Source: a virus
Virus record (IMG/VR): IMGVR_UViG_3300020036_002545
Reading direction: 5' to 3' (one strand)
DNA length: 40,181 bases
In this document: one piece after another, positions 1 through 40,181 of the stretch
Numbering within the stretch: the first letter of the stretch is position 1
How the letters are laid out: each line of letters begins with the position of its first letter
Program-made: the position numbers and the translations under genes
Notes under the pieces: model-generated
Databases searched by the model: none
The model's input: the letters and a program-made list of their open reading frames with translations, nothing else
What the model was told of the DNA's origin: nothing

Positions 1-121
1 ACGCTTCACATCAAAAAAGTACCAGAAGCACTCAAAGATAAAATATATAGTCATATAAAAGACCGCCGTGGTATGTCACAGTTTGTACGAGAGGCTATGG
101 AGGAGAAATTAGCACGCGATA
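1..121. repeat. Terminal direct repeat copy 1 (circular-closure overlap or short DTR)
   Basis: Bases 1-121 are identical letter for letter to 40061-40181. Confidence 0.95.
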
Positions 122-150
122 TAGCTATGAGAAAAAGCGTAGAAGTATAA
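1..150 (+). CDS. Ribbon-helix-helix (CopG/Arc-like) protein, C-terminal part; continues from 40031 across the junction
   Basis: In frame with ATG 40031. Joined product is MNKKRIELLGTLHIKKVPEALKDKIYSHIKDRRGMSQFVREAMEEKLARDIAMRKSVEV: beta-strand, then two helices (MSQFVREAMEEKL) typical of RHH. TAA at 148-150. Confidence 0.6.
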   Translation, partial: TLHIKKVPEALKDKIYSHIKDRRGMSQFVREAMEEKLARDIAMRKSVEV

Positions 151-151
151 A

Positions 152-439
152 ATGGACGACACAGATTTCTTGATACGCATATGTGGCGTACGTCTAAAAA
201 GTATAAAGTTTTACCATTTTGGTACAGATAAAGATTGTGTAGTACAAGCTCGTGGAATAAAAAACGATAACAACCCAACAGGTAAAGACATTAAGACATA
301 CGGGTGGACACAACTCGAAGCGTTACAGAAAATGGCAAAAGAATTAAACAATACGACTGACTGGATTGTACCGCACTCGACATATACTCCGCCGTTGAAC
401 ATAAAAGGGAAATACAATTATAAAAATAGTAAGAAATAA
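152..439 (+). CDS. Hypothetical protein
   Basis: 95-aa ORF; ATG lies 1 nt after the preceding stop; co-oriented in the packed operon. Confidence 0.5.
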   Translation: MDDTDFLIRICGVRLKSIKFYHFGTDKDCVVQARGIKNDNNPTGKDIKTYGWTQLEALQKMAKELNNTTDWIVPHSTYTPPLNIKGKYNYKNSKK

Positions 440-451
440 TAGAAAAATAAA

Positions 452-823
452 ATGTCACGACCAAAAGTAATCAGTATTGACGGTGTAAATTACATTAAAG
501 AAAGCGATATTAAAACAGCAGCAGAAAAACTCGATGGAATGAAATACGTCATGGTTCGTACACAAAATGCTGGAGTATTCGCTGGTTATCTTAAAGAAAA
601 AGTTGGTGAAGAAGTAACACTTAAAAATGCACGCCGTATGTGGTATTGGTCTGGAGCGGCTTCACTTTCACAGCTTGCTATGGAGGGTACAAAAAAAGTA
701 TCAGATTGTAAGTTCCCATGTGAAGTTACATCTATCGAACTTACACAGGTTATCGAAGTTATTGAATGTACAGAAGAAGCTCGATTGAATATCAAATCAG
801 TCCCAGTTTGGGAACAGAAGTAG
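452..823 (+). CDS. Hypothetical phage protein
   Basis: 123-aa ORF with non-repetitive globular composition (motif RRMWYWSGAASLSQLA); no function recognised. Confidence 0.6.
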   Translation: MSRPKVISIDGVNYIKESDIKTAAEKLDGMKYVMVRTQNAGVFAGYLKEKVGEEVTLKNARRMWYWSGAASLSQLAMEGTKKVSDCKFPCEVTSIELTQVIEVIECTEEARLNIKSVPVWEQK

Positions 824-825
824 AT

Positions 826-1050
<225 letters not shown>

Positions 1051-1077
1051 AATTAGTACGCGATAGTAAGAAGTAAT

Positions 1078-1302
1078 ATGAAAACAACCATTACAAAGAC
1101 AGAATTGTATCAGCTCCAAGGTCTCGCTTTTCTTTCGGACAGAAACTTCAAAGAAGCAACTGCATACCGTGATGGAATGTTGGAAATTCTTCAAATAGAC
1201 AAAAATAAAGATGGTCTAGGAGAAGAAAGAATTTCAGACATTATGTGGGGAGAGGGTAATTTAAAAAAGGCTTTGAAAGATTTAAAAATTAAAATCAAAT
1301 AA
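1078..1302 (+). CDS. Hypothetical protein
   Basis: 74-aa ORF; stop abuts the next ATG (taaATG at 1300-1305). Confidence 0.5.
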   Translation: MKTTITKTELYQLQGLAFLSDRNFKEATAYRDGMLEILQIDKNKDGLGEERISDIMWGEGNLKKALKDLKIKIK

Positions 1303-1743
1303 ATGTCTCTATTAAATTACACAACAAATATAAGTCCCGATAAGACTTGCGGAGAAATCAGCAAAATACTTTCTTCACATGGTGCTATGAAGCTAATGAC
1401 TGATTTTGACGAGGTAAACGGTCTTGTATCAGCAATTAGTTTTCAGATACGCATGGCTGACGGTAGATTGGCTTGTTTTAGACTTCCATCAGATTGGAGA
1501 CCTGTATTGACGATATTGCAAAACGACAAAAAAGTTCCGCGCACTAAACAGACACAAGAACAAGCAGTAAAAGTATCGTGGCGCATCATTAAAGACTGGG
1601 TTGAAGCACAGATGGCACTCGTTGAAACTCAAATGGTAAAAGCAGAAGAAGTTTTTATGCCTTATATGGTTATGAAAAATGGAAAGACATTAGCAGAAAA
1701 TGTGCAAAGTGACCCAACATTTTTACTAGGTAGTGGTAACTAA
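1303..1743 (+). CDS. Hypothetical protein
   Basis: 146-aa ORF in the early operon. Confidence 0.6.
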   Translation: MSLLNYTTNISPDKTCGEISKILSSHGAMKLMTDFDEVNGLVSAISFQIRMADGRLACFRLPSDWRPVLTILQNDKKVPRTKQTQEQAVKVSWRIIKDWVEAQMALVETQMVKAEEVFMPYMVMKNGKTLAENVQSDPTFLLGSGN

Positions 1744-1748
1744 CTAAC

Positions 1749-1952
1749 ATGACAAACAAAACTCAACTGGAGTGGGTTCGTTCCGAACTAGTTCGCAAAG
1801 GCAAAGTATCGCGCAACAAAGCAATTCGTGAACAGTATCTAACACGTTTGTCGACATATATCTATCAGCTCCGCTCCGAGGGCATGAACATCGAGGGAAA
1901 GCGTGTAGAGGAAAAGGGAGGGGTGAATTATTACTACTACTTGGTACAGTAA
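1749..1952 (+). CDS. Putative winged-helix DNA-binding protein
   Basis: 67 aa. Segment YLTRLSTYIYQLRSEGMNIEGKRV resembles the recognition helix plus wing of small phage wHTH proteins. Confidence 0.4.
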   Translation: MTNKTQLEWVRSELVRKGKVSRNKAIREQYLTRLSTYIYQLRSEGMNIEGKRVEEKGGVNYYYYLVQ

Positions 1953-2074
1953 TGCGAGAATTAAAAAAATTACGCGACGATATGGTAGAAGCTCGCCGTA
2001 ATCGAGATTATGTAAAAGCAGACAAGATTAAGCATCAAATAAAAGTCTTAAAGCATAGACTACAAATGGAATGA
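1952..2074 (+). CDS. Small basic helical protein (40 aa)
   Basis: Not in the ORF track (<60 aa). TAATG overlap upstream and ATGA overlap downstream suggest translational coupling. Product MRELKKLRDDMVEARRNRDYVKADKIKHQIKVLKHRLQME. Confidence 0.35.
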   Translation: MRELKKLRDDMVEARRNRDYVKADKIKHQIKVLKHRLQME

Positions 2075-2715
2075 AAATACTAAATCTCTATGCAAACATA
2101 GGAGGAAATAGAAAACTATGGGGAGATGAGCACGAAATCACTGCTGTTGAAATAGACCCTAACGTGGCACTAATTTATAAAGACTTTTGGCCGCGCGATA
2201 CTATGGTTATAGGAGATGCTCACCAGTATCTACAAGAGCATTACCAGGAGTTTGATTTTATTTGGTCTTCGCCTCCATGCCCAACACACAGTCAAGTAGG
2301 GAGACTTAGAGCATTCAACGAACACAACAAAGCTACAGGTCAATGGAGCGCGGCTAAATACCCAGATATGAAGTTGTATGAGGAAATACTATTCCTACAA
2401 GGCTACTTCAAAGGTAAATGGTGTGTTGAGAATGTTATCGCTTGGTATCCACCTCTAATCCCTTGCGTTGAAATGAGTGGTCATCGTCTATGGACTAATT
2501 TTATTCTTACCCAATTTAATGCCGGCCCTAGAAACATCACTACAAAAGGAGGAAACGATGCAAAAATCAGAGCTGAGAAGTTAGGGTTTGATTTATCAAA
2601 GTACAAAGGGATAGATAAAAGACTTGCATTGAGAGATTGTACCGAACCAGAGCTGGGAAAGCACATACTCGACCTTGCTATAAATCCTATAGAAATTCAA
2701 AAATCTATCTTCTAA
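2071..2715 (+). CDS. Compact C5-cytosine DNA methyltransferase-like protein
   Basis: Motif I-like LYANIGGN, motif IV SSPPCPTHS (catalytic Pro-Cys), motif VI CVENV. Only 214 aa, so no large target-recognition domain. Confidence 0.6.
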   Translation: MKILNLYANIGGNRKLWGDEHEITAVEIDPNVALIYKDFWPRDTMVIGDAHQYLQEHYQEFDFIWSSPPCPTHSQVGRLRAFNEHNKATGQWSAAKYPDMKLYEEILFLQGYFKGKWCVENVIAWYPPLIPCVEMSGHRLWTNFILTQFNAGPRNITTKGGNDAKIRAEKLGFDLSKYKGIDKRLALRDCTEPELGKHILDLAINPIEIQKSIF

Positions 2716-2716
2716 T

Positions 2717-2902
2717 ATGGCTAAACAATTCATGGGCATAAAAAAAAATAAAACAAGTAAACGTTTCCCTAATTACGAAAAGATAGATACAGATAATGTT
2801 GTAACTTTCGGAACAAACGTATGGATTAGAAAAGACAAAAAAGCACTAATTATTGTTTTTCCAGCAGGGCAAGAACTACATTTTAGTCCTGAAATAGAAT
2901 GA
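2717..2902 (+). CDS. Hypothetical protein
   Basis: 61-aa ORF; ATGA overlap with the next gene. Confidence 0.45.
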   Translation: MAKQFMGIKKNKTSKRFPNYEKIDTDNVVTFGTNVWIRKDKKALIIVFPAGQELHFSPEIE

Positions 2903-3321
2903 AACACCCACTATTCGTATTCACAGCTAAAGACGGTAAGCCTGTACTAGCTCCACTAAGCGATATACGCTTCCGTCAGCACTTGCGAGAAAACGAGGGC
3001 AAGGAATATGAGATACACATACGCTCTAAGAAGCGCACAAACAGTCAAAATGCGCTCCTGTGGTTATACCTAAGTGTGATTTCAAAAGAAACTGGGAACT
3101 CGGAAAATGACTTACATGAGTATTTCCGTCGCAAACATCTACCTCCGCAGTTTGTAACCGTGCTAGGAAAAGAAGTTAAGTTCCCACACAGCACAACAGA
3201 TTTAAACCGCGTAGAGTTTAGTGATTACATGGAGCGCATTTGTGCAGAAACTGGCATATCTATCCCCGACACAGAGGCATGGAAAGAGTATCGAGACAGT
3301 GCGCCATTACTTAATGAATAG
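2899..3321 (+). CDS. NinB/Orf-like recombination mediator
   Basis: KKRTNSQNALLWLYLSVISKETG matches the S-x-Q-N-x-x-x-H/W core of lambda NinB-type proteins; 140 aa. Confidence 0.5.
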   Translation: MKHPLFVFTAKDGKPVLAPLSDIRFRQHLRENEGKEYEIHIRSKKRTNSQNALLWLYLSVISKETGNSENDLHEYFRRKHLPPQFVTVLGKEVKFPHSTTDLNRVEFSDYMERICAETGISIPDTEAWKEYRDSAPLLNE

Positions 3322-3324
3322 ATT

Positions 3325-3561
3325 ATGGATATATACGCTAAAAAAGGGCATAAAGTACGTTTTACTGGTAAAGGTGGATACGAAATGGAAAATAAGTATG
3401 CTAATTCTATTTTAGAACCTAATAAAATCTATACAGTAAATCATACAGAAGTAGGACAATCTTATACCTCTGTGTATCTAGAAGAAATAGAACTTGTCAG
3501 AATGAACGGAGAAAAAGATTTAGAAAGTTTTAATTCAGTAATGTTTGAAGATGTGGTATAA
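3325..3561 (+). CDS. Hypothetical protein
   Basis: 78-aa ORF. Confidence 0.5.
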   Translation: MDIYAKKGHKVRFTGKGGYEMENKYANSILEPNKIYTVNHTEVGQSYTSVYLEEIELVRMNGEKDLESFNSVMFEDVV

Positions 3562-3570
3562 TCATAGTAG

Positions 3571-4062
3571 ATGACGAAACAAGTCTCGGCATACATAAAA
3601 GCAAATATACCGTACTACGGTAAGATAAAAACAAAGAGCCGATACTCTGGTGTAAAAGCTAAAGCATGGGCAATTATATCTGACTATGTACGTTGTAGAG
3701 ACTTCTACAAATACGGGACTTGTGTATCGTCTGGCACTCGCATAAAACACTGGAAAGACGGAGATGGTGGTCACTATATCTCAATGAGTGGACACGGGGC
3801 ATACATAGGCTTCCACGACATGAACGTCCACCTACAAGGAGCAAACGAAAACCGTCAGTCCTCTGCTCACAGTGGCGCATACTACAGGGACGAACTCGTG
3901 CGACGATACGGTAAAGAACTTCTAAAAGAACTCGACGCGGCGAAAAACAAAATAGTAAAAGCCGACGATTGGTACTTTATAGAACGCATTGAAGACATCT
4001 ACAAAAAGTTTCAATTACTAAAACAACAGTTTCCTAACGGAGACTACCCAGATTACATATGA
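3571..4062 (+). CDS. NinG/Rap-like protein
   Basis: AWAIISDYVRCRDFYKYGTCVSSGTRIKHWKDGDGGHYIS...MNVHLQ follows the lambda NinG pattern (W..FS.YIR.RD...C..CG....W...DAGH.I......N.H.QC). Several Zn-ligand Cys positions are replaced. Confidence 0.5.
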   Translation: MTKQVSAYIKANIPYYGKIKTKSRYSGVKAKAWAIISDYVRCRDFYKYGTCVSSGTRIKHWKDGDGGHYISMSGHGAYIGFHDMNVHLQGANENRQSSAHSGAYYRDELVRRYGKELLKELDAAKNKIVKADDWYFIERIEDIYKKFQLLKQQFPNGDYPDYI

Positions 4063-4229
4063 AAGAAGAACACAAACACGATTGGTATGTAATAACTAGT
4101 ATTCACGGTCAGAAATGGGATGATTTTATGAGATACAGAGGTAATGAAGAAGATAGACCAATCACTCTCTTTATAAAATCACAGACACTGATTTGTAATT
4201 TGTGCCAACTGATTAAAGAAATCGAGTAA
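4059..4229 (+). CDS. Hypothetical small protein (56 aa)
   Basis: ATGA overlap with the preceding stop; fills an otherwise empty 170-nt gap. Confidence 0.4.
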   Translation: MKEEHKHDWYVITSIHGQKWDDFMRYRGNEEDRPITLFIKSQTLICNLCQLIKEIE

Positions 4230-4232
4230 CAT

Positions 4233-4616
4233 ATGAAAATCACATTCAAAAAAGTAAACGAGCTTCTACAGCTCACAGGCAACTACATAGCTAGAAACCC
4301 AAACACAAAGCTCACCTACGCCATGAAGAAAGTCTACAAAGACAGTCTGGCTAAACCACTCGACACATTCAAAGAAGCAGTAGAAGACCTACGCATAGAC
4401 AACTGCCTCACAGACGAAAAGACAGGCGCAATTCTAAAGGACGATAAAGGACAGTATCAGTACACAAAGGAGGGAACAAAGGCGTTTAAAGTAGCGGCTA
4501 AGGCACTACAGGAAAAGTGGGACGAAAAGGAAATCGAAGTCACACCATTTATAGTAAAAGAAATCCCCGAGCTATCACAGGAAGAAATCGAAGCGTTTAC
4601 AGGGATATTCATATAG
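4233..4616 (+). CDS. Hypothetical protein
   Basis: 127-aa ORF preceded by the TAACATATG junction. Confidence 0.6.
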   Translation: MKITFKKVNELLQLTGNYIARNPNTKLTYAMKKVYKDSLAKPLDTFKEAVEDLRIDNCLTDEKTGAILKDDKGQYQYTKEGTKAFKVAAKALQEKWDEKEIEVTPFIVKEIPELSQEEIEAFTGIFI

Positions 4617-4623
4617 GACACAA

Positions 4624-4648
4624 GCACCGTCATTTAGGCGGTGTTTTG
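4624..4648 (+). terminator. Rho-independent terminator
   Basis: gcaccg-(9 nt)-cggtgt hairpin followed by TTTTG. Confidence 0.5.
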
Positions 4649-4657
4649 TTATCCACA
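4649..4657 (+). promoter_or_regulatory. Perfect DnaA box TTATCCACA (extended GTTATCCACAG), followed by promoter TTGCGT-N16-TAAAGT (4676-4703)
   Basis: Exact 9-mer. The -10 element ends 7 nt before ATG 4710, so the transcript could be leaderless. Confidence 0.6.
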
Positions 4658-4709
4658 GTTTGATAAATTTTACACTTGCGTAAAGTTATCTATATGATAA
4701 AGTGTATAT

Positions 4710-4919
4710 ATGAAAGCAACGATAAACGGAGTTTCAAAAGGTGACAAATTCAAGTATCGAAAAAACGGAACATTTGAAGTTGTTTCAGTTTGTCATGTAA
4801 TAGACGCAGAAACTGGAGAAATTATCGACAGAAAATGTTATGCAAGGGGAATTGATACTCTCGCTAAAAATGTATTTGAAATTCCTTTTTCAACAGTCGC
4901 TCTTAACAAGATTAAATAA
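4710..4919 (+). CDS. Hypothetical protein
   Basis: 69-aa ORF; first gene after the terminator/box/promoter. Confidence 0.5.
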   Translation: MKATINGVSKGDKFKYRKNGTFEVVSVCHVIDAETGEIIDRKCYARGIDTLAKNVFEIPFSTVALNKIK

Positions 4920-4921
4920 AT

Positions 4922-5083
4922 ATGAAAATTAGCATCTCAAAATCAACAGACAAAATAATCGGCGCACTTCGAGTAACTAACCGTGTGTACGACAAGGTAG
5001 AAAAAATAGCCAAAAAGGAAAAAGTAAGCAAGCAAGAAGTTATCCGTGCAATTCTTGACCAAGTAATAGACACTATCGAATAG
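4922..5083 (+). CDS. Ribbon-helix-helix protein (53 aa)
   Basis: MKISISKSTDKIIGALRVTNRVYDKVEKIAKKEKVSKQEVIRAILDQVIDTIE: beta-strand plus two helices, with the VSKQEVIRAIL motif. Not in the track (<60 aa). Confidence 0.45.
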   Translation: MKISISKSTDKIIGALRVTNRVYDKVEKIAKKEKVSKQEVIRAILDQVIDTIE

Positions 5084-5119
5084 CTAGAGAATTAAAACGT
5101 GCGAGTAATAAGAAATAAC

Positions 5120-5263
5120 ATGACCCACACTATCCTCTCAATCATCTCACTAGTCTTCTTTGCCAGTCTTATAGTCTACGGAATATACAAGTACAGTATC
5201 GGCTGGATATTTATTGGCTATACCTGTTTTATTATCAGTGTGCTATTAGCGGTTATTAAATAA
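5120..5263 (+). CDS. Small two-TM membrane protein (47 aa)
   Basis: MTHTILSIISLVFFASLIVYGIYKYSIGWIFIGYTCFIISVLLAVIK has two hydrophobic spans. Confidence 0.4.
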   Translation: MTHTILSIISLVFFASLIVYGIYKYSIGWIFIGYTCFIISVLLAVIK

Positions 5264-5268
5264 CATTT

Positions 5269-5895
5269 ATGAAAACACTTAAAGTCACAGCAAAAGACAT
5301 CAAGAAATCAGACTCATACTGGTCAGACTACATTGGAACAACAGACGTATCAAACTACGATGGTCATATTGAAATCGACGGCAATCTCGGGTATGTAAAG
5401 TTTTTATCTATTAAAGCAACAGGTCACATCTGGGCAGAGGCTGGTTCGGGTATCAAGGCTGGTTGGGGTATCGAGGCTGGTGAGGGTATCGAGGCTGGTT
5501 CGGGTATCGAGGCTGGTTGGGGTATCGAGGCTGGTGAGGGTATCGAGGCTGGTTCGGGTATCGAGGCTGGTTGGGGTATCGAGGCTGGTGAGGGTATCGA
5601 GGCTGGTTGGGGTATCGAGGCTGGTTGGGGTATCGAGGCTGGTGAGGGTATCTTTTCACTTTACTCATATGTAAAAGCAAAACTCGCAATCTCATTCAAC
5701 GCAAAGTGTACTCTTTCTGCTGGTATATTCTCTACGAGTGGCGAAAAAGAAATCGAAGCACAGGAAATTATCGGCGGAAAAGTAATCTACGGAAAAGTCA
5801 CCCTGCTTCCTAAAGAAGAAGTAAAGCCATCACTCGCAGGAAAAGAAGTGTCAGTAACTCTCGACGGTGTAACTTATAAGGCAGTTATTCAGTAG
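5269..5895 (+). CDS. Hexapeptide-repeat (left-handed beta-helix-like) protein
   Basis: 12 consecutive hexapeptides G-I-E-A-G-x, flanked by non-repetitive N- and C-terminal domains. Confidence 0.7.
   Translation: MKTLKVTAKDIKKSDSYWSDYIGTTDVSNYDGHIEIDGNLGYVKFLSIKATGHIWAEAGSGIKAGWGIEAGEGIEAGSGIEAGWGIEAGEGIEAGSGIEAGWGIEAGEGIEAGWGIEAGWGIEAGEGIFSLYSYVKAKLAISFNAKCTLSAGIFSTSGEKEIEAQEIIGGKVIYGKVTLLPKEEVKPSLAGKEVSVTLDGVTYKAVIQ
5437..5652. repeat. 12 x 18-bp tandem repeat (ggtatcgaggctggtNNN), coding
   Basis: The unit repeats with only the last codon changing (tcg/tgg/gag). There is a 54-bp super-period for the first 9 units. Confidence 0.95.
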
Positions 5896-5907
5896 CGTTT
5901 ATGTAAT

Positions 5908-6030
5908 ATGAAAATACTCAAAAACATGCTTGAAGTGGTGCTGGTGCTATCGGTTGCACTGTGCCTGTCTGTCGCAGTTGCGTTGGTTTTTCAGTGGGTC
6001 GACAGAATTAGCGGTGTCTGCATTAAGTAG
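5908..6030 (+). CDS. Small single-TM membrane protein (40 aa)
   Basis: MKILKNMLEVVLVLSVALCLSVAVALVFQWVDRISGVCIK. Confidence 0.35.
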   Translation: MKILKNMLEVVLVLSVALCLSVAVALVFQWVDRISGVCIK

Positions 6031-6033
6031 CCT

Positions 6034-6378
6034 ATGACAACAAACAAAGACCTACGAGAGAAGTGGAAGAAAGCCTGTGACCATAGAATATATGCAAAGG
6101 ACACGCGTGACATACTAGATGTAGATGGTACATGTCCGCTTAAACCAGAGGAATATCCAGAAAGCAGATATGAAATAGACGCAGACAGAGCTGCCGACTG
6201 GTTTATCGCCGAACGCAACGCTCTACTGGAGGAGATACGAAAGAAAGTAGATGGTATGCAGTTTATATCGGACGGAGATAGATGCCAATTTAGTATGCAT
6301 ATAGATGGGTACAATCAAGCACTAGAGGAAGTCCTCGCCATCATCTCCTCCCACATTACAAATAACGATACGAAGTAG
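6034..6378 (+). CDS. Hypothetical protein
   Basis: 114-aa ORF. Confidence 0.55.
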   Translation: MTTNKDLREKWKKACDHRIYAKDTRDILDVDGTCPLKPEEYPESRYEIDADRAADWFIAERNALLEEIRKKVDGMQFISDGDRCQFSMHIDGYNQALEEVLAIISSHITNNDTK

Positions 6379-6381
6379 GGT

Positions 6382-6480
6382 ATGCTCAATTCATCAAAAA
6401 TATACAGAAACTTCCCCGTTATAGCGTTTGTAGTCGCGTTTGTAGTAATAGGATTTTGTGTTCTTACAGGAAGTAACTAA
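6382..6480 (+). CDS. Small single-TM membrane protein (32 aa)
   Basis: MLNSSKIYRNFPVIAFVVAFVVIGFCVLTGSN; TAATG overlap with the next ORF. Confidence 0.3.
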   Translation: MLNSSKIYRNFPVIAFVVAFVVIGFCVLTGSN

Positions 6481-6680
6481 TGGATAAATCAGATGAATGC
6501 GGAGTAATGGTACACACCCGAGGGGAAGCAATGGGATTTCCAGCAGGGAGTGGTGCGGTGTACTGTGCGAATCCGAAGCCTTGTAAAATGCACTGTCAAA
6601 ATTGTATTGAATGTGGTGAACTAGTTTCAGAAGAAAACAAGGCAAAAAATTGTCACGATTACTGTAGACTTGAATTATAA
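6480..6680 (+). CDS. Cys-rich small protein
   Basis: 66 aa with 8 Cys, including CKMHCQNCIEC. Confidence 0.45.
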   Translation: MDKSDECGVMVHTRGEAMGFPAGSGAVYCANPKPCKMHCQNCIECGELVSEENKAKNCHDYCRLEL

Positions 6681-6799
6681 ACATGAACCTCAACTCAACG
6701 ACTAATAAGATGGGGATTACTATAGACACAAAAAACAAAAGTATGGTAAAATAAATATGATTATTACTAATCATAAATCCATAAAAATGGAAATGACAT

Positions 6800-7036
6800 A
6801 TGCAACCTATTAAACTTTCAGACGGTTCAGAACTCGTACCACTAGAGCAAGCAGATAAAGAAGCACTCGAAGCAGAACTCAAAGTAGTTTTGGATAAATA
6901 CAACGCTGCCTACCTTCCAGCTCTTAAAGAAGAAGAAACAATAACGTCTAAGACAACAACAGCCGCACTATTTCTTTTAAAGAAAGTGCCAGCACAACCT
7001 CATGGAGAAACCACAGAAACTCCCCAAGCTGACTAA
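6800..7036 (+). CDS. Hypothetical protein
   Basis: 78-aa ORF; overlaps the TerS start by 35 nt. Confidence 0.4.
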   Translation: MQPIKLSDGSELVPLEQADKEALEAELKVVLDKYNAAYLPALKEEETITSKTTTAALFLLKKVPAQPHGETTETPQAD

Positions 7037-7520
7037 GAAACAGAAAGGATTTGTAAAGGACTATATAGCGACTGGAAACGGTGTTCAATCAGCTTTAAAC
7101 AACTACGATACAGACGATTACAGTACAGCAGGTAATATAGCGAGTGATAACCTAAACAAACCTAAAATACAAAAAGCTATTTTGTCAATAGCTGAACAGA
7201 TACCAGATGAGCATTTAGTACGAGTTCACATTGAGGGTTTGAACGCTTCTAAGACAATAAAAACTGCTGACGATGGTACAGACATAGTTGAACCAGATTA
7301 CGCTGTTAGACATAAGTATTTAGATAGCGCGTATAAAATCAAAAGACTCTACGGAACTGAAGAACTTGAGAAACCAAAAGAAAACGTCTACAACTTCTTC
7401 TTTGAACCTAAATTCCAGCAAAATATACGGTCGTATGATGAAAACCTTAAAAACTTAATTCTCAACAAGGATGCTCAAGAAACTAAAGAGACTACGCACA
7501 TTGTGGACACTAGCGGATAA
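7002..7520 (+). CDS. terS: Terminase small subunit
   Basis: LTKKQKGFVKDYIATGNGVQSALNNY...NLNKPKIQKAI matches the Terminase_2-type N-terminal HTH pattern (LT.KQ..F..EY...GN...AA). Confidence 0.65.
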   Translation: MEKPQKLPKLTKKQKGFVKDYIATGNGVQSALNNYDTDDYSTAGNIASDNLNKPKIQKAILSIAEQIPDEHLVRVHIEGLNASKTIKTADDGTDIVEPDYAVRHKYLDSAYKIKRLYGTEELEKPKENVYNFFFEPKFQQNIRSYDENLKNLILNKDAQETKETTHIVDTSG

Positions 7521-7704
7521 AGACCCTGAATACTTAAAGGCTATAGAGAATCTGACTAAGGAAGACATCACATCTATTCCTAGTGGAAACGGCAAAGCAA
7601 CCTTTATTCCCTTGATGTCTGAATCACAGCGCGACCAGTATCTACACGACCAGCAACCAGTATGGAAGAAGTTTAACGAGCGTTTAAAGGAGATAATGAA
7701 ATGA
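7471..7704 (+). CDS. Hypothetical protein
   Basis: 77-aa ORF overlapping TerS by 50 nt; the true start may be an internal TTG near 7501. Confidence 0.4.
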   Translation: MLKKLKRLRTLWTLADKDPEYLKAIENLTKEDITSIPSGNGKATFIPLMSESQRDQYLHDQQPVWKKFNERLKEIMK

Positions 7705-8108
7705 TTGACTACTCAGAAACTCACCCAGATTTCCTACGCCTACAAAACAAGCTAGAGAAAGTATGGGAAGAACGAGACACACAAGCTCAACGTGAAGCCG
7801 TAAAGAATGAGTTAGAAGTAAACGAGGATATTCCAGCTCAAATCTTCTACTGTAAACGATGTAAGCAAGACTATTTCCCTCGCCGTATCGTAAAGGTAGA
7901 ACAGCAAGACTGGAACACTCACGGTACGTTCCGCTTCTGGCGTTCAAAGCATTGTGGTATATGGAATGTTAGACTGATTACCCAGAAGATTAAAGACCCG
8001 TTTTTCATTAAAAGCCCGTCTGTAATTCGAGACAGACGTTTACACAAGCTGGATATGTTGCAACCAACAGAAACTGGCTTTGATATGCTCTACAAAAAGA
8101 ATGTATAA
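7701..8108 (+). CDS. Hypothetical protein with CxxC pair
   Basis: 135 aa; FYCKRCKQ...HCGIWN; ATGA overlap upstream. Confidence 0.5.
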   Translation: MIDYSETHPDFLRLQNKLEKVWEERDTQAQREAVKNELEVNEDIPAQIFYCKRCKQDYFPRRIVKVEQQDWNTHGTFRFWRSKHCGIWNVRLITQKIKDPFFIKSPSVIRDRRLHKLDMLQPTETGFDMLYKKNV

Positions 8109-8481
8109 CGACTACTACCTACTCAAACGAGTGCAAGAAGAACAAGGTGCTGTTTCATTTGCTAGTGTGCAGGATAGCTTTACTTATAAGGGTGAAGTCA
8201 TCGCATGTCCACCAAGTGAATTAAAATATAAATTAATAAGCGAATGTTGTAACGCTGATATAAAACATGCAACAGGAGTTTCCGATATAACTGGTAATTA
8301 CACTTATGAAAGTTTTTGCCTATCTTGTTGTGGTAAAAATCCTAAGGTATTACAAGGTAATTATAATCCTAAGATTGGCGATACAGTCCTATTCCTAAAA
8401 GGCTCTGGTGAAGACGTAACAATAAACGGCGAACAGATGAAAGCAGTGAAATTGGAAGATATAATAATGAAAATCGACTAA
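8101..8481 (+). CDS. GroES/Cpn10-like co-chaperonin with Cys-rich insertion
   Basis: Hand alignment to GroES:
- LLKRV ~ VIVKR
- YKGEVIA ~ TRGEVLA
- KIGDTVLFLKGSGEDVTINGEQMKAVKLEDIIMKI ~ [36 protein letters not shown]
An insert of about 45 aa (CC...H...C..CC) sits at the roof-hairpin position. Confidence 0.55.
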   Translation: MYNDYYLLKRVQEEQGAVSFASVQDSFTYKGEVIACPPSELKYKLISECCNADIKHATGVSDITGNYTYESFCLSCCGKNPKVLQGNYNPKIGDTVLFLKGSGEDVTINGEQMKAVKLEDIIMKID

Positions 8482-8699
8482 TGAAAACTATCGGACATAT
8501 CGTAAAGTTAGACCCTACTAAGAAATATCTAATGCTTCTAGATATTAAAGAGATGAGAAAAGACGACATGAGAGAACTCGCAAACCTTATTAACTACATG
8601 AAAGACGGCGAACTCGTCACGGTTGCTCTAAATGATTTTGGAAGTGTTAAATTTGTCGAACTTAATGGTGAAATAGAAATAGGGTACGAAAAAATATAA
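8481..8699 (+). CDS. Hypothetical protein between the co-chaperonin and the chaperonin
   Basis: 72-aa ORF; TAATG overlaps on both sides. Confidence 0.5.
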   Translation: MKTIGHIVKLDPTKKYLMLLDIKEMRKDDMRELANLINYMKDGELVTVALNDFGSVKFVELNGEIEIGYEKI

Positions 8700-10252
8700 T
8701 GAAAAAGATACTTTTTGGTAACAACGGCAGTAAGCGTATTCTAAAAGGCATAAACATCACAACGGACGCAGTAGCCCCTACGCTCGGTGTAGTTGGAAAG
8801 CGTGCAATTCTCGACGCTGGACATCTTGACCCTATCTTTGCAGACGATGGCGCAAAGATACTCAACATGATTGACATCGAAGACCGTTGGGAACAGATGG
8901 GCAACCGTCTCATGCGTAAGATTGTCAACAAGATGCACCACAAGGCTGGCTCTGGTCGTACAACATCTGCCGTCCTTGCTCGTGCATTCGCTAATGAGGC
9001 ATATAAGGCTATAAAAAGAGGCACAGACCAGCGTGAAGTTGTAGAACGCCTAGAGAATGGATTGAAGAAGACCATCGAAATCCTCTCTACAATGAAGCGT
9101 GAAGTAAAAGACGAGGACGTTAAACGCCTTGCTCTCACTGAATCACTCGATGAAGACGTTGCAAACATAATCGCTAAGGCAGTAAAAGAACTCGGTAAAA
9201 ACGGGGTTATTTCTGTTGAAGAAAGCAACAAGGTAGAGCTTACGCTTGAAACCGTAAAGGGTATGCGTATCAAGAAAGGGCTTATCTCAGAGCATTTCGT
9301 CAATGACCCAGAGAAGAACCGTTGTGTATTGCAGAACCCGTATATCCTTATAGCCGACCGCCGTATCGCAACGAACTTTCAGATAAAGAACATTCTCGAA
9401 GCTATGGTTGCACAGGGTAGAACTGACTTGCTCGTCGTTGCTATGGACATAGAGGGAGAAGCTCTTGCATCGCTCATAATCAACCATCAGCGCAGAGCTA
9501 TGAATATAGCTTGCGTCCAAGCTCCGTACAAAGGACAGGCTCAGAGAGATTTCCTTGTTGACCTAGCTACTCTCACAGGTGGAACTGTTGTTAGTGAAGA
9601 AGCTGGAATGTTCCTCGATAAAGTAGGACTAGAAGTTCTTGGACAGGCTAACCAAATCACTGTAACCAAGGATGAGACGATTGTCTCTGGTGGCAAGGCT
9701 GATGAACAGGCTCTAAAAGACCGTATAATCGTCGTAGAGCAGTTTATTGAGCAGACTGCGGAGTATGACCGTAAAGTCGCACAAGAACGCTTGGCAGGGC
9801 TTACAAGCGGCGTAGGAGTCATTAGAGTTGGTGCGTTCACTGTAGACGAACTCCGTTTGAAGCGTGACAAGATTGAGGACGCTGTAAATTCGACTATGTT
9901 GTCCCTTGATGAGGGTATAGTAGCTGGTGGTGGAAGCTCACTTGTCCGTGTTGCAGGAATGATTGAAGACCCTATGTTTAAGCGTGCGCTTCTTGCACCG
10001 TTCAAGCAGATGGAAAAGAACGCAGGAATGAATCAAGGCTTTTGGAAGAAGAACACAGTCAAACAGATACAGGACAATAAGGATATAGGCTATGACTTTA
10101 AGTCTAAAAAGATAGTCAATATGTTCCGAGCAGGTATCATTGACCCTTACAAGGTAGAGCGTATAGCACTTGAAACAGCTATCTCTATCGCGTCTATCTT
10201 TGCTTCCCTCGATGTGTTCTGTGCGGAGTTCCCTGAAAAACAAGATAACTAA
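8699..10252 (+). CDS. groEL: GroEL-like group I chaperonin (Cpn60)
   Basis: Matches to GroEL:
- KILFGNNGSKRILKGINITTDAVAPTLGVVGKRAIL ~ [36 protein letters not shown]
- AGSGRTTSAVLA ~ AGDGTTTATVLA
- EGIVAGGG motif present
517 aa. Confidence 0.85.
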   Translation: MKKILFGNNGSKRILKGINITTDAVAPTLGVVGKRAILDAGHLDPIFADDGAKILNMIDIEDRWEQMGNRLMRKIVNKMHHKAGSGRTTSAVLARAFANEAYKAIKRGTDQREVVERLENGLKKTIEILSTMKREVKDEDVKRLALTESLDEDVANIIAKAVKELGKNGVISVEESNKVELTLETVKGMRIKKGLISEHFVNDPEKNRCVLQNPYILIADRRIATNFQIKNILEAMVAQGRTDLLVVAMDIEGEALASLIINHQRRAMNIACVQAPYKGQAQRDFLVDLATLTGGTVVSEEAGMFLDKVGLEVLGQANQITVTKDETIVSGGKADEQALKDRIIVVEQFIEQTAEYDRKVAQERLAGLTSGVGVIRVGAFTVDELRLKRDKIEDAVNSTMLSLDEGIVAGGGSSLVRVAGMIEDPMFKRALLAPFKQMEKNAGMNQGFWKKNTVKQIQDNKDIGYDFKSKKIVNMFRAGIIDPYKVERIALETAISIASIFASLDVFCAEFPEKQDN

Positions 10253-11847
10253 TGCAATCCGCACCAGATGTAAAAGAATACTCAATACTTCACTGGCTAT
10301 TTCACAACGGAATTACTAGTGAGAAAGGTGAACCATTGGACTTTAAAGACCATGCATTTCTTCTCGATATTCTTACAGACTGGTCTAAAAACATTGCAGT
10401 AAAGGCGTGCGCTCAGGTGGGTAAATCGGTTACGTTCAACTACAAAGCTCTCTTTGCCTGTGATAAGTTTCGCTGGAACATCATCTACACGATGCCGACT
10501 GACGAATCAGTCCGAGAGTTCGTAGGAACAAAGACAAACCGAATACTAGGAGCGAATCCACAGGCTTTCAAGGGTATACAAACGGACAACATCGAGCGAA
10601 AGGACATTAACGGACGAACTATCTTCTTTAAAGGAACTGAATCAAAGTCCGGTCCTATCTCGACTACTGCTGACTTGCTTATCCATGACGAGGCGAGCCG
10701 TTCCAACCAGGAGGCTTTGAACACCTACAAGTCTCGTACAAAGGACAGTAACTATAAAGGACGTTGGTTGTTCTCAAACCCTACGACAGAGCGTGATGTC
10801 CTTGACCTTGAATGGCAGAAATCTGACATGAAAGAGTGGCATATTACTTGTCCTCATTGTTCAGACGAACACTACCTAAACTTCCCAGATAGTATTGACA
10901 AAGAGCGCAGATGTTACATATGCAAGAACTGTAAAGAGCCTATAAGCGACGATGTTAGACGCAGAGGTAGATGGATTGACCGCGATGGTGTTGTGTGGAG
11001 AGGAGAGCTTAATCCTCGATACAAAGTCTCTGGCTGGCATCTATCCCACCTTATTGCCACAAAGATTACCGTTGACGAAGTATTAGAGGATAGCGAGGGT
11101 GACCAAGAATACTTCAACAACTTCGTACTTGGAGAGCCATATAACCCAGGAGACCTGACAGTATCGCGCACAACAATCCTCGACCTGTGGACACCTAAAG
11201 ACCTTGTTACTGGCAACTACTTCCTTGGTGTAGACGTAGGAAACATAAAGCACTACGTCCTCGGTAGCGAACACGGTATCATCAAGGTAGGTAAATTCAC
11301 TGAATGGCAAGTACTCGATGACATGATGAAGTTCTACAAGCCAAAGCTAGTCATTGACGCGCTCCCAGATAGCACAATGTCCAAGTACTTTGTAAAGACC
11401 TACCGAAACGCGCTGATGTGGTATCCGATGGAGAACGCCAATAATCCACAGCTCGTAGTCTGGTATGGAGAGAACGAAAAGAAAGGCATCATCTACAGCC
11501 ACAGAGACCGCAGTATTGACATGATGATTGACGATATGGTGCAAGCTAAGTTCCTCGTTGGTGTACCGAGTAATAAAGAGTTCGTTGAATACATCAAACA
11601 CTTCGAGACTTTGCGCCGAGTGAAGGACACAAATGCCAAAGGTATAGAGCGATACATCTGGGAGAGTACGACAAATGTTGACCACTATTGTTTTGCTACA
11701 TTGTATTATCGTCTGGCAGTAGGAAGTGCATCGAACGGAGCTTTCTTACCAGAGACACCAAAGCCGTATCAGATAATCTCTGACAACAACAAGGTTGGTG
11801 AATGGTCGAAATACTTCGATAATCTAAAATACTCAAAAGATGAATAA
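10252..11847 (+). CDS. terL: Terminase large subunit (GpA-like)
   Basis: Walker A-like KACAQVGKS, Walker B LLIHDEAS, and zinc ribbon CPHCSDEH...CKNCKEP as in lambda gpA-type terminases; 531 aa. Confidence 0.8.
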   Translation: MQSAPDVKEYSILHWLFHNGITSEKGEPLDFKDHAFLLDILTDWSKNIAVKACAQVGKSVTFNYKALFACDKFRWNIIYTMPTDESVREFVGTKTNRILGANPQAFKGIQTDNIERKDINGRTIFFKGTESKSGPISTTADLLIHDEASRSNQEALNTYKSRTKDSNYKGRWLFSNPTTERDVLDLEWQKSDMKEWHITCPHCSDEHYLNFPDSIDKERRCYICKNCKEPISDDVRRRGRWIDRDGVVWRGELNPRYKVSGWHLSHLIATKITVDEVLEDSEGDQEYFNNFVLGEPYNPGDLTVSRTTILDLWTPKDLVTGNYFLGVDVGNIKHYVLGSEHGIIKVGKFTEWQVLDDMMKFYKPKLVIDALPDSTMSKYFVKTYRNALMWYPMENANNPQLVVWYGENEKKGIIYSHRDRSIDMMIDDMVQAKFLVGVPSNKEFVEYIKHFETLRRVKDTNAKGIERYIWESTTNVDHYCFATLYYRLAVGSASNGAFLPETPKPYQIISDNNKVGEWSKYFDNLKYSKDE

Positions 11848-12070
11848 TGTAACTGTTATACTCACGCCAACAACAGCAGAGAAATACAAGTTATTTCTTG
11901 AGCATTACGACACGTTTTGTTTTTTGTTAGATAGAAAGGTATTTGACCAGAAAGCCGCAGGAATAACGATAAACTTCGACGCTACTGGTAGAATAGGAAG
12001 CATAACGAGGAATGATGTGTTGTATCTTTCGACAAAGAAGTTCGACAACATGAACCAGAAAGTAGACTAG
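11840..12070 (+). CDS. Hypothetical protein
   Basis: 76-aa ORF overlapping the TerL stop. Confidence 0.5.
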   Translation: MNNVTVILTPTTAEKYKLFLEHYDTFCFLLDRKVFDQKAAGITINFDATGRIGSITRNDVLYLSTKKFDNMNQKVD

Positions 12071-12141
12071 TTGTGCTTTTTGTGAAGTATTGTGGTATAA
12101 TTTTAGTAATTAAATAGATTAAGCTCAAACTTATAAAAACA

Positions 12142-12179
12142 AGAGAGCAATGTCACTTCGGTGGCGTTGCTCTCTTTTG
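12142..12179 (+). terminator. Long hairpin with UUCG tetraloop, short T-tract (terminator or RNA-processing/stability element)
   Basis: agagagcaatgtcac-TTCG-gtggcgttgctctct is about 15 bp including G-U pairs, followed by TTTG. It lies 5 nt upstream of the portal ATG. Confidence 0.55.
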
Positions 12180-12183
12180 CATT

Positions 12184-14202
12184 ATGGCAAAATTTTCAGT
12201 AGCAAAACTTAGTGATAGCGATAAAGCAAAACTCATAGAGACACGCTGGGCTTCTTCCGACAATCTCTGGCAGACAATCAAGAAAACTACCGAGATAAAC
12301 ACAAAGGCATACGAAAATAAAAGTCCTTGGATTGACCAGATACCAGCTACTATCGCAAAAATACAAGCAAACCGTATTTTCCCTAACATGGAGGCGGTTA
12401 TTAACTCCGTTATTGCAAATCCTCCTGGTATTAACTTCATTCCAGGCCGTGATAGTGAAGAAAGCGAAAGTCTTGCACGAAAACTCGAAGGATTTTACAA
12501 AAAGAAGTTCCTAGAGCGCAACGTAAAAGAAACAATGCGTATGGGTCTTCGTAAGCTCTACTTCTCTCGCCTTATAGTCCTAAAACCTTTTTGGAACGCT
12601 AAGATAAACGACTGGGATGTTAAATCTCTTGACCCAAACAACGTCCGTTTTGGTAAATATGCCAAAAATGAACAGGAATCAGAGTTCGCTATCGAGGAAG
12701 TAAAAGACAATCTTTGCGCTCTTTTGCAACGCTTTCCTGAAAAGGAGAAACAGATACTCGAAAAGAGTGGGTTTACAGAAGAAACTGCTGACCAAGCGTA
12801 CATAATGAACCCTGAAGTCAAGTACAAAGAGGCTTGGATAGGTGATTACGTCATTTTCAAGTACGACAACATCATTCTCGGTACAATGCGTAACCCTTAT
12901 TGGGATTGGGACGGTATCTTGCTCTCAGACGAAGAAGAACAGCAAATAAACGCAACATATGGGGACACACGCCGTCAGATATTCACACAGGCTAAACTTG
13001 ACCAAGATGTACGCCAGCCTAGCCCAGAAGTAGAGACAAATGCTCCACAGGCAGTAGAGGGCGAAATACCTGCTAACGAGGGTCACAGCGAAGCACAGAG
13101 CTTTAAATCGTACTATTTCAACTACTTTGACCAGCCACGCAAGCCATACATCTTTGCAACTATCCTAAACGACGAGAATCAGCCTATAGGACGTACAGAC
13201 TTCATCACTCTATCGCTTCCGCTTCAGATGGCTATTGACCGCCGTAAGCAGGACATCGGACAGAACTGTGAGCTTGTAAACGGTGTCATAAAGGTAGATA
13301 GCGAAGTAATGGGCAAATCAGACGCACAGTCTCTCGCATATGAAGCTAAAGGCATTATCTGGGGTAAGGGAGTTGTCGCAGGTGTGCAACGTGAAACAGG
13401 TACACCACTTCCTCCTATGGTCATGGAAGATATGTTGGATTCTCGCTCTGAGATTGACAACATCATGGCAGCATCGTCCGCTTTCCGTGGAGAACGTGAA
13501 GGACAGGAAACAAAGGCAGGTCGTCTTGCTCTCATTCAACAGTCATTCCTACGCTTAAACGAGCTTGTGCAGTGCGTAGACTATGTATATGGAGAACTTG
13601 TCGGATGGGCTTACCAACTCTCAAAGACTCGTTACACTGAGTATCACTACGCTAAATGGATTGGTAAAGAATCAGCAACAGAAGTTATTGACCTTATCCA
13701 AGACGATTTCGAGACAGGTTCAGAAGTACAGGTTATCCCAGGCAAAACACTTCCAGTAGATAGCGAGTTCCGCTTTGAACGCGCACAGGAAGATGTCAAA
13801 TCAGGCATTCTCGCTCCACAGGATTACATGGAAGAAGCTGGATATAACAATCCTAAAGACCTTGCTATGAACGCAGTTAAATACAAGCTAAACCCTGCGG
13901 TTGCAGTTGGTATCACACCAGAGGAAATGCAACAGCTTGCACCTCCTGCACAGAAAGAGGAAAAGCCACCGAGTGTATCTATCTCTTACGCAGACCTTCC
14001 GATAGACGCACAAGTACAGCTTCTCGCACAGATAGGCATACAGGCTGACCCAGAAATAATCGTAGCCGAGAAAGTCGCAGAACGTGAACAAGGTAAGAAA
14101 GATATGGCACTCAAAGAAGACAATCACATACACAGTCAAATGATGAGTGAACGTAGCCAAGCGATGGCAGAAAAGCAGCCTGAAAAAGTAAAAAAAGAAT
14201 AA
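12184..14202 (+). CDS. Portal protein
   Basis: 672 aa; next large gene after TerL and upstream of scaffold and MCP. The K/E-rich C-terminal tail is typical of portals. Confidence 0.7.
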   Translation: MAKFSVAKLSDSDKAKLIETRWASSDNLWQTIKKTTEINTKAYENKSPWIDQIPATIAKIQANRIFPNMEAVINSVIANPPGINFIPGRDSEESESLARKLEGFYKKKFLERNVKETMRMGLRKLYFSRLIVLKPFWNAKINDWDVKSLDPNNVRFGKYAKNEQESEFAIEEVKDNLCALLQRFPEKEKQILEKSGFTEETADQAYIMNPEVKYKEAWIGDYVIFKYDNIILGTMRNPYWDWDGILLSDEEEQQINATYGDTRRQIFTQAKLDQDVRQPSPEVETNAPQAVEGEIPANEGHSEAQSFKSYYFNYFDQPRKPYIFATILNDENQPIGRTDFITLSLPLQMAIDRRKQDIGQNCELVNGVIKVDSEVMGKSDAQSLAYEAKGIIWGKGVVAGVQRETGTPLPPMVMEDMLDSRSEIDNIMAASSAFRGEREGQETKAGRLALIQQSFLRLNELVQCVDYVYGELVGWAYQLSKTRYTEYHYAKWIGKESATEVIDLIQDDFETGSEVQVIPGKTLPVDSEFRFERAQEDVKSGILAPQDYMEEAGYNNPKDLAMNAVKYKLNPAVAVGITPEEMQQLAPPAQKEEKPPSVSISYADLPIDAQVQLLAQIGIQADPEIIVAEKVAEREQGKKDMALKEDNHIHSQMMSERSQAMAEKQPEKVKKE

Positions 14203-14314
14203 TCACATGGGGGGAGCGCATCCACGAACGCTCAAACATTAAAATAATCCGACCAAGCCTAGACTAAGCAGTCTTAATAGACCAAGCAAACATCGAAGCA
14301 GTCGCAAAATCAAA

Positions 14315-15025
14315 ATGGGTTATGAAGCAGAAGTAGTGAGTACCGATACTGGTACGCCAGTAGAGGAAACAGTTGTTACACCAACTGAGGAAGTTGAAAC
14401 AGAAGCAGTTGCAGAAGTAGAAACAACCGAGACGGAGTCAACTCCGAGCGAGGATAACTTAGTGGAACTACCAGATGGTAGAAAGTTACCTCCAAAAGAA
14501 GCGGAAGCAGAGTATCGAAATCTCTATTCTGAATTCACTCGCAAATCCCAAGAACTTGCAACATTCAAGAAAGGGACTAGCGAACCAACTATTAACAAAC
14601 ATGCGGAGAAAGAAGAATGGATTCCACAGACTTGGGAAGAAGTTTTAGAGCGTTCAAAGCAAGCCCTCAGAGAGGATATGCTAAACGAACAGAAAGCTGA
14701 ACAGGAGCGACTAACTCAAAATGAGCAAATCGTTACATCACAGCTTACTGAACTCAAAAAGGAAAACCCAAAACTAGACGAAAATCAGCTTTTCAATCAC
14801 GCACTCAAATACGGTTTTCAAGACCTTAAAGTCGCATACTCTAACATGAAAGATATGCAGTCTACTGTTAAGAAAGCTACCGAACTAGTGACTAAAAATC
14901 TTCAGAAAAGAAGTGCAGAGCCAATTAGCGGAGCTTCACAGGGAGGCGACACATTCGATGGAGACGTATACGACCCAAGTGCTAGAAACATGAGTGCAGT
15001 TGACTACCTCCGTAGTCTTAAATAA
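14315..15025 (+). CDS. Scaffolding protein
   Basis: 236 aa; very acidic T/E/V-rich N-terminus then helical E/K/Q-rich body; sits between portal and MCP. Confidence 0.55.
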   Translation: MGYEAEVVSTDTGTPVEETVVTPTEEVETEAVAEVETTETESTPSEDNLVELPDGRKLPPKEAEAEYRNLYSEFTRKSQELATFKKGTSEPTINKHAEKEEWIPQTWEEVLERSKQALREDMLNEQKAEQERLTQNEQIVTSQLTELKKENPKLDENQLFNHALKYGFQDLKVAYSNMKDMQSTVKKATELVTKNLQKRSAEPISGASQGGDTFDGDVYDPSARNMSAVDYLRSLK

Positions 15026-15033
15026 CAACTAAT

Positions 15034-16095
15034 ATGCAGTTTTCACCAGCAGTCACAACAGTAACCCGTAAGCTCATCCCTAAAAAGATTTTCGATACGG
15101 TAACACTTGGTACGCCAGGTCTTATGACTTTCATGCGTACGTCTAAGGATTGGAACACAGGTACATCATATGCTCCTGTAATTCAGTACCAGGACACAAC
15201 AAACGGAGGCAACACAGGTATCGCTAACCAGCTCGATTCAGACCGTCAGAACACTCGTGTTTCTATGGACTTCGAGGTAAAGATGGCTTACAAGCCTGTA
15301 GTAGTAGCAGACATCGAAGTTACGCTCAACAAGGGCGATGAACAGATTGTTCAGCTCCTTGAAGCAGAATTTGATACACAGGGTAAGTCGCTCTTGAACC
15401 TCATGGCGAACAACCTTTATCAGGGAACTGGTACAGGCAACTCATGGGACTCACTTGCTAACGCAGCAGCGGACAGCACTGTCTACGCAACGTACGGCTC
15501 ACTCTCACGCTCTACATACACATCTATCAACGGTTACTACCTCGCATCTACAGGAGCTATTACGCTCGCTAAGATGGCTACAGGTTTCGACGCAGTTACA
15601 GTAGGTATGGATGAGCCGACAGTTATGCTCACAACAAAGTCAATCTGGTCTTCATACGAAGCTCTCTTGACTCCTACACTCCGTGCTTCATTCCAGACAT
15701 TCGCAGCACCTAACTACGACCAGTACGGTATGCTCATGGACTCAAAGTCTAACGCTTTCGGTACTCAGGGATTCCGCGCTATCACATACCGTGGTGTTCC
15801 AGTAGTAAAGGACGAGCAGGTTCCATCAGGTAAGTTTATCTTCGCTAACCAGACTGCTTTCGGAATGAAAGGAGTAAACATAACTGGTCAGGACTACGAT
15901 ACTCTTAACTTTAAGAAGCTCTCGAACTCTGTGCCAACAGGTGTCCCAGGTAACGTGCCATCAGCAAAGGGATTCAACTTCCGTGTTATGAAGGCTCCAG
16001 TAGACCAGCTCTCACAGGTAGGATACTTGCTCTTTGCAGGTAACTTCTGTTCAGAGAACCCACGTCTCCTTGGAACAATGAGTGGAACAACCTAG
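15034..16095 (+). CDS. Major capsid protein
   Basis: 353 aa; follows the scaffold; composition and size fit an HK97-fold MCP; a triple-hairpin block follows downstream. Confidence 0.65.
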   Translation: MQFSPAVTTVTRKLIPKKIFDTVTLGTPGLMTFMRTSKDWNTGTSYAPVIQYQDTTNGGNTGIANQLDSDRQNTRVSMDFEVKMAYKPVVVADIEVTLNKGDEQIVQLLEAEFDTQGKSLLNLMANNLYQGTGTGNSWDSLANAAADSTVYATYGSLSRSTYTSINGYYLASTGAITLAKMATGFDAVTVGMDEPTVMLTTKSIWSSYEALLTPTLRASFQTFAAPNYDQYGMLMDSKSNAFGTQGFRAITYRGVPVVKDEQVPSGKFIFANQTAFGMKGVNITGQDYDTLNFKKLSNSVPTGVPGNVPSAKGFNFRVMKAPVDQLSQVGYLLFAGNFCSENPRLLGTMSGTT

Positions 16096-16158
16096 TTATT
16101 ACTAAAATATATTTGCCTTTGACCACACTAGATGTGAGAGGGTAACTAAAATAAATAT

Positions 16159-16704
16159 ATGGCACAGAACATTGAAGACGCAGTCCCAGTAGTAAAGTAT
16201 AACGGTTTTAATAGTGCGAAAGACGGTACTCTCTCTGGTAACTTGGACTTCAGTGGAACTAACACGCACTCTGGTGCAGAAAGTTTCACTGGTGCAGTTA
16301 CGATTACAGGTAAAGTAACCGCTAGTACAGAAGTTGTAACTGCAACAAACGTCATTACAGCAGATGAGTCTGGAAAGACTTTCTATCTGAGCGCTGCCGC
16401 AGGATTTGTATCAACACTTCCTACAGCAGAAGCCGGTCTGTTCTTTACATTTATAGTAAAGACAGCACCTACATCTAACGGATACACAATCACTGGAACA
16501 CCTGCTGATAAAATCCAAGGAACTGTAGCGTGTAGCGGTGCAGCAGATACCATCAACGGTGTCACAGCTTCCGACGCAGACAATGTAATCCTCGTTGCTA
16601 ACCAGGCACTAGTAGGAGACATGGTTACATTCAATAGCGACGGTACAAACTGGTATGTAAACGGTAACGTAAATACATACGCAGCTATCACAGCTAACGG
16701 TTAG
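16159..16704 (+). CDS. Virion structural protein (head-associated, function unknown)
   Basis: 181 aa; T/G/A/V-rich beta-type composition; immediately after the MCP. Confidence 0.45.
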   Translation: MAQNIEDAVPVVKYNGFNSAKDGTLSGNLDFSGTNTHSGAESFTGAVTITGKVTASTEVVTATNVITADESGKTFYLSAAAGFVSTLPTAEAGLFFTFIVKTAPTSNGYTITGTPADKIQGTVACSGAADTINGVTASDADNVILVANQALVGDMVTFNSDGTNWYVNGNVNTYAAITANG

Positions 16705-16785
16705 TAACTTGGTTATCGCACCATAAAAGCGAATTAACAATAAAGGCAAGAATGCCTAGAGGATAACCCTCACAATCGTTACGAA

Positions 16786-17517
16786 GTGTCCATAGTGACT
16801 ATAAGTAATAGATTAAAAAACGTGGTCAGAATTTCATTTCAAGACGTAAAACAGCCAACTACATCACAGGGACAGATGGGTCTTGGTACAGTCGCACAGA
16901 CTCCAGACGGAGCAACATGGACATACATCAAGGCAGCAGAAGCTCTTAGTGCATATAACGTAGTTGTGCCAGACACAGAGGTTCAGGTTGAAACTGTTAG
17001 CTCATCTGCTAACAACCTCGGACAGATTGTGTACATCACTGAGTCAGGCGCAAGCTGGACAGTAGGTCAGTACGCAGGTTGTTACGGTATCGTAGATGAC
17101 GGTACTGGAGTAGGACAGGTCTTCAAGGTACAGGACAACACTGTTGATACTTTGATACTCTTCCCAGCGTACGCGCTCACTACAGCACTCGCAGTAGCAT
17201 CTTCTGACATCACTCTTACATTCCCTAACGTCGTTGATAAGTCTGCTATCACTAGCAAGGCACAACAGGCTTCAGGTATAACACAGGTAGCATTTGCTTC
17301 TGGTGAATACGGTTGGGTTATGAAGACAGGTACAGGAGGCGTAAAGGCAGGTGAAGTACTCACAGTATCGCTTTCATACGTCACAGGTGACGACACTGAA
17401 GGTCAGGTATTGAAGGGTACTACAGCAAAGGGTGAGTTCGACGAACAGTCTCTCGGTTATGTCCGCGTAGCAAACGCAGGAGCAGACCAGACAACTCTCG
17501 TTTACGTTAACCTTTAA
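16786..17517 (+). CDS. Head decoration-like protein (internally duplicated)
   Basis: GTG start in the ORF track; alternative ATG at 16876. Two similar halves with G..GIV.D..G.GQV.KV and G..GWVMKTGTGGVKAGEV patterns, as in small capsid decoration proteins. Confidence 0.45.
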   Translation: MSIVTISNRLKNVVRISFQDVKQPTTSQGQMGLGTVAQTPDGATWTYIKAAEALSAYNVVVPDTEVQVETVSSSANNLGQIVYITESGASWTVGQYAGCYGIVDDGTGVGQVFKVQDNTVDTLILFPAYALTTALAVASSDITLTFPNVVDKSAITSKAQQASGITQVAFASGEYGWVMKTGTGGVKAGEVLTVSLSYVTGDDTEGQVLKGTTAKGEFDEQSLGYVRVANAGADQTTLVYVNL

Positions 17518-17522
17518 TGGTT

Positions 17523-17586
17523 GGCTTTGCCTCTTTACGGGGGCAAGCCCCAGTCATTAACTGGCAAGGGAAAAACGAAGCCCTTG
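17523..17586 (+). other. Three consecutive GC-rich hairpins after the capsid genes
   Basis: The hairpins are ggctttgcc/ggcaagcc, ccagt/actgg and caaggg/cccttg. No strong T-tract, so this is a likely mRNA stabiliser or weak terminator. Confidence 0.5.
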
Positions 17587-17608
17587 ATTAACAAATAGTT
17601 ATTTAATT

Positions 17609-18136
17609 ATGGATAACAATATAAATGATTTCAAAGTTGTTACGTTGAAAAACATTTCATCTTTTGACTTCACACCAGCCTTTGGCGCGATGTTCAATAG
17701 TCGCCCTATCTTCGGAAAGGCAAAAGCAGGATGTATCGCAGTTGGGGAAGAACTCATATTCCCGTATCACGTTGGGCATAGACTTGCCATTAACTTGGCT
17801 AAAAAGATGCTTATTGAAAAGGACGCTGCTCCAAAATATGGAGAGGGCGACCCTGCAAGAAGCTCAGCACTGTTTGGAGACGAGCAGATAAACACTCTCG
17901 TCGGTCAGATTCTTATAAGTGAGTACCAGGAGGAAAAGCCAATTCAGGAGACTGAAACGGATATGCTCATGCGAAAGTTTGAGGAACTGAATAGACAGGT
18001 AGAAGCTATGAAAGGTGAAAAGATTTCACCTGAAGGCTTCAAAGACAAGCAAGAGGTCATTGCTGAACTTGAGAAACGAGGAATAGTCCACGACAAGCGC
18101 AAGAACAAAAGTGAATTAGAAAAACTTCTCGCCTAA
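17609..18136 (+). CDS. Hypothetical protein with C-terminal HeH/SAP-like motif
   Basis: KQEVIAELEKRGIVHDKRKNKSELEKLL resembles the helix-extension-helix motif common in phage proteins. Confidence 0.5.
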   Translation: MDNNINDFKVVTLKNISSFDFTPAFGAMFNSRPIFGKAKAGCIAVGEELIFPYHVGHRLAINLAKKMLIEKDAAPKYGEGDPARSSALFGDEQINTLVGQILISEYQEEKPIQETETDMLMRKFEELNRQVEAMKGEKISPEGFKDKQEVIAELEKRGIVHDKRKNKSELEKLLA

Positions 18137-18142
18137 AAGCGA

Positions 18143-18187
18143 AGCTATGCTGGCGGCAGTTTATAGGGTTCGATTCCTTACATAGCT
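18143..18187 (+). ncRNA. tRNA-like minihelix (acceptor stem + T-arm only)
   Basis: Perfect 7-bp acceptor agctatg/catagct. T-arm taggg-TTCGATT-cctta. Only a 14-nt connector (ctg-gcgg-cag hairpin) replaces the D and anticodon arms. It ends 1 nt before ATG 18189. Confidence 0.5.
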
Positions 18188-18188
18188 T

Positions 18189-18719
18189 ATGGAAACAGTA
18201 AACAAAGAAAAAATGGAGAGTTTGAGACTGTTAGCGGAAACTACTATTAAGATTTCCGAGGCAAAAAACACACTCCAAGAACTCAAAAGCAAGCAAGAAG
18301 AATACTTGACACTCCGAGAGGATATGGCACAAAAGCATATTCAAAAGATACTCGAAGAAAGCAAGGAACTTCTTGAAAATACGCATAGCAACTACACGAA
18401 AGTAAATGTCTTCTGCCGAGAAGTAATGAGCTACGCAGACGGACTCAGTGAGATGCAAGTAGGTGTGCAAAACCTGTTAGAGACATTTAAAAACAAAGCA
18501 ATTCAATGGGAGAAAAACGCAGAACTGCAAACCATTGAACTATCGCACCAGAAAAAGCTAGTTGAACAGGACAAGGAAAATCTAAAGGAGTGGGAAAAGC
18601 GAATAGAGAAAGATAAAAAAAATATAGAGAAAGAAAAAGCACTGATTGAGAGCCGACAGAAAGCACTAGAGACAAGTTACAAGCTAGAAAAAGACCTATG
18701 GAACAAATTGACCGCATAA
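18189..18719 (+). CDS. Coiled-coil K/E-rich protein
   Basis: 176 aa, heptad-like E/K/L-rich throughout. Confidence 0.55.
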   Translation: METVNKEKMESLRLLAETTIKISEAKNTLQELKSKQEEYLTLREDMAQKHIQKILEESKELLENTHSNYTKVNVFCREVMSYADGLSEMQVGVQNLLETFKNKAIQWEKNAELQTIELSHQKKLVEQDKENLKEWEKRIEKDKKNIEKEKALIESRQKALETSYKLEKDLWNKLTA

Positions 18720-19216
18720 CAATAGAAAACGACACATTTGCCCTAAAGAGAGAGTACAAACACGCTCTTGAGAAACTTTCTAGTATCAAACAGGAGACTG
18801 TTGAGCTTGTTGACTCTAACACAAAGCTCGAAGTGTCAATAAAAGAAAAGAGGGACGAGCTTACACAAATCACAAACGACATTTCAAAGGAAAAACTCGA
18901 CTGGACACAGCATCGTCACGCTGAACTTGTTGAAATTGATGCAAAAAAGGACGAAATTGCGAGTATTCTAAAGAAAGATGCAGAACTCAAAAAGAAAGAG
19001 GCAGAAATCGACGCAAAAATACAGAAAAACACGACAGTATTGAACGAAAACAGACAGCTAGAGCTTAAACTTAAAGGTGACACTACTGCTCTCGAAGTAA
19101 AAAATCGGGAAGTAGAGAACAACCGAGCAACACTTGCAAAAGAAGTGCAGGATTTTGAAACGAAAAAAGTCGATTTCAAGACAAAATTGTCAGAATTAGT
19201 AAAAATATATGTCTAA
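18698..19216 (+). CDS. Coiled-coil K/E-rich protein
   Basis: 172 aa; 22-nt overlap with the previous gene. Confidence 0.55.
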   Translation: MEQIDRITIENDTFALKREYKHALEKLSSIKQETVELVDSNTKLEVSIKEKRDELTQITNDISKEKLDWTQHRHAELVEIDAKKDEIASILKKDAELKKKEAEIDAKIQKNTTVLNENRQLELKLKGDTTALEVKNREVENNRATLAKEVQDFETKKVDFKTKLSELVKIYV

Positions 19217-19496
19217 CGAGGTTATCGAGCGCGACCAGAATAGCCGTACTGTAGGAGCTGGTGTCGGCAACGACGCAGACCAGGATATTACAATGCTTAG
19301 AGTAGACCCTGTTAGCAAATATCTCCTTGTTGAAATAGCGGTAGAGACGAGTGGTAGTGCTACAGCTTCACAGATAGCCAGCCGCGACCAGAATAGCCGT
19401 ACAGTGTGCATGGCATGGAATGAAGACGACGACGAATTACAAGAAATACTAACCGACGAAAATGGCAATCTCTTGTGTGATGTCATATTCGTATAA
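19209..19496 (+). CDS. Small protein carrying the fibre N-terminal adaptor motif (1.5 copies)
   Basis: MSNEVIERDQNSRTVGAGVGNDADQDITMLRVDPVSKYLLVE, then a second IASRDQNSRTV. The exact 20-nt DNA repeat cgcgaccagaatagccgtac occurs at 19230 and 19383. Confidence 0.6.
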   Translation: MSNEVIERDQNSRTVGAGVGNDADQDITMLRVDPVSKYLLVEIAVETSGSATASQIASRDQNSRTVCMAWNEDDDELQEILTDENGNLLCDVIFV

Positions 19497-19500
19497 AATT

Positions 19501-19794
19501 ATGTATAACAACCAAAGTTTCACAAATCCCGAAGCACCGACACTCGTAGCGACATACGACGCGACTATTTCTGGTTCTACCGCTATAACACTGAACGCGG
19601 GGACCACTTACATAGAGGTCACGGCGGTTACACGAGGAATATTTTTAAAGTGGGGAGCAACTGCCTCGTCTTCTGCTTTTGATGAGTATATTGGAGCAGA
19701 CCAAACACGAGTTTATAAACGACCAGACGGAGCAACTACTGTCAACTTCATAGAACAGGCTGCTACTGGTATCTTAATTTGTCTTGAGAAGTAA
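19501..19794 (+). CDS. Hypothetical small structural protein
   Basis: ATG 19501 lies after stop 19494-19496; 97 aa with beta-type composition. Confidence 0.5.
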   Translation: MYNNQSFTNPEAPTLVATYDATISGSTAITLNAGTTYIEVTAVTRGIFLKWGATASSSAFDEYIGADQTRVYKRPDGATTVNFIEQAATGILICLEK

Positions 19795-19797
19795 CAT

Positions 19798-21426
19798 ATG
19801 GCAGATGAAGTACTAAAAAGAGACCAAAACCGTGTGACTGTACTTGCAGGTGTTACAGATAATGTCGCGCAAGACATCACTATGCTTCGTTTAGACCCTA
19901 CTACTAAACGTCTGCTTGTTTCTGCTACTGGTATCGGTACAGGAAGTGTTACTTCAATAGCCGCTGGAACAGGTATCCTTGCAACACCAAGCCCAATTAC
20001 AACTACAGGAACTATTGCCCTTGCAACATCATTACAGCCAGTTGCTACCCTTACAGGTAATGGATTGAAAGTCCTACGAGTCAATGCAGGAGAAACAGCA
20101 GTTGAATACGCCGCAGTAGGTACTGGGAGTGTCACCAGCGTCTCTGTGGTGACCGCTAACGGTGTCTCTGGCACAGTTGCGACAGCTTCTACTACTCCAG
20201 CAATTACGCTGTCCCTAGGGGCAATTACGCCCTCTAGTATCGCTGGCACTACATTCTCTGGTAACAACACTTTTTCAGGTGCTAACACATTCACTGCACT
20301 TCCAACGTGTTCAGCCGTACCAACGAATGGAAATGACCTTGTGAATAAAACATTTGTAGAGACTTTTGCACAGGGTCTTACTGTAAAACCGTCTTGTAAT
20401 GTTGCGACAACAGCTAACGTCACACTTTCAGGAGAACAGACTATAGACGGTGTTCTCACTTCTACGTCACGAATTTTAGTTAAAAACCAGAGTGACGCTA
20501 CCGAGAATGGTATTTACGTTACGGCAGCAGGTGCATGGTCTCGTGCCACTGATTACGATACATCTGGTGAAGTCGCACTCGGAACATTTACTGCAATACT
20601 CTCTGGTACAACGCAAGCAAATACTCTCTGGGTACAGACAACTCCTAGCCCTACTTTGGGTAGTAGCAACCTTGTGTTCTCACAGCTTTCTAGTGGTGGA
20701 ACGGGAACAGTAACAAGTGTCTCGGTAGTATCAGCAAATGGACTAGCTGGAACTGTCGCAACTGCTACCACTACGCCAGCTATAACACTCTCATGTTCTG
20801 CTAACGGAATCTTGCAAAGTGACGGTACTTCTATCACAGCAAAATCTGTTTCTGGTAGTGGTGACATCGTACTTGCTACAGGAGCAACGCTCGTTACTCC
20901 GACGCTCGGTGCAGCAACAGCAACGTCAATTAACAAAATGGCGATTACTGCACCTGCTACTTCTTCGACACTTCAGGTGTCTGACGGAAAGACTTTTATA
21001 GCGTCAAACACGCTTACTCTTGCTGGTACTGATGGCACTGTAATGACGTTTCCTAGTACATCACAGACAGTTGTAGGATTGACAGCTACGCAAACACTCA
21101 CTAATAAGGCGATAACACAGCGCGTAGTAACAACAACAGATGACGCTACGGCAGTAATTGACGTAGCCGTAACAGATGTATATGAGCTTTCAGCAATAGC
21201 AAACAACACGACATTCTCGTTCACAGGCAGTCCTACAGACGGACAAAAGTTTATTATCCGATACAAGGATGCCGGGGTATCTAAAACACTTACATGGACT
21301 GGGTTTACAGCTATTGGAGTAACACTTCCAACAGCAACAACGGCAGGAAAATGGGGATATGTTGGTGTGCAATACAACTCGGCGGCGAGTCAGTATCACG
21401 CGATAGCAGTAACAACCCAAGCATAA
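19798..21426 (+). CDS. Tail fibre / receptor-binding protein 1
   Basis: N-terminal adaptor MADEVLKRDQNRVTVLAGVTDNVAQDITMLRLDPTTKRLLVSATG. The internal repeat GTG(S/T)VTSVSVV.ANG..GTVATA.TTPAITLS occurs about 3 times. T/S/G/A-rich. Confidence 0.7.
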   Translation: MADEVLKRDQNRVTVLAGVTDNVAQDITMLRLDPTTKRLLVSATGIGTGSVTSIAAGTGILATPSPITTTGTIALATSLQPVATLTGNGLKVLRVNAGETAVEYAAVGTGSVTSVSVVTANGVSGTVATASTTPAITLSLGAITPSSIAGTTFSGNNTFSGANTFTALPTCSAVPTNGNDLVNKTFVETFAQGLTVKPSCNVATTANVTLSGEQTIDGVLTSTSRILVKNQSDATENGIYVTAAGAWSRATDYDTSGEVALGTFTAILSGTTQANTLWVQTTPSPTLGSSNLVFSQLSSGGTGTVTSVSVVSANGLAGTVATATTTPAITLSCSANGILQSDGTSITAKSVSGSGDIVLATGATLVTPTLGAATATSINKMAITAPATSSTLQVSDGKTFIASNTLTLAGTDGTVMTFPSTSQTVVGLTATQTLTNKAITQRVVTTTDDATAVIDVAVTDVYELSAIANNTTFSFTGSPTDGQKFIIRYKDAGVSKTLTWTGFTAIGVTLPTATTAGKWGYVGVQYNSAASQYHAIAVTTQA

Positions 21427-21430
21427 ATAT

Positions 21431-22132
21431 ATGTCACTTAATACCGATATAATTTCATACTGGAAACTTGACGGAAACAGTAACGATGCTGTTGGTTCTT
21501 CTAATGGAACTGACACAGCAATTACCTATTCTGTACCGAATGGAAAAATCAACGAAGGAGCAGGTTATAACGGTACGACATCTAAAATTACTGGTTCTAT
21601 AGCACAACCAACATCTGCTTATACTGTATCAATGTGGATTAAAAATGGTGGTGTAACTGTTGCAGATACAAACTATCGTTTATGGGATACACAGGAAAGT
21701 TCGGGCGCAGGAGAAATGACTGGCATTACTTTTGCATATAACCCCAACAGAGATGCTCTTGGCGTAAAAAATATCCGTGTTTACCATAATAACGGAGCAT
21801 GGGCAAATTCTGATGATTTAGGAACAACGATACAAGACGGAAACTTTCATCTTGTAGGGGTGACATGGGATGGTTCTAATGCAGCATTTTATCTTGACGG
21901 CGCTGCCGTTGGTGGTGGGGCTTATTCTGTTGCCATAACTAACGCTGGTCATTTCGATATCGGACATGGTAGAGGAACATCTACATTTTGGAACGGGGCA
22001 ATTGATGAAGTTGGAATTTGGTCGAGAGCATTGTCTGGTTCAGAAATGAGCCAACTATACAATAGTGGATCTGGTTTACAGTATCCGTTCCCACTTGATG
22101 AAAATCAAGGAAATTTCTTAATTTTTATGTAA
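21431..22132 (+). CDS. LamG/concanavalin-A-like lectin domain protein
   Basis: ISYWKLDGNSNDAVGSSNGT...GKINEGAGYNG...VSMWIK...FHLVGVTWDGS..AFYLDG...IDEVGIWSRALS..E follows the Laminin_G_3 pattern. Confidence 0.65.
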   Translation: MSLNTDIISYWKLDGNSNDAVGSSNGTDTAITYSVPNGKINEGAGYNGTTSKITGSIAQPTSAYTVSMWIKNGGVTVADTNYRLWDTQESSGAGEMTGITFAYNPNRDALGVKNIRVYHNNGAWANSDDLGTTIQDGNFHLVGVTWDGSNAAFYLDGAAVGGGAYSVAITNAGHFDIGHGRGTSTFWNGAIDEVGIWSRALSGSEMSQLYNSGSGLQYPFPLDENQGNFLIFM

Positions 22133-22133
22133 C

Positions 22134-22577
22134 ATGGAAAATCTTTCAGACCAATTTGAATGGCACGACCATGACGGAGTAAACTCCAAGAAGATTTGGC
22201 ATGTAAATTTCATAAATGGTGTAGTTTCTGGTTTGTCAGCATCGACAGCAACAAATTATGGAATTGTCTTTGTAGCAACAAGACCTTGTATCGTCACAAG
22301 AATATCAGAAGTACACACAACAGCAGGTACGAACGGTGGTGCGGTGACACTTCAGGTGGAACGATTACAGGGTACAGAAACACCGGACTCCGGCAATACA
22401 TTACTTGTAACGGCTTTTAATCTAAAAGGTACAGCAAACACAGTACAGGTTGGTGAAATTGTTTCTGGTACTACTGTCACGGCACTTAGTGTCGGAGACA
22501 GACTTTGTTTGAAAGATTCAGGAACACTTACAGATGTCGCAGGTGTTTGCGTAACAATAGAGATAACATATACATAA
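22134..22577 (+). CDS. Hypothetical structural protein
   Basis: 147-aa ORF in the tail module. Confidence 0.5.
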   Translation: MENLSDQFEWHDHDGVNSKKIWHVNFINGVVSGLSASTATNYGIVFVATRPCIVTRISEVHTTAGTNGGAVTLQVERLQGTETPDSGNTLLVTAFNLKGTANTVQVGEIVSGTTVTALSVGDRLCLKDSGTLTDVAGVCVTIEITYT

Positions 22578-22578
22578 T

Positions 22579-24204
22579 ATGGCTAAATCAACAATACAAG
22601 GGAATAGAGGAATAATCGTCTTTGATGAAAGCGACTTTGCTACTGGTCTCGCACCACAAGGTCAGTTTTCTACTACGACTGTAAAGCAGACTTCAATAGC
22701 AGGTATGGCTGGTCTTACTGCTATAGACCCATACAGAAATATAGGAATACTCCAGCCTGGTATGGCTCCAACAAACGCAACAAATGTTTCTTCTCTTAGT
22801 GGGCAAGTTTTAGCAGCAGTATTCTCCCCAGCTTCAAATAGTCTTCTATACGGTATTGACGTTGGTGGTAAGTTCCAAGAGATAAATTTTATATCAAACA
22901 CAGTGACTAATGCTGGTGTGTTTCCACATACCATCGCTGGTACTTCACCTGTAGGACAAGATTGTATTATATATCAACACAATAGCGGAGGAACGACAAC
23001 ACAAGTATATTCAGCATTTTATTCTTACTACAACAATGCTAACTGGGATATAGGTGCGCTAGTGAACATGACTGGTACACCAGATGACGACTTCATGTCT
23101 ACTGTACCGGCTACGCCGCTCGACATTACTTCTGGTGATGGTGATTCTGCATACCAAAGAACATCCCCACATACAATGTGTGTCGGAACTGACGACATTC
23201 TATATATAGGTTCAGGTAGATACATTCACGCATACGATGGAGGTACTGGGGCAAACGGTACATTCCAGTCACAGGTGTTTACCCTACCAGCAGGTTTTAA
23301 GGTGCAAGGTATGGTCGCATACGATGACTTCCTGTACATAGCTGGAAACTATGGAAGTACAACAATTTCAACGGGTAATCCTGTTGGTGGTAGTTCAGTT
23401 GTCTATGTATGGGATTATCTATCACAAGACGTTACTCAGATTATTCCAATCAATGAGCCGTTTGTATCCTCTATATTTATTTGGAGAGGTGCACCGGCAG
23501 TTACTTGTTATGGAGCACGCGAGCGAAACGGATTTGTAAAAATTAAAAGAATTGTAGGAAACCAAGCAAAAAGAGTAGCCGATATTCCATCTGGCACAAA
23601 CCCTGTTTTCAGAGGTATAGATAGCCGACAAGACATGCTTTACATGAACATCGGTGGGCAGGTTGTAACTATTGGCGATAAATTCACTGGAGAGGGATAC
23701 AACATAAATTACATAGGATTTGCGAGTGTTACTCAAAACTCTGGGTGGATATATAACTTACAGACAGACGCAACACAACCTGCGCTTATTCTCTCTAGCT
23801 CAAACGGTTCATCTCATGCCTTCTCTAAGCTAGTAGGAGGGTATTCAACATCTAACTGCATAACACAATTCTATGAGCCGAATTTCCCTCCTTTAAAACA
23901 AGGCAGAGTTATGAGAGTAACTGTGTATTACTTCCAAGTAGTAGCACAAAACGTACTCAACCCTGAGTTTAGTTTAAATCTATTCACAGACTACGGAACT
24001 TCTAGCGCACTTGTTGCTGCTAGTCAATCTCTTGCTTCTCCATTGATTAAAAAGTACGAACAAAAAACAAGTGGTGCGCCATTGCCATTCTTTACGAGTG
24101 TAGCTTTACAATGTATCTGGGCTTCTGGTGGTAGTACAGCACCAGCCGCGCATCAAATTTCTAAAGCTATAGTCGAGTTTGAATTAGAAGATTTTACAAC
24201 ATAA
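22579..24204 (+). CDS. Virion structural protein (tail/baseplate, unknown)
   Basis: 541 aa; beta-rich with repeated Y.G/DD.LYI-type segments suggestive of a propeller. Confidence 0.5.
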   Translation: MAKSTIQGNRGIIVFDESDFATGLAPQGQFSTTTVKQTSIAGMAGLTAIDPYRNIGILQPGMAPTNATNVSSLSGQVLAAVFSPASNSLLYGIDVGGKFQEINFISNTVTNAGVFPHTIAGTSPVGQDCIIYQHNSGGTTTQVYSAFYSYYNNANWDIGALVNMTGTPDDDFMSTVPATPLDITSGDGDSAYQRTSPHTMCVGTDDILYIGSGRYIHAYDGGTGANGTFQSQVFTLPAGFKVQGMVAYDDFLYIAGNYGSTTISTGNPVGGSSVVYVWDYLSQDVTQIIPINEPFVSSIFIWRGAPAVTCYGARERNGFVKIKRIVGNQAKRVADIPSGTNPVFRGIDSRQDMLYMNIGGQVVTIGDKFTGEGYNINYIGFASVTQNSGWIYNLQTDATQPALILSSSNGSSHAFSKLVGGYSTSNCITQFYEPNFPPLKQGRVMRVTVYYFQVVAQNVLNPEFSLNLFTDYGTSSALVAASQSLASPLIKKYEQKTSGAPLPFFTSVALQCIWASGGSTAPAAHQISKAIVEFELEDFTT

Positions 24205-24222
24205 CAATCAAGAAGTAATATT

Positions 24223-25197
24223 TTGATAACTTACTCACAATTATTGTCTCAATACCAGTCATTGACGAACAATGACACGACAGCAAACCAAACACTTGGC
24301 GCTACGTTTCTTAACCAGTCCGTAGACACCATTTGTAATATCCAAGGTGGTAAACTCCGATTCCTTGAATCAACTACGGATATGGTCACAGTAGCCAACC
24401 AAGAAACGTACCAAATCCCTAACAAGTACCGAAAACTTATTGACATGTATATCTATGATGGTGTAGGAACATCGTCAGACACAATATACGCGCCTAAAAT
24501 GGTGTTCGACCCGACGATATGGAAACGTATCCTACAAAGCCACCTTGGTACACAACAGGTTCCATACTTCACATATGTGGAAAACAAGACTTTTAAGATA
24601 CAGCCTATTCCCTCTACTTCAGGTAATAAAATCACTCTCCGTGGTCGTCTTCAACTTAAACCTTTAGTGATTGCAGATATAACAAATTTGACTGTCACTA
24701 GCATCGCGCAGAACGGCACAGCCCTTGTTATGAGTGGTGGTATGACACCTAGTATGGTAGGAAGATACATACAAATTACAGAAACAGCCGCAGCAAACGG
24801 TGGAGATGGAATGTGGTATGAAATCGGTGCATACATAAGCGCAACGGCTGTCACTCTTGTAAAGCCATATGAGGGAACTAGTATCAGTGCAGGAACAGCG
24901 GCTTGTATCATAGGACAAGTGCCAATCGTACCAGATGCATACCAGCCAGCAATTCTTTATCGTTCAGTAGCTCTTTACTGGCAGCAAAAAGGAGAACTCA
25001 ATAATGCAAAAACATACTGGATGATGTATGACGGTGGTAACGAAGCTGGGTATAGAAAAGATTATGGTGGTATAATTAGTCAGATGTTGGAAAACGAAGG
25101 CGAGACAGAAGAAGGTGCATACATACCACCATTCGGAAATGCACAGAACATAACTCGAAACTTCTATTATCCTTGGCAGTTAGCATCAGGATTCTAA
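24223..25197 (+). CDS. Virion structural protein (possible head-tail adaptor)
   Basis: TTG start in the track, so the start is uncertain; 324 aa. The N-terminal helix ITYSQLLSQYQSLTNND...FLNQSVDTICNI is reminiscent of connector/adaptor proteins. Confidence 0.45.
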   Translation: MITYSQLLSQYQSLTNNDTTANQTLGATFLNQSVDTICNIQGGKLRFLESTTDMVTVANQETYQIPNKYRKLIDMYIYDGVGTSSDTIYAPKMVFDPTIWKRILQSHLGTQQVPYFTYVENKTFKIQPIPSTSGNKITLRGRLQLKPLVIADITNLTVTSIAQNGTALVMSGGMTPSMVGRYIQITETAAANGGDGMWYEIGAYISATAVTLVKPYEGTSISAGTAACIIGQVPIVPDAYQPAILYRSVALYWQQKGELNNAKTYWMMYDGGNEAGYRKDYGGIISQMLENEGETEEGAYIPPFGNAQNITRNFYYPWQLASGF

Positions 25198-25201
25198 ATA
25201 T

Positions 25202-26635
25202 ATGGACAAATTAAAAAACGCATTTGTAAAATCTATGGGCGTAGCAGACAAAATAAACAGTGCTGCTGGTAAAGTAACTACTGGATTAAACGCACTATCC
25301 AATCCTTTTGCGGCTGCTTCGCTCGTAGCAGGTAAACTTAAAAAAAGCCCAACCGTAGCACCTACTCCTATATCTAGCGCACAAAGTAATTTCACAAATA
25401 ACTTTGGTTCTTCTTCTAACACTTCCCCAGTACCAACTACAATTACACCTCCTGCAAATCCATCACAGTCTTCTGCTAAAAATCAGTACACGCAGTCTCT
25501 TGGTGCTACACCAAATAAGGAAATAACTACACAAGGTGGTGCAGTACTAAATGCAGACGGAACGATTAAGACACCTGCTCCTGTTCCTACTGGAATGCAA
25601 ACACCCACACCTACTCCGACGACTCCTACAGCTCCTACAGCTCCTACAGCGCGTGATAACTACACATCTGCATATACGAAGTACATAGAATCACTAAAAC
25701 CAAGCGAAAGCGTAGTAAACGCTAAAAAGACGTATAACGATTACGTTGCTAGTTTGAATAAAACAACAGCAGGACTTGAGGGTCAAGGTCGTGGAATAAC
25801 TACAGGAATCGTACGAGGACAGCAAGAAAAGCTCCTTGGACAGACACAGCCTGAACTTGCACGCTTACAGGGTGAGATAGGAATTGCACAAGGAGAGCAA
25901 ACAGCAGCTTCGGAAGCAGCTAAAGCTGGTCTTGGTCTACAGAAAGACTTGATGACGTTCGATAGTGATGCAGAGAAATTAGCCTACGACCGTGAAAAAG
26001 CACAATACGATAGAATGACAGACGCGCAAAAAACTGCTTTTGACCAGCAGTACAAGACTGATACCCTCGCGCAAAACAAACTAGAAGCTGACAGAACATT
26101 TGCTGAAAACAAACGTCAGTTTGGTCTTGAATACGCGCTTAAAGCACAAAAACAAGCGGCTGATGTAGCTGAAAAAGCGCAAAGTTCGGAACCGTCGCCA
26201 TTACAGCAAGGTGCGCTTACTTCTGCACAAGATTTGCTTAAAAAGTTTGATGCTGGTACTGGTACTTCTGCTGTTGGTAAATCATCTTTCCTCGGTTCAC
26301 TCGGATATGGACTTATTCCAGGTACAGAACGTGCTGACTTCGTAACCCAGTTTGATAACTTCAAAGCACAAGCAGACTTGGCTAATGCAAAATACCTCAA
26401 AGGCTCTGGTGCGGTGTCAGATGCGGAGCGTAAGCTTTTGAGTAACGCTACCAAGCTAGACAGAAGCCAGTCAGAAAAGGAGTTCCGAAAATCTCTCAAT
26501 GCACAGATTGCTCTTATGGGAGGTGACGTAACAGTTACACTCATAAATCCAGTAACAGGAGAATCAACGCAAGTACAGACAAACAAACAAGGTATAGAAA
26601 ACGCATTAAAAGATAAAATAGACGTAATCTACTAA
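25202..26635 (+). CDS. Internal virion / ejection-type protein
   Basis: 477 aa. Pro/Thr linker PTPTPTTPTAPTAPTA, a long Q/A/K coiled region, then C-terminal GSGAVSDAERKLL. Confidence 0.4.
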   Translation: MDKLKNAFVKSMGVADKINSAAGKVTTGLNALSNPFAAASLVAGKLKKSPTVAPTPISSAQSNFTNNFGSSSNTSPVPTTITPPANPSQSSAKNQYTQSLGATPNKEITTQGGAVLNADGTIKTPAPVPTGMQTPTPTPTTPTAPTAPTARDNYTSAYTKYIESLKPSESVVNAKKTYNDYVASLNKTTAGLEGQGRGITTGIVRGQQEKLLGQTQPELARLQGEIGIAQGEQTAASEAAKAGLGLQKDLMTFDSDAEKLAYDREKAQYDRMTDAQKTAFDQQYKTDTLAQNKLEADRTFAENKRQFGLEYALKAQKQAADVAEKAQSSEPSPLQQGALTSAQDLLKKFDAGTGTSAVGKSSFLGSLGYGLIPGTERADFVTQFDNFKAQADLANAKYLKGSGAVSDAERKLLSNATKLDRSQSEKEFRKSLNAQIALMGGDVTVTLINPVTGESTQVQTNKQGIENALKDKIDVIY

Positions 26636-28893
26636 TGGCAACAGACTTCTCAAAGTATGGAGTTCCTGTAGACAAGTCTAAGGTAAAAGGCACTACAGAT
26701 TTCTCTAAATATGGTACTCCCGTTGGTTCTGCATCTACAGGTACAGAACGCCAGCAACGTATAGAACAGGGTCTTCCTGTCGGTATGGGAGACAGAGCTA
26801 CACCAACTATGGGAGGTGAGATTGTTCGTGGTGTCGCAAAACTTCCAGCACGAATCGGTACTTCATTGACACAAATTGGACAACTTGCAGGAGATATTGC
26901 AGGGGTAGATACTGGTACAAAACTCGCTGAACCTTTCTCTGGAGAATATCTTGGAAAAGTCACCCCTGTTGGCGGTGGTGTTGAAACAGGCTTCTCTAAG
27001 AAAGCCCTTATAGATAGTATCGGAAGCGGTGTTGAAGCTGCGTCCTATGTTGTAGGAGGCGCACCGGGTGTAAAAACTGTTGCAAATACAATCGCACAGC
27101 CATTAAAGAAAACAGCTTTAAAAACTGGTCTAACACTTGCAAAGGAAGGGGCATTACAAGGTGGACTTTCTTCACTCGGAACTTCAATGCAAGATGGAGA
27201 CTCCCTCGGTCAGACATTAAAAAACACGGCAGTTGGAACTGTAGCAGGTGCAGGACTTGGATTTGCAGGAGGTTATGGCGGTTCAAAAATCTCTAGTAAA
27301 ATAAAAACTCGTTTACCTAAAAACGAGCGTATTATTGCTGGCAGAGAGGGAGAACTTGCAAACATTGAAACAAATTACGCTAAGACACGAAAGGCAGCAG
27401 AATACTCAAAAGACGCTAGTGCTGGCTCTCGAAGACGAGTTGCTGAAACAGATGTACTCGTAAACGCTACGGATGACAATGGCATAATACGCACTAAGAA
27501 TCCAGGCGGTGCAGTCGAGAAATACAAGGCTCAGACTCTCGACGGTGCAGAGCAAGTAGTAAGAAATAACCTCGAACGTCTCGGAGAGAAGGTAAATCTT
27601 TCTAAGGTAGAGAAAGAACTTACAGACGCAGTAAACGCTAGTGGACTAGAGGGAGCAGACCTTAAAAACGCCCTAAACGGAGTAAAAAAAGAAATATCTG
27701 GGTATAAACTCAAAGCAGACGCTAACGGCGATGTGCCTCTTACGCTCATACATGACGCAAAGATAAGCACTACAAAAAATATAAACTACCAGACACCTCC
27801 AGAGATAAAAGCATCACGCAAGGCTATCGCTAACGGTTTGAAAAAGACTGTAGAAAAAAACAGCTCATTTAATACCGAAGAAGTAAACGCTGTGCTTGCT
27901 AAATACCTCGAAGACATTGCATACCTCGAACGTCTTGACGGTCTGCGTGTTCATGGTGGAAAACTTGGAAAATATTTTTCTCAAATAGCAGGAAACGTAG
28001 CAGGAGGAGCAGTTGGCGGTGTAGTTGGAGGATTGCCAGGTTCAGCAATCGGAACAGTTGTTGGAGGTGAACTCGCTAGTCGTTTAAAAGGTTCTATGCT
28101 CTCTCGAACACTCGGAAAAGCTACAGGTAGGGTTGCACCAGAGTCAAAGATACTTCAGAAAGCTGTTAATTTGGGTAAATCTCCGCGTTTGCAGTTACCT
28201 GCCCCTAAGCCAGGTAGTCCCCGTATTTCTATAGGTTCTGGTAAAACAATAAACCTCGGAAGTAAAAGCCAGTCAGCGATTGACGAGGCTTATCGGTCGC
28301 GTATTGGAACCCAGACAAGCCAATATATGGCGAGTCCTAGCAAAAACCCAAGTAAGATAGGCATATCCAACACAGTACAACAGTCTGAAGCAAACGGCAA
28401 GTTGCCTCTTGTTGATAAGCTAAAAAATACACCTAACAAAGAAGCTGGTATAGGTAAAATTGGAGCTGTTTTAGGTGGTACATCATTAAGCGGCATTGGT
28501 CTTGCTTCACAAATTGGCTCAAAACAAACATACCAAGCACAAAAAAACACATCTAATTACCCATCTCCTAAAAAAATAAGCGATGCCCTACTTCAACTTG
28601 AATCGTCAGGAGGAACTAACAAAACCAATGCTGATAAAGGAGAAATGAAGTGGCTTACAGGTCTTACTAAAAGTGCTATTGATGAGCTAAAAAGAACAGG
28701 TATTAAAACAAGTGTCAAGATAAACGATAGAAATGATGTTATAGACGCAAGCATAAAATACTTTAATCTACTACAGAAAAGAAATCCGAATCTTACCCCA
28801 GCCGAAGTATATGTAGATAAATACTGGACGCAATGGTCTTCGCCACAGCAACGTCAGAGAAAGATTGATGAATTTAATAGGCTAACTGGATAA
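26635..28893 (+). CDS. Large internal virion protein with possible C-terminal lytic transglycosylase-like domain
   Basis: 752 aa with Gly-rich segments. The C-terminal LLQLESSGGTNK...WLTGLTKSAIDEL weakly resembles the SLT E-S ... GLMQ core. Confidence 0.4.
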   Translation: MATDFSKYGVPVDKSKVKGTTDFSKYGTPVGSASTGTERQQRIEQGLPVGMGDRATPTMGGEIVRGVAKLPARIGTSLTQIGQLAGDIAGVDTGTKLAEPFSGEYLGKVTPVGGGVETGFSKKALIDSIGSGVEAASYVVGGAPGVKTVANTIAQPLKKTALKTGLTLAKEGALQGGLSSLGTSMQDGDSLGQTLKNTAVGTVAGAGLGFAGGYGGSKISSKIKTRLPKNERIIAGREGELANIETNYAKTRKAAEYSKDASAGSRRRVAETDVLVNATDDNGIIRTKNPGGAVEKYKAQTLDGAEQVVRNNLERLGEKVNLSKVEKELTDAVNASGLEGADLKNALNGVKKEISGYKLKADANGDVPLTLIHDAKISTTKNINYQTPPEIKASRKAIANGLKKTVEKNSSFNTEEVNAVLAKYLEDIAYLERLDGLRVHGGKLGKYFSQIAGNVAGGAVGGVVGGLPGSAIGTVVGGELASRLKGSMLSRTLGKATGRVAPESKILQKAVNLGKSPRLQLPAPKPGSPRISIGSGKTINLGSKSQSAIDEAYRSRIGTQTSQYMASPSKNPSKIGISNTVQQSEANGKLPLVDKLKNTPNKEAGIGKIGAVLGGTSLSGIGLASQIGSKQTYQAQKNTSNYPSPKKISDALLQLESSGGTNKTNADKGEMKWLTGLTKSAIDELKRTGIKTSVKINDRNDVIDASIKYFNLLQKRNPNLTPAEVYVDKYWTQWSSPQQRQRKIDEFNRLTG

Positions 28894-28894
28894 C

Positions 28895-30886
28895 ATGCCC
28901 GATGAAATCCTAAAAAGAGACCAAAATAGAGTAACCGTATTGGCTGGTGTCACAAACGACTCAGACATGGATATTACCATGCTCCGTGTTGACCCAATAA
29001 CAAAAAGATTGTTAGTGGCTGCTACGGGTGGAGGAGGTAGTGCAGTCTGGGGTTCAATCACAGGAACACTCTCCGACCAGACAGACCTACAATCAGCTCT
29101 CGACGCTCGTGTTCCCTACACAGGCGCAACAGCAAACATAAATCTCAACACTCGCAGTATCACGCAAAACCTCATTGACGATACTAGAGGTTATGAAATA
29201 CAAAACACAGGAGGTGATACTCGCGCAATGCTCGGTCTTGGTGCTACGTCAGATGGCTTCCTAAATATTTTCAAAGCCGACAACTCTCTCGGTTTTTCTT
29301 CAGAGGGTGGTAACACATTCACATCTGCACTTTCTATCAACCTCCCAACGTCATTTAGCTACACATCTAACAACCCACTTTCGATAGGTTGGTCGGGTAA
29401 CACATATGGAGGTGGATATATTCAAAACCAATCAACTGGGACATCGGCTTCAGCTGACCTGATTCTTGGAGCAGATAACGACGGAGTAGCCGCGACTGGT
29501 CACTTCATAAACCTCGGTATCAACAACTCCAACTATGCTGGAGTTCTTGGTACTGCTGGAGATGGGTATCTTTACACTTCTGGTGGACACCAATATATTG
29601 GCACAGACACAGCAGGTAAAAATCTCTATTACCAAATAGGTGGTCTTTCGTCTACCAACGTAATCGGTGCTACAAACTCTACAGGTACTGGAATGGGTAC
29701 ACTATCCCCTACCGCACGTTTCCACGCAGTAGGAACAGCTGCTATCGGTACGCCAGTATTCACTGGTGCTGGTCTAAATGACCTTACTGCAGGAGGAACA
29801 TACATCGGAGGTACAAACTCTAACTACACCGTAACTATCTCTACAGTAAGCTCAATATACACATCGGCAGTTAGTGCAGGAGGAAGTGCGTGGGCTATCG
29901 GTGATACGTTCACAATTTCTGGTGGTACATCTGGTACTGGTATAGTCACTGCTGTATCCGCTGGCGCTGTGACTGCATACACAATTACAAACACAGGTTC
30001 TGCGTACACGACTGGTGTAAAAACGTGTACTCGAACGTCTGGTTCTGGTACTGGTCTTTCTATAAACATTACAGTTATTGCAGACAAGTTTAACTGGTTG
30101 AAGACTGGTGGAGCAACAACATTTAGTGTTGTTATAACTGGTGCAGCACAAACACTTGCAGAGGGTGTAACAATCACATTTGCGGCGCAGTCTGGTCACA
30201 CGGCATCAAACTCGTGGGCAGTACCAGTCACTGCTGTAAACCTATTCACTGGTGTCAGTAATACTGGTGCTGTAAACGCGTCTATCTCAAACTCTGGTGT
30301 TGCAACACTATCTGGTGATACTGCTCGTTTTGTCGCAGTAAACACATCGAATAGTCAATCTGTAACTATTTCTCCGACATCTATAGTAATTTCAACAACC
30401 ACAGGTGCAAACGGAGGAACTATAATTTCCGGTGGAGCTAACTTGCTTCAATTTGATAGTCCATTCCGTGTAACGTCACAAACGGTTCGCCCATACATGA
30501 ACGGCGGTGCATATAGCTCGACTGTCGGACGTATTACGTCAGCAGAAAACACGACAATGGGTATCGGATTCCCTGCAGCGAACTCGTTTAACTTTATAGT
30601 AAACTCAATCGAGCACGCTCGTCTTGACCTAAATGGTATGTTGCTCGGTTCAACTACTACAGTGAAAATGGGGCTATGGGGTAAAACTCCGATTGTACAG
30701 CCTGTAACTGCTCCATATACACCAGATGCACAATCTGTTGCATACACTGGTATCGACAACTTGCAGCCAGGCACTGTGTACGCAACCGTTGCTGATTTAA
30801 ACACGCTTCGTGTCGCGTATGAAAACCTACGGGTTGCATATGACGATTTACGAACACTCGTTATTTCAACAGGATTAGTAGCTTAA
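28895..30886 (+). CDS. Tail fibre / receptor-binding protein 2
   Basis: N-terminal MPDEILKRDQNRVTVLAGVTNDSDMDITMLRVDPITKRLLVAATGGGG is shared with 19798 and 19209; T/G/S-rich body of 663 aa. Confidence 0.7.
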   Translation: MPDEILKRDQNRVTVLAGVTNDSDMDITMLRVDPITKRLLVAATGGGGSAVWGSITGTLSDQTDLQSALDARVPYTGATANINLNTRSITQNLIDDTRGYEIQNTGGDTRAMLGLGATSDGFLNIFKADNSLGFSSEGGNTFTSALSINLPTSFSYTSNNPLSIGWSGNTYGGGYIQNQSTGTSASADLILGADNDGVAATGHFINLGINNSNYAGVLGTAGDGYLYTSGGHQYIGTDTAGKNLYYQIGGLSSTNVIGATNSTGTGMGTLSPTARFHAVGTAAIGTPVFTGAGLNDLTAGGTYIGGTNSNYTVTISTVSSIYTSAVSAGGSAWAIGDTFTISGGTSGTGIVTAVSAGAVTAYTITNTGSAYTTGVKTCTRTSGSGTGLSINITVIADKFNWLKTGGATTFSVVITGAAQTLAEGVTITFAAQSGHTASNSWAVPVTAVNLFTGVSNTGAVNASISNSGVATLSGDTARFVAVNTSNSQSVTISPTSIVISTTTGANGGTIISGGANLLQFDSPFRVTSQTVRPYMNGGAYSSTVGRITSAENTTMGIGFPAANSFNFIVNSIEHARLDLNGMLLGSTTTVKMGLWGKTPIVQPVTAPYTPDAQSVAYTGIDNLQPGTVYATVADLNTLRVAYENLRVAYDDLRTLVISTGLVA

Positions 30887-30896
30887 TAATAAACAT

Positions 30897-31136
30897 ATGA
30901 GAGATATAACAGAAAACATAGCAGAAGATGCTATCGCAAAAAAAATAGTAGTAAAAATAGTAGCTGACGATTTACAAAGTTACGCTGATTTTAACTACAC
31001 GCTTTTAAACGCCGAGGGAGAAGAGATTGAAACAGAGACAATTAAGTGCGAGGGAGAAGATTATGCAAATTGGGATAATAGTAACGAGTACCCATACACG
31101 TTTGTCTCTGGTAAACTTGGAATAACGATACTGTAA
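30897..31136 (+). CDS. Small acidic protein
   Basis: 79-aa ORF. Confidence 0.5.
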   Translation: MRDITENIAEDAIAKKIVVKIVADDLQSYADFNYTLLNAEGEEIETETIKCEGEDYANWDNSNEYPYTFVSGKLGITIL

Positions 31137-31534
31137 TGCCTTACGATGAAAAAGTAACATTTAAAGAACTTATGGACGCACACCTCGTTCCCATACATGA
31201 ACGCCTAGAACAAAATAGTGCGCTATTTAAGGAAACCCGCGAGGACATGAAAGAAGTAAAACAAATACTTACCGAAGTTCAATTACAAACTACACGCACA
31301 AACGGGCGTGTTAGTAAACTAGATGAATGGTCTGAGGGAGCAAAAAAAGTTATTGAGAACAATACTACAGCAGTCGCAGATTTAAAATGGTGGCGCGGTG
31401 CAGTTATCTGGGGTGCAGGTATTCTTGTGACATTTGTTTGTATATCTTACCCAGTGCTAAAATACATTGTGCAGAGACAAATAGAAGAAACAGTGCAAGC
31501 ATCATTAGCACAATTTAACATCGTAGTAAAATAA
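31136..31534 (+). CDS. XhlA-like lysis-associated membrane protein
   Basis: Coiled N-terminal part, then NNTTAVADLKWWRGAVIWGAGILVTFVCI, comparable to the XhlA C-terminal NNTW.WR...G TM segment. Confidence 0.45.
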   Translation: MPYDEKVTFKELMDAHLVPIHERLEQNSALFKETREDMKEVKQILTEVQLQTTRTNGRVSKLDEWSEGAKKVIENNTTAVADLKWWRGAVIWGAGILVTFVCISYPVLKYIVQRQIEETVQASLAQFNIVVK

Positions 31535-31535
31535 C

Positions 31536-31649
31536 ATGAAAAAAACTATAACAATGACACGCAAGCCAAAGCCTACTATCACTCTCACTCGCAAGCCACA
31601 GCCAGCACCTCGCAAGGTAGATATTCGCACAGTAGCCTATAAGAAATAA
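31536..31649 (+). CDS. Small highly basic protein (37 aa)
   Basis: MKKTITMTRKPKPTITLTRKPQPAPRKVDIRTVAYKK, with internal TRKP.P repeat; fills the gap before the endolysin. Confidence 0.3.
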   Translation: MKKTITMTRKPKPTITLTRKPQPAPRKVDIRTVAYKK

Positions 31650-31650
31650 T

Positions 31651-32223
31651 ATGGAACGCCTACAACTCTACTATCCATGCCGACCTTATAGTCTAAACCA
31701 AGGCTTCGGAGAAAATGCAAACGGATTCTACAAAGAACTCGGTATGCTCGGTCATAACGGTTGGGATTTATTCGCACCAGACGGCACATTAGTACGCGCA
31801 ACTCATGATGGCGTAGTCACGTTCTGCGGACACGATGGCTCTGGTGGACTTGGTGTTGTTATCCGTACAAAGAAGCCATTTATCTACCGCGACGGTGAAG
31901 CATTTTACAAAACAATATATTGGCATTTAAAGGAGGGAACTATCCGCGTCAAGCCAGACCAAGAAGTAGTAGCGGGAACTATCATAGCTCTCGCCGACAA
32001 CACAGGAATGTCCACAGGTTCACATCTTCATTTCGGTCTCAAACCTATGATGCAAGGCGAACAATCATGGCAATGGTACAATACAGAGCAAGACAACGGA
32101 TACCAAGGTGCAATAGACCCACTCCCATACTTCACAGGTGAATATGCGGACGTTGTGTATCCTGGTCTCGGTGCGCGTGCCTTTCAAGCATTACTAGATT
32201 TAGTTAAAAGTAAAAAAATATAA
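31651..32223 (+). CDS. M23-family peptidase (endolysin)
   Basis: HxxxD motif (GHNGWD) and HxH motif (SHLHFG), with the intervening THDGVV. Confidence 0.8.
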   Translation: MERLQLYYPCRPYSLNQGFGENANGFYKELGMLGHNGWDLFAPDGTLVRATHDGVVTFCGHDGSGGLGVVIRTKKPFIYRDGEAFYKTIYWHLKEGTIRVKPDQEVVAGTIIALADNTGMSTGSHLHFGLKPMMQGEQSWQWYNTEQDNGYQGAIDPLPYFTGEYADVVYPGLGARAFQALLDLVKSKKI

Positions 32224-32224
32224 T

Positions 32225-32497
32225 ATGGACTATAATTCAACAATAGAAGTTCTCGGAAACGCTGCTCTTTTAATGTCGTATGTTTGTGCGCTCACTATCG
32301 CCGTGATGCAGATTGTAAAGCAATTTAAAATTGCAAAACGATTTCTTCCGATTATTGCAATCATAATAGCAATAGTGATTACATTTCTTTTTGTTCCACA
32401 GTTTTCTGTGTCTATAGTCTTGATTGGTTTTGTATCTGGTTTGACAAGTATGGGATTGTTTACTGGTATAAAAAATACCGTTTCAAAGGGGTTATAA
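32225..32497 (+). CDS. Holin
   Basis: 90 aa with three hydrophobic spans and a charged C-terminus; directly after the endolysin. Confidence 0.65.
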   Translation: MDYNSTIEVLGNAALLMSYVCALTIAVMQIVKQFKIAKRFLPIIAIIIAIVITFLFVPQFSVSIVLIGFVSGLTSMGLFTGIKNTVSKGL

Positions 32498-32542
32498 TAC
32501 CCACGCCGACCTCTCACATTATTATTGCCGTGTCGGCAAGGA

Positions 32543-32567
32543 AACAGCATCTTCGGGTGCTGTTTTT
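32543..32567 (+). terminator. Rho-independent terminator
   Basis: aacagca-tcttcggg-tgctgtt followed by TTTTTG. Confidence 0.7.
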
Positions 32568-32572
32568 GTTCG

Positions 32573-32581
32573 TTATCCACA
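32573..32581 (+). promoter_or_regulatory. Perfect DnaA box TTATCCACA (GTTATCCACAG) overlapping the -35 position of a TATACT -10 (32603-32608)
   Basis: Exact 9-mer. The -10 ends 7 nt before ATG 32615, so the transcript may be leaderless. An alternative promoter is TTGACA(32588)-N17-TTATAT. Confidence 0.55.
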
Positions 32582-32614
32582 GTCGCATTGACAAAAATGC
32601 GATATACTTTTTAT

Positions 32615-32878
32615 ATGGTTTTATTTAGAGATTGTTTCGTGTGCGAAACACCAGAAAAGACAAATAGTTTAGAGCGAGTATTTTTTTGCAAGGAGTGTCT
32701 GTCATCCCAAGACAAACAGCGAGAAGTCGAAATAGAGTGCTACGTCTGCAAAGACATCATTATTAGAAAAAACATAATCAAAAATGGAACATGTTATCCG
32801 TGTAGACGAAAGAAGCGTAATGAATACCAGAGGAAATGGGAAGCTCTGTTTAATCTGCAAAAACAAGCTGAAAAATAA
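32615..32878 (+). CDS. Double zinc-ribbon small protein
   Basis: CFVC-x13-CKEC and CYVC-x14-CYPC; alternative ATG at 32597. The upstream part of track ORF 32525 crosses the terminator and is rejected. Confidence 0.55.
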   Translation: MVLFRDCFVCETPEKTNSLERVFFCKECLSSQDKQREVEIECYVCKDIIIRKNIIKNGTCYPCRRKKRNEYQRKWEALFNLQKQAEK

Positions 32879-32966
32879 CATGCAGGTATATTTCTGCTCT
32901 ACAGAGTGCGGAAAGAAAGGTGCGAGTATCACATACATGCCCTATAAAGCCGTAAAACGCTCATAG
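32820..32966 (+). CDS. Zinc-ribbon small protein (start uncertain)
   Basis: CLIC-x12-CSTEC. It overlaps the previous gene by 59 nt. Alternative start 32880 sits in a TAACATG junction. Confidence 0.35.
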   Translation: MNTRGNGKLCLICKNKLKNNMQVYFCSTECGKKGASITYMPYKAVKRS

Positions 32967-32978
32967 CAAGGTTTAAAT

Positions 32979-33128
32979 ATGAAAAACGACACTATACACC
33001 ACTCACGCACTAAAACGGTAAATAAGCCCTATGTCTGCGTATCTTGTAAAAAGGAGACATCGCAGTTATATTCTGGAAGTTGTCCACAGTGCGAGTTTGC
33101 CAAACGAAAGGAAAAACGTAAACTATAG
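32979..33128 (+). CDS. Zinc-ribbon small protein (49 aa)
   Basis: CVSC-x11-CPQC then a basic tail KRKEKRKL; not in the track (<60 aa). Confidence 0.45.
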   Translation: MKNDTIHHSRTKTVNKPYVCVSCKKETSQLYSGSCPQCEFAKRKEKRKL

Positions 33129-33193
33129 ATGTCAGTATTTCGATAGTCTACTGACAAGCATATACATCATGTAAGCCTTATATGATGTATCGG

Positions 33194-33281
33194 AGAGGCA
33201 TAGAATACGGTGCTGCTCCGCTTCCACGGAGGTCTGCTACTACAGACGGACGAAAGTCCAAGCGCTGTGCTCTGTGCCTCT
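33194..33281 (+). ncRNA. Structured RNA R1: about 21-bp closing helix capped by three short hairpins
   Basis: agaggca/tgcctct, extended by 14 more pairs of which 4 are G-U. The hairpins are ctccg/cggag, gtctg/cagac and ggac-GAAA-gtcc. It is flanked by the 9-bp direct repeat TATCGGAGA. Confidence 0.45.
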
Positions 33282-33286
33282 TATAT

Positions 33287-33358
33287 CGGAGAATAGCTTA
33301 ATGGTGAAGCAATCGTCTTATACACGATAGACTGATGGTTCAAGTCCATCTTCTCCGA
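33287..33358 (+). tRNA. tRNA-Ile (anticodon UAU, reads AUA)
   Basis: Hand-folded cloverleaf:
- acceptor cggagaa/ttctccg
- D arm gctt-aatggtg-aagc
- anticodon arm atcgt-cTTATac-acgat
- T arm gatgg-TTCAAGT-ccatc
No encoded CCA. Confidence 0.8.
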
Positions 33359-33360
33359 CA

Positions 33361-34116
33361 ATGAACAAAATCATACAGGGTGACTGTTTAGAAGTAATGA
33401 AAAAAATAGGAGATAATTCCATAGATTTAACAGTAACCTCTCCACCGTATGATAATTTACGAGACTATAACGGTTATACTTTTGACTTCAAAAATATTGC
33501 AAAAGAACTTTTTAGAGTAACAAAGCAAGGTGGTGTAGTTGTTTGGATTGTTGGTGATGCAACAATTAAAGGAAGTGAAACAGGAACATCATTTAAACAA
33601 GCACTTTACTTTAAGGAGATTGGATTTAATTTGCACGATACAATGATATGGAAAAAGCAGACTTTTACTGATACAGGGTCGCTCCAGTGTAGATACGGTG
33701 GAGTATTTGAATATATGTTTATTTTGTCAAAAGGAAAAATAAAAACATTTAACCCCATAAAAGACAGATTAAATAAAAAACCGAATATTAAAAAAAACGG
33801 AAGTATTAGACAAAAAGATGGTACAACAAGACCTCAATCATCTTTAGGAAAAAAAGCAAACATTTACGGTCAGAGATTTAATGTTTGGGAAATAAACACG
33901 GAAATTTCAAATAGTAATAGATTTCACCCAGCACAATTTTCTGAAAAACTAGCTGAAGACCACATATTATCTTGGAGTAACAAAGGCGACATCGTACTTG
34001 ACCCGATGGCAGGAAGTGGGACAACATTAAAAATGGCAAAGAAAAACGATAGAAATTATATTGGAATAGAAATATCGGCAGAGTACATAAAAATTATTGA
34101 AGAAAGACTAAAATAG
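33361..34116 (+). CDS. N6-adenine/N4-cytosine DNA methyltransferase (beta class)
   Basis: Motif IV TSPPY near the N-terminus and motif I DPMAGSGTT near the C-terminus. Confidence 0.8.
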   Translation: MNKIIQGDCLEVMKKIGDNSIDLTVTSPPYDNLRDYNGYTFDFKNIAKELFRVTKQGGVVVWIVGDATIKGSETGTSFKQALYFKEIGFNLHDTMIWKKQTFTDTGSLQCRYGGVFEYMFILSKGKIKTFNPIKDRLNKKPNIKKNGSIRQKDGTTRPQSSLGKKANIYGQRFNVWEINTEISNSNRFHPAQFSEKLAEDHILSWSNKGDIVLDPMAGSGTTLKMAKKNDRNYIGIEISAEYIKIIEERLK

Positions 34117-34156
34117 TTATCAACATATTGTAGCAATCCTACTTAAAAGTTATAGT
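34117..34156 (+). promoter_or_regulatory. Degenerate DnaA box TTATCAACA abutting the TAG stop, plus promoter TTGTAG-N17-TATAGT
   Basis: Same TAG+box context as at 36600 and 38239. The predicted start near 34163 coincides with the first base of helix R2. Confidence 0.45.
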
Positions 34157-34163
34157 ATATGTA

Positions 34164-34240
34164 CTTCCCTGCGGTATTGTGCTTTCAAGCATAAATACGT
34201 TCACAAAGGAAGCCTAAAGTATAGTTTTCTTGCAGGGAAG
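34164..34240 (+). ncRNA. Structured RNA R2 (9-bp closing helix)
   Basis: cttccctgc (34164-34172) pairs with gcagggaag (34232-34240). Confidence 0.35.
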
Positions 34241-34244
34241 ACTA

Positions 34245-34358
34245 TGGGGAGTGGTAGAGTGGCAATACAAAAATGTGCAAGATGGCCGTGAGTAGTATTT
34301 ATACGAAAGCAATAAGCTACACCTTTTTCCTCGCAAGGTTCGATTCCTTGCCTCCCAA
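34245..34358 (+). ncRNA. tRNA-like element with expanded anticodon domain (114 nt)
   Basis: Acceptor tggggag/cctccca has 6 of 7 pairs. D arm is gta-gagtggcaa-tac. The T arm caagg-TTCGATT-ccttg is canonical. A 65-nt insert, including a GAAA-capped hairpin at 34292-34320, replaces a normal anticodon arm. Confidence 0.4.
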
Positions 34359-34435
34359 CACCGCAGTCTGTATGACTGCCGTACTTACAAGCACGATACG
34401 CTTGTACATGCCCGTTGCTTCGGGTTTTCTAAACA

Positions 34436-34575
34436 CACCACTATCGCTGGGCTTTGCCGTAACAATTCGTTCAACATCTTCTCAACATATCTTTGCCGGA
34501 TCGATGGAGAGACTGAACGATAAATAAGGCAATCGACTCAAAAGAGTACGACTGAGGCTTTCCGTGATAGTGGTG
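34436..34575 (+). ncRNA. Structured RNA R3 (10-bp closing helix around about 120 nt)
   Basis: caccactatc (34436-34445) pairs perfectly with gatagtggtg (34566-34575). Hairpins at 34363-34379 and 34386-34406 lie upstream. Confidence 0.35.
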
Positions 34576-34578
34576 TAT

Positions 34579-34656
34579 CACTCCATAGTTTAATGGTAAA
34601 AACCAAATCCTCATGTAAATGAGTAGCATATGCAGGTTCGATTCCTGCTGGGGTGG
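34579..34656 (+). ncRNA. tRNA-like element with a collapsed anticodon loop (possible pseudo-tRNA or decoy)
   Basis: Acceptor cactcca/tggggtg has 7 pairs including one G-U. D arm is gttt-aatggtaa-aaac. T arm is gcagg-TTCGATT-cctgc. The middle folds as ctcat-GTAA-atgag (4-nt loop). I found no 5-bp stem with a 7-nt loop. Confidence 0.45.
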
Positions 34657-34686
34657 CTGTGCAATTATTATTTAGCTATATAAAAC

Positions 34687-34908
34687 ATGGATTCAGGAAT
34701 ATCTATCGGAGAAGCTCGCGTTCGTACAGCGTTCAATCCAAGCGACGATGCAGCAGTAACAGTTATCAAAAACAAAACTGCCGAGCTTATCAACCTCTGT
34801 GAGACACTTAAAGCAGCAGACCCTCGACTTGCTTCAATAGCTATGACTACATTTGAAGAAGCAGCTATGTGGGCAGTGAAGCTCGCAACAACAAATCCAT
34901 CAGCATAA
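34687..34908 (+). CDS. Small all-helical protein (73 aa)
   Basis: ORF between the tRNA-like element and tRNA-Arg. The motif FNPSDDAAVTVIKNKTAELINLCE...TTFEEAAMWAVKLAT is familiar from small phage proteins, but I cannot name the family. Confidence 0.6.
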   Translation: MDSGISIGEARVRTAFNPSDDAAVTVIKNKTAELINLCETLKAADPRLASIAMTTFEEAAMWAVKLATTNPSA

Positions 34909-34919
34909 GCTGGTGGTAT

Positions 34920-34992
34920 GGGTAAATAGCTCAACAGACAGAGCAACGGACTTCTAAGCCGTAGGTTGTAGGTGCAATTCCTACTTTACCCT
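34920..34992 (+). tRNA. tRNA-Arg (anticodon UCU, reads AGA)
   Basis: Hand-folded cloverleaf:
- acceptor gggtaaa/tttaccc
- D arm gctc-aacagaca-gagc
- anticodon arm acgga-cTTCTaa-gccgt (one A-G mismatch)
- T arm gtagg-TGCAATT-cctac
The elbow is atypical. Confidence 0.7.
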
Positions 34993-34993
34993 C

Positions 34994-35203
34994 ATGTATA
35001 TACCAAAAGACAAACAATGGTTTTGTGATAGAATAGGTAAAACTATTTATCGTGATACACTAAAAAAGTGTTGCGAAACGTGTGACCATGTAGCTACAAA
35101 CGGTTTAATAGTTACAGACAAAGACCACGCTGATTATCTTGCTATGATAGACATGGATTTTGGCGCAGAGGGTATTTATTCAAATTACAGAGATACTTTA
35201 TAG
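34994..35203 (+). CDS. Hypothetical Cys-containing protein
   Basis: 69-aa ORF; the ATG starts 1 nt after the tRNA-Arg end. Confidence 0.5.
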   Translation: MYIPKDKQWFCDRIGKTIYRDTLKKCCETCDHVATNGLIVTDKDHADYLAMIDMDFGAEGIYSNYRDTL

Positions 35204-35255
35204 GAAAGTTACTACGGTTTATTAGAAAATGAGATAAACTAAGTAAGATGGCAGT

Positions 35256-35333
35256 ACAAAAGGGAAGGGTAGTTATTCTTAACAATCCTGCGGCATAGAG
35301 AATACATTGTCGTTAGACCCCCTTTCCTTTTGT
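35256..35333 (+). ncRNA. Structured RNA R4 (14-bp closing helix plus inner 6-bp hairpin)
   Basis: acaaaagggaaggg pairs with ccctttccttttgt (one G-U). The inner hairpin is tattct/agaata. Terminator 35350-35375 follows. Confidence 0.4.
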
Positions 35334-35349
35334 GTTGCTTTCAAAGTAA

Positions 35350-35375
35350 AAGACCGCTAAAAACGGTCTTTTTTA
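35350..35375 (+). terminator. Rho-independent terminator
   Basis: aagaccg-ctaaaaa-cggtctt followed by TTTTT. Confidence 0.75.
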
Positions 35376-35507
35376 ATACACACAAAAAACGCCACAAGTG
35401 CAAAGAAGATAATTGTCTCCATATAGAATGTTTCCTGTAGTGTACTAGGTTATTGCCGAAGCCGTCAAAAACTATTGACACAAATATACTTTTCATGTCA
35501 CTATAGA

Positions 35508-35598
35508 CAAGTACCTCCAGTTTTAGCTACAGTTAGGTACTCACATTGTATACAAAGAGCCAGCGACCGACTTTTGATAACGGGCTGGCTTTTCTTTT
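35508..35598 (+). ncRNA. Candidate small RNA (two hairpins, own terminator)
   Basis: TTGACA at 35475-35480 lies upstream, but the -10 is unclear. The hairpin is agtacct/aggtact (35510-35541). The terminator is agccagc/gctggct plus TTTTCTTTT (35558-35598). Confidence 0.3.
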
Positions 35599-35601
35599 AC
35601 G

Positions 35602-35639
35602 TTATCCACAGAAGACAAACAAGAAACGTGTACTACAAT
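35602..35639 (+). promoter_or_regulatory. Perfect DnaA box TTATCCACA (35602-35610) abutting the -35 region; -10 TACAAT (35634-35639)
   Basis: Exact 9-mer, 3 nt after the terminator T-tract; AAGACA-N16-TACAAT. Confidence 0.55.
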
Positions 35640-35678
35640 GTACGCATGATTCTACTTGGAAACATACTTGAAGAAAGA

Positions 35679-35993
35679 ATGAAAGCCTACACGCTTGACC
35701 CAAAAGGCGTAGAGGAACAAGTAAAAGCCCGAGGGAAAGAGTACAACAAAAAATGGAACGACGCAGTGCAGTTTTTCCAAAAGCAGATAAACCGTGAACG
35801 TGAAAAAGATGGTATGAAGCCATTAGGGTTTATGCCGATACGGTACAAGCTCATGGCGTTGCCAGAGATAGACGAACTTCGTTGGTTTTACCATCACTGT
35901 ATAAAATACTCTAAGACAAAAGACAAGATGGGTAACTGGAACACGTTTAGCAAGTGTTTCTGGGGTGCGCTGGACGCAAAGAAATGTAAATAG
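35679..35993 (+). CDS. Hypothetical protein (104 aa)
   Basis: Internal ATG of track ORF 35475..35993. The upstream part crosses a terminator and the DnaA box, and starts at the TTG of TTGACA. Confidence 0.55.
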   Translation: MKAYTLDPKGVEEQVKARGKEYNKKWNDAVQFFQKQINREREKDGMKPLGFMPIRYKLMALPEIDELRWFYHHCIKYSKTKDKMGNWNTFSKCFWGALDAKKCK

Positions 35994-36017
35994 TATAATT
36001 TATACATATTTTTCTAC

Positions 36018-36030
36018 AACTAGCAGTCAA
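36018..36030. repeat. Left arm of 13-bp perfect inverted repeat bracketing gene 36040..36315
   Basis: aactagcagtcaa is the reverse complement of ttgactgctagtt at 36328-36340. Confidence 0.85.
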
Positions 36031-36039
36031 GTCAAGTCT

Positions 36040-36315
36040 ATGTCTAGCAAAAATAAAAACAATGTTTCTAATGGTGTTGCAGTAAGTGCTAATTGTTCTC
36101 CGAATGATGTCGTATACGTTTTAAAATCATATTCAATTCAAGATTTGGAAGGGAAAATACTTACATTTATCGATGCAAGTATTCAAGACCCTATACAAAG
36201 AAAAGCTTTAAAAGATTTGCTCCGTCCTATGGTTTGGACTTGGGCAATCGAAAGCAATATGTCGAGTTATTATGAAGTGAAAGAAGTTAGTGTTTGTTCA
36301 GGGCGTGTCAATTAA
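36040..36315 (+). CDS. Hypothetical protein (91 aa)
   Basis: Internal ATG of track ORF 35965; TATAAT at 35994-35999 lies upstream. Confidence 0.5.
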   Translation: MSSKNKNNVSNGVAVSANCSPNDVVYVLKSYSIQDLEGKILTFIDASIQDPIQRKALKDLLRPMVWTWAIESNMSSYYEVKEVSVCSGRVN

Positions 36316-36327
36316 AAACTAATAATT

Positions 36328-36340
36328 TTGACTGCTAGTT
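36328..36340. repeat. Right arm of the 13-bp inverted repeat
   Basis: See 36018-36030. Confidence 0.85.
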
Positions 36341-36350
36341 ATATAACGAT

Positions 36351-36602
36351 ATGTCTTGGAATTATAGAATGATACGGACAAAAGAAAATGAAACTTATGT
36401 ATATCATGTACATGAGGTTTATTATGATAAAAATGGCAAGCCAAAGAGTTGGTCAGAAAACCCTATTACACCTTACGGAGAATCTCAAAGCGATGTCTAT
36501 GAAGACTTGATACTTATGCAAAAATCTTTCCAGCAAAAACCTTTCGATATTGTAGATGACAAACTTGTTGAAATAAATGTAGGTAAAATTTCTGGTAAAT
36601 AG
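36351..36602 (+). CDS. Hypothetical protein
   Basis: 83-aa ORF. Confidence 0.55.
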   Translation: MSWNYRMIRTKENETYVYHVHEVYYDKNGKPKSWSENPITPYGESQSDVYEDLILMQKSFQQKPFDIVDDKLVEINVGKISGK

Positions 36603-36611
36603 TTTTCCACA
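36603..36611 (+). promoter_or_regulatory. DnaA-box variant TTTTCCACA (fits TTWTNCACA) abutting the TAG stop
   Basis: TAGTTTTCCACAG parallels TAGTTATCCACAG at 38239. Candidate promoter TTGAAA(36639)-N17-AATAGT. Confidence 0.45.
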
Positions 36612-36670
36612 GATGTTGGCTTGCATTATTCTGTAGGTTTGAAATAATGTAAGTGTTCGCAAATAGTTCA

Positions 36671-36737
36671 CATGACTCGTTACGGAGAGTCGTGGGCAGT
36701 AATCGCTCGCTCAGCCGTAACTGGTCGGGCGATTTTT
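36671..36737 (+). ncRNA. Candidate small RNA (8-bp hairpin plus terminator hairpin)
   Basis: The first hairpin is catgactc/gagtcgtg (one G-U). The terminator is aatcgc...gcgatt followed by TTTTTG. The predicted transcription start is near 36674. Confidence 0.4.
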
Positions 36738-36817
36738 GTTGGTCTAACCAGCTTCTCATATTGAAGACTAGCGGACATTAAAAGGCTAGGGCAAATATGC
36801 AATACGGATACAAGATA

Positions 36818-36933
36818 CCGAAGTTCAAGTTTTGCTCTTTATCAACTAAATATCATCTATTCATATCTTTAAAGAGAAACGGATAGTAGGAAAACAAAGG
36901 GTTTCGGGCATAAATCATATGGCTTGAACTCGG
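36818..36933 (+). ncRNA. Structured RNA R5 (11-bp closing helix with a bulge; inner 7-bp helix)
   Basis: ccgaagttcaag pairs with cttgaactcgg; the inner helix is ctcttta/taaagag. No credible ORF on either strand between 36612 and 37002. Confidence 0.3.
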
Positions 36934-37002
36934 ACTGGAAAACGGCTTGGGGGTTGGTGTAGTGTATTACACTTAGTATTACAAATAATAGATAAATAAA
37001 AA

Positions 37003-37290
37003 ATGAAAAACGTGAATTATTTGGCTTTGAAATATCGTTGCAAGCATGAACATGACTATATGCTTAATAGGTTTGATAGGATTTTTTACACTATTAAATT
37101 CATGATTTGTTGGAATTTAAAACGACAACCAAAAGAGTGCCAGTACGACGGTATTCATGTGGCATGTTTTAATTTCCGTAACGATTTCTCACTGGATGCA
37201 ATGAACGCAAAGAGCTGGGATTATATAAGAGTAGGCCCAGGTTATTTTACTAATTGGTGGGCGTATTGTGGCGATGATAGTAACTATTAA
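37003..37290 (+). CDS. Hypothetical protein
   Basis: 95-aa ORF. The 13-nt palindrome agtgtaTtacact (36961-36973) lies upstream. Confidence 0.5.
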   Translation: MKNVNYLALKYRCKHEHDYMLNRFDRIFYTIKFMICWNLKRQPKECQYDGIHVACFNFRNDFSLDAMNAKSWDYIRVGPGYFTNWWAYCGDDSNY

Positions 37291-37293
37291 ACG

Positions 37294-37431
37294 ATGAAAA
37301 AGTACAAGAAACACCCATCTAAATTATTTCAAGTACGTCTATCAGAAACAGAATACGAAGAAGTCATAGCAGAGATTAAAAAAACAGGACTAACTCGCAG
37401 AGCTTATATATTAGAAGTAATTAAAAAATAA
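37294..37431 (+). CDS. Ribbon-helix-helix-like small protein (45 aa)
   Basis: KLFQVRLSETEYEEVIAEIKKTGLTRRAYILEVIKK has a strand-helix-helix layout; the TAA abuts the next ATG. Confidence 0.4.
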   Translation: MKKYKKHPSKLFQVRLSETEYEEVIAEIKKTGLTRRAYILEVIKK

Positions 37432-37620
37432 ATGTCATCACCAAAACCCGACTTCATGCAAAAGAACCGCTATAGAAAACTAGAAAAGCTAGAGGTAAGA
37501 CTCTACGATAAAGATTGTCCTGTGTGTGGAACAAACGAAGTGATTTTCCTTTGGAGCGAAGAACTAAAAAAGTACACAACTAGTCGCTGTGGGAGTTTGA
37601 ACTGTAAGTATGGAAACTAG
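37432..37620 (+). CDS. Zinc-ribbon small protein
   Basis: CPVCG...CGSLNC; 62 aa. Confidence 0.5.
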   Translation: MSSPKPDFMQKNRYRKLEKLEVRLYDKDCPVCGTNEVIFLWSEELKKYTTSRCGSLNCKYGN

Positions 37621-37623
37621 CCT

Positions 37624-38241
37624 ATGAAAATACTAGTAGCCTGTGAAGAGAGCCAAGCAGTCTGTAAAGCGTTCCGTGCGAAAGGACACGAAGCATACTC
37701 GTGCGACATACTGCCTTGCAGCGGAGGACACCCAGAGTGGCACATACAGGGTGATGTTATTGAGCAATTAGAAAAGGAGTGGGACATGATTATTGCACAT
37801 CCACCTTGTACTGATTTAGCTGTTAGCGGGGCTAGGCATTTTGAGCGTAAGCGAAAGGATGGTTCCCAGCAAAAAAGCATTGATTTCTTTATGGCATTTA
37901 CTAAAGCAAAATGCGAAAAGATAGCAATAGAAAACCCAGTATGTATCATGTCTTCGATTTACCGAAAACCAGACCAAATAATACAGCCATATCAATTTGG
38001 ACATGAAGCTCGAAAAACAACATGCTTGTGGCTTAAAGGACTCCCTTTATTGAAGCCAACAAAAATAGTAGGTCAAGGTGAAATAGTAATCATGGGCGAT
38101 GGTAAAAAATATCCTAAATGGTCACATGATGCAGTCGGAGAGAACGGAAAAAAGTTAGCGTATAACTCTAAAGAAATCAAAACATTACGCTCAAAGACAT
38201 TCCAAGGCATAGCCGATGCTATGGCAGAACAATGGGGATAG
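37624..38241 (+). CDS. Compact C5-cytosine methyltransferase-like protein (second paralogue type)
   Basis: MKILVACEESQ N-terminus, motif IV AHPPCTDLAVSG, motif VI IENP, C-terminal RSKTFQGIADAMAEQW; 205 aa. Confidence 0.55.
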   Translation: MKILVACEESQAVCKAFRAKGHEAYSCDILPCSGGHPEWHIQGDVIEQLEKEWDMIIAHPPCTDLAVSGARHFERKRKDGSQQKSIDFFMAFTKAKCEKIAIENPVCIMSSIYRKPDQIIQPYQFGHEARKTTCLWLKGLPLLKPTKIVGQGEIVIMGDGKKYPKWSHDAVGENGKKLAYNSKEIKTLRSKTFQGIADAMAEQWG

Positions 38242-38250
38242 TTATCCACA
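38242..38250 (+). promoter_or_regulatory. Perfect DnaA box TTATCCACA abutting the TAG stop
   Basis: TAGTTATCCACAG; exact 9-mer. Confidence 0.6.
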
Positions 38251-38258
38251 GTCTACAC

Positions 38259-38287
38259 TTGCACACTTCTCCACTACCTGCTACAGT
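38259..38287 (+). promoter_or_regulatory. Sigma70-like promoter TTGCAC-N17-TACAGT
   Basis: Shares the upstream string TACACTTGC with the promoter at 4671-4681. Confidence 0.45.
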
Positions 38288-38301
38288 AGAGGAGTAAAGG
38301 C

Positions 38302-38370
38302 ATGGTCGTTGAAAACATAATAGTAATAGATGGTGCGTGTGGCGGAATAGTAACGCCCCAAAACTCCTGA
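38302..38370 (+). CDS. Candidate 22-aa leader peptide
   Basis: MVVENIIVIDGACGGIVTPQNS. It is preceded by AGGAG (38290-38294), one of the very few SD-like sequences in the genome. It is translated across the left arm of helix R6. Confidence 0.3.
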   Translation: MVVENIIVIDGACGGIVTPQNS

Positions 38371-38505
38371 AATATCGGAGGGAGGGTTAGGTTGATTGCA
38401 AGGTGACTATACGAGTAAAAAACAAGACGGCGCAAAGGGAGGCCAGGTTGCGCTTTGAAACTCCCCCTCGTCAAATCCTTACCACGCACACCATCTATTA
38501 CTATT
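38319..38505 (+). ncRNA. Structured RNA R6 / 5' leader: about 22-24-bp closing helix around about 140 nt
   Basis: aatagtaatagatggtgcgtgtgg pairs with ccacgcacaccatctattactatt (one mismatch, one G-U). The inner hairpin is gcgcaa/ttgcgc. Confidence 0.45.
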
Positions 38506-38543
38506 TCAATAGCGAACAGAGATTAATAACTAACATTACATCT

Positions 38544-38684
38544 ATGTACGGAACATACATCAACACTGAGCGTGCAACCACATGGGCTGGCATCAAGAAA
38601 GAAAAGGAAGCAGTAGACACAAAGAAGTCACTTGTACTAGGTTTCGCTATCGTAGCAGTTATCTTCATAGCTCTATGGTCATAA
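38544..38684 (+). CDS. Small C-terminally anchored membrane protein (46 aa)
   Basis: Internal ATG of track ORF 38403: MYGTYINTERATTWAGIKKEKEAVDTKKSLVLGFAIVAVIFIALWS. The upstream part lies inside helix R6. Confidence 0.4.
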   Translation: MYGTYINTERATTWAGIKKEKEAVDTKKSLVLGFAIVAVIFIALWS

Positions 38685-38872
38685 AGAAATTCACCATCCT
38701 ACGCAATAGACATAAAAAGATAGGCTCACAAGAGCCAGACTTTTTACTCTCAGCGAAGATTGGCGACGTATTCCAAAACATCGGCGGTGGATGGGAAAAG
38801 AAAGACAAGAACGACCGTGACTATCTCGCAGTAGAACTCTCAGACATCTATTCAATAACAATCAAAGTCTAA
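38675..38872 (+). CDS. DUF736-like protein
   Basis: QEPDFLLSAKIGDVFQNIGGGWEKKDKNDRDYLAVELSD resembles the DUF736 pattern PD.RI....EIGAAW.K.....DYLSV.LDD. Confidence 0.4.
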   Translation: MVIKKFTILRNRHKKIGSQEPDFLLSAKIGDVFQNIGGGWEKKDKNDRDYLAVELSDIYSITIKV

Positions 38873-39021
38873 TGCCAGAGATAAACTACTTCGACACTCC
38901 ATACGAGCGTCGCAAAGGCAACACAGGCTTTGCAAAGTTCATGGACGGGATACTCAAAGCAAAAGAGAAGCGTGAAAAATTAGAAAAATTAAACGAAGAC
39001 ACACCAAATGGAAACGAATAA
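38872..39021 (+). CDS. Hypothetical small protein (49 aa)
   Basis: TAATG overlap upstream; 14-nt overlap with the SSAP gene. Confidence 0.35.
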   Translation: MPEINYFDTPYERRKGNTGFAKFMDGILKAKEKREKLEKLNEDTPNGNE

Positions 39022-39736
39022 AGTATCTGAGTTTCTAAAACTCAACGTGAATGAGAAAACAGAGAAAAAGAATGGTCTTACATATCTCTCGTGGGCTTGG
39101 GCGTGGACTAAGACTATCGAAGCAGACCCAGACGCTACCTATGAGGTAAAAATGTTTGACAACAAACCATATATCTACGACGAGAACCTCGGATACATGG
39201 TTATGACATCAGTAACTTTTGATGGAAAGACAAAGATAATGCAGCTTCCTGTAATGAATAGCGCTAACAAGGCTCAAAAGGCTGTTGCCTACACTTACAA
39301 AGGTATCCAGTGGGTAAATGGTCAAAAGACAGAGGTTGATAAAACAGTAGATGCAGCGACTATGTTTGACATCAATACAGCAATCATGCGCTGTCTCACA
39401 AAAAACCTAGCTATGTTTGGACTCGGATTGTACATTTACGCAGGTGAAGATTTGCCAGACGTAGAAACACCGCCACTCCCCCCTCAAAACCCTCCTACGA
39501 GCCCTATAGAGCCTCCTACAGCCCCTCCTACAGCCCCTCCTAAAGCACCTCCAAAGCCAAAGGTAACGCCAGAACAGGCAGAAGCTAAGGCAAAGGTGGC
39601 TATCGAGGAAGCAGACACAGAAGAGAAGCTAGAAAAGATTAAAACACAGGTTAATGCATCTACTCTCCTCGGAGACGGTGCAAAAGCTGATTTGACGGAG
39701 ATGATTCTTACTAAGATTAATGGTTTCACAAAGTAA
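39008..39736 (+). CDS. Rad52-like single-strand annealing protein (Sak/DUF1071 type)
   Basis: GLTYLSWAWAW and NLAMFGLGLYIYAGEDLP motifs; Pro-rich PPTAPPTAPPKAPPKPK linker and an acidic tail. Confidence 0.7.
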   Translation: METNKVSEFLKLNVNEKTEKKNGLTYLSWAWAWTKTIEADPDATYEVKMFDNKPYIYDENLGYMVMTSVTFDGKTKIMQLPVMNSANKAQKAVAYTYKGIQWVNGQKTEVDKTVDAATMFDINTAIMRCLTKNLAMFGLGLYIYAGEDLPDVETPPLPPQNPPTSPIEPPTAPPTAPPKAPPKPKVTPEQAEAKAKVAIEEADTEEKLEKIKTQVNASTLLGDGAKADLTEMILTKINGFTK

Positions 39737-39737
39737 T

Positions 39738-40028
39738 ATGTCAGAAAAGAAATTCGCAGAAGGTATCTATTTCGAGAAGCGCAACGGTTCACCTGCATTC
39801 GTAGTAGGAAAACTCTCTGTAAAGGCAGAGAAGTTCATCCCATTCATCCAAGCTAACGTAAACAACGGAGGCTATGTGAACATGAACATCATGAAAGGAC
39901 GCGAAGAAGGAAAGTTCTACATCGAAGTAGACACATGGCAGCCTAAAGGAGCAAATAACAACAATAACACTGTTATGAACGTAGATTACCCAGAAAGCGA
40001 TATTAACTTTGCAGACTCTCCTTTCTAA
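39738..40028 (+). CDS. Putative ssDNA-binding protein
   Basis: 96 aa directly after the SSAP. Asn-rich linker and C-terminal DINFADSPF resemble the acidic/aromatic SSB C-terminal tip (DDDIPF). Confidence 0.45.
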   Translation: MSEKKFAEGIYFEKRNGSPAFVVGKLSVKAEKFIPFIQANVNNGGYVNMNIMKGREEGKFYIEVDTWQPKGANNNNNTVMNVDYPESDINFADSPF

Positions 40029-40030
40029 CC

Positions 40031-40181
40031 ATGAATAAAAAAAGAATAGAACTACTCGGAACGCTTCACATCAAAAAAGTACCAGAAGCACTCAAAGATA
40101 AAATATATAGTCATATAAAAGACCGCCGTGGTATGTCACAGTTTGTACGAGAGGCTATGGAGGAGAAATTAGCACGCGATA
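40031..40181 (+). CDS. Ribbon-helix-helix protein, N-terminal part (continues at 1..150 in the circular molecule)
   Basis: The ATG 40031 frame runs into the terminal repeat and matches frame 1 of bases 1-150. Confidence 0.6.
   Translation, partial: MNKKRIELLGTLHIKKVPEALKDKIYSHIKDRRGMSQFVREAMEEKLARD
40061..40181. repeat. Terminal direct repeat copy 2
   Basis: Identical to 1-121. Confidence 0.95.

Follow-up and report, generated by a model that had tools for sequence, protein, structure and literature searches.

A phage-encoded GroES–GroEL pair in the packaging operon of a 40-kb phage, with an ATP site that appears to be remodelled across its clade

A phage with a genome of about 40 kb carries, between its two terminase genes, a GroES-like lid and a GroEL-like ring protein, which probably make up a phage group I chaperonin system with a remodelled ATP site that serves to fold a phage structural protein. 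The pair would do so independently of host GroEL/ES. Phage GroES/GroEL pairs as such are already known, and viral operons encoding them were described in 2017. What appears to be new here, judging from the sequences, is (i) the clade-wide loss of the near-universal catalytic Asp87 of GroEL and (ii) the Cys-rich GroES loop of this one phage.

The window, i.e. the whole stretch of 40,181 nucleotides that was analysed, is a complete phage genome of 40,060 bp, in which positions 1–121 are identical to 40061–40181. In agreement with the first-pass annotation, both chaperonin genes are located in the interval from the small (TerS) to the large (TerL) terminase subunit gene (Table 1), and the gene for the 126-aa GroES-like protein is the second one upstream of the GroEL-like gene since a single 72-aa ORF separates the two. 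The interval holds both as one translationally coupled block: TAATG stop/start overlaps, read from the junction sequence, are found at 8481, 8699 and 10252 and connect GroES through TerL, the start codon of which overlaps the GroEL stop codon. As no terminator-like site was found on the + strand in 6300–12300, these overlaps show that the chaperonin genes are, by prediction, co-transcribed and co-translated with the packaging and head genes. Among the recognisable genes of this coupled block for packaging and chaperonin functions, TerS comes first. The RNA fold around the GroES start is no different from that of shuffled sequences (z = −0.8).

The 126-aa protein is called in identical form on five contigs, and the three loci examined come from three JGI samples. 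With this recurrence and a complete genome, the locus is not an assembly artefact. A megablast search with 7000–12000 found nothing similar among 50,697 phage records, and the TerL is at most 25% identical to that of any deposited phage; no cultured relative was thus found.

Table 1. Coordinates of the packaging, chaperonin and head features in the window
Feature	Position	Strand	Basis or remark
Terminase small subunit (TerS)	7002..7520	+	Pfam Terminase_2 2e-11; PHROG 51 2.7e-13
135-aa protein, no family match	7701..8108	+	C51-x2-C54 ... H84-C85
GroES-like co-chaperonin, 126 aa, ATG start	8101..8481	+	Pfam Cpn10; Cpn10 fold
Predicted mobile loop of GroES-like protein, residues 11–27, VQEEQGAVSFASVQDSF	8131..8181	+	Alignment with E. 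coli GroES
Expanded roof segment of GroES-like protein, residues 38–92, 55 aa	8212..8376	+	Unique to this phage
72-aa ORF between GroES and GroEL	8481..8699	+	Accessory insertion, not conserved
GroEL-like group I chaperonin, 517 aa	8699..10252	+	Cpn60_TCP1; PHROG 5725
Phosphate-binding loop AGSGRTT (E. coli AGDGTTT)	8945..8965	+	HMMER and MAFFT alignments
Thr147-Glu148 (E. coli Ile150-Ser151), clade-specific acidic residue	9137..9142	+	40/40 clade representatives
Terminase large subunit (TerL)	10252..11847	+	GpA_ATPase 1.3e-19; PHROG 675 1e-69
Portal protein	12184..14202	+	PHROG 156 3.9e-7; same position in relatives
Major head protein	15034..16095	+	PHROG 9953 2.7e-27

Sequence comparison confirms that the 517-aa protein, noted earlier for its GroEL-like N-terminal part and its EGIVAGGG motif, is a full-length GroEL homologue and a group I chaperonin. 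It aligns with E. coli GroEL over its entire length (residues 2–513 against 3–525, 37% identity, E = 7e-100) and matches Pfam Cpn60_TCP1 (PF00118) with 136 bits against a cutoff of 34.3 (2e-39) and PHROG 5725 with 9e-103. The NCBIfam models NF000592 (429 bits, cutoff 397) and NF009487 (424 bits, cutoff 352) are exceeded, and the score on the stricter equivalog TIGR02348 is below its cutoff (419 versus 582). The hinge glycines G192, G375 and G410 are present and invariant in 40 representatives of the clade to which the protein belongs. At the apical GroES/substrate-binding positions Y199, Y203, F204, L234, L237, L259, V263 and V264, the phage protein carries L, H, F, K, L, L, I and I, so that six of the eight are hydrophobic and three of these are the same as in E. 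coli. The canonical binding surface is altered by Y199L, Y203H and L234K, the last of which is fixed in the clade.

The assignment of the 126-aa protein as GroES-like depended at first on the landmarks LLKRV, YKGEV and KIGDTVLFLKGSGEDV...LEDIIMKI, all of which are present; taken alone, these motifs are weak matches. Profile scores are marginal: Pfam Cpn10 (PF00166) reaches 21.5 bits, the cutoff being 21.1, on residues 90–124 alone (35 C-terminal residues), and the NCBIfam GroES models give 23.5 bits against cutoffs of at least 96. The protein belongs to a family with 70 GroES homologues of 76–100 aa, members of which carry a precomputed PF00166 assignment; its counterpart in a sister clade (L022), 45% identical to it, scores 35 bits on Pfam Cpn10. 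An AF2 model built with 71 homologues has a confident β core (pLDDT > 90), and in a Foldseek search of the PDB with this model ranks 1–35 are all Cpn10, GroES or gp31 structures, with a TM-score of up to 0.70 on the target and a probability of 0.98–1.0 for ranks 1–32. The predicted structure thereby confirms a GroES-like co-chaperonin of the Cpn10 fold, and the fold matches rule out a non-Cpn10 fold. In the predicted mobile loop, Gly16, which is nearly invariant across the GroES family, is followed by Ala-Val-Ser where the family consensus reads G-A-V-A-Y, giving this phage a polar third position. Compared with its E. coli counterpart, the loop is short by about 6 aa, and the model displays no secondary structure there, between strands 5–10 and 28–35.

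The presence of both genes in a small phage, previously described as unusual, turns out to be an overstatement. Marine et al. 2017 found GroES on 133 of 337 GroEL-bearing viral contigs (PMC5649160), and more than 70 GroEL relatives and 70 GroES relatives of the proteins described here were recovered, many on contigs of 36–43 kb. The order Cpn10-Cpn60-TerL-portal recurs on many ~40-kb metagenomic contigs. The intergenic ORF is an accessory element of this arrangement: in the related loci L005 and L007 it is missing and GroES abuts GroEL, in L009 an unrelated 90-aa ORF takes its place, and the 72-aa product itself matches no Pfam, PHROG or NCBIfam family. A GroES-short ORF-GroEL layout is also found in Cellulophaga phage phi38:1 (PMC5649160). 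Comparison of these loci shows that the chaperonin module is an ancestral trait of a large group of uncultured phages with genomes of ~40 kb. That the pair is instead a host groESL operon captured recently as a moron, or cellular contamination, in either case devoid of phage-specific adaptation, is hardly credible. A bacterial GroEL is indeed the best named match in the PDB and phage-collection searches, but even the best cellular relatives are only 37–39% identical, a deep clade of relatives occupies the TerS–TerL interval of ~40-kb contigs, translation of the genes is coupled to that of TerL, and the contig represents a phage genome that is closed; recent capture and contamination are already contradicted by these data. 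Putatively self-sufficient GroES/GroEL modules are a stable and ancestral component of the head/packaging operon in a widespread group of uncultured ~40-kb phages, extending beyond jumbo phages.

The most distinctive property of the GroEL-like protein is its ATP site. The loop AGSGRTT aligns with AGDGTTT of E. coli GroEL in both HMMER and MAFFT alignments, making Ser85 the equivalent of the Mg ligand Asp87 and Arg87 the equivalent of Thr89. The proper alignment thus upholds the serine noticed before and places no aspartate at this position. In E. coli numbering, D87S, T89R, I150T and S151E occur together in all 40 cluster representatives of the clade, which are 64–99% identical pairwise. For comparison, we took the 150 nearest 50%-cluster chaperonin representatives outside the clade: at position 87, 148 of them have D and one has N, and position 151 is S in 135, A in 14 and never D or E. 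In a second set, position 87 is D in 80/80. The four replacements are best counted as one evolutionary event and carry no statistical covariation because all of them fall on one branch. No publication that treats the GDGTTT motif in phage chaperonins came up in a literature search.

The other nucleotide ligands are retained. T30-G32, D52, G53, T90, T91, D398, G414-416 and D495 are all present in the GroEL-like protein, and these nucleotide-binding and catalytic residues are invariant in the 40 clade representatives with the exception of Asp52 (38/40); Asp398 is found in 40/40. Of the 30 pocket positions, 22 do not vary within the clade, versus 165 of 517 (32%) in the protein overall (Fisher p = 2e-6). 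Only seven clade-fixed replacements affect residues that are at least 90% conserved elsewhere, and three of them, D87S, T89R and I150T, are in the pocket, with a fourth at residue 55, two after Gly53. Since conservation in the remainder of the ATP pocket exceeds that of the entire protein, the site looks remodelled and not decayed. Of the two outcomes raised by the first-pass annotation, altered or absent ATPase chemistry, the former appears to be the better reading; absence is the less likely one, the other ligands, including Asp52 and Asp398, being kept.

Structural and mutational data on E. coli GroEL help to interpret these changes. In the GroES-bound R'' state, Asp87 contacts Ser151 and Asp398 (PMC3053311). 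According to a passage of PMC3268035 that cites Fenton 1994, the replacement of Asp87 with Lys or Asn abolishes ATPase activity and is lethal, and I150E and S151V severely impair the ATPase. Since either Asp87 replacement by itself eliminates hydrolysis in E. coli, the chaperonins of this clade could be hydrolysis-dead: the GroEL-like protein would bind ATP and the lid and act as a single-turnover cage or a holdase for a capsid protein, the loss of Asp87 would be the point of the change, and nothing would be compensated. The E. coli D87K and D87N proteins, as described in the same passage of PMC3268035, bind ATP and have no ATPase activity. Furthermore, in a related phage clade 21 of 24 representatives carry D398N. 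Position 398 has been linked to catalysis of the hydrolysis step (PMC3814418), and this step thus seems to be subject to repeated modification in this phage group. Nevertheless, we consider a hydrolysis-dead protein unlikely. Asp52 (38/40) and Asp398 (40/40) are conserved although they are relevant to hydrolysis only, a new carboxylate has appeared at position 151, adjoining residue 87, and a lid on an enzyme that does not hydrolyse ATP would stay bound unless another release mechanism existed. The conservation of the pocket is compatible with a binding-only function, yet it is stronger than such a function would lead one to expect.

In the remodelled site that we favour, the hydroxyl of the new serine and/or the carboxylate of Glu151 would take over the coordination of Mg2+ and water. 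Closure of the intermediate domain is expected to bring position 151 into contact with residue 87, and Asp52 and Asp398, the water-activating residues, are retained. ATP cycling would accordingly be kept, either at an altered rate or more tightly coupled to the closing of the domain. With at least 40 sequence clusters that lack Asp87 and have the remaining pocket under strong constraint, the clade offers a natural experiment on Mg-ATP coordination by GroEL and on the link between hydrolysis and domain closure.

Other parts of the GroEL allosteric machinery are changed as well. The inter-ring contacts are not kept (A109R, R452K, E461N and S463G, with 434 and 464 deleted), the R197-E386 bridge is not conserved (E386V), and the C-terminal Gly-Met tail is absent, the protein ending in ...EFPEKQDN. 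With all three lost, allostery may differ from that of E. coli GroEL, and a single-ring mechanism is possible. The missing inter-ring contacts would also fit a non-cycling single ring, and in this respect they speak for the hydrolysis-dead alternative.

The second unusual element is the Cys-rich insert of the GroES-like protein, which was correctly placed at the roof hairpin: a segment of 55 aa (residues 38–92) aligns with the position of the E. coli GroES roof hairpin and carries C49, C50, H56, C73, C76 and C77, with C36 just before it. A zinc ribbon or knuckle would have two CxxC/CxxH knuckles on a small β-hairpin; the segment contains one CxxC (C73, C76), two CC pairs and H56, and is modelled with a pLDDT below 50 and no secondary structure. 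In the 70 relatives the roof is 8–30 aa long and is never Cys-rich (0–2 Cys); across the family, this loop of GroES is hypervariable. The insert is confined to a single phage population. A scan of IMG/VR with the GroES family returned 11 loci, all of which lack a long roof, and no match to the insert was found elsewhere in the window, in the examined relative loci or their proteins, or among Pfam and NCBIfam families, zinc ribbon and knuckle profiles included. A comparison with 5.8 billion proteins yielded no candidate, which is a weak negative because the word index missed even the parent protein. An intein or a mobile element was rejected as the origin of the insert, which is too short, contains no repeats and has no homologue.

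There is a somewhat less than even chance that the Cys-rich roof has no function of its own and is a recent, tolerated expansion of a little-constrained loop, in which case this GroES would work like its short-roofed relatives. In keeping with this, the roof varies from 8 to 30 aa in the 70 relatives while the remaining protein is 56–80% identical, it is absent altogether from T4 gp31 and several viral GroES clusters (PMC5649160), and the segment here is AT-rich (29% GC versus 40% in the rest of the gene), is without a homologue or predicted structure and is known from one population only. Against a purely neutral expansion, six Cys and one His in and around 55 aa of a cytoplasmic protein contrast with 0–2 Cys in the loops of relatives, the CxxC is flanked by CC pairs, and the reading frame is intact in five contigs. 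The roof, with its Cys-rich extreme here, stands out as the only portion of the lid with freedom to evolve, and its hypervariability could be used to probe what the roof does.

The seven copies of the roof would come together at the top of the dome. There is a more elaborate and tentative form of the remodelled-site proposal, which we regard as rather unlikely in its entirety: the carboxylate has moved from position 87 to 151 together with T89R, hydrolysis is completed only on domain closure, the chaperonin possibly works as a single ring, and the roofs form a metal-binding crown. If true, the clade would possess a differently gated GroEL motor, and this phage in addition a Cys/His metal crown at the seven-fold apex.

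The major head protein is the most likely client, a suggestion that stems from gene position and from the analogy with T4, in which GroEL and gp31 are needed for gp23. Like T4 gp31 and RB49 CocO, the 126-aa protein is a phage co-chaperonin of the Cpn10 fold, a fold that in those phages serves capsid protein folding, and gp31 (1G31) is its fold match at rank 35. The T4 gp31 mobile loop is longer, whereas the loop here is shorter. Furthermore, gp31 partners with host GroEL and has no roof hairpin (PMC5649160), whereas this phage has its own GroEL and an enlarged roof. A gp31-type system was rejected on these three grounds. In the E. coli pair (1AON, 4PKN), the domain order, the hinge glycines, D52, D398, GGG414-416 and D495, the Cpn10 fold of the partner and the gene order groES-groEL are all shared with the phage pair. 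The differences comprise GSGRTT for GDGTTT, I150T, S151E, A109R, substitutions at 452, 461 and 463, deletion of 434 and 464, E386V, L234K and the missing Gly-Met tail in GroEL, and to the shorter mobile loop and a roof of 55 instead of about 19 aa in GroES.

The GroES>GroEL operons of virioplankton (PMC5649160) resemble the present module in their canonical order, at times with a short ORF between the genes, and in their divergent mobile loop, variable or deleted roof hairpin and otherwise conserved ATP site. Marine et al. 2017, however, rate the ATP/Mg sites as the most conserved (PMC5649160), whereas Asp87 is lost here, and the chaperonin genes here form one operon with the terminase genes of a 40-kb genome. 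The words 'Asp87', 'insertion' and 'cysteine' are absent from the text of PMC5649160, which mentions neither a loss of Asp87 nor an expansion of the roof. An analogous pair is encoded by the ~39-kb Caudoviricetes sp. cthkR962 (MW202566.1, 38,956 bp, Manatee Spring), in which a 107-aa 'mhsp60' is directly upstream of 'groeL', and TerL and portal are within 1.4 kb. As its GroEL and GroES are 32% and 13% identical to the proteins described here, it represents a different lineage. EL gp146, OBP gp246 and AR9 gp228 are likewise phage-encoded GroEL homologues, although from genomes of more than 200 kb as opposed to 40 kb. These giant-phage chaperonins share about 22% identity with GroEL, are not known to have a co-chaperonin and conserve the nucleotide pocket (PMC7185714). 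A system of the EL gp146 type was rejected because a co-chaperonin is present and the protein is 37% identical to, and near-colinear with, GroEL, whereas chaperonins of that type align to it with many indels.

Two further comparisons concern the neighbouring 135-aa protein and cellular GroEL variants. The 135-aa protein has no Pfam, PHROG or NCBIfam family match, and its AF2 model, made from a single sequence, is unusable (pLDDT 40). It is 73–81% identical in three related phages, and its gene is upstream of GroES in 4/4 relatives compared, overlapping the GroES start in three; in L005, a 75-aa ORF intervenes. Chlamydial GroEL2 and GroEL3 are also natural GroEL variants and are covered by NCBIfam 'variant chaperonin' exception models, which match the phage protein more weakly (165 and 109 bits). 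Unlike the phage protein, they are cellular paralogues that exist beside a canonical GroEL. ATP-site residues are reported lost in them, whereas the pocket of the phage clade is otherwise strictly conserved.

The first and last 121 bases of the window (1-121 and 40061-40181) are an exact direct terminal repeat, and the stretch is therefore a closed genome, complete at 40,060 bp and either circular or circularly permuted. TAATG stop/start overlaps join GroES to the 72-aa ORF, the 72-aa ORF to GroEL, and GroEL to TerL, and no terminator-like site was found on the + strand in 6300-12300. The run from TerS to portal, chaperonin genes included, thus constitutes one coupled expression unit.

Genes of the chaperonin region and counterparts of the CxxC protein in related loci
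Feature	Position	Strand	Remark
TerS	7002-7520	+	block of abutting/overlapping genes
77-aa ORF	7471-7704	+	after TerS in block
135-aa ORF (129-135-aa protein, CxxC ... HC)	7701-8108	+	upstream of GroES; counterparts L005:3395-3784, L007:3619-4008, L009:1915-2307 (contigs of close relatives)
GroES-like, 126 aa	8101-8481	+	ORF
72-aa ORF	8481-8699	+	between GroES and GroEL
GroEL-like, 517 aa	8699-10252	+	ORF
TerL, 531 aa	10252-11847	+	directly after GroEL
76-aa ORF			in gene run, between TerL and portal
Portal	12184-14202		gene run after 76-aa ORF
Major head protein	15034-16095		farther downstream of portal

The 517-aa protein is a GroEL homologue, as the first-pass annotation had proposed. It matches Pfam Cpn60_TCP1 (136 bits) and PHROG 5725 'chaperonin groEL' (9e-103), lies above the cutoff of the NCBIfam GroEL subfamily (429 bits vs 397) and below that of the equivalog TIGR02348 (419 vs 582), and its residues 2-513 align with residues 3-525 of E. 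coli GroEL in a phmmer search of the PDB (E=7e-100). Hinge glycines 192, 375 and 410, Asp52, Asp398, Gly414-416 and Asp495 (E. coli numbering) are retained; one defining motif, GDGTTT, fails and the rest are kept.

Profile evidence for the GroES-like protein is marginal by itself: its Pfam Cpn10 match (21.5 bits vs a cutoff of 21.1) covers residues 90-124 only, and NCBIfam scores fall far under cutoff. In an AF2 model based on the family alignment, six strands form a confident core (pLDDT >90 over residues 91-126), and the top 35 places of a Foldseek search of the PDB with this model go without exception to Cpn10/GroES structures, among them chains from GroEL-GroES complexes and, at rank 35, T4 gp31. 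The predicted fold thereby identifies a Cpn10-fold co-chaperonin and upholds the original GroES-like reading. Its 70 homologues (76-100 aa, 56-80% identical outside the insert) in many cases carry a precomputed Cpn10 match, and a sister-clade GroES, 45% identical to the query, reaches 35 bits on Pfam Cpn10. The mobile loop (residues 11-27) falls some six residues short of the E. coli loop and reads Gly16 then Ala-Val-Ser, the family consensus being G-A-V-A-Y.

Phage group I chaperonin modules are a known class, to which this system belongs. Viral GroES>GroEL and GroEL>GroES operons have been called common in marine viromes, with GroES also on 133 of 337 GroEL contigs (PMC5649160), and some phages carry both genes (PMC7185714). 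In view of these reports, neither the pairing nor its location in a mid-sized phage is new; of the initial interpretation, homology, Cpn10 fold, roof position and Ser87 stood, and the supposed unusualness of the pair in a small phage did not. The virioplankton study describes divergent mobile loops and some deleted roof hairpins in viral GroES, finds ATP/Mg sites to be the most conserved positions, and makes no mention of Asp87 loss or roof insertion (PMC5649160). In the query clade, by contrast, Asp87 is lost, and the query roof is enlarged.

HMMER and MAFFT agree in placing AGSGRTT on AGDGTTT, so that Ser85 corresponds to Asp87 and Arg87 to Thr89; the phosphate loop context, HHKAGSGRTTS, has no nearby Asp, and position 83 is His. 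We defined a clade of 40 cluster representatives at least 67% identical to the query GroEL and 64-99% identical among themselves. Ser87 and Arg89 occur in 40/40, as do Thr150 and Glu151, and Ser87 is a clade-wide state, not a private mutation of this phage. The next clade (57-58% identical) has GDGRST, Ile150 and Ala151, and remoter phage-like and cellular GroELs have GDGT[TSA]T. A wider comparison took the 150 top-ranking representatives of 50%-identity clusters from 1.84 billion proteins: Asp stands at position 87 in 148 of them, Asn in one and a gap in one, and position 151 is Ser in 135, Ala in 14 and acidic in none. The nucleotide pocket is under more constraint within the clade than the whole protein (22/30 positions invariant vs 165/517; Fisher p=2e-6). 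Only seven clade-fixed replacements affect residues at least 90% conserved elsewhere (T55K, D87S, T89R, I150T, V169L, T331I, G374S); D87S, T89R and I150T fall in the pocket, and T55K is found two residues past Gly53. As D87S, T89R, I150T and S151E all fall on one branch, they represent a single evolutionary event, not repeated covariation.

According to the passages of PMC3268035 that cite Fenton et al. 1994, E. coli GroEL D87K and D87N still bind ATP but are lethal and devoid of ATPase, and I150E and S151V severely impair it. The main rival reading is that the phage GroEL is likewise a hydrolysis-dead cage. Asp87 touches Ser151 and Asp398 in the GroES-bound R'' conformation (PMC3053311) and caps helix D; the Ala109 inter-ring contact is at the opposite end of that helix (PMC3814418). 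From the replacements we infer that the ATP site was remodelled in a concerted way, with Ser87 and/or Glu151 supplying a Mg2+/water ligand. The proposed Ser87/Glu151 arrangement resembles that of P-loop NTPases, in which Mg is bound by a Ser/Thr hydroxyl, with an acidic residue acting by way of water. The likeliest mechanism is a lid-dependent cage, driven by ATP and rewired at its Mg site, that would fold a head protein. A literature search on GDGTTT with phage chaperonins returned nothing, and we found no earlier description of Asp87 being replaced across a whole clade and of positions 89, 150 and 151 changing in coordination with it.

Other departures lie outside the pocket. Inter-ring contacts are poorly kept: A109 is K/R in 37/40 clade representatives, positions 434 and 464 are deleted, and other residues stand at R452, E461 and S463. 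V/I/A take the place of E386, which pairs with R197; all 40 representatives have Lys for L234, Y199 and Y203 are Leu and His, and the query has no Gly-Met tail. On these grounds we conjecture altered allostery, possibly single-ring function.

The GroES segment bounded by invariant Pro37 and nearly invariant Gly93 takes the place of the E. coli roof hairpin in the alignment, where the insert had been placed originally. Roofs in the 70 relatives span 8-30 residues (mode 15, 0-2 Cys) and that of the query 55, with five Cys, one His and Cys36 directly before; the insert is thus the extreme of a hypervariable loop and no family trait. It is real, because the identical 126-aa protein was called on five contigs, the three loci fetched representing three JGI samples. 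Its GC content (8212-8376) is 29%, while the remainder of the gene has 40% and the genome as a whole 41.6%. The difference suggests a recent or foreign origin, with the caution that 165 nt make a small sample. A protein search (a weak negative), the window and loci of relatives, Pfam, NCBIfam and an IMG/VR scan yielded no homologue or family, and we found no description of an enlarged Cys-rich GroES roof, a literature listing having given no obviously relevant title. The AF2 model gives the insert pLDDT <50 and no secondary structure. Seven copies would surround the seven-fold axis at the dome top, and the CxxC at 73/76, CC pairs and His56 make a putative metal site possible; neutral expansion is about equally likely.

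Close relatives (L005, L007; contigs of 38-40 kb) share the order CxxC protein-GroES-GroEL-TerL-small ORF-portal, which is also seen in sister clades that retain canonical Asp87 (L022, 40.3 kb; L024) and in another clade carrying D398N (L023, 42.5 kb). The CxxC protein, 73-81% identical across relatives, overlaps the GroES start in 3/4 phages (L005 has an intervening 75-aa ORF); it gave no family match or usable structure model and could be a third module component. The GroES-GroEL junction is a hot spot of small accessory ORFs: it holds the unconserved 72-aa ORF here, an unrelated 90-aa ORF in L009 (2605-2877) and no ORF at all in L005 and L007. No close deposited phage was found (GroEL at most 37%, TerL at most 25% identical); the 39-kb MW202566.1 has an analogous, distantly related pair upstream of TerL.

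In the D398N clade (P0125-P0148, e.g. L023:3001-4542; ~40-kb contigs), Asp87 is kept and Asp398, a residue of helix M with a link to the catalysis of hydrolysis (PMC3814418), is Asn in 21/24 representatives; this phage group has thus altered its ATP-site residues a second time, independently. Among named cellular GroELs, the closest (P0146-P0191, 36-39% identity) belong to Patescibacteria/CPR (Candidatus Doudnabacteria, Patescibacteria group bacterium), which may hint, if only weakly, at host or gene origin. A close relative's TerL (L005:5791-8240; L006:3974-6423) has 838 aa and an intein (Pfam Intein_splicing) that the window TerL lacks.

Elsewhere in the window, a 94-aa ORF (766-1050, +) consists nearly entirely of 6-nt units GGCTCT/GGCTAT/GGCGAT and encodes a low-complexity (Gly-Ser/Gly-Tyr/Gly-Asp)n protein. 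An 18-nt tandem repeat of ~16 units (5401-5688), a 6-aa repeat in translation, lies inside a 208-aa ORF (5269-5895, +) for which no PHROG family was found. Two long ORFs of 542 and 663 aa, which PHROG marks as tail fibre/tail-like, begin with 60 nt that are 78% identical (19798-19857 vs 28895-28954); this is an N-terminal module common to both, of the kind known from exchangeable adaptors of fibres or spikes.

What the first reader, a model, noticed from the sequence alone, without database searches (positions are those of the whole stretch)
18143..18191. tRNA-like minihelix inside the structural operon, ending 1 nt before a start codon
This 45-nt element has a perfect 7-bp acceptor stem (agctatg/catagct). 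It also has a T arm (taggg-TTCGATT-cctta). It has no D arm or anticodon arm.

It sits in the 52-nt gap between genes 17609..18136 and 18189..18719. An acceptor/T minihelix is the minimal substrate for RNase P, RNase Z and the CCA-adding enzyme.

The placement suggests tRNA-punctuation-style processing of the late polycistronic mRNA. That would yield a leaderless downstream mRNA. It is also the kind of 3' tRNA fragment seen in attP cores, but I could recognise no integrase.
Basis: partly seen in the sequence, partly recalled or inferred. Interest (0 to 1): 0.62.

Follow-up and report, generated by a model that had tools for sequence, protein, structure and literature searches.

The report
tRNA-mimic punctuation mark in phage mRNA
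A 45-base RNA fold that copies the top half of a tRNA sits between two late genes of this uncultivated 40-kb phage and of about 65 relatives; selection clearly maintains it, and it probably tells host tRNA-trimming enzymes where to cut the message, although no cutting has been shown.

Summary

The same element follows the homologue of gene 17609-18136 in 56 of 82 distinct loci by covariance model, and in about 84% by manual parse. It occurs once per genome, always on the + strand.
- All 14 base pairs show compensatory changes, and 98% of cells are paired against 30-46% in slid controls.
- There are 24 G-U pairs and no A-C pairs, so it acts as + strand RNA.
- T-loop positions 54, 56 and 58 (U, C, A in the tRNA-type loops), a D-loop G and the discriminator U are invariant or nearly so in the seed set.
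- Four of five complete relatives carry it without any tRNA gene. It is therefore not a tRNA relic or an attP remnant.

A new feature is the leader after the stop codon. It pairs with the acceptor 5' strand as an "anti-acceptor" hairpin, so the fold is bistable.

RNase P RNA is present in the candidate Saccharibacteria hosts, but canonical RNase Z was not found there.

Rfam has no such family. Earlier notes of this scan describe similar minihelices on other phage DNA.

The parts
17609..18136 (+). Upstream conserved late gene (175 aa, function unknown). Its stop codon TAA is at 18134-18136.
   Evidence: ORF. 358 homologues, many on ~40-kb contigs. No Pfam, PDB or fold match.
18137..18142 (+). 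Leader, or anti-acceptor strand. AGC 18138-18140 can pair with GCT 18144-18146 (loop GAA), competing with the acceptor stem. It is weak in this phage (-0.6 kcal/mol) and reaches 5-7 bp in many relatives.
   Evidence: Real leader/acceptor pairs give mean MFE -3.65, against -1.66 +/- 0.20 when permuted.
18143..18149 (+). Acceptor stem, 5' strand (AGCTATG).
   Evidence: All 7 pairs covary.
18150..18159 (+). D-like mini hairpin CTG-GCGG-CAG. The loop GG corresponds to G18/G19 of tRNA.
   Evidence: A G in this loop is nearly invariant.
18160..18163 (+). Linker TTTA, in place of the anticodon arm and variable region. It is 3-6 nt in most relatives and up to about 10 nt in a few.
18164..18180 (+). 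T arm TAGGG-TTCGATT-CCTTA: a 5-bp stem with one G-U and a 7-nt T loop with U54, C56 and A58.
   Evidence: The 5 pairs covary. C56 and A58 are invariant and U54 nearly so.
18181..18187 (+). Acceptor stem, 3' strand (CATAGCT), stacked directly on the T stem to give 7+5 = 12 bp.
18188..18188 (+). Discriminator-position U. It is T in 48 of 53 relatives.
18189..18719 (+). Downstream late gene (176 aa). Its ATG directly follows the discriminator. The N-terminus is conserved across the family, although the protein evolves fast.

Best explanation
The element is a phage-encoded, anticodon-less tRNA mimic transcribed as part of the late + strand message.

It reproduces the parts of a tRNA that tRNA-processing enzymes measure:
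- a 7-bp acceptor stem stacked on a 5-bp T stem;
- a true T loop;
- a small D-like loop whose G can close the elbow;
- a discriminator.

Proposed mechanism (inferred):
1. Host RNase P cuts at the 5' edge, at 18142/18143.
2. A 3' tRNA endonuclease cuts at or just after the discriminator, at 18188/18189.
3. This separates the upstream and downstream cistrons and releases a ~46-nt stable RNA.
4. The downstream ORF is left with a 0-2-nt leader.

A conserved anti-acceptor hairpin starts at or just after the upstream stop codon and competes for the acceptor 5' strand. The tRNA fold, and hence cutting, is therefore conditional, most plausibly on ribosomes terminating at that stop codon.

Shown: conservation, covariation, strand, tRNA geometry, the bistable design and the fixed position.
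Inferred: recognition by RNase P and a 3' nuclease, cleavage, and the switch trigger.
For: - Conservation: 56 covariance-model hits in 82 distinct loci, all on the + strand and all directly after the homologue of gene 17609-18136. The window has one hit. Four of five complete relatives have one hit each; the fifth carries the divergent GGCAGGA-loop form that R1 misses.
- Covariation: 14 of 14 pairs have double changes. 98.2-98.3% of cells are paired, against 30-46% with slid partners. The covariation score is 1.03-1.05, against 0.25-0.30 shuffled.
- Strand: 24 G-U and 0 A-C pairs, which points to + strand RNA.
- Fixed tRNA geometry in every parsed member: 7 bp + 5 bp + a 7-nt loop. C56 and A58 are invariant. 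U54, a D-loop G and the discriminator U are nearly invariant.
- Distance from acceptor end to ATG: 1 nt in 14, 2 nt in 17, 3 nt in 7 and 5-9 nt in 15 relatives.
- Real tRNA-Ile and tRNA-Arg of this phage have their discriminators 2 and 1 nt before the next ATG. Neither encodes CCA, so their own maturation must cut there.
- Relatives without the element have the two genes tightly coupled or joined by a Shine-Dalgarno-type spacer. The element therefore adds something beyond spacing.
- RNase P RNA is present in both small MAGs that carry related phage contigs. Their tRNA genes are mostly CCA-less, 14 of 18, so a 3' cutting or trimming activity plus CCA addition must exist.
- Anti-acceptor hairpin.
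- Precedent: t-elements are cut by RNase P and RNase Z in plant mitochondria (PMC1920247).
Against: - No RNA-end data.
- Canonical RNase Z (TIGR02651) was over the cut-off in 0 of 41 genomes of the candidate host class. Only weak metallo-beta-lactamase hits were found.
- The host assignment itself rests on binning, sample type and a 29% capsid match.
- There is no encoded 3' CCA to aid bacterial RNase P.
- 15 of 53 members have 5-9 nt before the ATG, so an exact leaderless end is not universal.
- The one tRNA found in a distant relative is not next to an ATG.
- The anti-acceptor hairpin is not needed by a simple processing model.
- Position 55 of the T loop is G in most members.
Confidence: 0.5

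Rival explanations
1. A translational switch or coupling device that is not cleaved. The compact fold brings the upstream stop codon (5-10 nt before the stem) and the downstream ATG (1-3 nt after it) together. It occludes the ATG when folded. The anti-acceptor hairpin, melted by each terminating ribosome, sets the balance. Translation of the downstream gene is thereby tied, positively or negatively, to translation of the upstream gene in a phage that lacks Shine-Dalgarno sites.
For: - Almost no gene in the window has a Shine-Dalgarno motif, and most genes are coupled within 0-5 nt.
- Both flanking distances are short and conserved.
- The anti-acceptor hairpin begins at the last base of the stop codon or 0-2 nt after it. 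It covaries with the acceptor strand.
- The two states differ by a median of only -1.9 kcal/mol.
- Canonical RNase Z was not found in the candidate host class.
Against: - Any hairpin could occlude or juxtapose codons. This model does not explain why exact tRNA geometry (7+5 bp, 7-nt T loop, U54/C56/A58, elbow G, discriminator U) is kept across the whole family.
- Relatives that lost the element simply abut the two genes. Juxtaposition alone would therefore add nothing.
Confidence: 0.25
2. The excised ~46-nt RNA is itself the product. It would be a stable tRNA-shaped small RNA acting in trans. It might be a decoy or sponge for a host factor that binds the acceptor/T-arm half of tRNAs, such as a tRNA-targeting defence toxin, a nucleotidyltransferase or a modification enzyme. 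Its place between two genes would merely be where it is transcribed.
For: - The strict tRNA top-half mimicry includes elbow nucleotides.
- There is one copy in each complete genome that R1 matches.
- It is retained in relatives that carry no tRNA genes.
Against: - The tight, conserved contact with both the stop codon and the start codon, and the anti-acceptor hairpin tied to the stop codon, point to a role in cis.
- There are no identity elements that I could relate to a given synthetase or toxin.
- Thirteen related lineages lost it without any visible replacement.
Confidence: 0.12
3. A 3'-end protector of the upstream message. Only the 3' side is cut, or transcripts are trimmed back to the fold. 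The tRNA-like structure, possibly CCA-tailed, then blocks 3' exonucleases. Together with the conserved three-hairpin element upstream at 17518-17608, it would make gene 17609-18136 a long-lived message.
For: - Gene 17609-18136 is bracketed by two conserved structured RNAs.
- tRNA-like 3' ends are known to receive C/A additions in plant mitochondria (PMC1920247).
Against: - This does not explain why the ATG abuts the fold.
- It does not explain the anti-acceptor hairpin.
- The abundance of the upstream protein is unknown, because no function was found.
Confidence: 0.1
4. A decayed tRNA gene or an attP core: a relic with no function of its own.
For: - The T loop GGTTCGATTCC is tRNA-like.
- The phage carries tRNA genes elsewhere.
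Against: - Compensatory changes at all 14 pairs across proteins down to ~45% identity.
- Fixed position, one per genome.
- Present in relatives without tRNA genes.
- Both acceptor strands are present.
- No integrase was seen.
- Not found in 150 genomes of the candidate host class other than on the phage contig.
Confidence: 0.01

Closest known systems
t-elements of plant mitochondria (Forner et al. 2007, PMC1920247)
   Same: - They are tRNA-like folds with the T-arm motif GGTTCRANYCC embedded in mRNA precursors next to coding regions.
- They are proposed, and partly shown, to direct RNase P and RNase Z cuts that create mRNA 5' and 3' ends.
- The excised element can be stable and receive C/A additions.
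   Different: - This element is in a bacteriophage and is much smaller, ~45 nt with no anticodon arm at all.
- It is a single, position-fixed family with a conserved anti-acceptor hairpin.
- Most members have T loop UGCAAGC rather than UUCRANY.
- No transcript ends have been mapped.
mascRNA / menRNA tRNA-like elements of MALAT1 and NEAT1 (Rfam RF01684)
   Same: This is the only Rfam model that matches, with aligned acceptor, small D and T arms. By my own knowledge it is a tRNA mimic inside a longer transcript that is cut by RNase P and RNase Z.
   Different: - The score of 31.9 is below the gathering score of 42.5.
- The anticodon-stem positions are deleted in the alignment.
- Those are vertebrate nuclear lncRNAs, so there is no homology, only a shared tRNA likeness.
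Acceptor/T-arm minihelix model substrates of RNase P, RNase Z and the CCA-adding enzyme (own knowledge)
   Same: A 12-bp coaxial acceptor/T helix with a 7-nt T loop and a discriminator, the minimal shape these enzymes accept.
   Different: - This is a natural, conserved element with an added D-like hairpin that can complete the elbow.
- It has no 3' CCA.
- It is embedded in an mRNA with a competing 5' leader.
Mitochondrial tRNA punctuation (Ojala-Attardi model) and RNase P cleavage in E. coli operon spacers (own knowledge)
   Same: tRNA-processing enzymes are used to cut polycistronic messages between cistrons.
   Different: Punctuation uses functional tRNAs, and the E. coli spacer sites are not tRNA-shaped conserved families. 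Here a dedicated non-decoding mimic is kept, even in phages that have no tRNA genes.
tRNA-like minihelix families noted earlier in this scan on other phage DNA (e1-3458674, e1-3687872, e1-3599947, e1-2907311, e1-3723027, e1-3500684)
   Same: They are anticodon-less acceptor/T-arm mimics between phage genes that covary and are absent from Rfam (AI notes, not checked by me).
   Different: - Those sit mostly in early operons and often in several copies per genome.
- This one is a single copy in the late structural block of a different phage family, probably infecting Patescibacteria.
- It carries a D-like hairpin and an anti-acceptor leader.
- No sequence relation was found.

Membership tests
tRNA (RF00005) | Cloverleaf with anticodon arm, detected by tRNA finders | tested here: not met
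   ARAGORN tRNAs elsewhere and none here. The Rfam tRNA model has no match at 18143-18187 even at E <= 10. Only 14 nt lie between the acceptor strand and the T arm.
mascRNA-menRNA (RF01684) | Score at or above the curated gathering threshold | tested here: not met
   31.9 bits against a 42.5 gathering score, E = 1.3e-4, with the anticodon-stem columns deleted.
t-element (tRNA-like mRNA processing signal) | tRNA-like fold with a conserved T-arm motif inside an mRNA precursor, next to a coding region | tested here: met
   GGTTCGATTCC is at 18167-18177. The acceptor/T fold is conserved with covariation. It lies 6 nt after a stop codon and 1 nt before a start codon.
t-element (tRNA-like mRNA processing signal) | Transcript 5'/3' ends coincide with the borders of the element | not testable with these tools
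t-element (tRNA-like mRNA processing signal) | Cleavage by RNase P and RNase Z | not testable with these tools
   This needs enzyme assays. Indirect evidence is that RNase P RNA is present in candidate host MAGs, while RNase Z TIGR02651 was over the cut-off in 0 of 41 genomes of that class.
RNase P minihelix substrate | 12-bp acceptor/T coaxial helix with a 7-nt T loop | tested here: met
   7 + 5 bp with no intervening base and a 7-nt loop in the window and in all 53 parsed relatives. The parse searched for exactly this geometry, so its uniformity is partly by construction; the covariance-model alignment agrees.
RNase P minihelix substrate | 3' RCCA that pairs with the P15 loop of bacterial RNase P RNA | tested here: not met
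   The acceptor is followed by T-ATG. The phage's own tRNAs also lack an encoded CCA, as do 14 of 18 tRNA genes of the candidate host MAG.
attP core derived from a host tRNA gene | Identity to the 3' part of a host tRNA gene together with an integrase in the phage | tested here: not met
   No integrase was found among the ORFs scanned. The element has both acceptor strands and evolves by compensatory change. There was no match in 150 genomes of the candidate host class. The search for identity to a host tRNA was limited to that sample.
tmRNA tRNA-like domain | Acceptor and T arm flanking a tag reading frame and pseudoknots, detected by ARAGORN or Rfam | tested here: not met
   No tmRNA was called and there was no Rfam tmRNA match. 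The two halves are contiguous.

The most novel reading that the evidence does not exclude
A translation-gated tRNA-mimic switch. Each ribosome that terminates on the upstream gene melts the anti-acceptor hairpin. The 45-nt tRNA top-half then snaps shut, and only then do host tRNA-processing enzymes cut out the mimic. This frees a leaderless message for the next gene, so mRNA punctuation is licensed by translation of the preceding cistron. A still bolder variant is that the elbow of the mimic holds the post-termination ribosome, through its tRNA-elbow contacts, for re-initiation at the abutting AUG.
Probability: 0.15. Interest if true: 0.85.

Novelty: new variant of a known kind. Interest (0 to 1): 0.68.

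Why it matters
If host tRNA-processing enzymes really cut here, phages of ultra-small bacteria use dedicated non-decoding tRNA mimics to punctuate their late messages.
- This strategy is so far documented for organelles and eukaryotic lncRNAs, not for phages.
- It would explain how cistrons with very different copy-number needs are uncoupled in genomes without Shine-Dalgarno sites.
- It would give a compact, portable RNA-processing tag.

The covarying anti-acceptor hairpin adds a testable two-state design that links the fold to upstream translation.

Independently of function, this is a well-supported new structured-RNA family. It has about 65 distinct members and all pairs covary, so it could be added to RNA databases and used to annotate uncultivated phages.

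Tried and rejected
Searches that found nothing:
- Megablast of 17000-19500 against deposited phages.
- tblastn of the upstream protein against deposited phages. The family is wholly uncultivated.
- The downstream protein as a probe for viral contigs. An exact 33-mer of the element also found nothing there. I therefore used the well-conserved upstream protein.
- Model R1 on 13 kb around the capsid gene of TM7 phage MG269973.

Method problems:
- MAFFT on all 51 elements shifted the 5' strand by one column in many rows. I counted pairs on a gap-free 16-sequence subset (A3) and on the model-made alignment (A4).

Function of the upstream protein:
- No Pfam match, no PDB sequence match, and no fold match for a pLDDT-72 model.

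Ideas considered and rejected:
- T4 gene-60-style ribosome bypass of the 52-nt gap. The last sense codon and the putative landing codon do not match consistently among relatives. Landing at GCT 18185-18187 would be out of frame with the downstream ORF. Relatives without the element encode two separate proteins.
- attP remnant or tRNA pseudogene (see rival explanations).
- Intrinsic terminator: there is no U tract.
- A DNA-level hairpin: 24 G-U against 0 A-C pairs argues for RNA of the + strand.
- Absence of a Shine-Dalgarno site as an argument for leaderless translation. I dropped this because the whole phage lacks such sites.

Full report
**What is in the window.** The sequence at 18134-18191 reads TAA AAGCGA AGCTATG CTGGCGGCAG TTTA TAGGG TTCGATT CCTTA CATAGCT T ATG.
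- The 7-bp acceptor stem is perfect.
- The T stem has 5 pairs, one of them G-U.
- The T loop is the canonical UUCGAUU.
- The stem ends one base before the ATG of ORF 18189-18719.
- The stop codon of ORF 17609-18136 lies 6 nt before the stem.
- RNAfold recovers this fold.
- The energy is unremarkable (z = -0.53).
- ARAGORN finds three tRNAs elsewhere and nothing here.
- Of 4227 Rfam families only the vertebrate mascRNA model matches, below threshold and with its anticodon stem deleted.
- The 11-mer GGTTCGATTCC occurs three times in the window against 0.4 expected.

**Conservation.** The downstream protein has only 3 relatives in the protein collection. The upstream protein has 358, many on ~40-kb contigs.
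- I fetched loci through that protein from assemblies, viral contigs, metagenomes and genomes.
- I then read the sequence after its stop codon in 129 loci, 82 of them distinct.
- In most, a gap of about 50-60 nt holds the same architecture with different letters. An example is L016: AGCCGTG-GCGTTCAGACGTGAAA-AGTGG-TGCAAGC-CCACA-CATGGCT-T-ATG.
- A covariance model built from 16 gap-free sequences (A3, R1) found 56 matches in 289 kb. All are on the + strand, one per locus, and all lie directly after the conserved gene. The window has one match.
- About ten further loci carry divergent versions that the model misses, with a GGCAGGN loop or a longer linker. Thirteen lack the element. So about 84% of untruncated distinct loci have it.
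- Four of five complete relatives have one copy each by R1; the fifth carries the divergent GGCAGGA-loop form. Four of the five have no tRNA gene at all.

**Covariation.**
- On the gap-free alignment, 98.2% of cells pair and all 14 pairs show changes on both sides.
- The covariation score is 1.05, against 0.30 +/- 0.04 shuffled. Slid partners give 33-45% pairing.
- On 54 distinct model-aligned sequences the figures are 98.3%, 14 of 14 and 1.03 against 0.25. That alignment leans towards the model.
- My seed sequences were chosen for pairing, so the percentage paired is inflated by selection. The number of double changes at a fixed syntenic place is not.
- The stems hold 24 G-U and no A-C pairs, so selection acts on RNA of the + strand.

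**Anatomy as a tRNA top half.**
- Every parsed member keeps 7 bp, then 5 bp with no base between them, and a 7-nt loop.
- T-loop C56 and A58 are invariant, and U54 is nearly so. The common loop is UGCAAGC (34 of 53). The window's clade has UUCGAYU.
- A G in the D-like loop is nearly invariant.
- The base after the stem is U in 48 of 53.
- D-like loops ending in GG go with U55 loops. Loops ending in AGA go with G55 loops. This fits an 18-55 / 19-56 elbow contact but may be shared ancestry.
- These are the features by which RNase P, 3' tRNA nucleases and the CCA-adding enzyme recognise tRNA (established knowledge).

The 5-10 nt between the stop codon and the acceptor 5' strand are complementary to the first 3-7 nt of that strand, often around a GAAA loop.
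- Examples are L016 ACGGC-GAAA-GCCGT and L048 CTAGC-TAAAAA-GCTAG. The window has only AGC-GAA-GCT.
- The real mean folding energy is -3.65 kcal/mol. Leaders and acceptor strands permuted among sequences give -1.66 +/- 0.20.
- The leader is not a copy of the acceptor 3' strand. In several cases the two differ, yet both pair through G-U. Both helices are therefore selected at the RNA level.
- The hairpin starts at the last base of the stop codon or just after it, so a terminating ribosome must melt it.
- The tRNA-like state is favoured by a median of only 1.9 kcal/mol. It is the more stable state in 69% of members.

**Context.**
- The window is a phage with terminase, capsid and tail-type genes, all on the + strand.
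- It has almost no Shine-Dalgarno motifs, and most genes are coupled within 0-5 nt. The missing ribosome-binding site before 18189 is therefore not informative.
- Real tRNA-Ile and tRNA-Arg lack an encoded CCA. Their discriminators lie 2 and 1 nt before the ATG of the next ORF.
- Relatives without the element abut the two genes or use a Shine-Dalgarno-type spacer.
- The gap upstream of gene 17609 holds another conserved three-hairpin RNA.

**Host and enzymes.** The hints point to Patescibacteria/Saccharibacteria:
- a 29% capsid match to a TM7 phage that also has a Cpn60 gene;
- many relatives from 0.1-um groundwater fractions;
- one relative binned in a Saccharibacteria MAG.

In that MAG and its class:
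- RNase P RNA is present;
- 14 of 18 tRNA genes lack CCA;
- RNase Z TIGR02651 is over the cut-off in 0 of 41 genomes;
- the mimic is not found in 150 genomes apart from the phage contig.

**Reading.** The exact tRNA geometry, kept over deep divergence, argues for recognition by tRNA-handling enzymes.
- The best-supported mechanism is intercistronic cutting in the manner of plant-mitochondrial t-elements (PMC1920247).
- The 3' cut would leave a 0-2-nt leader in most members.
- The anti-acceptor hairpin would make the fold conditional on upstream translation.
- Cleavage is inferred only.
- Rival readings are an uncleaved coupling switch, a trans-acting tRNA-shaped RNA and a 3' protector of the upstream message.
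- A tRNA relic or attP core is excluded.

**Novelty.**
- No Rfam family matches.
- I found no phage report in the held literature.
- Earlier notes of this scan describe similar, unrelated-in-sequence minihelix families in other phages. I did not test them.

Noticed in passing
window 17518-17608: The 91-nt gap upstream of gene 17609-18136 folds into three consecutive hairpins (MFE -29.9 kcal/mol, z = -3.0). The fold is conserved in 11 relatives, with compensatory changes at 14 of 19 pairs. The third loop (GGGAAAGGCGAAGCCC) is nearly invariant. The gene is thus bracketed by two conserved structured RNAs.
   Followed up: partly
window 33287-33363 and 34920-34996: Real tRNA-Ile (discriminator 33358) and tRNA-Arg (discriminator 34992) lack an encoded CCA. 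They lie 2 and 1 nt before the ATG of the next ORF (33361 and 34994). This is the same layout as the mimic.
   Followed up: partly
window 34246-34360: A second GGTTCGATTCC at 34337-34347 lies in a tRNA-like stretch (GGGGAG ... CTCCCAACACC) that neither ARAGORN nor the Rfam tRNA model calls. It overlaps a mechanical 84-aa ORF.
   Followed up: no
whole window: Almost no gene has a Shine-Dalgarno motif. Upstream regions are A/T-rich, and most neighbouring genes have stop and start within 0-5 nt or overlapping.
   Followed up: partly
G008-G048 (class of the Saccharibacteria-labelled MAG holding L136): Canonical RNase Z (TIGR02651) was over the cut-off in 0 of 41 sampled genomes, although 14 of 18 tRNA genes of G008 lack an encoded CCA. 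The 3' tRNA-maturation nuclease of this group therefore seems to be something else. Recurrent ~297-aa, ~460-aa and ~600-aa metallo-beta-lactamase-fold ORFs give weak hits.
   Followed up: no
L031, L110, L112, L113, L114, L115 (relatives): A sub-family of the element has T loop GGCAGGC/GGCAGGA in place of UGCAAGC. Positions 54 and 58 change together from U...A to G...G. This may be covariation of the T loop's internal reverse-Hoogsteen pair.
   Followed up: no
L158 (TM7 phage MG269973.1) 9002-10444: The nearest deposited phage by capsid (29% identity) also carries a Cpn60/GroEL gene, like window 8699-10252. It has a different gene order after the capsid gene and no match to the element model.
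   Followed up: no

Follow-up and report, generated by a model that had tools for sequence, protein, structure and literature searches.

Putative DnaA boxes beside promoter-like sequences at transcription unit boundaries of a phage genome

The phage sequence analysed here (the window; 40,181 nucleotides, in which a complete circle of 40,060 bp is extended by 121 bp of terminal overlap) carries a consensus DnaA box several times, always between genes. For what purpose would a phage scatter putative binding sites of a bacterial replication initiator over its genome? An earlier note had proposed three roles for them, origin function, datA-like titration of DnaA and DnaA-gated expression, and had seen no replication genes. 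The latter was borne out for the early genes tested, with several small ORFs left out: Pfam and PHROGs scans yielded Sak, NinB, NinG, methylases and small unknown ORFs, but no replication genes.

Box copies and their surroundings in the window

TTATCCACA is present in four exact copies in the whole 40-kb window (4649, 32573, 35602 and 38242), all of them on the + strand. In shuffled genomes the mean expectation is 0.26, and four copies were attained in none of 100 shuffles, so the claim of four same-strand intergenic copies stands. All four share the extended form GTTATCCACAG, as the earlier note had it. Outside tandem repeats this is the most repeated 11-mer of the genome, and a reverse-complement copy of it was not found in the window. 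The two one-mismatch variants that had been described, TTTTCCACA at 36603 and TTATCAACA at 34117, were found as well, in the same context as the perfect boxes. Thus six of six boxes are intergenic and lie on the same strand, in a genome of which about 7% is intergenic. Counting the relaxed consensus TTWTNCACA against shuffles, a check suggested before, gave an enrichment, albeit a weak one (9 observed versus 4.5 expected; 5 of 100 shuffles attain 9). The sequence surrounding the six boxes is otherwise unrelated between sites, and therefore the boxes did not arise by duplication of a single module. A role of the box as a recombination joint at cassette boundaries was also considered and found no support; the sole homology breakpoint that was mapped lies inside gene 4233-4616 and not at a box.

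The six sites have a common layout (Table 1). The upstream unit ends with an intrinsic terminator or a TAG stop, then comes the box, and a sigma70-type -35 follows 1-11 nt further on. In agreement with the earlier note, a TAG stop adjoins three boxes (34117, 36603 and 38242), whose A-G flank it provides, and the other three come after hairpin and U-run terminators (MFE z-scores -3.5 to -4.5). The promoter link at unit boundaries was confirmed too: downstream of all six boxes begins a promoter-like -35/-10 pair with a score of 8 of 12 or more, the chance rate of such a pair being 14-16% of random or intergenic positions. The box at 32573, described before as lying on or next to the -35, was found 6 nt upstream of it; this -35 falls within a palindrome, TCGCATT-N6-AATGCGA (32583-32602). 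Downstream of the boxes lie accessory cassettes with methyltransferases, tRNAs and Acb2/Tad1, the early module for recombination, and the structural/late module. In the window the box is tied to a promoter, 1-11 nt from its -35, and not to the downstream gene.

Table 1. Boxes, terminators and promoter-like sequences at the six sites of the window
Feature	Position	Strand	Context	Sequence behind the promoter
GTTATCCACAG box	4648..4658	+	1 nt past U-run of terminator hairpin 4622-4646	
Promoter-like TTTACA-18-TATGAT	4669..4698	+	10 of 12; 11 nt after box	small genes, TerS, GroEL, TerL, structural genes
Intrinsic terminator	32540..32567	+	closes late operon, 3' of holin gene 32225-32497	
GTTATCCACAG box	32572..32582	+		
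Promoter-like TTGACA-18-TATATG	32588..32617	+	10 of 12; 6 nt after box	Zn-finger ORFs, tRNA-Ile, N6/N4 methyltransferase
G-TTATCAACA variant box	34116..34125	+	TAG stop codon of methyltransferase gene provides the A-G flank	
Promoter-like TTGTAG-17-TATAGT	34128..34156	+	2 nt after box	420-nt non-coding stretch, tRNA-Thr, Acb2/Tad1, tRNA-Arg, ORF 34994-35203
Terminator hairpin and U-run	35555..35598	+	directly 5' of box 35601..35611	
GTTATCCACAG box	35601..35611	+		
Promoter-like AAGACA-16-TACAAT	35612..35639	+	9 of 12; 1 nt after 9-mer box	ATG 35646 about 7 nt past the -10
G-TTTTCCACA-G box, mioC-type variant (PMC5835720)	36602..36612	+	adjoins the stop codon (TAG) that ends gene 36351-36602	
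Candidate promoter TTGCAT-17/18-(A)TAATG(T)	36621..36650	+	9 nt after box; weakest of the six assignments	about 350 nt non-coding sequence
GTTATCCACAG box	38241..38251	+	adjoins TAG stop of methyltransferase gene 37624-38241	
Promoter-like TTGCAC-17-TACAGT	38259..38287	+	8 nt after box	structured leader 38290-38543, early recombination module (DUF736, Sak), running on across the genome ends (methylase, NinB, NinG)

Our interpretation, to which we give a probability of roughly 0.6, is that of promoter-proximal DnaA boxes: through the GTTATCCACAG elements, transcription of the phage would be coupled to the DnaA of its host. Two features of the window count against it: the spacing between box and -35 is scattered (1, 2, 6, 8, 9 and 11 nt), and several of the -35/-10 pairs were assigned on weak scores (8 of 12).

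The arrangement in other viruses and in bacteria

Viral contigs of IMG/VR were scanned with the pattern Box-N(0-12)-TTGACA-N(16-18)-TATAAT in both box orientations, with one scrambled 9-mer as the control. The box with a perfect promoter was found at 114 loci in forward and at 106 loci in reverse orientation, versus 11 loci with the scrambled 9-mer, which is an enrichment of about 10-fold; with TTTTCCACA in place of the box there were 36 loci. After de-duplication, the spacing to the -35 was 8-10 nt in 72% of the forward sites and 5-7 nt in 51% of the reverse sites. The forward sites carried A at -2 (79%), G at -1 (62%) and G at +10 (54%), and the flanks of the reverse sites were the mirror image. 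Few of these contigs have proteins in common with the window, and therefore the factor that binds is not peculiar to a single lineage of phages. The orientation-specific spacing points to a stereospecific contact between the binding factor and RNA polymerase, which in our reading would favour activation or licensing.

In relatives of the phage, whose GroEL shares 76-85% amino acid identity with that of the window phage (a GroEL-like chaperonin of 517 aa, gene 8699-10252), the boxes precede near-perfect TTGACA-17-TATAAT promoters: TTATCCACA-c-TTGACA-18-TATAAT in L082, TTTTCCACA-g-TTGACA-17-GATAAT in L087, TTATCCCCA-N11-TTGACA-17-TATAAT in L089 and TTATCCACA-N7-TTTACA-18-TATACT in L081. The G at -1 is retained at 10 of 10 sites. 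Yet this holds at only some orthologous promoters; at others, namely the portal promoter of the window at 12071 and promoters of several relatives, the box is missing. Hence the box is dispensable for promoter function, which counts against our interpretation.

In a scan of bacterial genomes the forward form was concentrated in Patescibacteria (CPR), a label carried by 56 of 120 loci among the matches listed, in which the taxon shares may be biased. Another 13 loci among these matches are labelled Gammaproteobacteria; they are SD-poor and at least four of them have sites nearly identical to those of CPR, and judging from this they are probably CPR, too. The genes behind the CPR sites are ftsZ, rpoB, tuf, lexA (two cases), rpmE, ksgA, a Mur ligase gene and hrcA. 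In Bacillota, dnaA was also in the locus for 10 of the 30 matches listed, with the box 7-12 nt (mostly 10-12) from TTGACA. Since the architecture is common in CPR chromosomes, which also lack Shine-Dalgarno sequences, the host of the phage is probably a Patescibacteria bacterium; in the window, SD-like motifs precede 3 of 46 ORFs. The one CPR DnaA compared shares 40% identity with that of E. coli and retains P...GGRDHTT..H in domain IV. At the one CPR dnaA locus examined (L251) no cluster of consensus boxes was found beside dnaA, which counts against our interpretation.

DnaA as the probable binding factor and the closest known systems

The identification of the 9-mer as a perfect R1/R4-type DnaA box holds, and the flanks agree as well. 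R4 of E. coli oriC reads AG-TTATCCACA-GT, matching the A-G...G flanks of the surveyed sites, and all four E. coli R boxes have G at -1. DnaA sites used in vivo in E. coli read gag/aag-TTATCCACA-g (PMC11317965). The two best DnaA binders, TTATCCACA and TTTTCCACA (PMC5835720), are the main forms among the sites found. From this match we infer that DnaA would be the binder of these boxes. However, in E. coli DnaA bound in vivo almost only box pairs 2-3 bp apart, and only 13 of 32 consensus single boxes were bound (PMC11317965). A partner box was found neither at the window sites (2-3 bp) nor in the wider site set, and this preference for pairs therefore counts against DnaA.

One of the closest cases is E. 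coli mioC, where the asnC stop is followed after 21 nt by TTTTCCACA-G-GTAGAT-17-TACAAT. As in the phage, the end of the upstream gene is followed by TTTTCCACA-G and, 1-2 nt on, by a -35/-10 pair, a spacing class to which the promoter at 35612..35639 also belongs. The orientation of the box relative to transcription is the same and box forms are in common, TTTTCCACA at mioC and both TTATCCACA and TTTTCCACA in the phage. In contrast to the single phage boxes, the box at mioC has a partner 3 bp upstream as well as additional weak boxes, and DnaA is bound cooperatively (PMC11317965). It is one chromosomal locus beside oriC, whereas the six sites are spread over the phage genome, and its spacing of 1-2 nt differs from the 8-10 nt most common in the wider set. 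A consensus box upstream of the -35 in forward orientation is also found at dnaAp2 and at the Bacillota dnaA loci. Both closest characterised E. coli cases are repressed, dnaAp2 by DnaA-ATP (PMC5835720) and mioC by its box, which is also described as halting asnC read-through (PMC5835720; Schaefer and Messer 1988, 1989 via PMC10950094). Autoregulated dnaA promoters have several boxes and lie in the origin region, whereas the phage and CPR boxes are isolated and precede unrelated genes.

In phage lambda, the DnaA boxes are located downstream of pR and act via RNA polymerase's beta subunit. Like the arrangement proposed here, pR is a phage promoter reliant on host DnaA, which connects gene expression and replication of the phage with the initiator of the host (PMC8203912). 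But this is one promoter of one phage that has its own initiators O and P, whereas in the window phage six promoter-like sites have a box upstream of their -35, and an initiator is not recognisable. MarA, SoxS and Rob use an asymmetric single site in two orientations, and for either of them a separate distance to the -35 is preferred. The likeness to the boxes is an analogy of mechanism only; protein family and 20-bp site are unrelated, and membership is not claimed.

Alternative functions and proposed mechanism

The forward architecture is strongly skewed toward SD-poor, CPR-like contigs (82% of the forward-box viral loci versus 10% of the scramble-control loci). This counts against our interpretation, since a clade-specific factor or polymerase feature could yield the pattern instead of universal DnaA. 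The 12-mer would then be recognised, as an upstream promoter element or as an operator, by a feature peculiar to SD-poor Patescibacteria-like hosts, perhaps the alpha-CTD of RNA polymerase, a sigma specificity or a dedicated regulator, and the identity of the 12-mer with a DnaA box would be coincidental or secondary. The concentration of the architecture in CPR genomes, the tight gap of 8-10 nt to the -35, where distal UP subsites are located, and the single boxes, as opposed to the double boxes to which DnaA binds in vivo in E. coli (PMC11317965), are consistent with this. Yet we consider it rather unlikely: equal enrichment in two orientations, with mirrored flanks and a spacing of its own for each, is unlike an UP element, the reverse form is frequent in SD-using phage contigs (61%), the forward form marks dnaA-bearing loci in Bacillota, and the 9-mer, its A-G/G flanks and the main variant TTTTCCACA all agree with measured DnaA preferences. 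It is highly improbable that a regulator encoded by the phage binds the motif to time the cassettes. The 67-aa winged-helix protein encoded at 1749-1952 in the early region (HTH_39, E = 5e-5) would be a candidate, and the motif marks six promoter-like window sites, but an asymmetric single 11-mer is unlike typical wHTH or RHH operators, the architecture also occurs in more than 100 contigs that have almost no proteins in common with the window phage and in bacterial chromosomes, and co-occurrence of the wHTH gene with the motif across phages was not seen.

Alternatively, the boxes could bring host DnaA and then the helicase loader to start phage replication, possibly helped by neighbouring transcription. 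No initiator, helicase, primase or polymerase is recognisable in the early genes tested (Pfam, PHROGs), and in phage lambda DnaA stimulates pR transcription and ori-lambda activation (PMC8203912). Nevertheless this is an improbable function, as no box cluster was found anywhere in the genome, in which boxes with up to one mismatch are not enriched (16 versus 10.9 expected), and neither a 400-nt stretch dense in strong boxes nor iterons were found in the window, the sole tandem arrays lying within ORFs and encoding peptide repeats. Moreover, the same architecture precedes ordinary chromosomal genes (ftsZ, rpoB, tuf), and in relatives it is present at some orthologous promoters only. Of the three roles proposed earlier, DnaA-gated expression alone is positively supported, by the promoter-tied box and by the enrichment of box and promoter in viral contigs with a spacing specific to each orientation, whereas origin function and datA-like titration find no support in six single boxes that lie 1-6.4 kb apart, unclustered and without a partner at 2-3 bp. 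Box-bound DnaA could also act as a roadblock that halts read-through from upstream and insulates the cassettes, the nearby promoter being incidental. All six boxes lie at the extreme end of the upstream unit, those at 34117, 36603 and 38242 adjoin a stop codon without an intrinsic terminator, and the E. coli asnC transcript is halted at a DnaA box before mioC in the same layout and orientation. That this is the whole function seems improbable to us, because insulation alone does not explain the orientation-specific distance to the downstream -35 in the large sets, and strong intrinsic terminators are already present at three window sites; insulation would more probably come on top of another, principal function. 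By analogy with asnC-mioC, a DnaA/box complex in forward orientation can presumably stop upstream read-through as well.

According to our interpretation of promoter-proximal DnaA boxes, the host initiator would bind the high-affinity boxes and, positioned at about -41 to -55, would modulate RNA polymerase on the adjacent promoter, and phage transcription would thereby be tied to host DnaA-ATP, replication and growth state. Since ultrasmall Patescibacteria and more than 100 phage contigs without relation to the window phage show the same layout, transcription from such phage and CPR promoters is probably under the control of the replication initiator, too.

Box sites and promoter-like sequences in the window

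The word TTATCCACA, a perfect E. coli R1/R4-type DnaA box, occurs four times in the window, each time on the + strand. Dinucleotide shuffles contained 0.26 copies on average and none out of 100 reached four. This confirms the view of the earlier note that the recurrence is not due to chance. All four perfect copies share the extended form GTTATCCACAG, which is the most repeated 11-mer of the window outside two coding tandem arrays and has no reverse-complement copy. Two one-mismatch variants, TTTTCCACA (mioC-type) and TTATCAACA, lie in a like context, as had been described. The relaxed consensus was only weakly enriched against shuffles (9 copies vs 4.5 expected), and boxes with at most one mismatch were not enriched genome-wide (16 vs 10.9 expected). 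The window thus has few perfect, placed sites rather than a general excess.

All six sites are intergenic, compared with about 7% of the genome. Three of them follow hairpin and U-run terminators (MFE z-scores -3.5 to -4.5), and the other three abut a TAG stop, which there supplies the A-G preceding the box; the contexts reported earlier thus hold. At each site a -35/-10 pair with a score of 8 of 12 or higher starts 1-11 nt past the box, whereas just 14-16% of random or intergenic positions attain such a score; two sites have 10 of 12. The downstream gene lies anywhere between about 35 nt (35602) and about 460 nt from the box. Constant proximity to the promoter at a variable distance to the gene means that the box is tied to the promoter and not to the gene. 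By sequence, each box thus stands shortly before a sigma70 promoter-like site, which is the arrangement of DnaA-regulated promoters of the mioC, dnaAp2 or nrdA type. The surroundings of the boxes are otherwise unrelated, and hence the sites are no copies of one duplicated module.

Features of the window (nt positions; gap, distance from box to assigned -35)
Position	Feature	Details
862-1044	30 copies of a 6-nt repeat	encode GSGSG/GYGDG low-complexity ORF, ~94 aa
1749-1952	winged-helix protein	67 aa
4649	perfect box	gap 11 nt
5437-5652	twelve 18-nt repeats	hexapeptides; copy number varies among near-identical strains (proteins of 190, 208, 220 aa)
8481-8699	small ORF	before chaperonin gene
8699-10252	GroEL-like chaperonin (Cpn60_TCP1)	immediately upstream of TerL
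10252-11847	TerL	without insert
12071	portal promoter	without box
32573	perfect box	gap 6 nt
32583-32602	palindrome TCGCATT-GACAAA-AATGCGA	overlaps -35 TTGACA of promoter behind 32573 box
34117	variant box TTATCAACA	gap 2 nt
34157-34578	non-coding stretch	immediately past box promoter
34337 and 18167	tRNA T-loop word GGTTCGATTCCT	without callable tRNA
34687-34908	Acb2/Tad1 hairpin-domain protein	between tRNA-Thr and tRNA-Arg, in cassette behind 34117 box
35602	perfect box	gap 1 nt
35634-35648	-10 TACAAT and start of 115-aa ORF	ATG 35646, ~7 nt past -10
36603	variant box TTTTCCACA	gap 9 nt; equal-scoring alternative promoters
36650-37002	non-coding stretch	immediately past box promoter
38242	perfect box	gap 8 nt; equal-scoring alternative promoters
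38290-38543	non-coding stretch	immediately past box promoter
38318-38341 with 38491-38514	pairing segments	23 bp, MFE z = -2.6

Some further features lie close to the boxes. The palindrome behind the 32573 box may serve as an operator or form another small hairpin. Behind the 35602 box the start codon is so close to the -10 that the mRNA may be leaderless. An Rfam search of the three long non-coding stretches gave no match.

The four perfect copies and the one TTTTCCACA fit TTATCCACA or the relaxed consensus TT(A/T)TNCACA; TTATCAACA is one base outside the latter. The flanks have the bases of high-affinity and in vivo sites, with G at -1 in 6/6 window sites and G at +10 in 5/6. In E. coli oriC, R4 reads AG-TTATCCACA-GT and R1 TG-box-GG, and G is at -1 in all four R boxes; the sites that DnaA occupies in vivo in E. 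coli have the form gag/aag-TTATCCACA-g (PMC11317965). The two best DnaA binders are TTATCCACA and TTTTCCACA (PMC5835720). That these are the forms found here supports DnaA as the factor. If DnaA binds, TTATNCACA variants should rank C > A, G > T at position 5, and A/T should be tolerated at position 3.

Genome and relatives

The window comprises a complete circular genome of 40,060 bp and a 121-bp assembly overlap, with all genes on one strand. Accessory cassettes run from 32.5 kb round the circle (Zn-finger ORFs, tRNA-Ile, N6/N4 methyltransferase, tRNA-Thr, Acb2/Tad1-like, tRNA-Arg, small ORFs, second methyltransferase). They are followed by an early recombination module (DUF736, Sak, then C5 methylase, NinB and NinG) and the late region (TerS, GroEL-like chaperonin, TerL, portal, MCP, tail genes, M23 endolysin, holin). 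The Acb2/Tad1 hairpin domain is that of an anti-CBASS/Thoeris sponge family. The absence of polymerase, primase, helicase and initiator genes, as stated in the earlier note, held for those early genes that were scanned against Pfam and PHROGs. SD-like motifs precede 3/46 ORFs, under the 12% background, and no gene with a Shine-Dalgarno (SD) sequence was found. The window combines missing SD sequences with canonical sigma70-type promoters, and the Patescibacteria (CPR) loci examined have the same pairing.

Blastn against the INPHARED isolated phages found no close relative of the window, nor did endolysin and tail-protein queries; an MCP scan of genome contigs gave no match, and searches with two box-carrying contigs returned nothing useful. 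Relatives collected by Sak (80 loci) do not belong to the same phage lineage, and their TTATCCACA matches are mostly coding or unrelated, e. g. YPQ peptide repeats in locus L026. Near-identical strains, found in five JGI samples, do not differ from the window anywhere in the accessory region (100% identity) and are therefore uninformative on the motif. In one such strain (L096, JGI 3300020050), 100% identical over 22225-40181, window positions 121-1797 with several small early ORFs are replaced by about 230 bp (L096:17957-18186).

Distant relatives (contigs L081-L089 and L103-L111) share 76-85% amino acid identity in the GroEL-like chaperonin and 90-95% in the MCP. The order GroEL-TerL-portal is also found in the distant phages L377, L208, L133 and L210. 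In three relatives TerL contains an insert of about 0.9-1 kb (L084:3555-4543, L087:7175-8097, L089:3039-3961), which may represent an intron, an intein or the insertion of a homing endonuclease.

Conservation of the motif in these relatives is partial. A box precedes the promoters TTATCCACA-c-TTGACA-18-TATAAT (L082), TTTTCCACA-g-TTGACA-17-GATAAT (L087), TTATCCCCA-N11-TTGACA-17-TATAAT (L089) and TTATCCACA-N7-TTTACA-18-TATACT (L081), but the portal promoter is boxless in the window and in L081, L084 and L088. The promoter can thus occur with or without the box, which makes the latter facultative. The near-perfect promoters at the relatives' boxes show that these phages use canonical sigma70 promoters, which counts against a Bacteroidota host. 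The Bacteroidota promoter word TAnnTTTG was not associated with boxes, Bacteroidota are rare among the genome matches listed (4 of 120), and this host was rejected.

Spread of the architecture and the host

IMG/VR was scanned for a 9-mer followed by N(0-12)-TTGACA-N(16-18)-TATAAT. The forward box TTATCCACA (orientation relative to the downstream promoter) gave 114 loci, the reverse box TGTGGATAA 106 and the mioC-type box TTTTCCACA 36; the scrambled 9-mer of the same composition, ACTCATCTA, gave 11. After de-duplication the gap was 8-10 nt in 72% of the forward sites (n=107) and 5-7 nt in 51% of the reverse sites (n=72). The forward sites have A at -2 in 79%, G at -1 in 62% and G at +10 in 54%, and the reverse sites mirror these flanks. 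Very few of the box contigs have proteins in common with the window. This places the architecture in many phage lineages that are unrelated to each other and suggests a factor supplied by the host. SD-poor loci make up 82% of the forward-box viral loci, 39% of the reverse-box loci, 10% of the scramble controls and 100% of the window relatives.

In 185,579 species genomes the same pattern was found at 120 loci at least. Among the matches listed, 56 carry Patescibacteria labels, about 30 are from Bacillota and 4 from Bacteroidota. Another 13 of those listed are labelled Gammaproteobacteria. These labels are probably wrong, since the loci are SD-poor and at least four have sites near-identical to CPR ones (L253 and L245, L312 and L251, L313 and L233, L240 and L271, the Gammaproteobacteria-labelled locus first). 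SD-poor 'uncultured Gammaproteobacteria' TPA MAGs are L231, L240, L243, L253, L308, L312, L313, L315-L317, L338 and L343. In the CPR loci the frequency of SD-like motifs is 0.13, equal to background. Genes behind the sites in the CPR and Gammaproteobacteria-labelled loci include ftsZ, rpoB, tuf, lexA (two cases), rpmE, ksgA, a Mur ligase and hrcA. Rfam found nothing just downstream in ORF-less stretches behind CPR box promoters, the nearest match being a 23S rRNA gene about 400 nt downstream (L283). Four loci from Saccharibacteria and unclassified MAGs (L302, L255, L336, L342) read DnaA box, 8-9 nt gap, TTGACA-ggtGAAC-N4-GTTCacc-TATAAT; the palindrome in the spacer may be read as a LexA (Cheo-type) box. 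Taken together, the absence of SD sequences, the canonical sigma70 promoters and the box architecture make a Patescibacteria bacterium the best candidate for the host of the window phage, with odds somewhat better than even.

Role of the box and meaning for Patescibacteria

The observed placement, orientation, spacing statistics and flanks of the boxes and the breadth of the architecture are best read as DnaA-coupled transcription from promoter-proximal boxes: host DnaA would bind the boxes and modulate the adjacent promoter. The other two roles considered in the earlier note, recruitment of DnaA to an origin and datA-like titration, found no support. Strong boxes form no cluster in any 400-nt stretch, and no iterons were found; the boxes stand singly, at distances of 1-6.4 kb, with no closely spaced group. 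Nor do they have partners: for a second box 2 or 3 bp off in the same orientation, the upstream 9-mers at the six window sites match at 0-4/9 bases, 234 distinct forward sites from the viral and genome sets showed no excess of partner boxes, and no second box was found within the 8-10 nt gap or upstream. Both tandem arrays of the window lie inside ORFs and encode peptide repeats; the 18-nt array, considered as iterons, was rejected because it encodes GIEAG[W/E/S] repeats within ORF 5269-5895. Without cluster or partner box, and with coding arrays, the oriC-like and datA-like readings fail in their defining feature. The placement at cassette boundaries could also suggest recombination joints (PeSL-like), yet no breakpoint fell at a box in the two junctions examined. 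Homology between the window and contig L095 breaks near 4530, inside the gene 4233-4616, and the box region is identical in both; the cassette difference of L096 (121-1797) has no boxes at its borders.

For DnaA-coupled transcription the evidence on the factor itself points both ways. The layout of the window sites recurs at the asnC-mioC junction of E. coli, with a stop codon, 21 nt, TTTTCCACA-G and then a -35/-10 pair. DnaA represses mioC via its boxes (PMC5835720) and blocks asnC read-through at this junction (as cited in PMC10950094). In 10/30 Bacillota genome matches, among those listed, dnaA is also in the locus. The one CPR DnaA examined has 40% identity to that of E. coli, with P...GGRDHTT..H conserved in domain IV. 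On the other hand, E. coli DnaA binds almost exclusively double boxes in vivo, with only 13/32 consensus single boxes within bound regions (PMC11317965), whereas the sites here are single boxes, which counts against DnaA. So may the sole CPR dnaA locus examined, where no cluster of consensus boxes but just degenerate box-like words were found.

That the spacing depends on the orientation of the box hints at a stereospecific RNA polymerase contact. Together with the growth genes tuf and rpoB, which carry the site in CPR, we read it as favouring activation or licensing. Repression is the case at mioC and dnaAp2, which come closest among characterised promoters. The window boxes at junctions without terminator (34117, 36603, 38242) could, in this orientation, have an additional roadblock role. 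Single boxes set stereospecifically beside RNA polymerase would differ from the paired-box binding mode of E. coli; possibly, RNA polymerase stands in for the second DnaA protomer.

Patescibacteria have very few transcription factors, and to our knowledge almost nothing is known about their regulation. CPR DnaA might be a global promoter-proximal transcription factor, acting from single AG-TTATCCACA-G sites whose distance to the -35 is fixed and depends on orientation, at many core promoters (ftsZ, rpoB, tuf, lexA etc.); CPR phages, including that of the window, would have copied these sites so that their whole programme follows the DnaA state of the host. This proposal is tentative, and we hold the odds to be rather against it. 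The literature searchable here contained no paper linking DnaA boxes to Patescibacteria or describing this phage promoter architecture. As far as it shows, the breadth of the architecture across uncultivated phages and CPR bacteria is undescribed.

The arrangement box, 8-10 nt, TTGACA-17-TATAAT offers a testable promoter model for CPR and their phages. If the proposal on CPR DnaA is true, box, sigma70 promoter and lack of Shine-Dalgarno sequences together would be a sequence signature of CPR phages, usable for host assignment of uncultivated phages. If DnaA binds, a phage without recognisable replication proteins leaves the replication initiator of its host in control of six promoter-like sites, and this control would be a simple means of sensing the host's ability to replicate. 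The wider pattern points to a DnaA-centred transcription network in Patescibacteria.

Follow-up and report, generated by a model that had tools for sequence, protein, structure and literature searches.

A same-strand phage array of two tRNAs, two non-decoding tRNA look-alikes and compact predicted RNAs, with counter-defence genes at its module joints

In a phage genome of 40 kb, positions 33129-35375 of the window, the 40,181-nt stretch analysed here, form an island on the + strand. It lines up two true tRNAs with two broken tRNA look-alikes and a number of compact folded RNAs, all on one strand, and counter-defence genes have been inserted where modules join. The reading that we favour, with somewhat better than even confidence, is that these RNA modules are self-contained and derive from what is probably one precursor, cut at the tRNAs and tRNA-like elements. 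The phage host is probably a member of the Bacteroidota. An earlier note on this DNA had described tRNAs interleaved with tRNA-like and stem-closed structured RNAs, and that description is supported; all elements that it listed are present at the coordinates it gave them, and the three ORFs that it took to be real are the sole gene calls in the island on an identical public contig. Our comparisons draw on a few relatives, roughly 80-100% identical, in assemblies from Logan and JGI. The features along the array are as follows.

32572-32615, + strand: promoter-like region, a GTTATCCACAG box then TTGACA, immediately 3′ of a terminator at 32540-32567 found in a terminator scan
33130-33156, + strand: hairpin P1, directly past the stop codon of the last zinc-ribbon ORF
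33162-33190, + strand: leader hairpin P2, which in relatives ends 1 nt before tRNA-Ile
33194-33281, + strand: R1, with a 20-bp closing helix and three short hairpins, one GAAA-capped
33287-33359, + strand: canonical tRNA-Ile(UAU), ARAGORN and Rfam (70.6 bits)
33361-34116, + strand: orphan N6/N4 DNA methyltransferase gene (Pfam PF01555, 156 bits)
34164-34240, + strand: R2, with a 9-bp closing helix, variable hairpin 1 and an invariant 23-nt core with hairpin 2
34245-34358, + strand: X, a 114-nt tRNA-derived element with acceptor, D and T arms, followed by a CACC motif
34363-34379, + strand: hairpin a, with pairing kept through two double changes in relative L024 and a conserved UGUAU loop
34386-34406, + strand: hairpin b, followed by UUUUU in L024
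34410-34425, + strand: hairpin c, followed by a U-run
34436-34575, + strand: R3, with a 12-bp closing helix, a conserved core and two variable inserts
34579-34657, + strand: T78, a 78-nt tRNA-derived element in which the acceptor, D and T arms are good and the anticodon arm is defective
34687-34908, + strand: gene for a 73-aa Acb2/Tad1 hairpin-domain protein (Pfam PF24729)
34920-34993, + strand: canonical tRNA-Arg(UCU), ARAGORN and Rfam (64.5 bits)
34994-35203, + strand: 69-aa ORF, a called gene whose ATG lies 1 nt past the tRNA-Arg discriminator
35256-35333, + strand: R4, with a 14-bp closing helix and two small hairpins
35348-35372, + strand: intrinsic terminator closing the island (z = −4.15), conserved in L024

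The two canonical tRNAs, proposed earlier from the letters and now called by both ARAGORN and Rfam, would read codons that are common in the phage, with AUA making up 37% of its Ile codons and AGA 26% of its Arg codons. tRNA-Ile is 100% identical across all four lineages, and tRNA-Arg is 96.6% identical in L024. The two look-alikes, X and T78, keep the acceptor/T-arm/D-arm "top half" of a tRNA and cannot decode, because a usable anticodon arm is wholly missing. T78 is called a tRNA by Rfam (RF00005, 42.5 bits, threshold 29), whose model skips the anticodon arm as a 24-nt insertion, and by ARAGORN as "Thr-TGT"; the ARAGORN register offers no 5-bp stem with a U33 loop, giving instead the loop CAUGUAA, A33 and three of five stem pairs. 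An alternative register forms a 5-bp stem with a GUAA tetraloop, and the minimum-energy fold is CUCAU-GUAA-AUGAG. T78 is similar both to tRNA-Ile (z = 6.0) and to element X1 of L024 (z = 4.7). In an acceptor/T-arm scan, X shows 6/7 acceptor-stem pairs, GG in the D-loop and a perfect T-arm, CAAGGUUCGAUUCCUUG, with ~60 nt of weakly structured sequence replacing the anticodon and variable region; it receives no ARAGORN call and no Rfam match at E ≤ 10, and as a whole folds no better than shuffles (z = 0). The element at the X position in L020 scores 36.8 bits against the Rfam tRNA model and is similar to tRNA-Ile (z = 4.9) and to a second L024 element (z = 6.9).

Folding each element against 200 dinucleotide shuffles bears out the earlier view of R1-R4 and the hairpins as structured RNAs, since they fold far better than the shuffles. 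The z-scores on the + and − strands are −7.8 and −4.0 for R1, −5.0 and −3.5 for R2, −5.05 and −4.7 for R3, and −4.2 and −2.2 for R4; the hairpin pair gives −3.4 on the + strand. A 120-nt sliding scan of 30800-38200 reaches z < −3 on the + strand in seven windows only, which cover the upstream terminator, the P1/P2/R1 block (two), R2, the hairpins past the 114-nt element, R4, and 34880-34999, the last spanning most of tRNA-Arg; the coding flanks stay near z 0. Only the non-coding modules show excess folding, and they do so more strongly on the + strand, whose fold is the more stable one for all of R1-R4 and for three leader hairpins out of four, as expected from the G-U pairs to which the earlier note had pointed.

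No known family covers the non-tRNA parts, as only tRNA matches pass the Rfam gathering thresholds. At E ≤ 10, beyond tRNAs and antisense tRNA echoes, the search returns two chance-level matches (E 2-3) near R4 and the terminator, and L024 likewise gives no large RNA, ribozyme or intron match. GOLLD, ROOL and HEARO in particular are unmatched at E ≤ 10, both in the window and in L024. The many helices, the tRNA neighbours and the phage setting had suggested a diverged large ornate RNA of this type, an identity that, judged by sequence and structure models, we now find barely credible: the modules measure 77-140 nt, each has its own closing helix, relatives show them gained, lost and reshuffled singly, and three protein genes interrupt the block.

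The relatives form a module mosaic. tRNA-Ile, R2, a tRNA-like element and R3 are always present where a relative's contig covers the position, and the lineage-specific insertions lie at module junctions: R1, the methylase, T78 with the adjoining Acb2/Tad1-type gene (both absent from L024), and the 69-aa ORF with R4, the latter confined to the window's own lineage and identical in all close copies. In L024, the stretch between tRNA-Ile and tRNA-Arg is a gene-free RNA array of ~0.9 kb, in which a 245-nt element precedes a second tRNA-like element. Modules adjoin tRNA 5′ ends through a 3-5-nt leader ending in U, with P2 or R1 running into tRNA-Ile, R2 into X, and R3 into T78 in the window and directly into tRNA-Arg in L024. 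The array is shown to be a recombination platform. When compared with GenBank phages, the island gives tRNA and methylase matches only.

Judged from the alignments, helices P2, R2, hairpin a and R3 keep their predicted pairing across ~80%-identical lineages (3-4 independent lineages). P2 retains an AUAC...GUAU frame in four lineages around stem interiors that are wholly different between lineages, yet fully complementary; at the P1 position, L020 and L031 have a hairpin of other sequence. The R2 closing helix shows a compensatory U-A to A-U change, R2 hairpin 1 has other sequence substituted in the same fold, and a C-G pair of R3 becomes U-G in L024. These compensatory changes and the strand bias together support the earlier proposal that the RNA-rich block is under RNA-level selection on the + strand.

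R1, a 96-nt insertion that separates P2 from tRNA-Ile, is lineage-specific: L032 has it, and L031, L020 and L024 lack it. A 9-nt direct repeat, TATCGGAGA, lies on either side of it, at 33188-33196 and 33284-33292. This presence/absence pattern with its direct repeat, the GTGGTGTAT and GGTGGTAT sequences that flank the T78 + Acb2 cassette, and the shuffling of modules between phages are what one would expect if the elements were DNA-level features, whether mobile elements of the miniature inverted-repeat type or sites of recombination or replication. We nevertheless consider this very improbable, as G-U wobbles make up the non-Watson-Crick pairs in the closing helix of R1 when the + strand is folded, a fold more stable by 11 kcal/mol than that of the − strand, and mismatches of this kind in inverted arms point to RNA-level selection. 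R1 is moreover present in one copy per genome in all sequences compared, rather than in several dispersed copies, there is no transposase nearby, and pairing is kept by compensatory changes.

The cores of R2 and R3 persist while adjacent helices are replaced. R2, present in four lineages, has the invariant 23-nt core GUUCACAAAGGAAGCCUAAAGUA; the R3 core reads CAYCACUAUCGCUGGGCUUUGCC ... UAAAUAAGGCAA ... AGGCUUUCCGUGAUAGUGGUG, with variable inserts at 34471-34516 and 34540-34555, and three R3 versions are known. Between L019 and the window, all 43 differing alignment columns fall within 34466-34560 and none in the other ~2.05 kb, showing that the R3 interior is swapped as a cassette between otherwise identical strains. 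Because the unpaired cores are invariant, it would be the sequence of R2 and R3 that a protein or another RNA recognises, and neither would be a mere spacer. The 23 invariant nt of R2 and the long invariant unpaired stretches of R3, beside helices that vary freely, hence count against a purely cis-acting role of the R modules in processing, insulation or stabilisation (RNase III-type sites, 3′-end protectors), since a generic helix would not need them; R1, in addition, is dispensable in three lineages. Such a role is unlikely on balance, even though it would account for the 9-20 bp terminal helices, for the position of each module next to a tRNA, a tRNA-like element or the terminator, and for P2, which conserves structure alone and leaves sequence free.

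Two of the three protein genes begin directly behind a tRNA, as the methylase ATG lies 2 nt past the tRNA-Ile discriminator and the 69-aa ORF follows tRNA-Arg. A third start-codon junction is found at 18189, where an ATG sits behind a mini acceptor/T-arm helix (18142-18188) that is not significantly stable (z = −0.8). The 69-aa ORF has no Pfam, PHROG or PDB match and is a singleton cluster. The 73-aa ORF matches PF24729 at 44.6 bits (cutoff 27, E = 1.7e-11); its structural model has a pLDDT of 92, and in BFVD the two best matches to it are Acb2/Tad1 hairpin proteins, one with TM 0.81 (E = 4e-3) and the other with TM 0.73 (E = 1.5e-2). The PDB fold search gives nothing significant for this protein, and there is a weak profile match to T4 Vs.4 (E = 0.13). 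It is a putative sponge for cyclic-nucleotide immune signals. Neither the R3 swap nor the counter-defence setting that an Acb2/Tad1-family gene and an orphan methylase provide had been part of the earlier note.

The R modules and tRNA-like elements could themselves be trans-acting counter-defence RNAs, that is, decoys or sponges for tRNA-targeting or RNA-sensing immune proteins, with the R3 inserts under diversifying selection. The operon that they have in common with the Acb2/Tad1-family gene and the orphan methylase, tRNA look-alikes without an anticodon loop, the R3 cassette swap within otherwise identical DNA and the conserved sequence cores of R2 and R3 all favour this, as does a distant Acb2 homologue in L006 that also adjoins a tRNA array. 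We rate it as unlikely, given that the R3 variable inserts have no significant complementarity to any sequence compared, that the family is too rare to be linked with any defence system, and that a neighbourhood of genes alone is weak evidence.

Returning to the favoured reading of one precursor cut at its tRNAs, the promoter-like region at 32572-32615 probably drives the island, a function suggested by its recurring box: GTTATCCACAG has 8 matches vs 2.3 expected, and the four exact matches and a one-mismatch match at 36603 all lie at gene-cluster boundaries. The promoter that had been placed at 34128-34156, with transcription starting at the first base of R2, does not hold up. A consensus scan misses it, and it sits in the tail of the methylase cassette (33360-34163), which is missing in L031, L020 and L024; R2 there begins 2 nt after the tRNA-Ile discriminator base, so that it needs no promoter of its own. 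At the other end, the terminator at 35348-35372 escaped a pattern scan because the T-run is base-paired to the A-tract. Weak termination or attenuation may occur at hairpin c. This hairpin, which a U-run follows, and in L024 hairpin b, which UUUUU follows, could stop transcription mid-array, in which case R3 onwards might depend on read-through.

We propose that a single precursor transcript, likely running from the promoter at ~32572-32615 to the terminator at 35348-35372, would be cut wherever a tRNA or tRNA-like element occurs, by the RNase P and RNase Z of the host, so that these elements would serve as punctuation. These cuts would free the two working tRNAs, together with small, presumably stable RNAs with their ends held in terminal helices of 9-20 bp. 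Since start codons lie at or near tRNA 3′ ends, the same cuts would leave mRNAs with an AUG 1-2 nt from the new 5′ end, predicted to be translated as leaderless messages. tRNA-punctuated processing into leaderless mRNAs and small stable RNAs is a testable model. An extension of this model, which we regard as quite unlikely, takes the degenerate tRNAs as processing handles by which one transcript gives leaderless counter-defence mRNAs as well as small RNAs, both tRNA-framed and stem-closed, among them R3 with its exchangeable inserts, acting as decoys or guides against host RNA- or tRNA-directed immunity.

RNA-level selection, conserved cores, non-decoding tRNA look-alikes and an exchanged cassette are all signs of function, and the RNA modules share an operon with known types of counter-defence gene; the locus is a concrete candidate for RNA-based counter-defence. 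If the degenerate-tRNA/counter-defence reading is true, it would define a class of RNA-based counter-defence with a swappable specificity module. If the RNAs are mere processing spacers, the locus still documents tRNA arrays as landing pads for accessory genes.

Several known systems resemble parts of this arrangement. Engineered tRNA scaffolds and gammaherpesvirus tRNA-like/miRNA units use a tRNA frame to carry or precede unrelated hairpins and to give processing signals. The order X, CACC, hairpins a and b has the same layout, although those are different biological systems and the hairpins and inserts here are putative products. As in mitochondrial "tRNA punctuation", tRNAs lie directly between genes with start codons at or near the tRNA 3′ end, a likeness that is an analogy of mechanism only, as the setting here is a bacterial virus; our literature search found no report of tRNA punctuation in phages. 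Phage tRNAs in which the anticodon loop is altered are reported to evade the anticodon nucleases of the host (eLife 2023, PMC10264068). These tRNAs share with our elements the phage origin of the genes, an anticodon loop that is not of host type and a defence/counter-defence setting; they differ in having a variant loop, whereas T78 and X have no usable anticodon arm.

By analogy, the tRNA cluster of T4, with its rnaC and rnaD, is the closest known counterpart, and we would place the present locus in the same kind. Both are same-strand phage clusters that include tRNA-Ile and tRNA-Arg, and in both ORFs are inserted, segB sitting between tRNAs in T4. Stable RNAs adjoin a tRNA in T4, where rnaD begins 1 nt past tRNA-Arg and rnaC 6 nt further on; here, R1, R2 and R3 each stop 3-5 nt short of a tRNA or tRNA-like element, an abutment of the T4 type. 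T4 rnaC (species 1, 139 nt) and rnaD (species 2, 119 nt) likewise have no Rfam family, and the enlarged RNA rnaC carries, close to its 3′ end, a canonical T-arm, CCGGGUUCGAAUCCCGG, to which X with its T-arm CAAGGUUCGAUUCCUUG is similar in kind; a comparison of rnaC and rnaD with the island detects no sequence similarity, only 12-nt chance matches to the T4 region. Stable non-tRNA RNAs of phage tRNA clusters go back to these species 1 and 2 RNAs of T4, whose role, to our knowledge, is still unexplained. Unlike T4, whose host is E. coli, the island belongs to a phage of a probable Bacteroidota host, has more non-tRNA modules than tRNAs, embeds counter-defence genes and carries in R3 a module with exchangeable inserts. 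The locus would then be a second, richer example of stable non-tRNA RNAs in phage tRNA clusters, here predicted in what is probably a Bacteroidota phage.

We find that the island at 33129-35375 sits in a complete, circularly closed phage genome of ~40,060 bp, bases 1-121 recurring identically at 40061-40181 (121 nt). The + strand carries nearly all genes; products of the genome include a large terminase, a major head protein and an M23 endolysin. Weak matches to Chitinophagaceae proteins permit a guess at the host, probably a member of that family or of another group of Bacteroidota. A 517-aa ORF (8699-10252) that immediately precedes the large terminase gene resembles the phage GroEL-like chaperonin family (phrog_5725, E = 9e-103). 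Only three ORFs in the island had been judged real in the earlier note, and a gene caller on an identical public contig likewise gives three genes: an N6/N4 DNA methylase (PF01555, 156 bits), a 73-aa protein with an Acb2/Tad1 hairpin domain (PF24729, 44.6 bits against a cutoff of 27) and a 69-aa orphan. The Acb2/Tad1 identity is probable, given the Pfam hit together with matches to viral predicted structures (TM 0.81 and 0.73); a PDB fold search with this protein was empty. The RNA elements are as follows.

RNA elements of the island and units just downstream of it
33130-33156, + strand, leader hairpin P1
33162-33190, + strand, leader hairpin P2
33194-33281, + strand, R1, stem-closed non-tRNA module
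33287-33359, + strand, tRNA-Ile(TAT), ARAGORN and Rfam, 70.6 bits
34164-34240, + strand, R2, stem-closed non-tRNA module
34245-34358, + strand, X, 114-nt tRNA-derived element
34363-34425, + strand, hairpins a, b and c
34436-34575, + strand, R3, stem-closed non-tRNA module
34579-34657, + strand, T78, 78-nt tRNA-derived element labelled 'Thr-TGT', ARAGORN and Rfam, 42.5 bits, weaker match
34920-34993, + strand, tRNA-Arg(TCT), ARAGORN and Rfam, 64.5 bits
35256-35333, + strand, R4, stem-closed non-tRNA module
35498-35600, small-RNA-like unit just downstream
36645-36742, small-RNA-like unit just downstream

ARAGORN and Rfam both identify three tRNA-type genes in 33129-35375, two strong and one weaker; in the phage genome, AUA accounts for 37% of Ile codons and AGA for 26% of Arg codons. 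Beyond these three genes the block matches none of 4227 Rfam families at E ≤ 10 with relaxed filters, and the earlier proposal of a GOLLD- or ROOL-like large RNA finds no support in this search, which included GOLLD, ROOL, HEARO, introns and ribozymes. Structure in the block exceeds chance: against dinucleotide shuffles, the + strand gives folding z-scores of -7.8, -5.0, -5.05 and -4.2 for R1 to R4 and -3.4 for the hairpin pair after X. The - strand folds less stably for each of R1-R4, so that the argument for the + strand drawn earlier from G-U pairs was right. In a sliding 120-nt scan of 7.4 kb, coding sequence scatters around 0 and seven + strand windows fall below -3, six of them on the upstream terminator, P1/P2/R1, R2, the hairpins after X and R4, and the seventh (34880-34999) spanning most of tRNA-Arg.

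The lineage is rare. Protein look-ups lead to near-identical JGI contigs (L017-19, L031, L032) and to two ~80% identical Logan contigs, L020, which ends inside the island just after its tRNA-like element, and L024, where the island is inverted relative to the endolysin. IMG/VR yields no relatives with endolysin, tail fibre, R2 core or tRNA-Ile probes; exact-pattern scans find no match in JGI metagenome contigs (R3 and R2 cores) or GTDB genomes (R2 core, tRNA-Ile), and GenBank phages have only the methylase and tRNAs in common with the block. No homologous modules occur in distant phages reached via the tail-fibre N-terminus, the endolysin and the closest Acb2 homologue (L021-23, L025-30, L034-38), no similar RNAs at 16 IMG/VR loci with Acb2 homologues (46-68% identity), and an R2 covariance model run over 395 kb matches only its own four training copies. 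In one distant phage (L006 10001-10763) a terminator and an ordinary five-tRNA array come after an Acb2 homologue, so Acb2 and tRNAs are found together again, there in the absence of the additional RNAs. A 190-nt tRNA-like element with no ARAGORN call (L003 18741-18930), its 7/7 acceptor stem and perfect T-arm enclosing a ~115-nt insert, occurs in an unrelated phage that likewise has an Acb2 homologue.

Signs of selection at the RNA level are seen across the relatives, where pairing is retained, in a comparison that spans three to four lineages, is descriptive and carries no statistical test. The leader hairpin just 5' of tRNA-Ile keeps its AUAC...GUAU frame in four lineages, its stem interiors wholly different yet perfectly complementary. 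The R2 closing helix shows a U-A to A-U double change, and unrelated sequence substituted into R2 hairpin 1 forms the same kind of hairpin; hairpin a keeps its pairing through two double changes and its loop is conserved. The 12-bp closing helix of R3 is kept with one C-G to U-G change. Invariant sequence comprises 23 nt of R2 (GUUCACAAAGGAAGCCUAAAGUA) and long unpaired stretches of R3, and these conserved cores argue for sequence-specific recognition; R1 and R4 fall outside the comparative support. A self-cleaving ribozyme, HDV-like or of another kind, that trims the tRNA-Ile 3' end was considered for R2. The R2 5' strand has a potential pairing partner in an internal GGAAG, but we rejected this reading, as position 1 is not G, the ribozyme P1 would have just 5 bp and no Rfam ribozyme matches. 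A duplicate of tRNA-Ile in R1 was likewise dismissed, the likeness beyond a 9-nt repeat being not significant.

The tRNA look-alikes are of two types, whose order varies between phages, and each is followed by CACC and a hairpin. In T78, which resembles tRNA-Ile (z = 6.0), the acceptor, D and T arms are well formed and the anticodon arm is defective, with A at position 33 and 3/5 stem pairs, and the favoured fold is a 5-bp stem with a GUAA cap. X, recognized by neither ARAGORN nor Rfam, retains 6/7 of the acceptor stem, the D-loop GG and a perfect T-arm. In its L020 counterpart (36.8 bits) the anticodon arm is shortened and the extra arm is long, and in a 177-nt L024 version the 'anticodon arm' encloses another T-arm-like hairpin. 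Judged from these features, the look-alikes should be unable to decode. What they retain is the portion of a tRNA known to be recognized by RNase P, by RNase Z and by the enzyme that adds CCA. X does not fit an intron-containing tRNA: a group I intron would need a much longer insert, and removal of the insert restores no proper anticodon loop.

The island is a mosaic. Leader hairpin, tRNA-Ile, R2, tRNA-like element, hairpins, R3 and tRNA-Arg are found wherever a relative's contig reaches, with the linker ACUAU between R2 and the tRNA-like element and a tRNA-Ile that is 100% identical in all relatives covering the position. R1, a 96-nt lineage-specific insertion with TATCGGAGA on both flanks, is absent from L031, L020 and L024, as is the methylase cassette; R2 there begins 2 nt past the tRNA-Ile discriminator. 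L024 lacks the T78 and Acb2/Tad1 cassette, which has GTGGTGTAT and GGTGGTAT on its flanks, and there R3 lies directly against tRNA-Arg; the 69-aa ORF with R4 forms a further lineage-specific module. From tRNA-Ile to tRNA-Arg, L024 is free of protein genes, so the ancestral array appears to have consisted of RNA modules alone, with protein cassettes added later at the joints. L024 does have two tRNA-like elements with an extra 245-nt multi-branched RNA between them (L024 2405-2662, minus strand; 15-bp closing helix, z = -5.6); the window lacks this RNA, and no Rfam family matches it. The zinc-ribbon gene region of L031 (1-620) is only 69% identical to window positions 32588-33131, and identity is 98% from R2 onwards; this break at the invariant tRNA-Ile suggests a recombination hot spot.

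Within R3, all 43 alignment columns that differ between L019 and the window fall in 34466-34560, with none in the other ~2.05 kb, and L018 has one difference outside this segment. The replaced segments form hairpins again, and L024 R3 lacks the first insert altogether. The exchange is recombinational, with conserved core sequences as its borders, rather than point mutation, and implies a pool of R3 alleles. Complementarity of the inserts to phage sequence was discarded, with only chance-level matches of 12-15 nt. An 84-aa ORF across X and R3 (34273-34527) is called as a gene on no contig, and both the R3 swap and the L024 arrangement disrupt it.

A GTTATCCACAG box lies at gene-cluster boundaries (4648, 32572, 35601, 36603, 38241), at two sites directly after a terminator hairpin, with eight hits at ≤1 mismatch where 2.3 are expected. 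The box probably serves this lineage as a promoter or regulator site, and its recurrence after terminators is what assigns the candidate island promoter. The units at 35498-35600 and 36645-36742, one of which may be the 'R6' of the earlier note, each lie downstream of a promoter-like sequence and have a strong intrinsic terminator (z = -2.1 and -3.2). In a distant relative, a gene-free stretch of ~1.3 kb after tRNA-Pro and tRNA-Gln (L034 20123-21440) holds three GTTATCCACAG boxes and several hairpin/terminator units, its sequence unrelated to the island.

Junctions in the island are tight. Each non-tRNA module ends 3-5 nt ahead of a tRNA or tRNA-like element, with a final U, and the ATGs of the methylase and 69-aa ORF lie 2 nt past the tRNA-Ile and 1 nt past the tRNA-Arg discriminator. 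We infer transcription, processing and any function in trans: on the best reading, the array would be co-transcribed, and every tRNA and tRNA-like element would be a cleavage site for the host enzymes RNase P and RNase Z. AUA and AGA decoding would come from the two true tRNAs and punctuation from the look-alikes; processing would free the R modules as small RNAs with protected ends and leave mRNAs that are nearly leaderless. Elsewhere, a 47-nt intergenic mini tRNA-like helix (18142-18188; 8-bp acceptor stem AAGCUAUG/CAUAGCUU, T-arm UAGGGUUCGAUUCCUUA) is followed at the very next base by the ATG of ORF 18189-18719; its stability is not significant (z = -0.8).

Among known systems the T4 tRNA cluster is the closest, a likeness of architecture only, with no sequence similarity detected. 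In T4, rnaC and rnaD are also without an Rfam family, segB is inserted between tRNA-Ile and tRNA-Arg, rnaD begins 1 nt past tRNA-Arg, and rnaC (139 nt), 6 nt further on, has a canonical T-arm.

Follow-up and report, generated by a model that had tools for sequence, protein, structure and literature searches.

What are genes shaped like tRNAs doing in a phage if they have no anticodon loop with which to decode? The question is raised by a locus in a 40,181-nt stretch of viral DNA (IMG/VR record IMGVR_UViG_3300020036_002545; hereafter the window), in which two tRNA-like elements, here called elements 1 and 2, flank about 220 nt of structured RNA within a tRNA array. A previous reading of the sequence alone had proposed four roles for such elements, i.e. 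decoys for tRNA-targeting host defences such as anticodon nucleases, decoys for tRNA-modifying enzymes, processing handles for RNase P and RNase Z, or tRNAs carrying small introns. The present analysis confirms that elements 1 and 2 are real tRNA shapes, with intact acceptor, D and T arms and no usable anticodon loop; of the proposed roles, processing handles fit best, whereas introns are unlikely and decoys for anticodon nucleases are disfavored on logical grounds. The features concerned are listed below, where the acceptor-plus-T-arm scan denotes a home-made search for an acceptor stem plus a T arm.

18143..18188, + strand: tRNA-like minihelix (sequence, fold, Rfam, acceptor-plus-T-arm scan)
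33287..33358, + strand: canonical tRNA-Ile(UAU) (Rfam 70.6 bits)
34116..34157, + strand: putative promoter region with a GTTATCAACA motif upstream of TTGTAG-17-TATAGT (hexamers from the sequence itself)
34164..34241, + strand: leader hairpin 1, Y-shaped, with the closing stem CUUCCCUGC/GCAGGGAAG (fold z = -4.3)
34245..34358, + strand: tRNA-like element 1 (sequence; ARAGORN intron mode, 102.7; acceptor-plus-T-arm scan)
34360..34425, + strand: three short hairpins separating element 1 from the central domain (34360-34382, 34386-34406 and 34410-34425; fold z = -3.4)
34435..34576, + strand: central multi-branch domain of about 145 nt (13-bp closing stem, 34435-34447 / 34564-34576)
34579..34656, + strand: tRNA-like element 2 (Rfam tRNA 42.5 bits, fold, forced ARAGORN calls)
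34687..34908, + strand: gene of the Acb2/Tad1-hairpin family, 73 aa (Pfam PF24729, E = 1.7e-11, 44.6 bits, cut-off 27)
34920..34992, + strand: canonical tRNA-Arg(UCU) (Rfam 64.5 bits; ARAGORN)

Anatomy of the tRNA-shaped elements

Element 2 has the 7-bp acceptor, GG-containing D loop and T arm that the sequence-only reading had ascribed to it. Its acceptor (34579-34585 / 34649-34655, CACUCCA/UGGGGUG) forms seven pairs, one of which is G-U, U8 is present, the D arm (34588-34603) has a GUUU/AAAC stem and the loop AAUGGUAA, and the T arm (34632-34648) is GCAGG-UUCGAUU-CCUGC, with G34656 as the discriminator and without an encoded CCA. The further observation, that the anticodon region folds with a 4-nt loop and that no arrangement of a 5-bp stem with a 7-nt loop could be found, agrees with the minimum-free-energy fold, which contains the hairpin CUCAU-GUAA-AUGAG (34610-34623; z = -3.2 folded alone), joined through linkers of 6 nt before (CAAAUC) and 8 nt after (UAGCAUAU). 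There is no 7-nt anticodon loop carrying U33 and purine 37 in element 2, the 4-nt GUAA being present instead. The Rfam tRNA score of 42.5 bits (cut-off 29) is reached only when the model passes over the anticodon arm, as a local gap of 24 nt, and the ARAGORN calls are forced, being Thr(tgt), with three of five stem pairs, or Tyr(gta), with a 2-nt 'intron' and two mismatches.

Element 1 departs from a tRNA in another manner. Six of its seven acceptor positions pair (34245-34251 / 34351-34357), the D arm (34254-34268) has a 3-bp stem, GUA(G)/(A)UAC, and the T arm (34334-34350) is CAAGG-UUCGAUU-CCUUG, all as previously described; the D loop contains GG, the variable loop (34329-34333) is CCUCG, the discriminator is A34358 and CCA is again not encoded. 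The insert of about 65 nt that had been placed where the anticodon arm should be is real, but only the loop is replaced, by 50 nt (34274-34323) that include a GAAA sequence, and a 5-bp A5/U5 stem (34269-34273 / 34324-34328) is kept at the anticodon-stem position. Rfam finds no tRNA in element 1, even when 201 nt are searched at E <= 10. ARAGORN in intron mode reads the element as Cys(aca), placing a 43-nt 'intron' at 31/32 to give the loop CUACACC with C at 37.

The minihelix lies in the structural-gene module, where it occupies the gap from a stop codon at 18136 to an ATG at 18189. It comprises an acceptor stem, AGCUAUG/CAUAGCU, with seven of seven pairs in the acceptor-plus-T-arm scan, a 3-bp mini hairpin, the T arm UAGGG-UUCGAUU-CCUUA and the discriminator U18188. 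The T-arm string said to be common to elements 1 and 2 and the minihelix, GGTTCGATTCCT, does occur three times in the window (18167, 34337 and 34635) versus 0.13 expected. All three elements have the full consensus T loop GGUUCGAUUCC, and the T loops of the phage's own working tRNAs (GGUUCAAGUCC and GGUGCAAUUCC) are less consensus-like.

Such shapes are rarely met by chance. The acceptor-plus-T-arm scan finds four matches in the window (elements 1 and 2, the minihelix and tRNA-Ile) versus 0.07 per shuffled window, and ARAGORN, with or without its intron mode, makes no call in 100 shuffled 40-kb windows and no intron-type call across approximately 400 kb of other phage loci. For elements 1 and 2, the ARAGORN intron search that the sequence-only reading had recommended yields only forced calls. 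The calls for element 2 score 102-103.5, whereas the two canonical tRNAs reach 107 and 120. The elements share with canonical tRNA (RF00005) the acceptor, D and T arms, U8, A14, the D-loop GG and the UUCGAUU T loop, and differ from it in that neither has a 7-nt anticodon loop. CCA is encoded in none of the five tRNAs and tRNA-like elements. A tmRNA identity was rejected, as position 3-70 is G-C in element 1 and C-G in both element 2 and the minihelix, not G3-U70; the tmRNA model (RF00023) aligns with the minihelix in its T loop alone (3.6 bits) and ARAGORN finds no tmRNA.

The array, its borders and its strain variants

The order of the array is tRNA-Ile, a hairpin, element 1, three hairpins and the 145-nt domain, element 2, the Acb2/Tad1-like gene, tRNA-Arg and orf69, with each tRNA or tRNA-like element placed at a boundary between units. 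Hairpin 1 is separated from element 1 by 3 nt, and the closing stem of the central domain stops 2 nt upstream of element 2. The ATG of the DNA methyltransferase (MTase) gene, at 33361, lies 2 nt past the tRNA-Ile discriminator, that of orf69, at 34994, lies 1 nt past the tRNA-Arg discriminator, and the ORF at 18189 begins 0 nt past that of the minihelix. There is no plausible alternative to the first two starts, the methyltransferase profile match beginning at residue 1 and the next in-frame Met of orf69 being far downstream; for the ORF at 18189 another possible ATG is present at 18213, behind an A-rich leader. The acb2 gene, for which a precomputed Pfam hit agrees on PF24729, is preceded by element 2 at a distance of 30 nt and its stop codon is 11 nt before tRNA-Arg.

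With respect to transcription, the putative promoter has a weak -35 hexamer and is not listed by a consensus scan. Motifs of the GTTATCCACA type have nine matches versus 2.5 expected, seven of them on the + strand and most at the ends of ORFs or between them. The promoter region forms the 3' end of an 804-nt MTase segment that is missing from the strain variant L042, in which the RNA locus, hairpin 1 first, follows tRNA-Ile after 2 nt; because of this spacing the locus can be assigned to the tRNA array or operon. A terminator scan found no intrinsic-terminator-like site in 34117-35200. We infer that the elements are co-transcribed with tRNA-Ile and tRNA-Arg in one transcript, and that this transcript is processed at the elements.

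The intergenic region as a whole has a fold z of -4.85, much of the stability of the locus being that of local hairpins. In the central domain two swappable hairpins, V1 (34471-34515) and V2 (34533-34554), surround a conserved core (34516-34532). A second allele, B, carried by the strain variants L018, L019 and L042, exchanges only 34471-34554, such that 21 of 22 mismatches over 2.4 kb in L018 fall in this cassette, and the fold is strong for each allele (z = -5.7 and -6.5). The three short hairpins are 100% conserved in the same variants, and hairpin 1 of L042 has a single substitution, in an apical loop. A coding role for an ORF at 34273-34527 was rejected, since the ORF extends across the T arm and in allele B is interrupted by stop codons. 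Likewise rejected were antisense targets for the cassette in the phage and related loci, where the only matches, of 10-13 nt, are at chance level.

The phage is present in JGI samples 3300020046, 3300020037, 3300020047 and 3300005664. All of the locus copies found are nearly identical and belong to one phage lineage; with no relatives of the locus found outside it, there is no covariation support. The locus has no blastn match in 50,697 phage records, and its exact or degenerate DNA patterns were not found in IMG/VR, metagenome contigs or GTDB genomes, the one match of a second genome scan being an unrelated T-arm fragment in a Clostridiales MAG. The elements are absent at 16 IMG/VR loci and in three further contig contexts with acb2 homologues; the further homologues have at most 78% identity to the protein of the window. 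The many contigs of approximately 40 kb reached through homologues of a 752-aa virion protein are also without the locus. TM7 phage DolZOral124_53_65 and MW202566, which are the nearest phages with a name, give no tRNA calls, and more distant relatives have zero or one tRNA; in the TM7 phage, itself a distant relative, a closed domain of approximately 175 nt is followed directly by a tRNA-like element.

Proposed processing handles and competing readings

RNase P, RNase Z and the CCA-adding enzyme recognize the acceptor/T-arm stack and the elbow, and the anticodon domain is not needed for processing. The coaxial stack is kept in all three elements and the D/T elbow in two of the three, and the lack of an encoded CCA is in keeping with the RNase Z route. 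Our tentative preference, judged from the sequence, is for elements 1 and 2 and the 18143 minihelix to be tRNA-derived, non-decoding handles for RNase P and RNase Z, because they mark the borders between structured RNA, real tRNAs and genes. Once the anticodon domain is dispensable it would be free to drift, and may in this way have been deleted (minihelix), capped by a tetraloop (element 2) or enlarged by 50 nt (element 1).

If this is so, RNase P would cut at every 5' end and RNase Z 3' of every discriminator. The early transcript would then give a leader hairpin of approximately 80 nt, element 1, the approximately 220-nt structured RNA with defined, helix-protected ends, element 2, an acb2 mRNA whose 30-nt leader is A/U-rich and unstructured, and tRNA-Arg, together with near-leaderless mRNAs for orf69, the MTase and possibly the ORF at 18189; the released elements might persist as stable by-products, perhaps with an added CCA. 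The borders, taken as genomic positions only, are compatible with handles, the ATGs lying 0-2 nt past discriminators and the closing stems 2-3 nt before elements. Gene packing is tight across the whole phage, however, and an ATG immediately after a tRNA could be due to gene compaction alone. Bare handles also leave unexplained both the 50-nt insert that element 1 has kept and the swappable cassette of the flanked RNA.

There are known RNAs of this kind. The vertebrate mascRNA is cut from a long nuclear transcript by RNase P and RNase Z, gains CCA and is not a decoder. The minihelix (18143-18187) aligns over the whole mascRNA-menRNA (MEN-beta) model (RF01684), i.e. over acceptor, mini D hairpin and T arm, at 31.9 bits, which is under the cut-off of 42.5, and since mascRNA is vertebrate and nuclear the likeness would be convergent; in elements 1 and 2 only the T arm matches this model. 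Both the tRNA-like/pre-miRNA units of murine gammaherpesvirus 68 and the stable RNAs C and D in the tRNA cluster of phage T4 are co-transcribed with other RNAs, freed by tRNA-processing enzymes and do not decode, although these belong to other hosts and other polymerases and have no sequence relationship to the present elements.

A further precedent, from the tRNA punctuation model of mitochondria, is that of the t-elements of plant mitochondria, non-canonical cloverleaves that keep GGTTCRANYCC and are thought to guide cutting by RNase P and RNase Z (PMC1920247). Their ends coincide with mRNA ends, in one case at +2 of rps4, and some of the mRNA 5' ends are only a few nucleotides from the start codon (PMC1920247). 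The phage elements are likewise non-canonical cloverleaves with a GGTTCRANYCC T arm, adjoin mRNA ends as judged by genomic position, and have the combination typical of t-elements and mascRNA, i.e. an intact acceptor/T-arm stack, a consensus T loop and an aberrant anticodon domain. They differ in their phage setting within a short tRNA array, and in that what two of them enclose is a structured non-coding RNA and not an mRNA.

A different possibility, to which we give a low probability, is that the locus is an RNA anti-defense gene, in which the tRNA-shaped modules, alone or within an RNA of approximately 500 nt, act as decoys or sponges that titrate a host factor reading the acceptor, T arm or elbow. 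This factor might be a toxin that modifies the acceptor end or cleaves the acceptor, an immune sensor of the nucleotidyltransferase type or an enzyme of tRNA modification. The adjoining genes for a DNA methyltransferase and an Acb2/Tad1-like cyclic-nucleotide sponge are those of a typical early counter-defense region, the T loops of the elements are nearer the consensus than those of the phage's own tRNAs, and exchange of a cassette on an otherwise identical background resembles arms-race variation. Phage tRNAs, moreover, are known as counter-defense tools (bioRxiv 10.1101/2023.03.15.532788). Against this, there is no known case of an anticodon-less tRNA mimic blocking a defense system, the minihelix sits among structural genes and not in the counter-defense region, and the 16 IMG/VR loci and three contig contexts with acb2 homologues carry no such RNAs. 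Decoys for anticodon nucleases in particular are disfavored, because the loop that these enzymes require and recognize is the very part that is missing.

It is also unlikely that the elements are decaying, functionless tRNA genes in an array that is also under invasion by small palindromic elements, for which there are nevertheless several indications. A 95-nt inverted-repeat element with a 9-bp flanking direct repeat (TATCGGAGA) is present at the 5' end of tRNA-Ile and missing from L042, the 145-nt domain has 13-bp terminal inverted repeats, and the locus is limited to a single lineage whose more distant relatives have one tRNA or none. Element 2 may descend from a tRNA-Tyr(GUA), Tyr(gta) being its top forced ARAGORN call and its UGUAAA resembling the Tyr anticodon loop CUGUAAA. 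The departures from a tRNA, however, all lie in the anticodon domain, whereas the acceptor, D and T arms (approximately 48 nt) show none in either element, and the minihelix, as a third case, selectively retains the same parts. Neither element is one mutation from a working tRNA, given the A5/U5 stem and C37 of element 1 and the 6-nt and 8-nt linkers of element 2. L042, furthermore, has one substitution, in a loop, in the approximately 408 nt of structured RNA outside the cassette versus two substitutions and a 3-nt deletion in the 30-nt spacer after element 2, albeit that these counts are small. That the elements are more than simple pseudogenes, as the sequence-only reading had stated, is plausible.

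Rather improbable is that the approximately 495 nt from 34164 to 34656 act as one RNA unit, folded or multimeric, like GOLLD and ROOL, with the tRNA shapes as structural or docking modules and V1/V2 as exchangeable peripheral arms. The fold z of the intergenic region, the GUAA tetraloop of element 2 and the GAAA in the insert of element 1 are consistent with such an RNA, as is the closed domain adjoining a tRNA-like element in the TM7 phage. GOLLD and ROOL are themselves phage RNAs found near tRNA islands, GOLLD sometimes with tRNAs embedded in its linker (PMC12286853). The RNA of the window resembles them in being phage-encoded, highly structured and beside tRNA genes, but is smaller, its tRNA-shaped parts are non-decoding, and membership of the YrlA, GOLLD or ROOL families was rejected on the lack of a covariance-model match in Rfam. 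In a scan of 33000-35600, Rfam gave nothing at E <= 10 besides tRNA and its reverse-strand echo; the stability is owed largely to local hairpins, and the separate minihelix is left unexplained.

More speculative still, and of small probability, is a combination in which this approximately 495-nt RNA would represent a new class of phage counter-defense RNA, a stable, tRNA-capped scaffold with its specificity set by the exchangeable hairpins V1 and V2 (alleles A and B). A host immune protein with affinity for structured or tRNA-like RNA, e.g. a nucleotidyltransferase-fold sensor, would be bound through the tRNA-shaped modules of the scaffold, and its co-expression with the Acb2/Tad1-like sponge would make a two-part anti-signaling operon.

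Splicing to working tRNA-Cys and tRNA-Tyr, which the intron-mode calls of ARAGORN suggest (Cys(aca), 43-nt intron; Tyr(gta), 2-nt intron), is very improbable, given that the only excision keeping U33 in element 1 yields CUACACC, with A34 and a pyrimidine at 37, that 31/32 is a non-canonical insertion site, other than the 37/38 of bulge-helix-bulge introns, that 43-50 nt is far under the size of a self-splicing group I intron, for which Rfam gives no match, that an all-A-U stem is atypical, that the 2-nt 'intron' of element 2 is a software artifact, that bacteria are not known to have the tRNA splicing endonuclease, and that no RNA ligase or endonuclease was found in the 30 proteins scanned, approximately 25 other ORFs, mostly in the structural module, being outside that scan.

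Possible implications for phage RNA processing

The RNA flanked by elements 1 and 2, situated beside a counter-defense gene and with a cassette that is fully swapped between otherwise identical strains, is a candidate functional phage RNA. The wider interest of the locus lies in the processing-handle reading. Literature searches found no description of tRNA punctuation in phages; if RNase P and RNase Z do cut the elements, this would be a phage with punctuation of the mitochondrial style, in which tRNA shapes that are dead for decoding split an early transcript, the pieces being a structured RNA, an mRNA of the anti-CBASS type and near-leaderless mRNAs. Were this true, it would provide a rationale for many of the 'pseudo' or otherwise odd tRNA calls in phage genomes, and the elements would be a natural counterpart of the tRNA scaffolds that are used for RNA expression.

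Anatomy of the tRNA-like elements

The sequence-only reading had noted tRNA-like elements without a usable anticodon loop, and this observation is confirmed by sequence, folding, Rfam, ARAGORN and a custom scan. The elements lie on the + strand as follows, with the structured RNA and the gene next to them:

18143-18188, +, minihelix of 46 nt, occupying the gap from stop codon 18136 to ATG 18189
34164-34241, +, hairpin 1, Y-shaped (fold z = -4.3)
34245-34358, +, element 1: acceptor with 6/7 pairs, D arm with GG, 5-nt variable loop, perfect T arm
after element 1, +, three short hairpins (fold z = -3.4)
after the three hairpins, +, 145-nt multi-branch domain with a 13-bp closing stem (fold z = -5.7)
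34579-34656, +, element 2: acceptor stem of 7 pairs, U8, GUUU/AAAC D stem, D loop AAUGGUAA, T arm
starting 30 nt past element 2, +, 73-aa gene of the Acb2/Tad1 hairpin family (PF24729, 44.6 bits)

In element 2 the 7-bp acceptor stem and perfect T arm first described are borne out, the latter reading GCAGG-UUCGAUU-CCUGC. The position of the anticodon arm is predicted to fold as a perfect CUCAU-GUAA-AUGAG hairpin with linkers of 6 and 8 nt, and the Rfam tRNA model (42.5 bits) skips it as a 24-nt gap. ARAGORN, run with intron search as had been proposed, gave only forced, non-canonical calls, i.e. Thr(tgt), or Tyr(gta) with a 2-nt 'intron' in intron mode, both with mismatched stems and scores of 102-103.5 versus 107 and 120 for real tRNAs; the 4-nt GUAA loop in place of a standard anticodon loop stands. 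The acceptor, D arm and T arm of element 1, which was not called in the Rfam search, are likewise as originally read. Its insert is present, but at 50 nt rather than about 65 nt, and stands only where the loop should be, not in place of the whole arm; the 5-bp A5/U5 stem, previously overlooked, is retained. The Rfam mascRNA-menRNA model aligns end to end with the minihelix at 31.9 bits, below its cut-off of 42.5.

The T-arm string GGTTCGATTCCT, correctly described as common to both elements and the minihelix, occurs three times in the window versus 0.13 expected. A scan requiring a T loop on a 5-bp T stem, together with an acceptor stem in which 6 or more of the 7 positions pair, matched exactly tRNA-Ile (33287-33358), element 1, element 2 and the minihelix, with 0.07 matches per shuffled window; ARAGORN made zero calls on 100 shuffled windows and no intron-type call on ~400 kb of other phage DNA. 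The elements are real, far beyond chance, and statistically solid. Failing the anticodon-loop test, they do not count as canonical tRNAs; they are not tmRNA-like either, as they have no G3-U70 pair, and they belong to none of the Rfam structured-RNA families.

Two further loci gave side observations. In the relative L028 (15818-15860) a short acceptor-like stem with a perfect GCGAG-UUCGAUU-CUCGC T arm begins 8 nt past the stop codon of an ORF; this may be a weak terminator or a further minihelix handle, and a single match this good is no more than chance would give in 394 kb. In the TM7 phage DolZOral124_53_65 (L025, MG269973) an unannotated 66-nt element (7955-8020, minus strand) matches only the tRNA-like domain of tmRNA (Rfam, 34.9 bits, cut-off 47); it contains a G3-U70 pair, and its ACCA end is encoded. 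A 10-bp stem closes the ~175-nt domain upstream of it (8024-8207). The unit has sequences of its own that resemble a promoter and a terminator, and may be a tmRNA mimic of a 'head-only' kind.

The structured locus and its genome setting

The window is a phage genome of ~40 kb with nearly all sizeable ORFs on the + strand, encoding a GroEL-type chaperonin, tail and lysis functions, two ordinary tRNAs and a small early region. The chaperonin (8699-10252) is common to a ~39-kb phage family including L025 (the TM7 phage), L026 and L037; in L037 its gene directly follows an acb2-like gene. Shine-Dalgarno motifs are essentially absent at all window ORF starts examined and leaders are A-rich, which fits a host using SD-independent initiation. 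The motif GTTATCCACA, which is identical to a DnaA-box consensus, has 9 matches in the window versus 2.5 expected, mostly between ORFs or at ORF ends (+ strand at 4648, 32572, 33079, 34116, 35601, 36602 and 38241), and also occurs in L028 and L037; at several sites promoter-like -35/-10 hexamers come behind it. The motif probably marks an early promoter or a regulator site that this phage family has in common.

The 570 nt that separate the methyltransferase gene from the following ORF form a single, heavily structured region (fold z = -4.85), in which element 2 starts 2 nt past the multi-branch domain. An 84-codon ORF across it is not real, as it crosses a T arm and is disrupted in allele B, the alternative version of the central domain. 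Upstream of the locus, the methyltransferase ATG lies 2 nt past the tRNA-Ile discriminator; downstream, tRNA-Arg begins 11 nt past the stop of the Acb2/Tad1 gene, and the ATG of orf69 lies 1 nt past the tRNA-Arg discriminator. CCA is encoded in none of the five tRNAs and tRNA-like elements. The 5' acceptor strand and flank of element 1 (34242-34253, CUAUGGGGAGUG) are complementary to the 5' acceptor strand of element 2 (34579-34588, CACUCCAUAG), and the whole-region minimum-free-energy fold pairs the two strands in place of both cloverleaves; this predicted pairing could be an alternative conformer or chance.

Variation between strains

Among the loci compared, carriers form one lineage only, and in the more distant relatives examined the locus is absent altogether. 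L017 and L020, a pair of long JGI loci that both come from sample 3300020046, show no difference from the window, and the short contigs L018 and L019, from other samples, match it over about 2.2-2.4 kb except at 34471-34554. In this cassette, two hairpins of the central domain, V1 (34471-34515) and V2 (34533-34554), are wholly exchanged around a conserved 17-nt core (34516-34532). Over 2.4 kb, 21 of the 22 mismatches between L018 and the window, and all 8 gaps, fall in a 901-nt stretch around the locus, where alignment places them within the cassette. Both alleles fold alike in architecture (A, z = -5.7; B, z = -6.5). The swap implies either a diverged homologous RNA elsewhere as donor or a specificity cassette.

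In L042, which carries allele B, window 33360-34163 is missing (L042 693-695), and with it the methyltransferase gene and 47 nt downstream. This 804-nt indel, comprising the ORF and 47 nt with promoter-like GTTATCAACA/TATAGT, spans precisely the interval from the 3' end of tRNA-Ile to hairpin 1, so that in L042 hairpin 1 comes 2 nt after tRNA-Ile; the locus therefore belongs to the tRNA array. Most simply, it would be co-transcribed with tRNA-Ile. Outside the cassette, the structured RNA of L042 (~408 nt) has one substitution, in a loop, and the 30-nt spacer past element 2 differs by two substitutions and a 3-nt deletion, counts too small for a selection test. L042 also lacks a 95-nt element (window 33189-33292) with ~21-bp terminal inverted repeats and a predicted four-way junction (region z = -7.3), bounded by the 9-bp direct repeat TATCGGAGA at the tRNA-Ile 5' end; it resembles a miniature inverted-repeat mobile element carried by the phage.

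Possible roles

RNase P, RNase Z and the CCA-adding enzyme identify a tRNA by its acceptor/T-arm stack and elbow, the anticodon domain being dispensable to them. The stack is kept in all three elements and the elbow in two, and the anticodon domain varies freely; each element borders separate units, and ORFs adjoin tRNA or tRNA-like 3' ends. Where no ribosome is translating upstream, initiation at an ATG 0-2 nt past a stable acceptor helix should be hard unless the tRNA is cut away. Processing handles, which would be cleaved and receive CCA, are therefore favoured, if tentatively and at less than even confidence; they leave unexplained the 50-nt insert of element 1 and the cassette.

It is unlikely that the elements are decoys for host factors reading the acceptor, T arm or elbow: the counter-defence neighbourhood and the cassette swap are compatible with such a role, but the minihelix in the structural module is left unaccounted for and we know of no precedent. 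Decoys for anticodon nucleases, as initially suggested, are unlikely because the recognised loop is missing. Decay of tRNA genes, for which the small inverted-repeat insertion at tRNA-Ile and the UGUAAA of element 2, reminiscent of a tRNA-Tyr loop, can be cited, is doubtful, since in three separate elements only the anticodon domain is damaged and several differences set them apart from any functional tRNA. One large ornate RNA, with the elements as its modules, would fit the fold statistics and has precedents in GOLLD and ROOL, but, with no Rfam model matched, is quite improbable. The proposal of tRNAs with small introns can hardly be sustained, since splicing would leave non-canonical loops and no splicing mechanism suits them.

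In the literature searches, neither tRNA-like punctuation nor tRNA mimics lacking an anticodon turned up for phages. The nearest functional counterparts are plant-mitochondrial t-elements and tRNA punctuation (PMC1920247), together with mascRNA-type tRNA-like handles. If the phage elements are processing handles, cleavage where each begins and ends would yield a structured RNA of ~220 nt whose ends are protected by helices, an acb2 mRNA that is monocistronic and has a leader both short and unstructured, and mRNAs that are almost leaderless. In this putative processing model, co-transcription, cleavage and CCA addition are inferred; the model is coherent and rests on one phage lineage.
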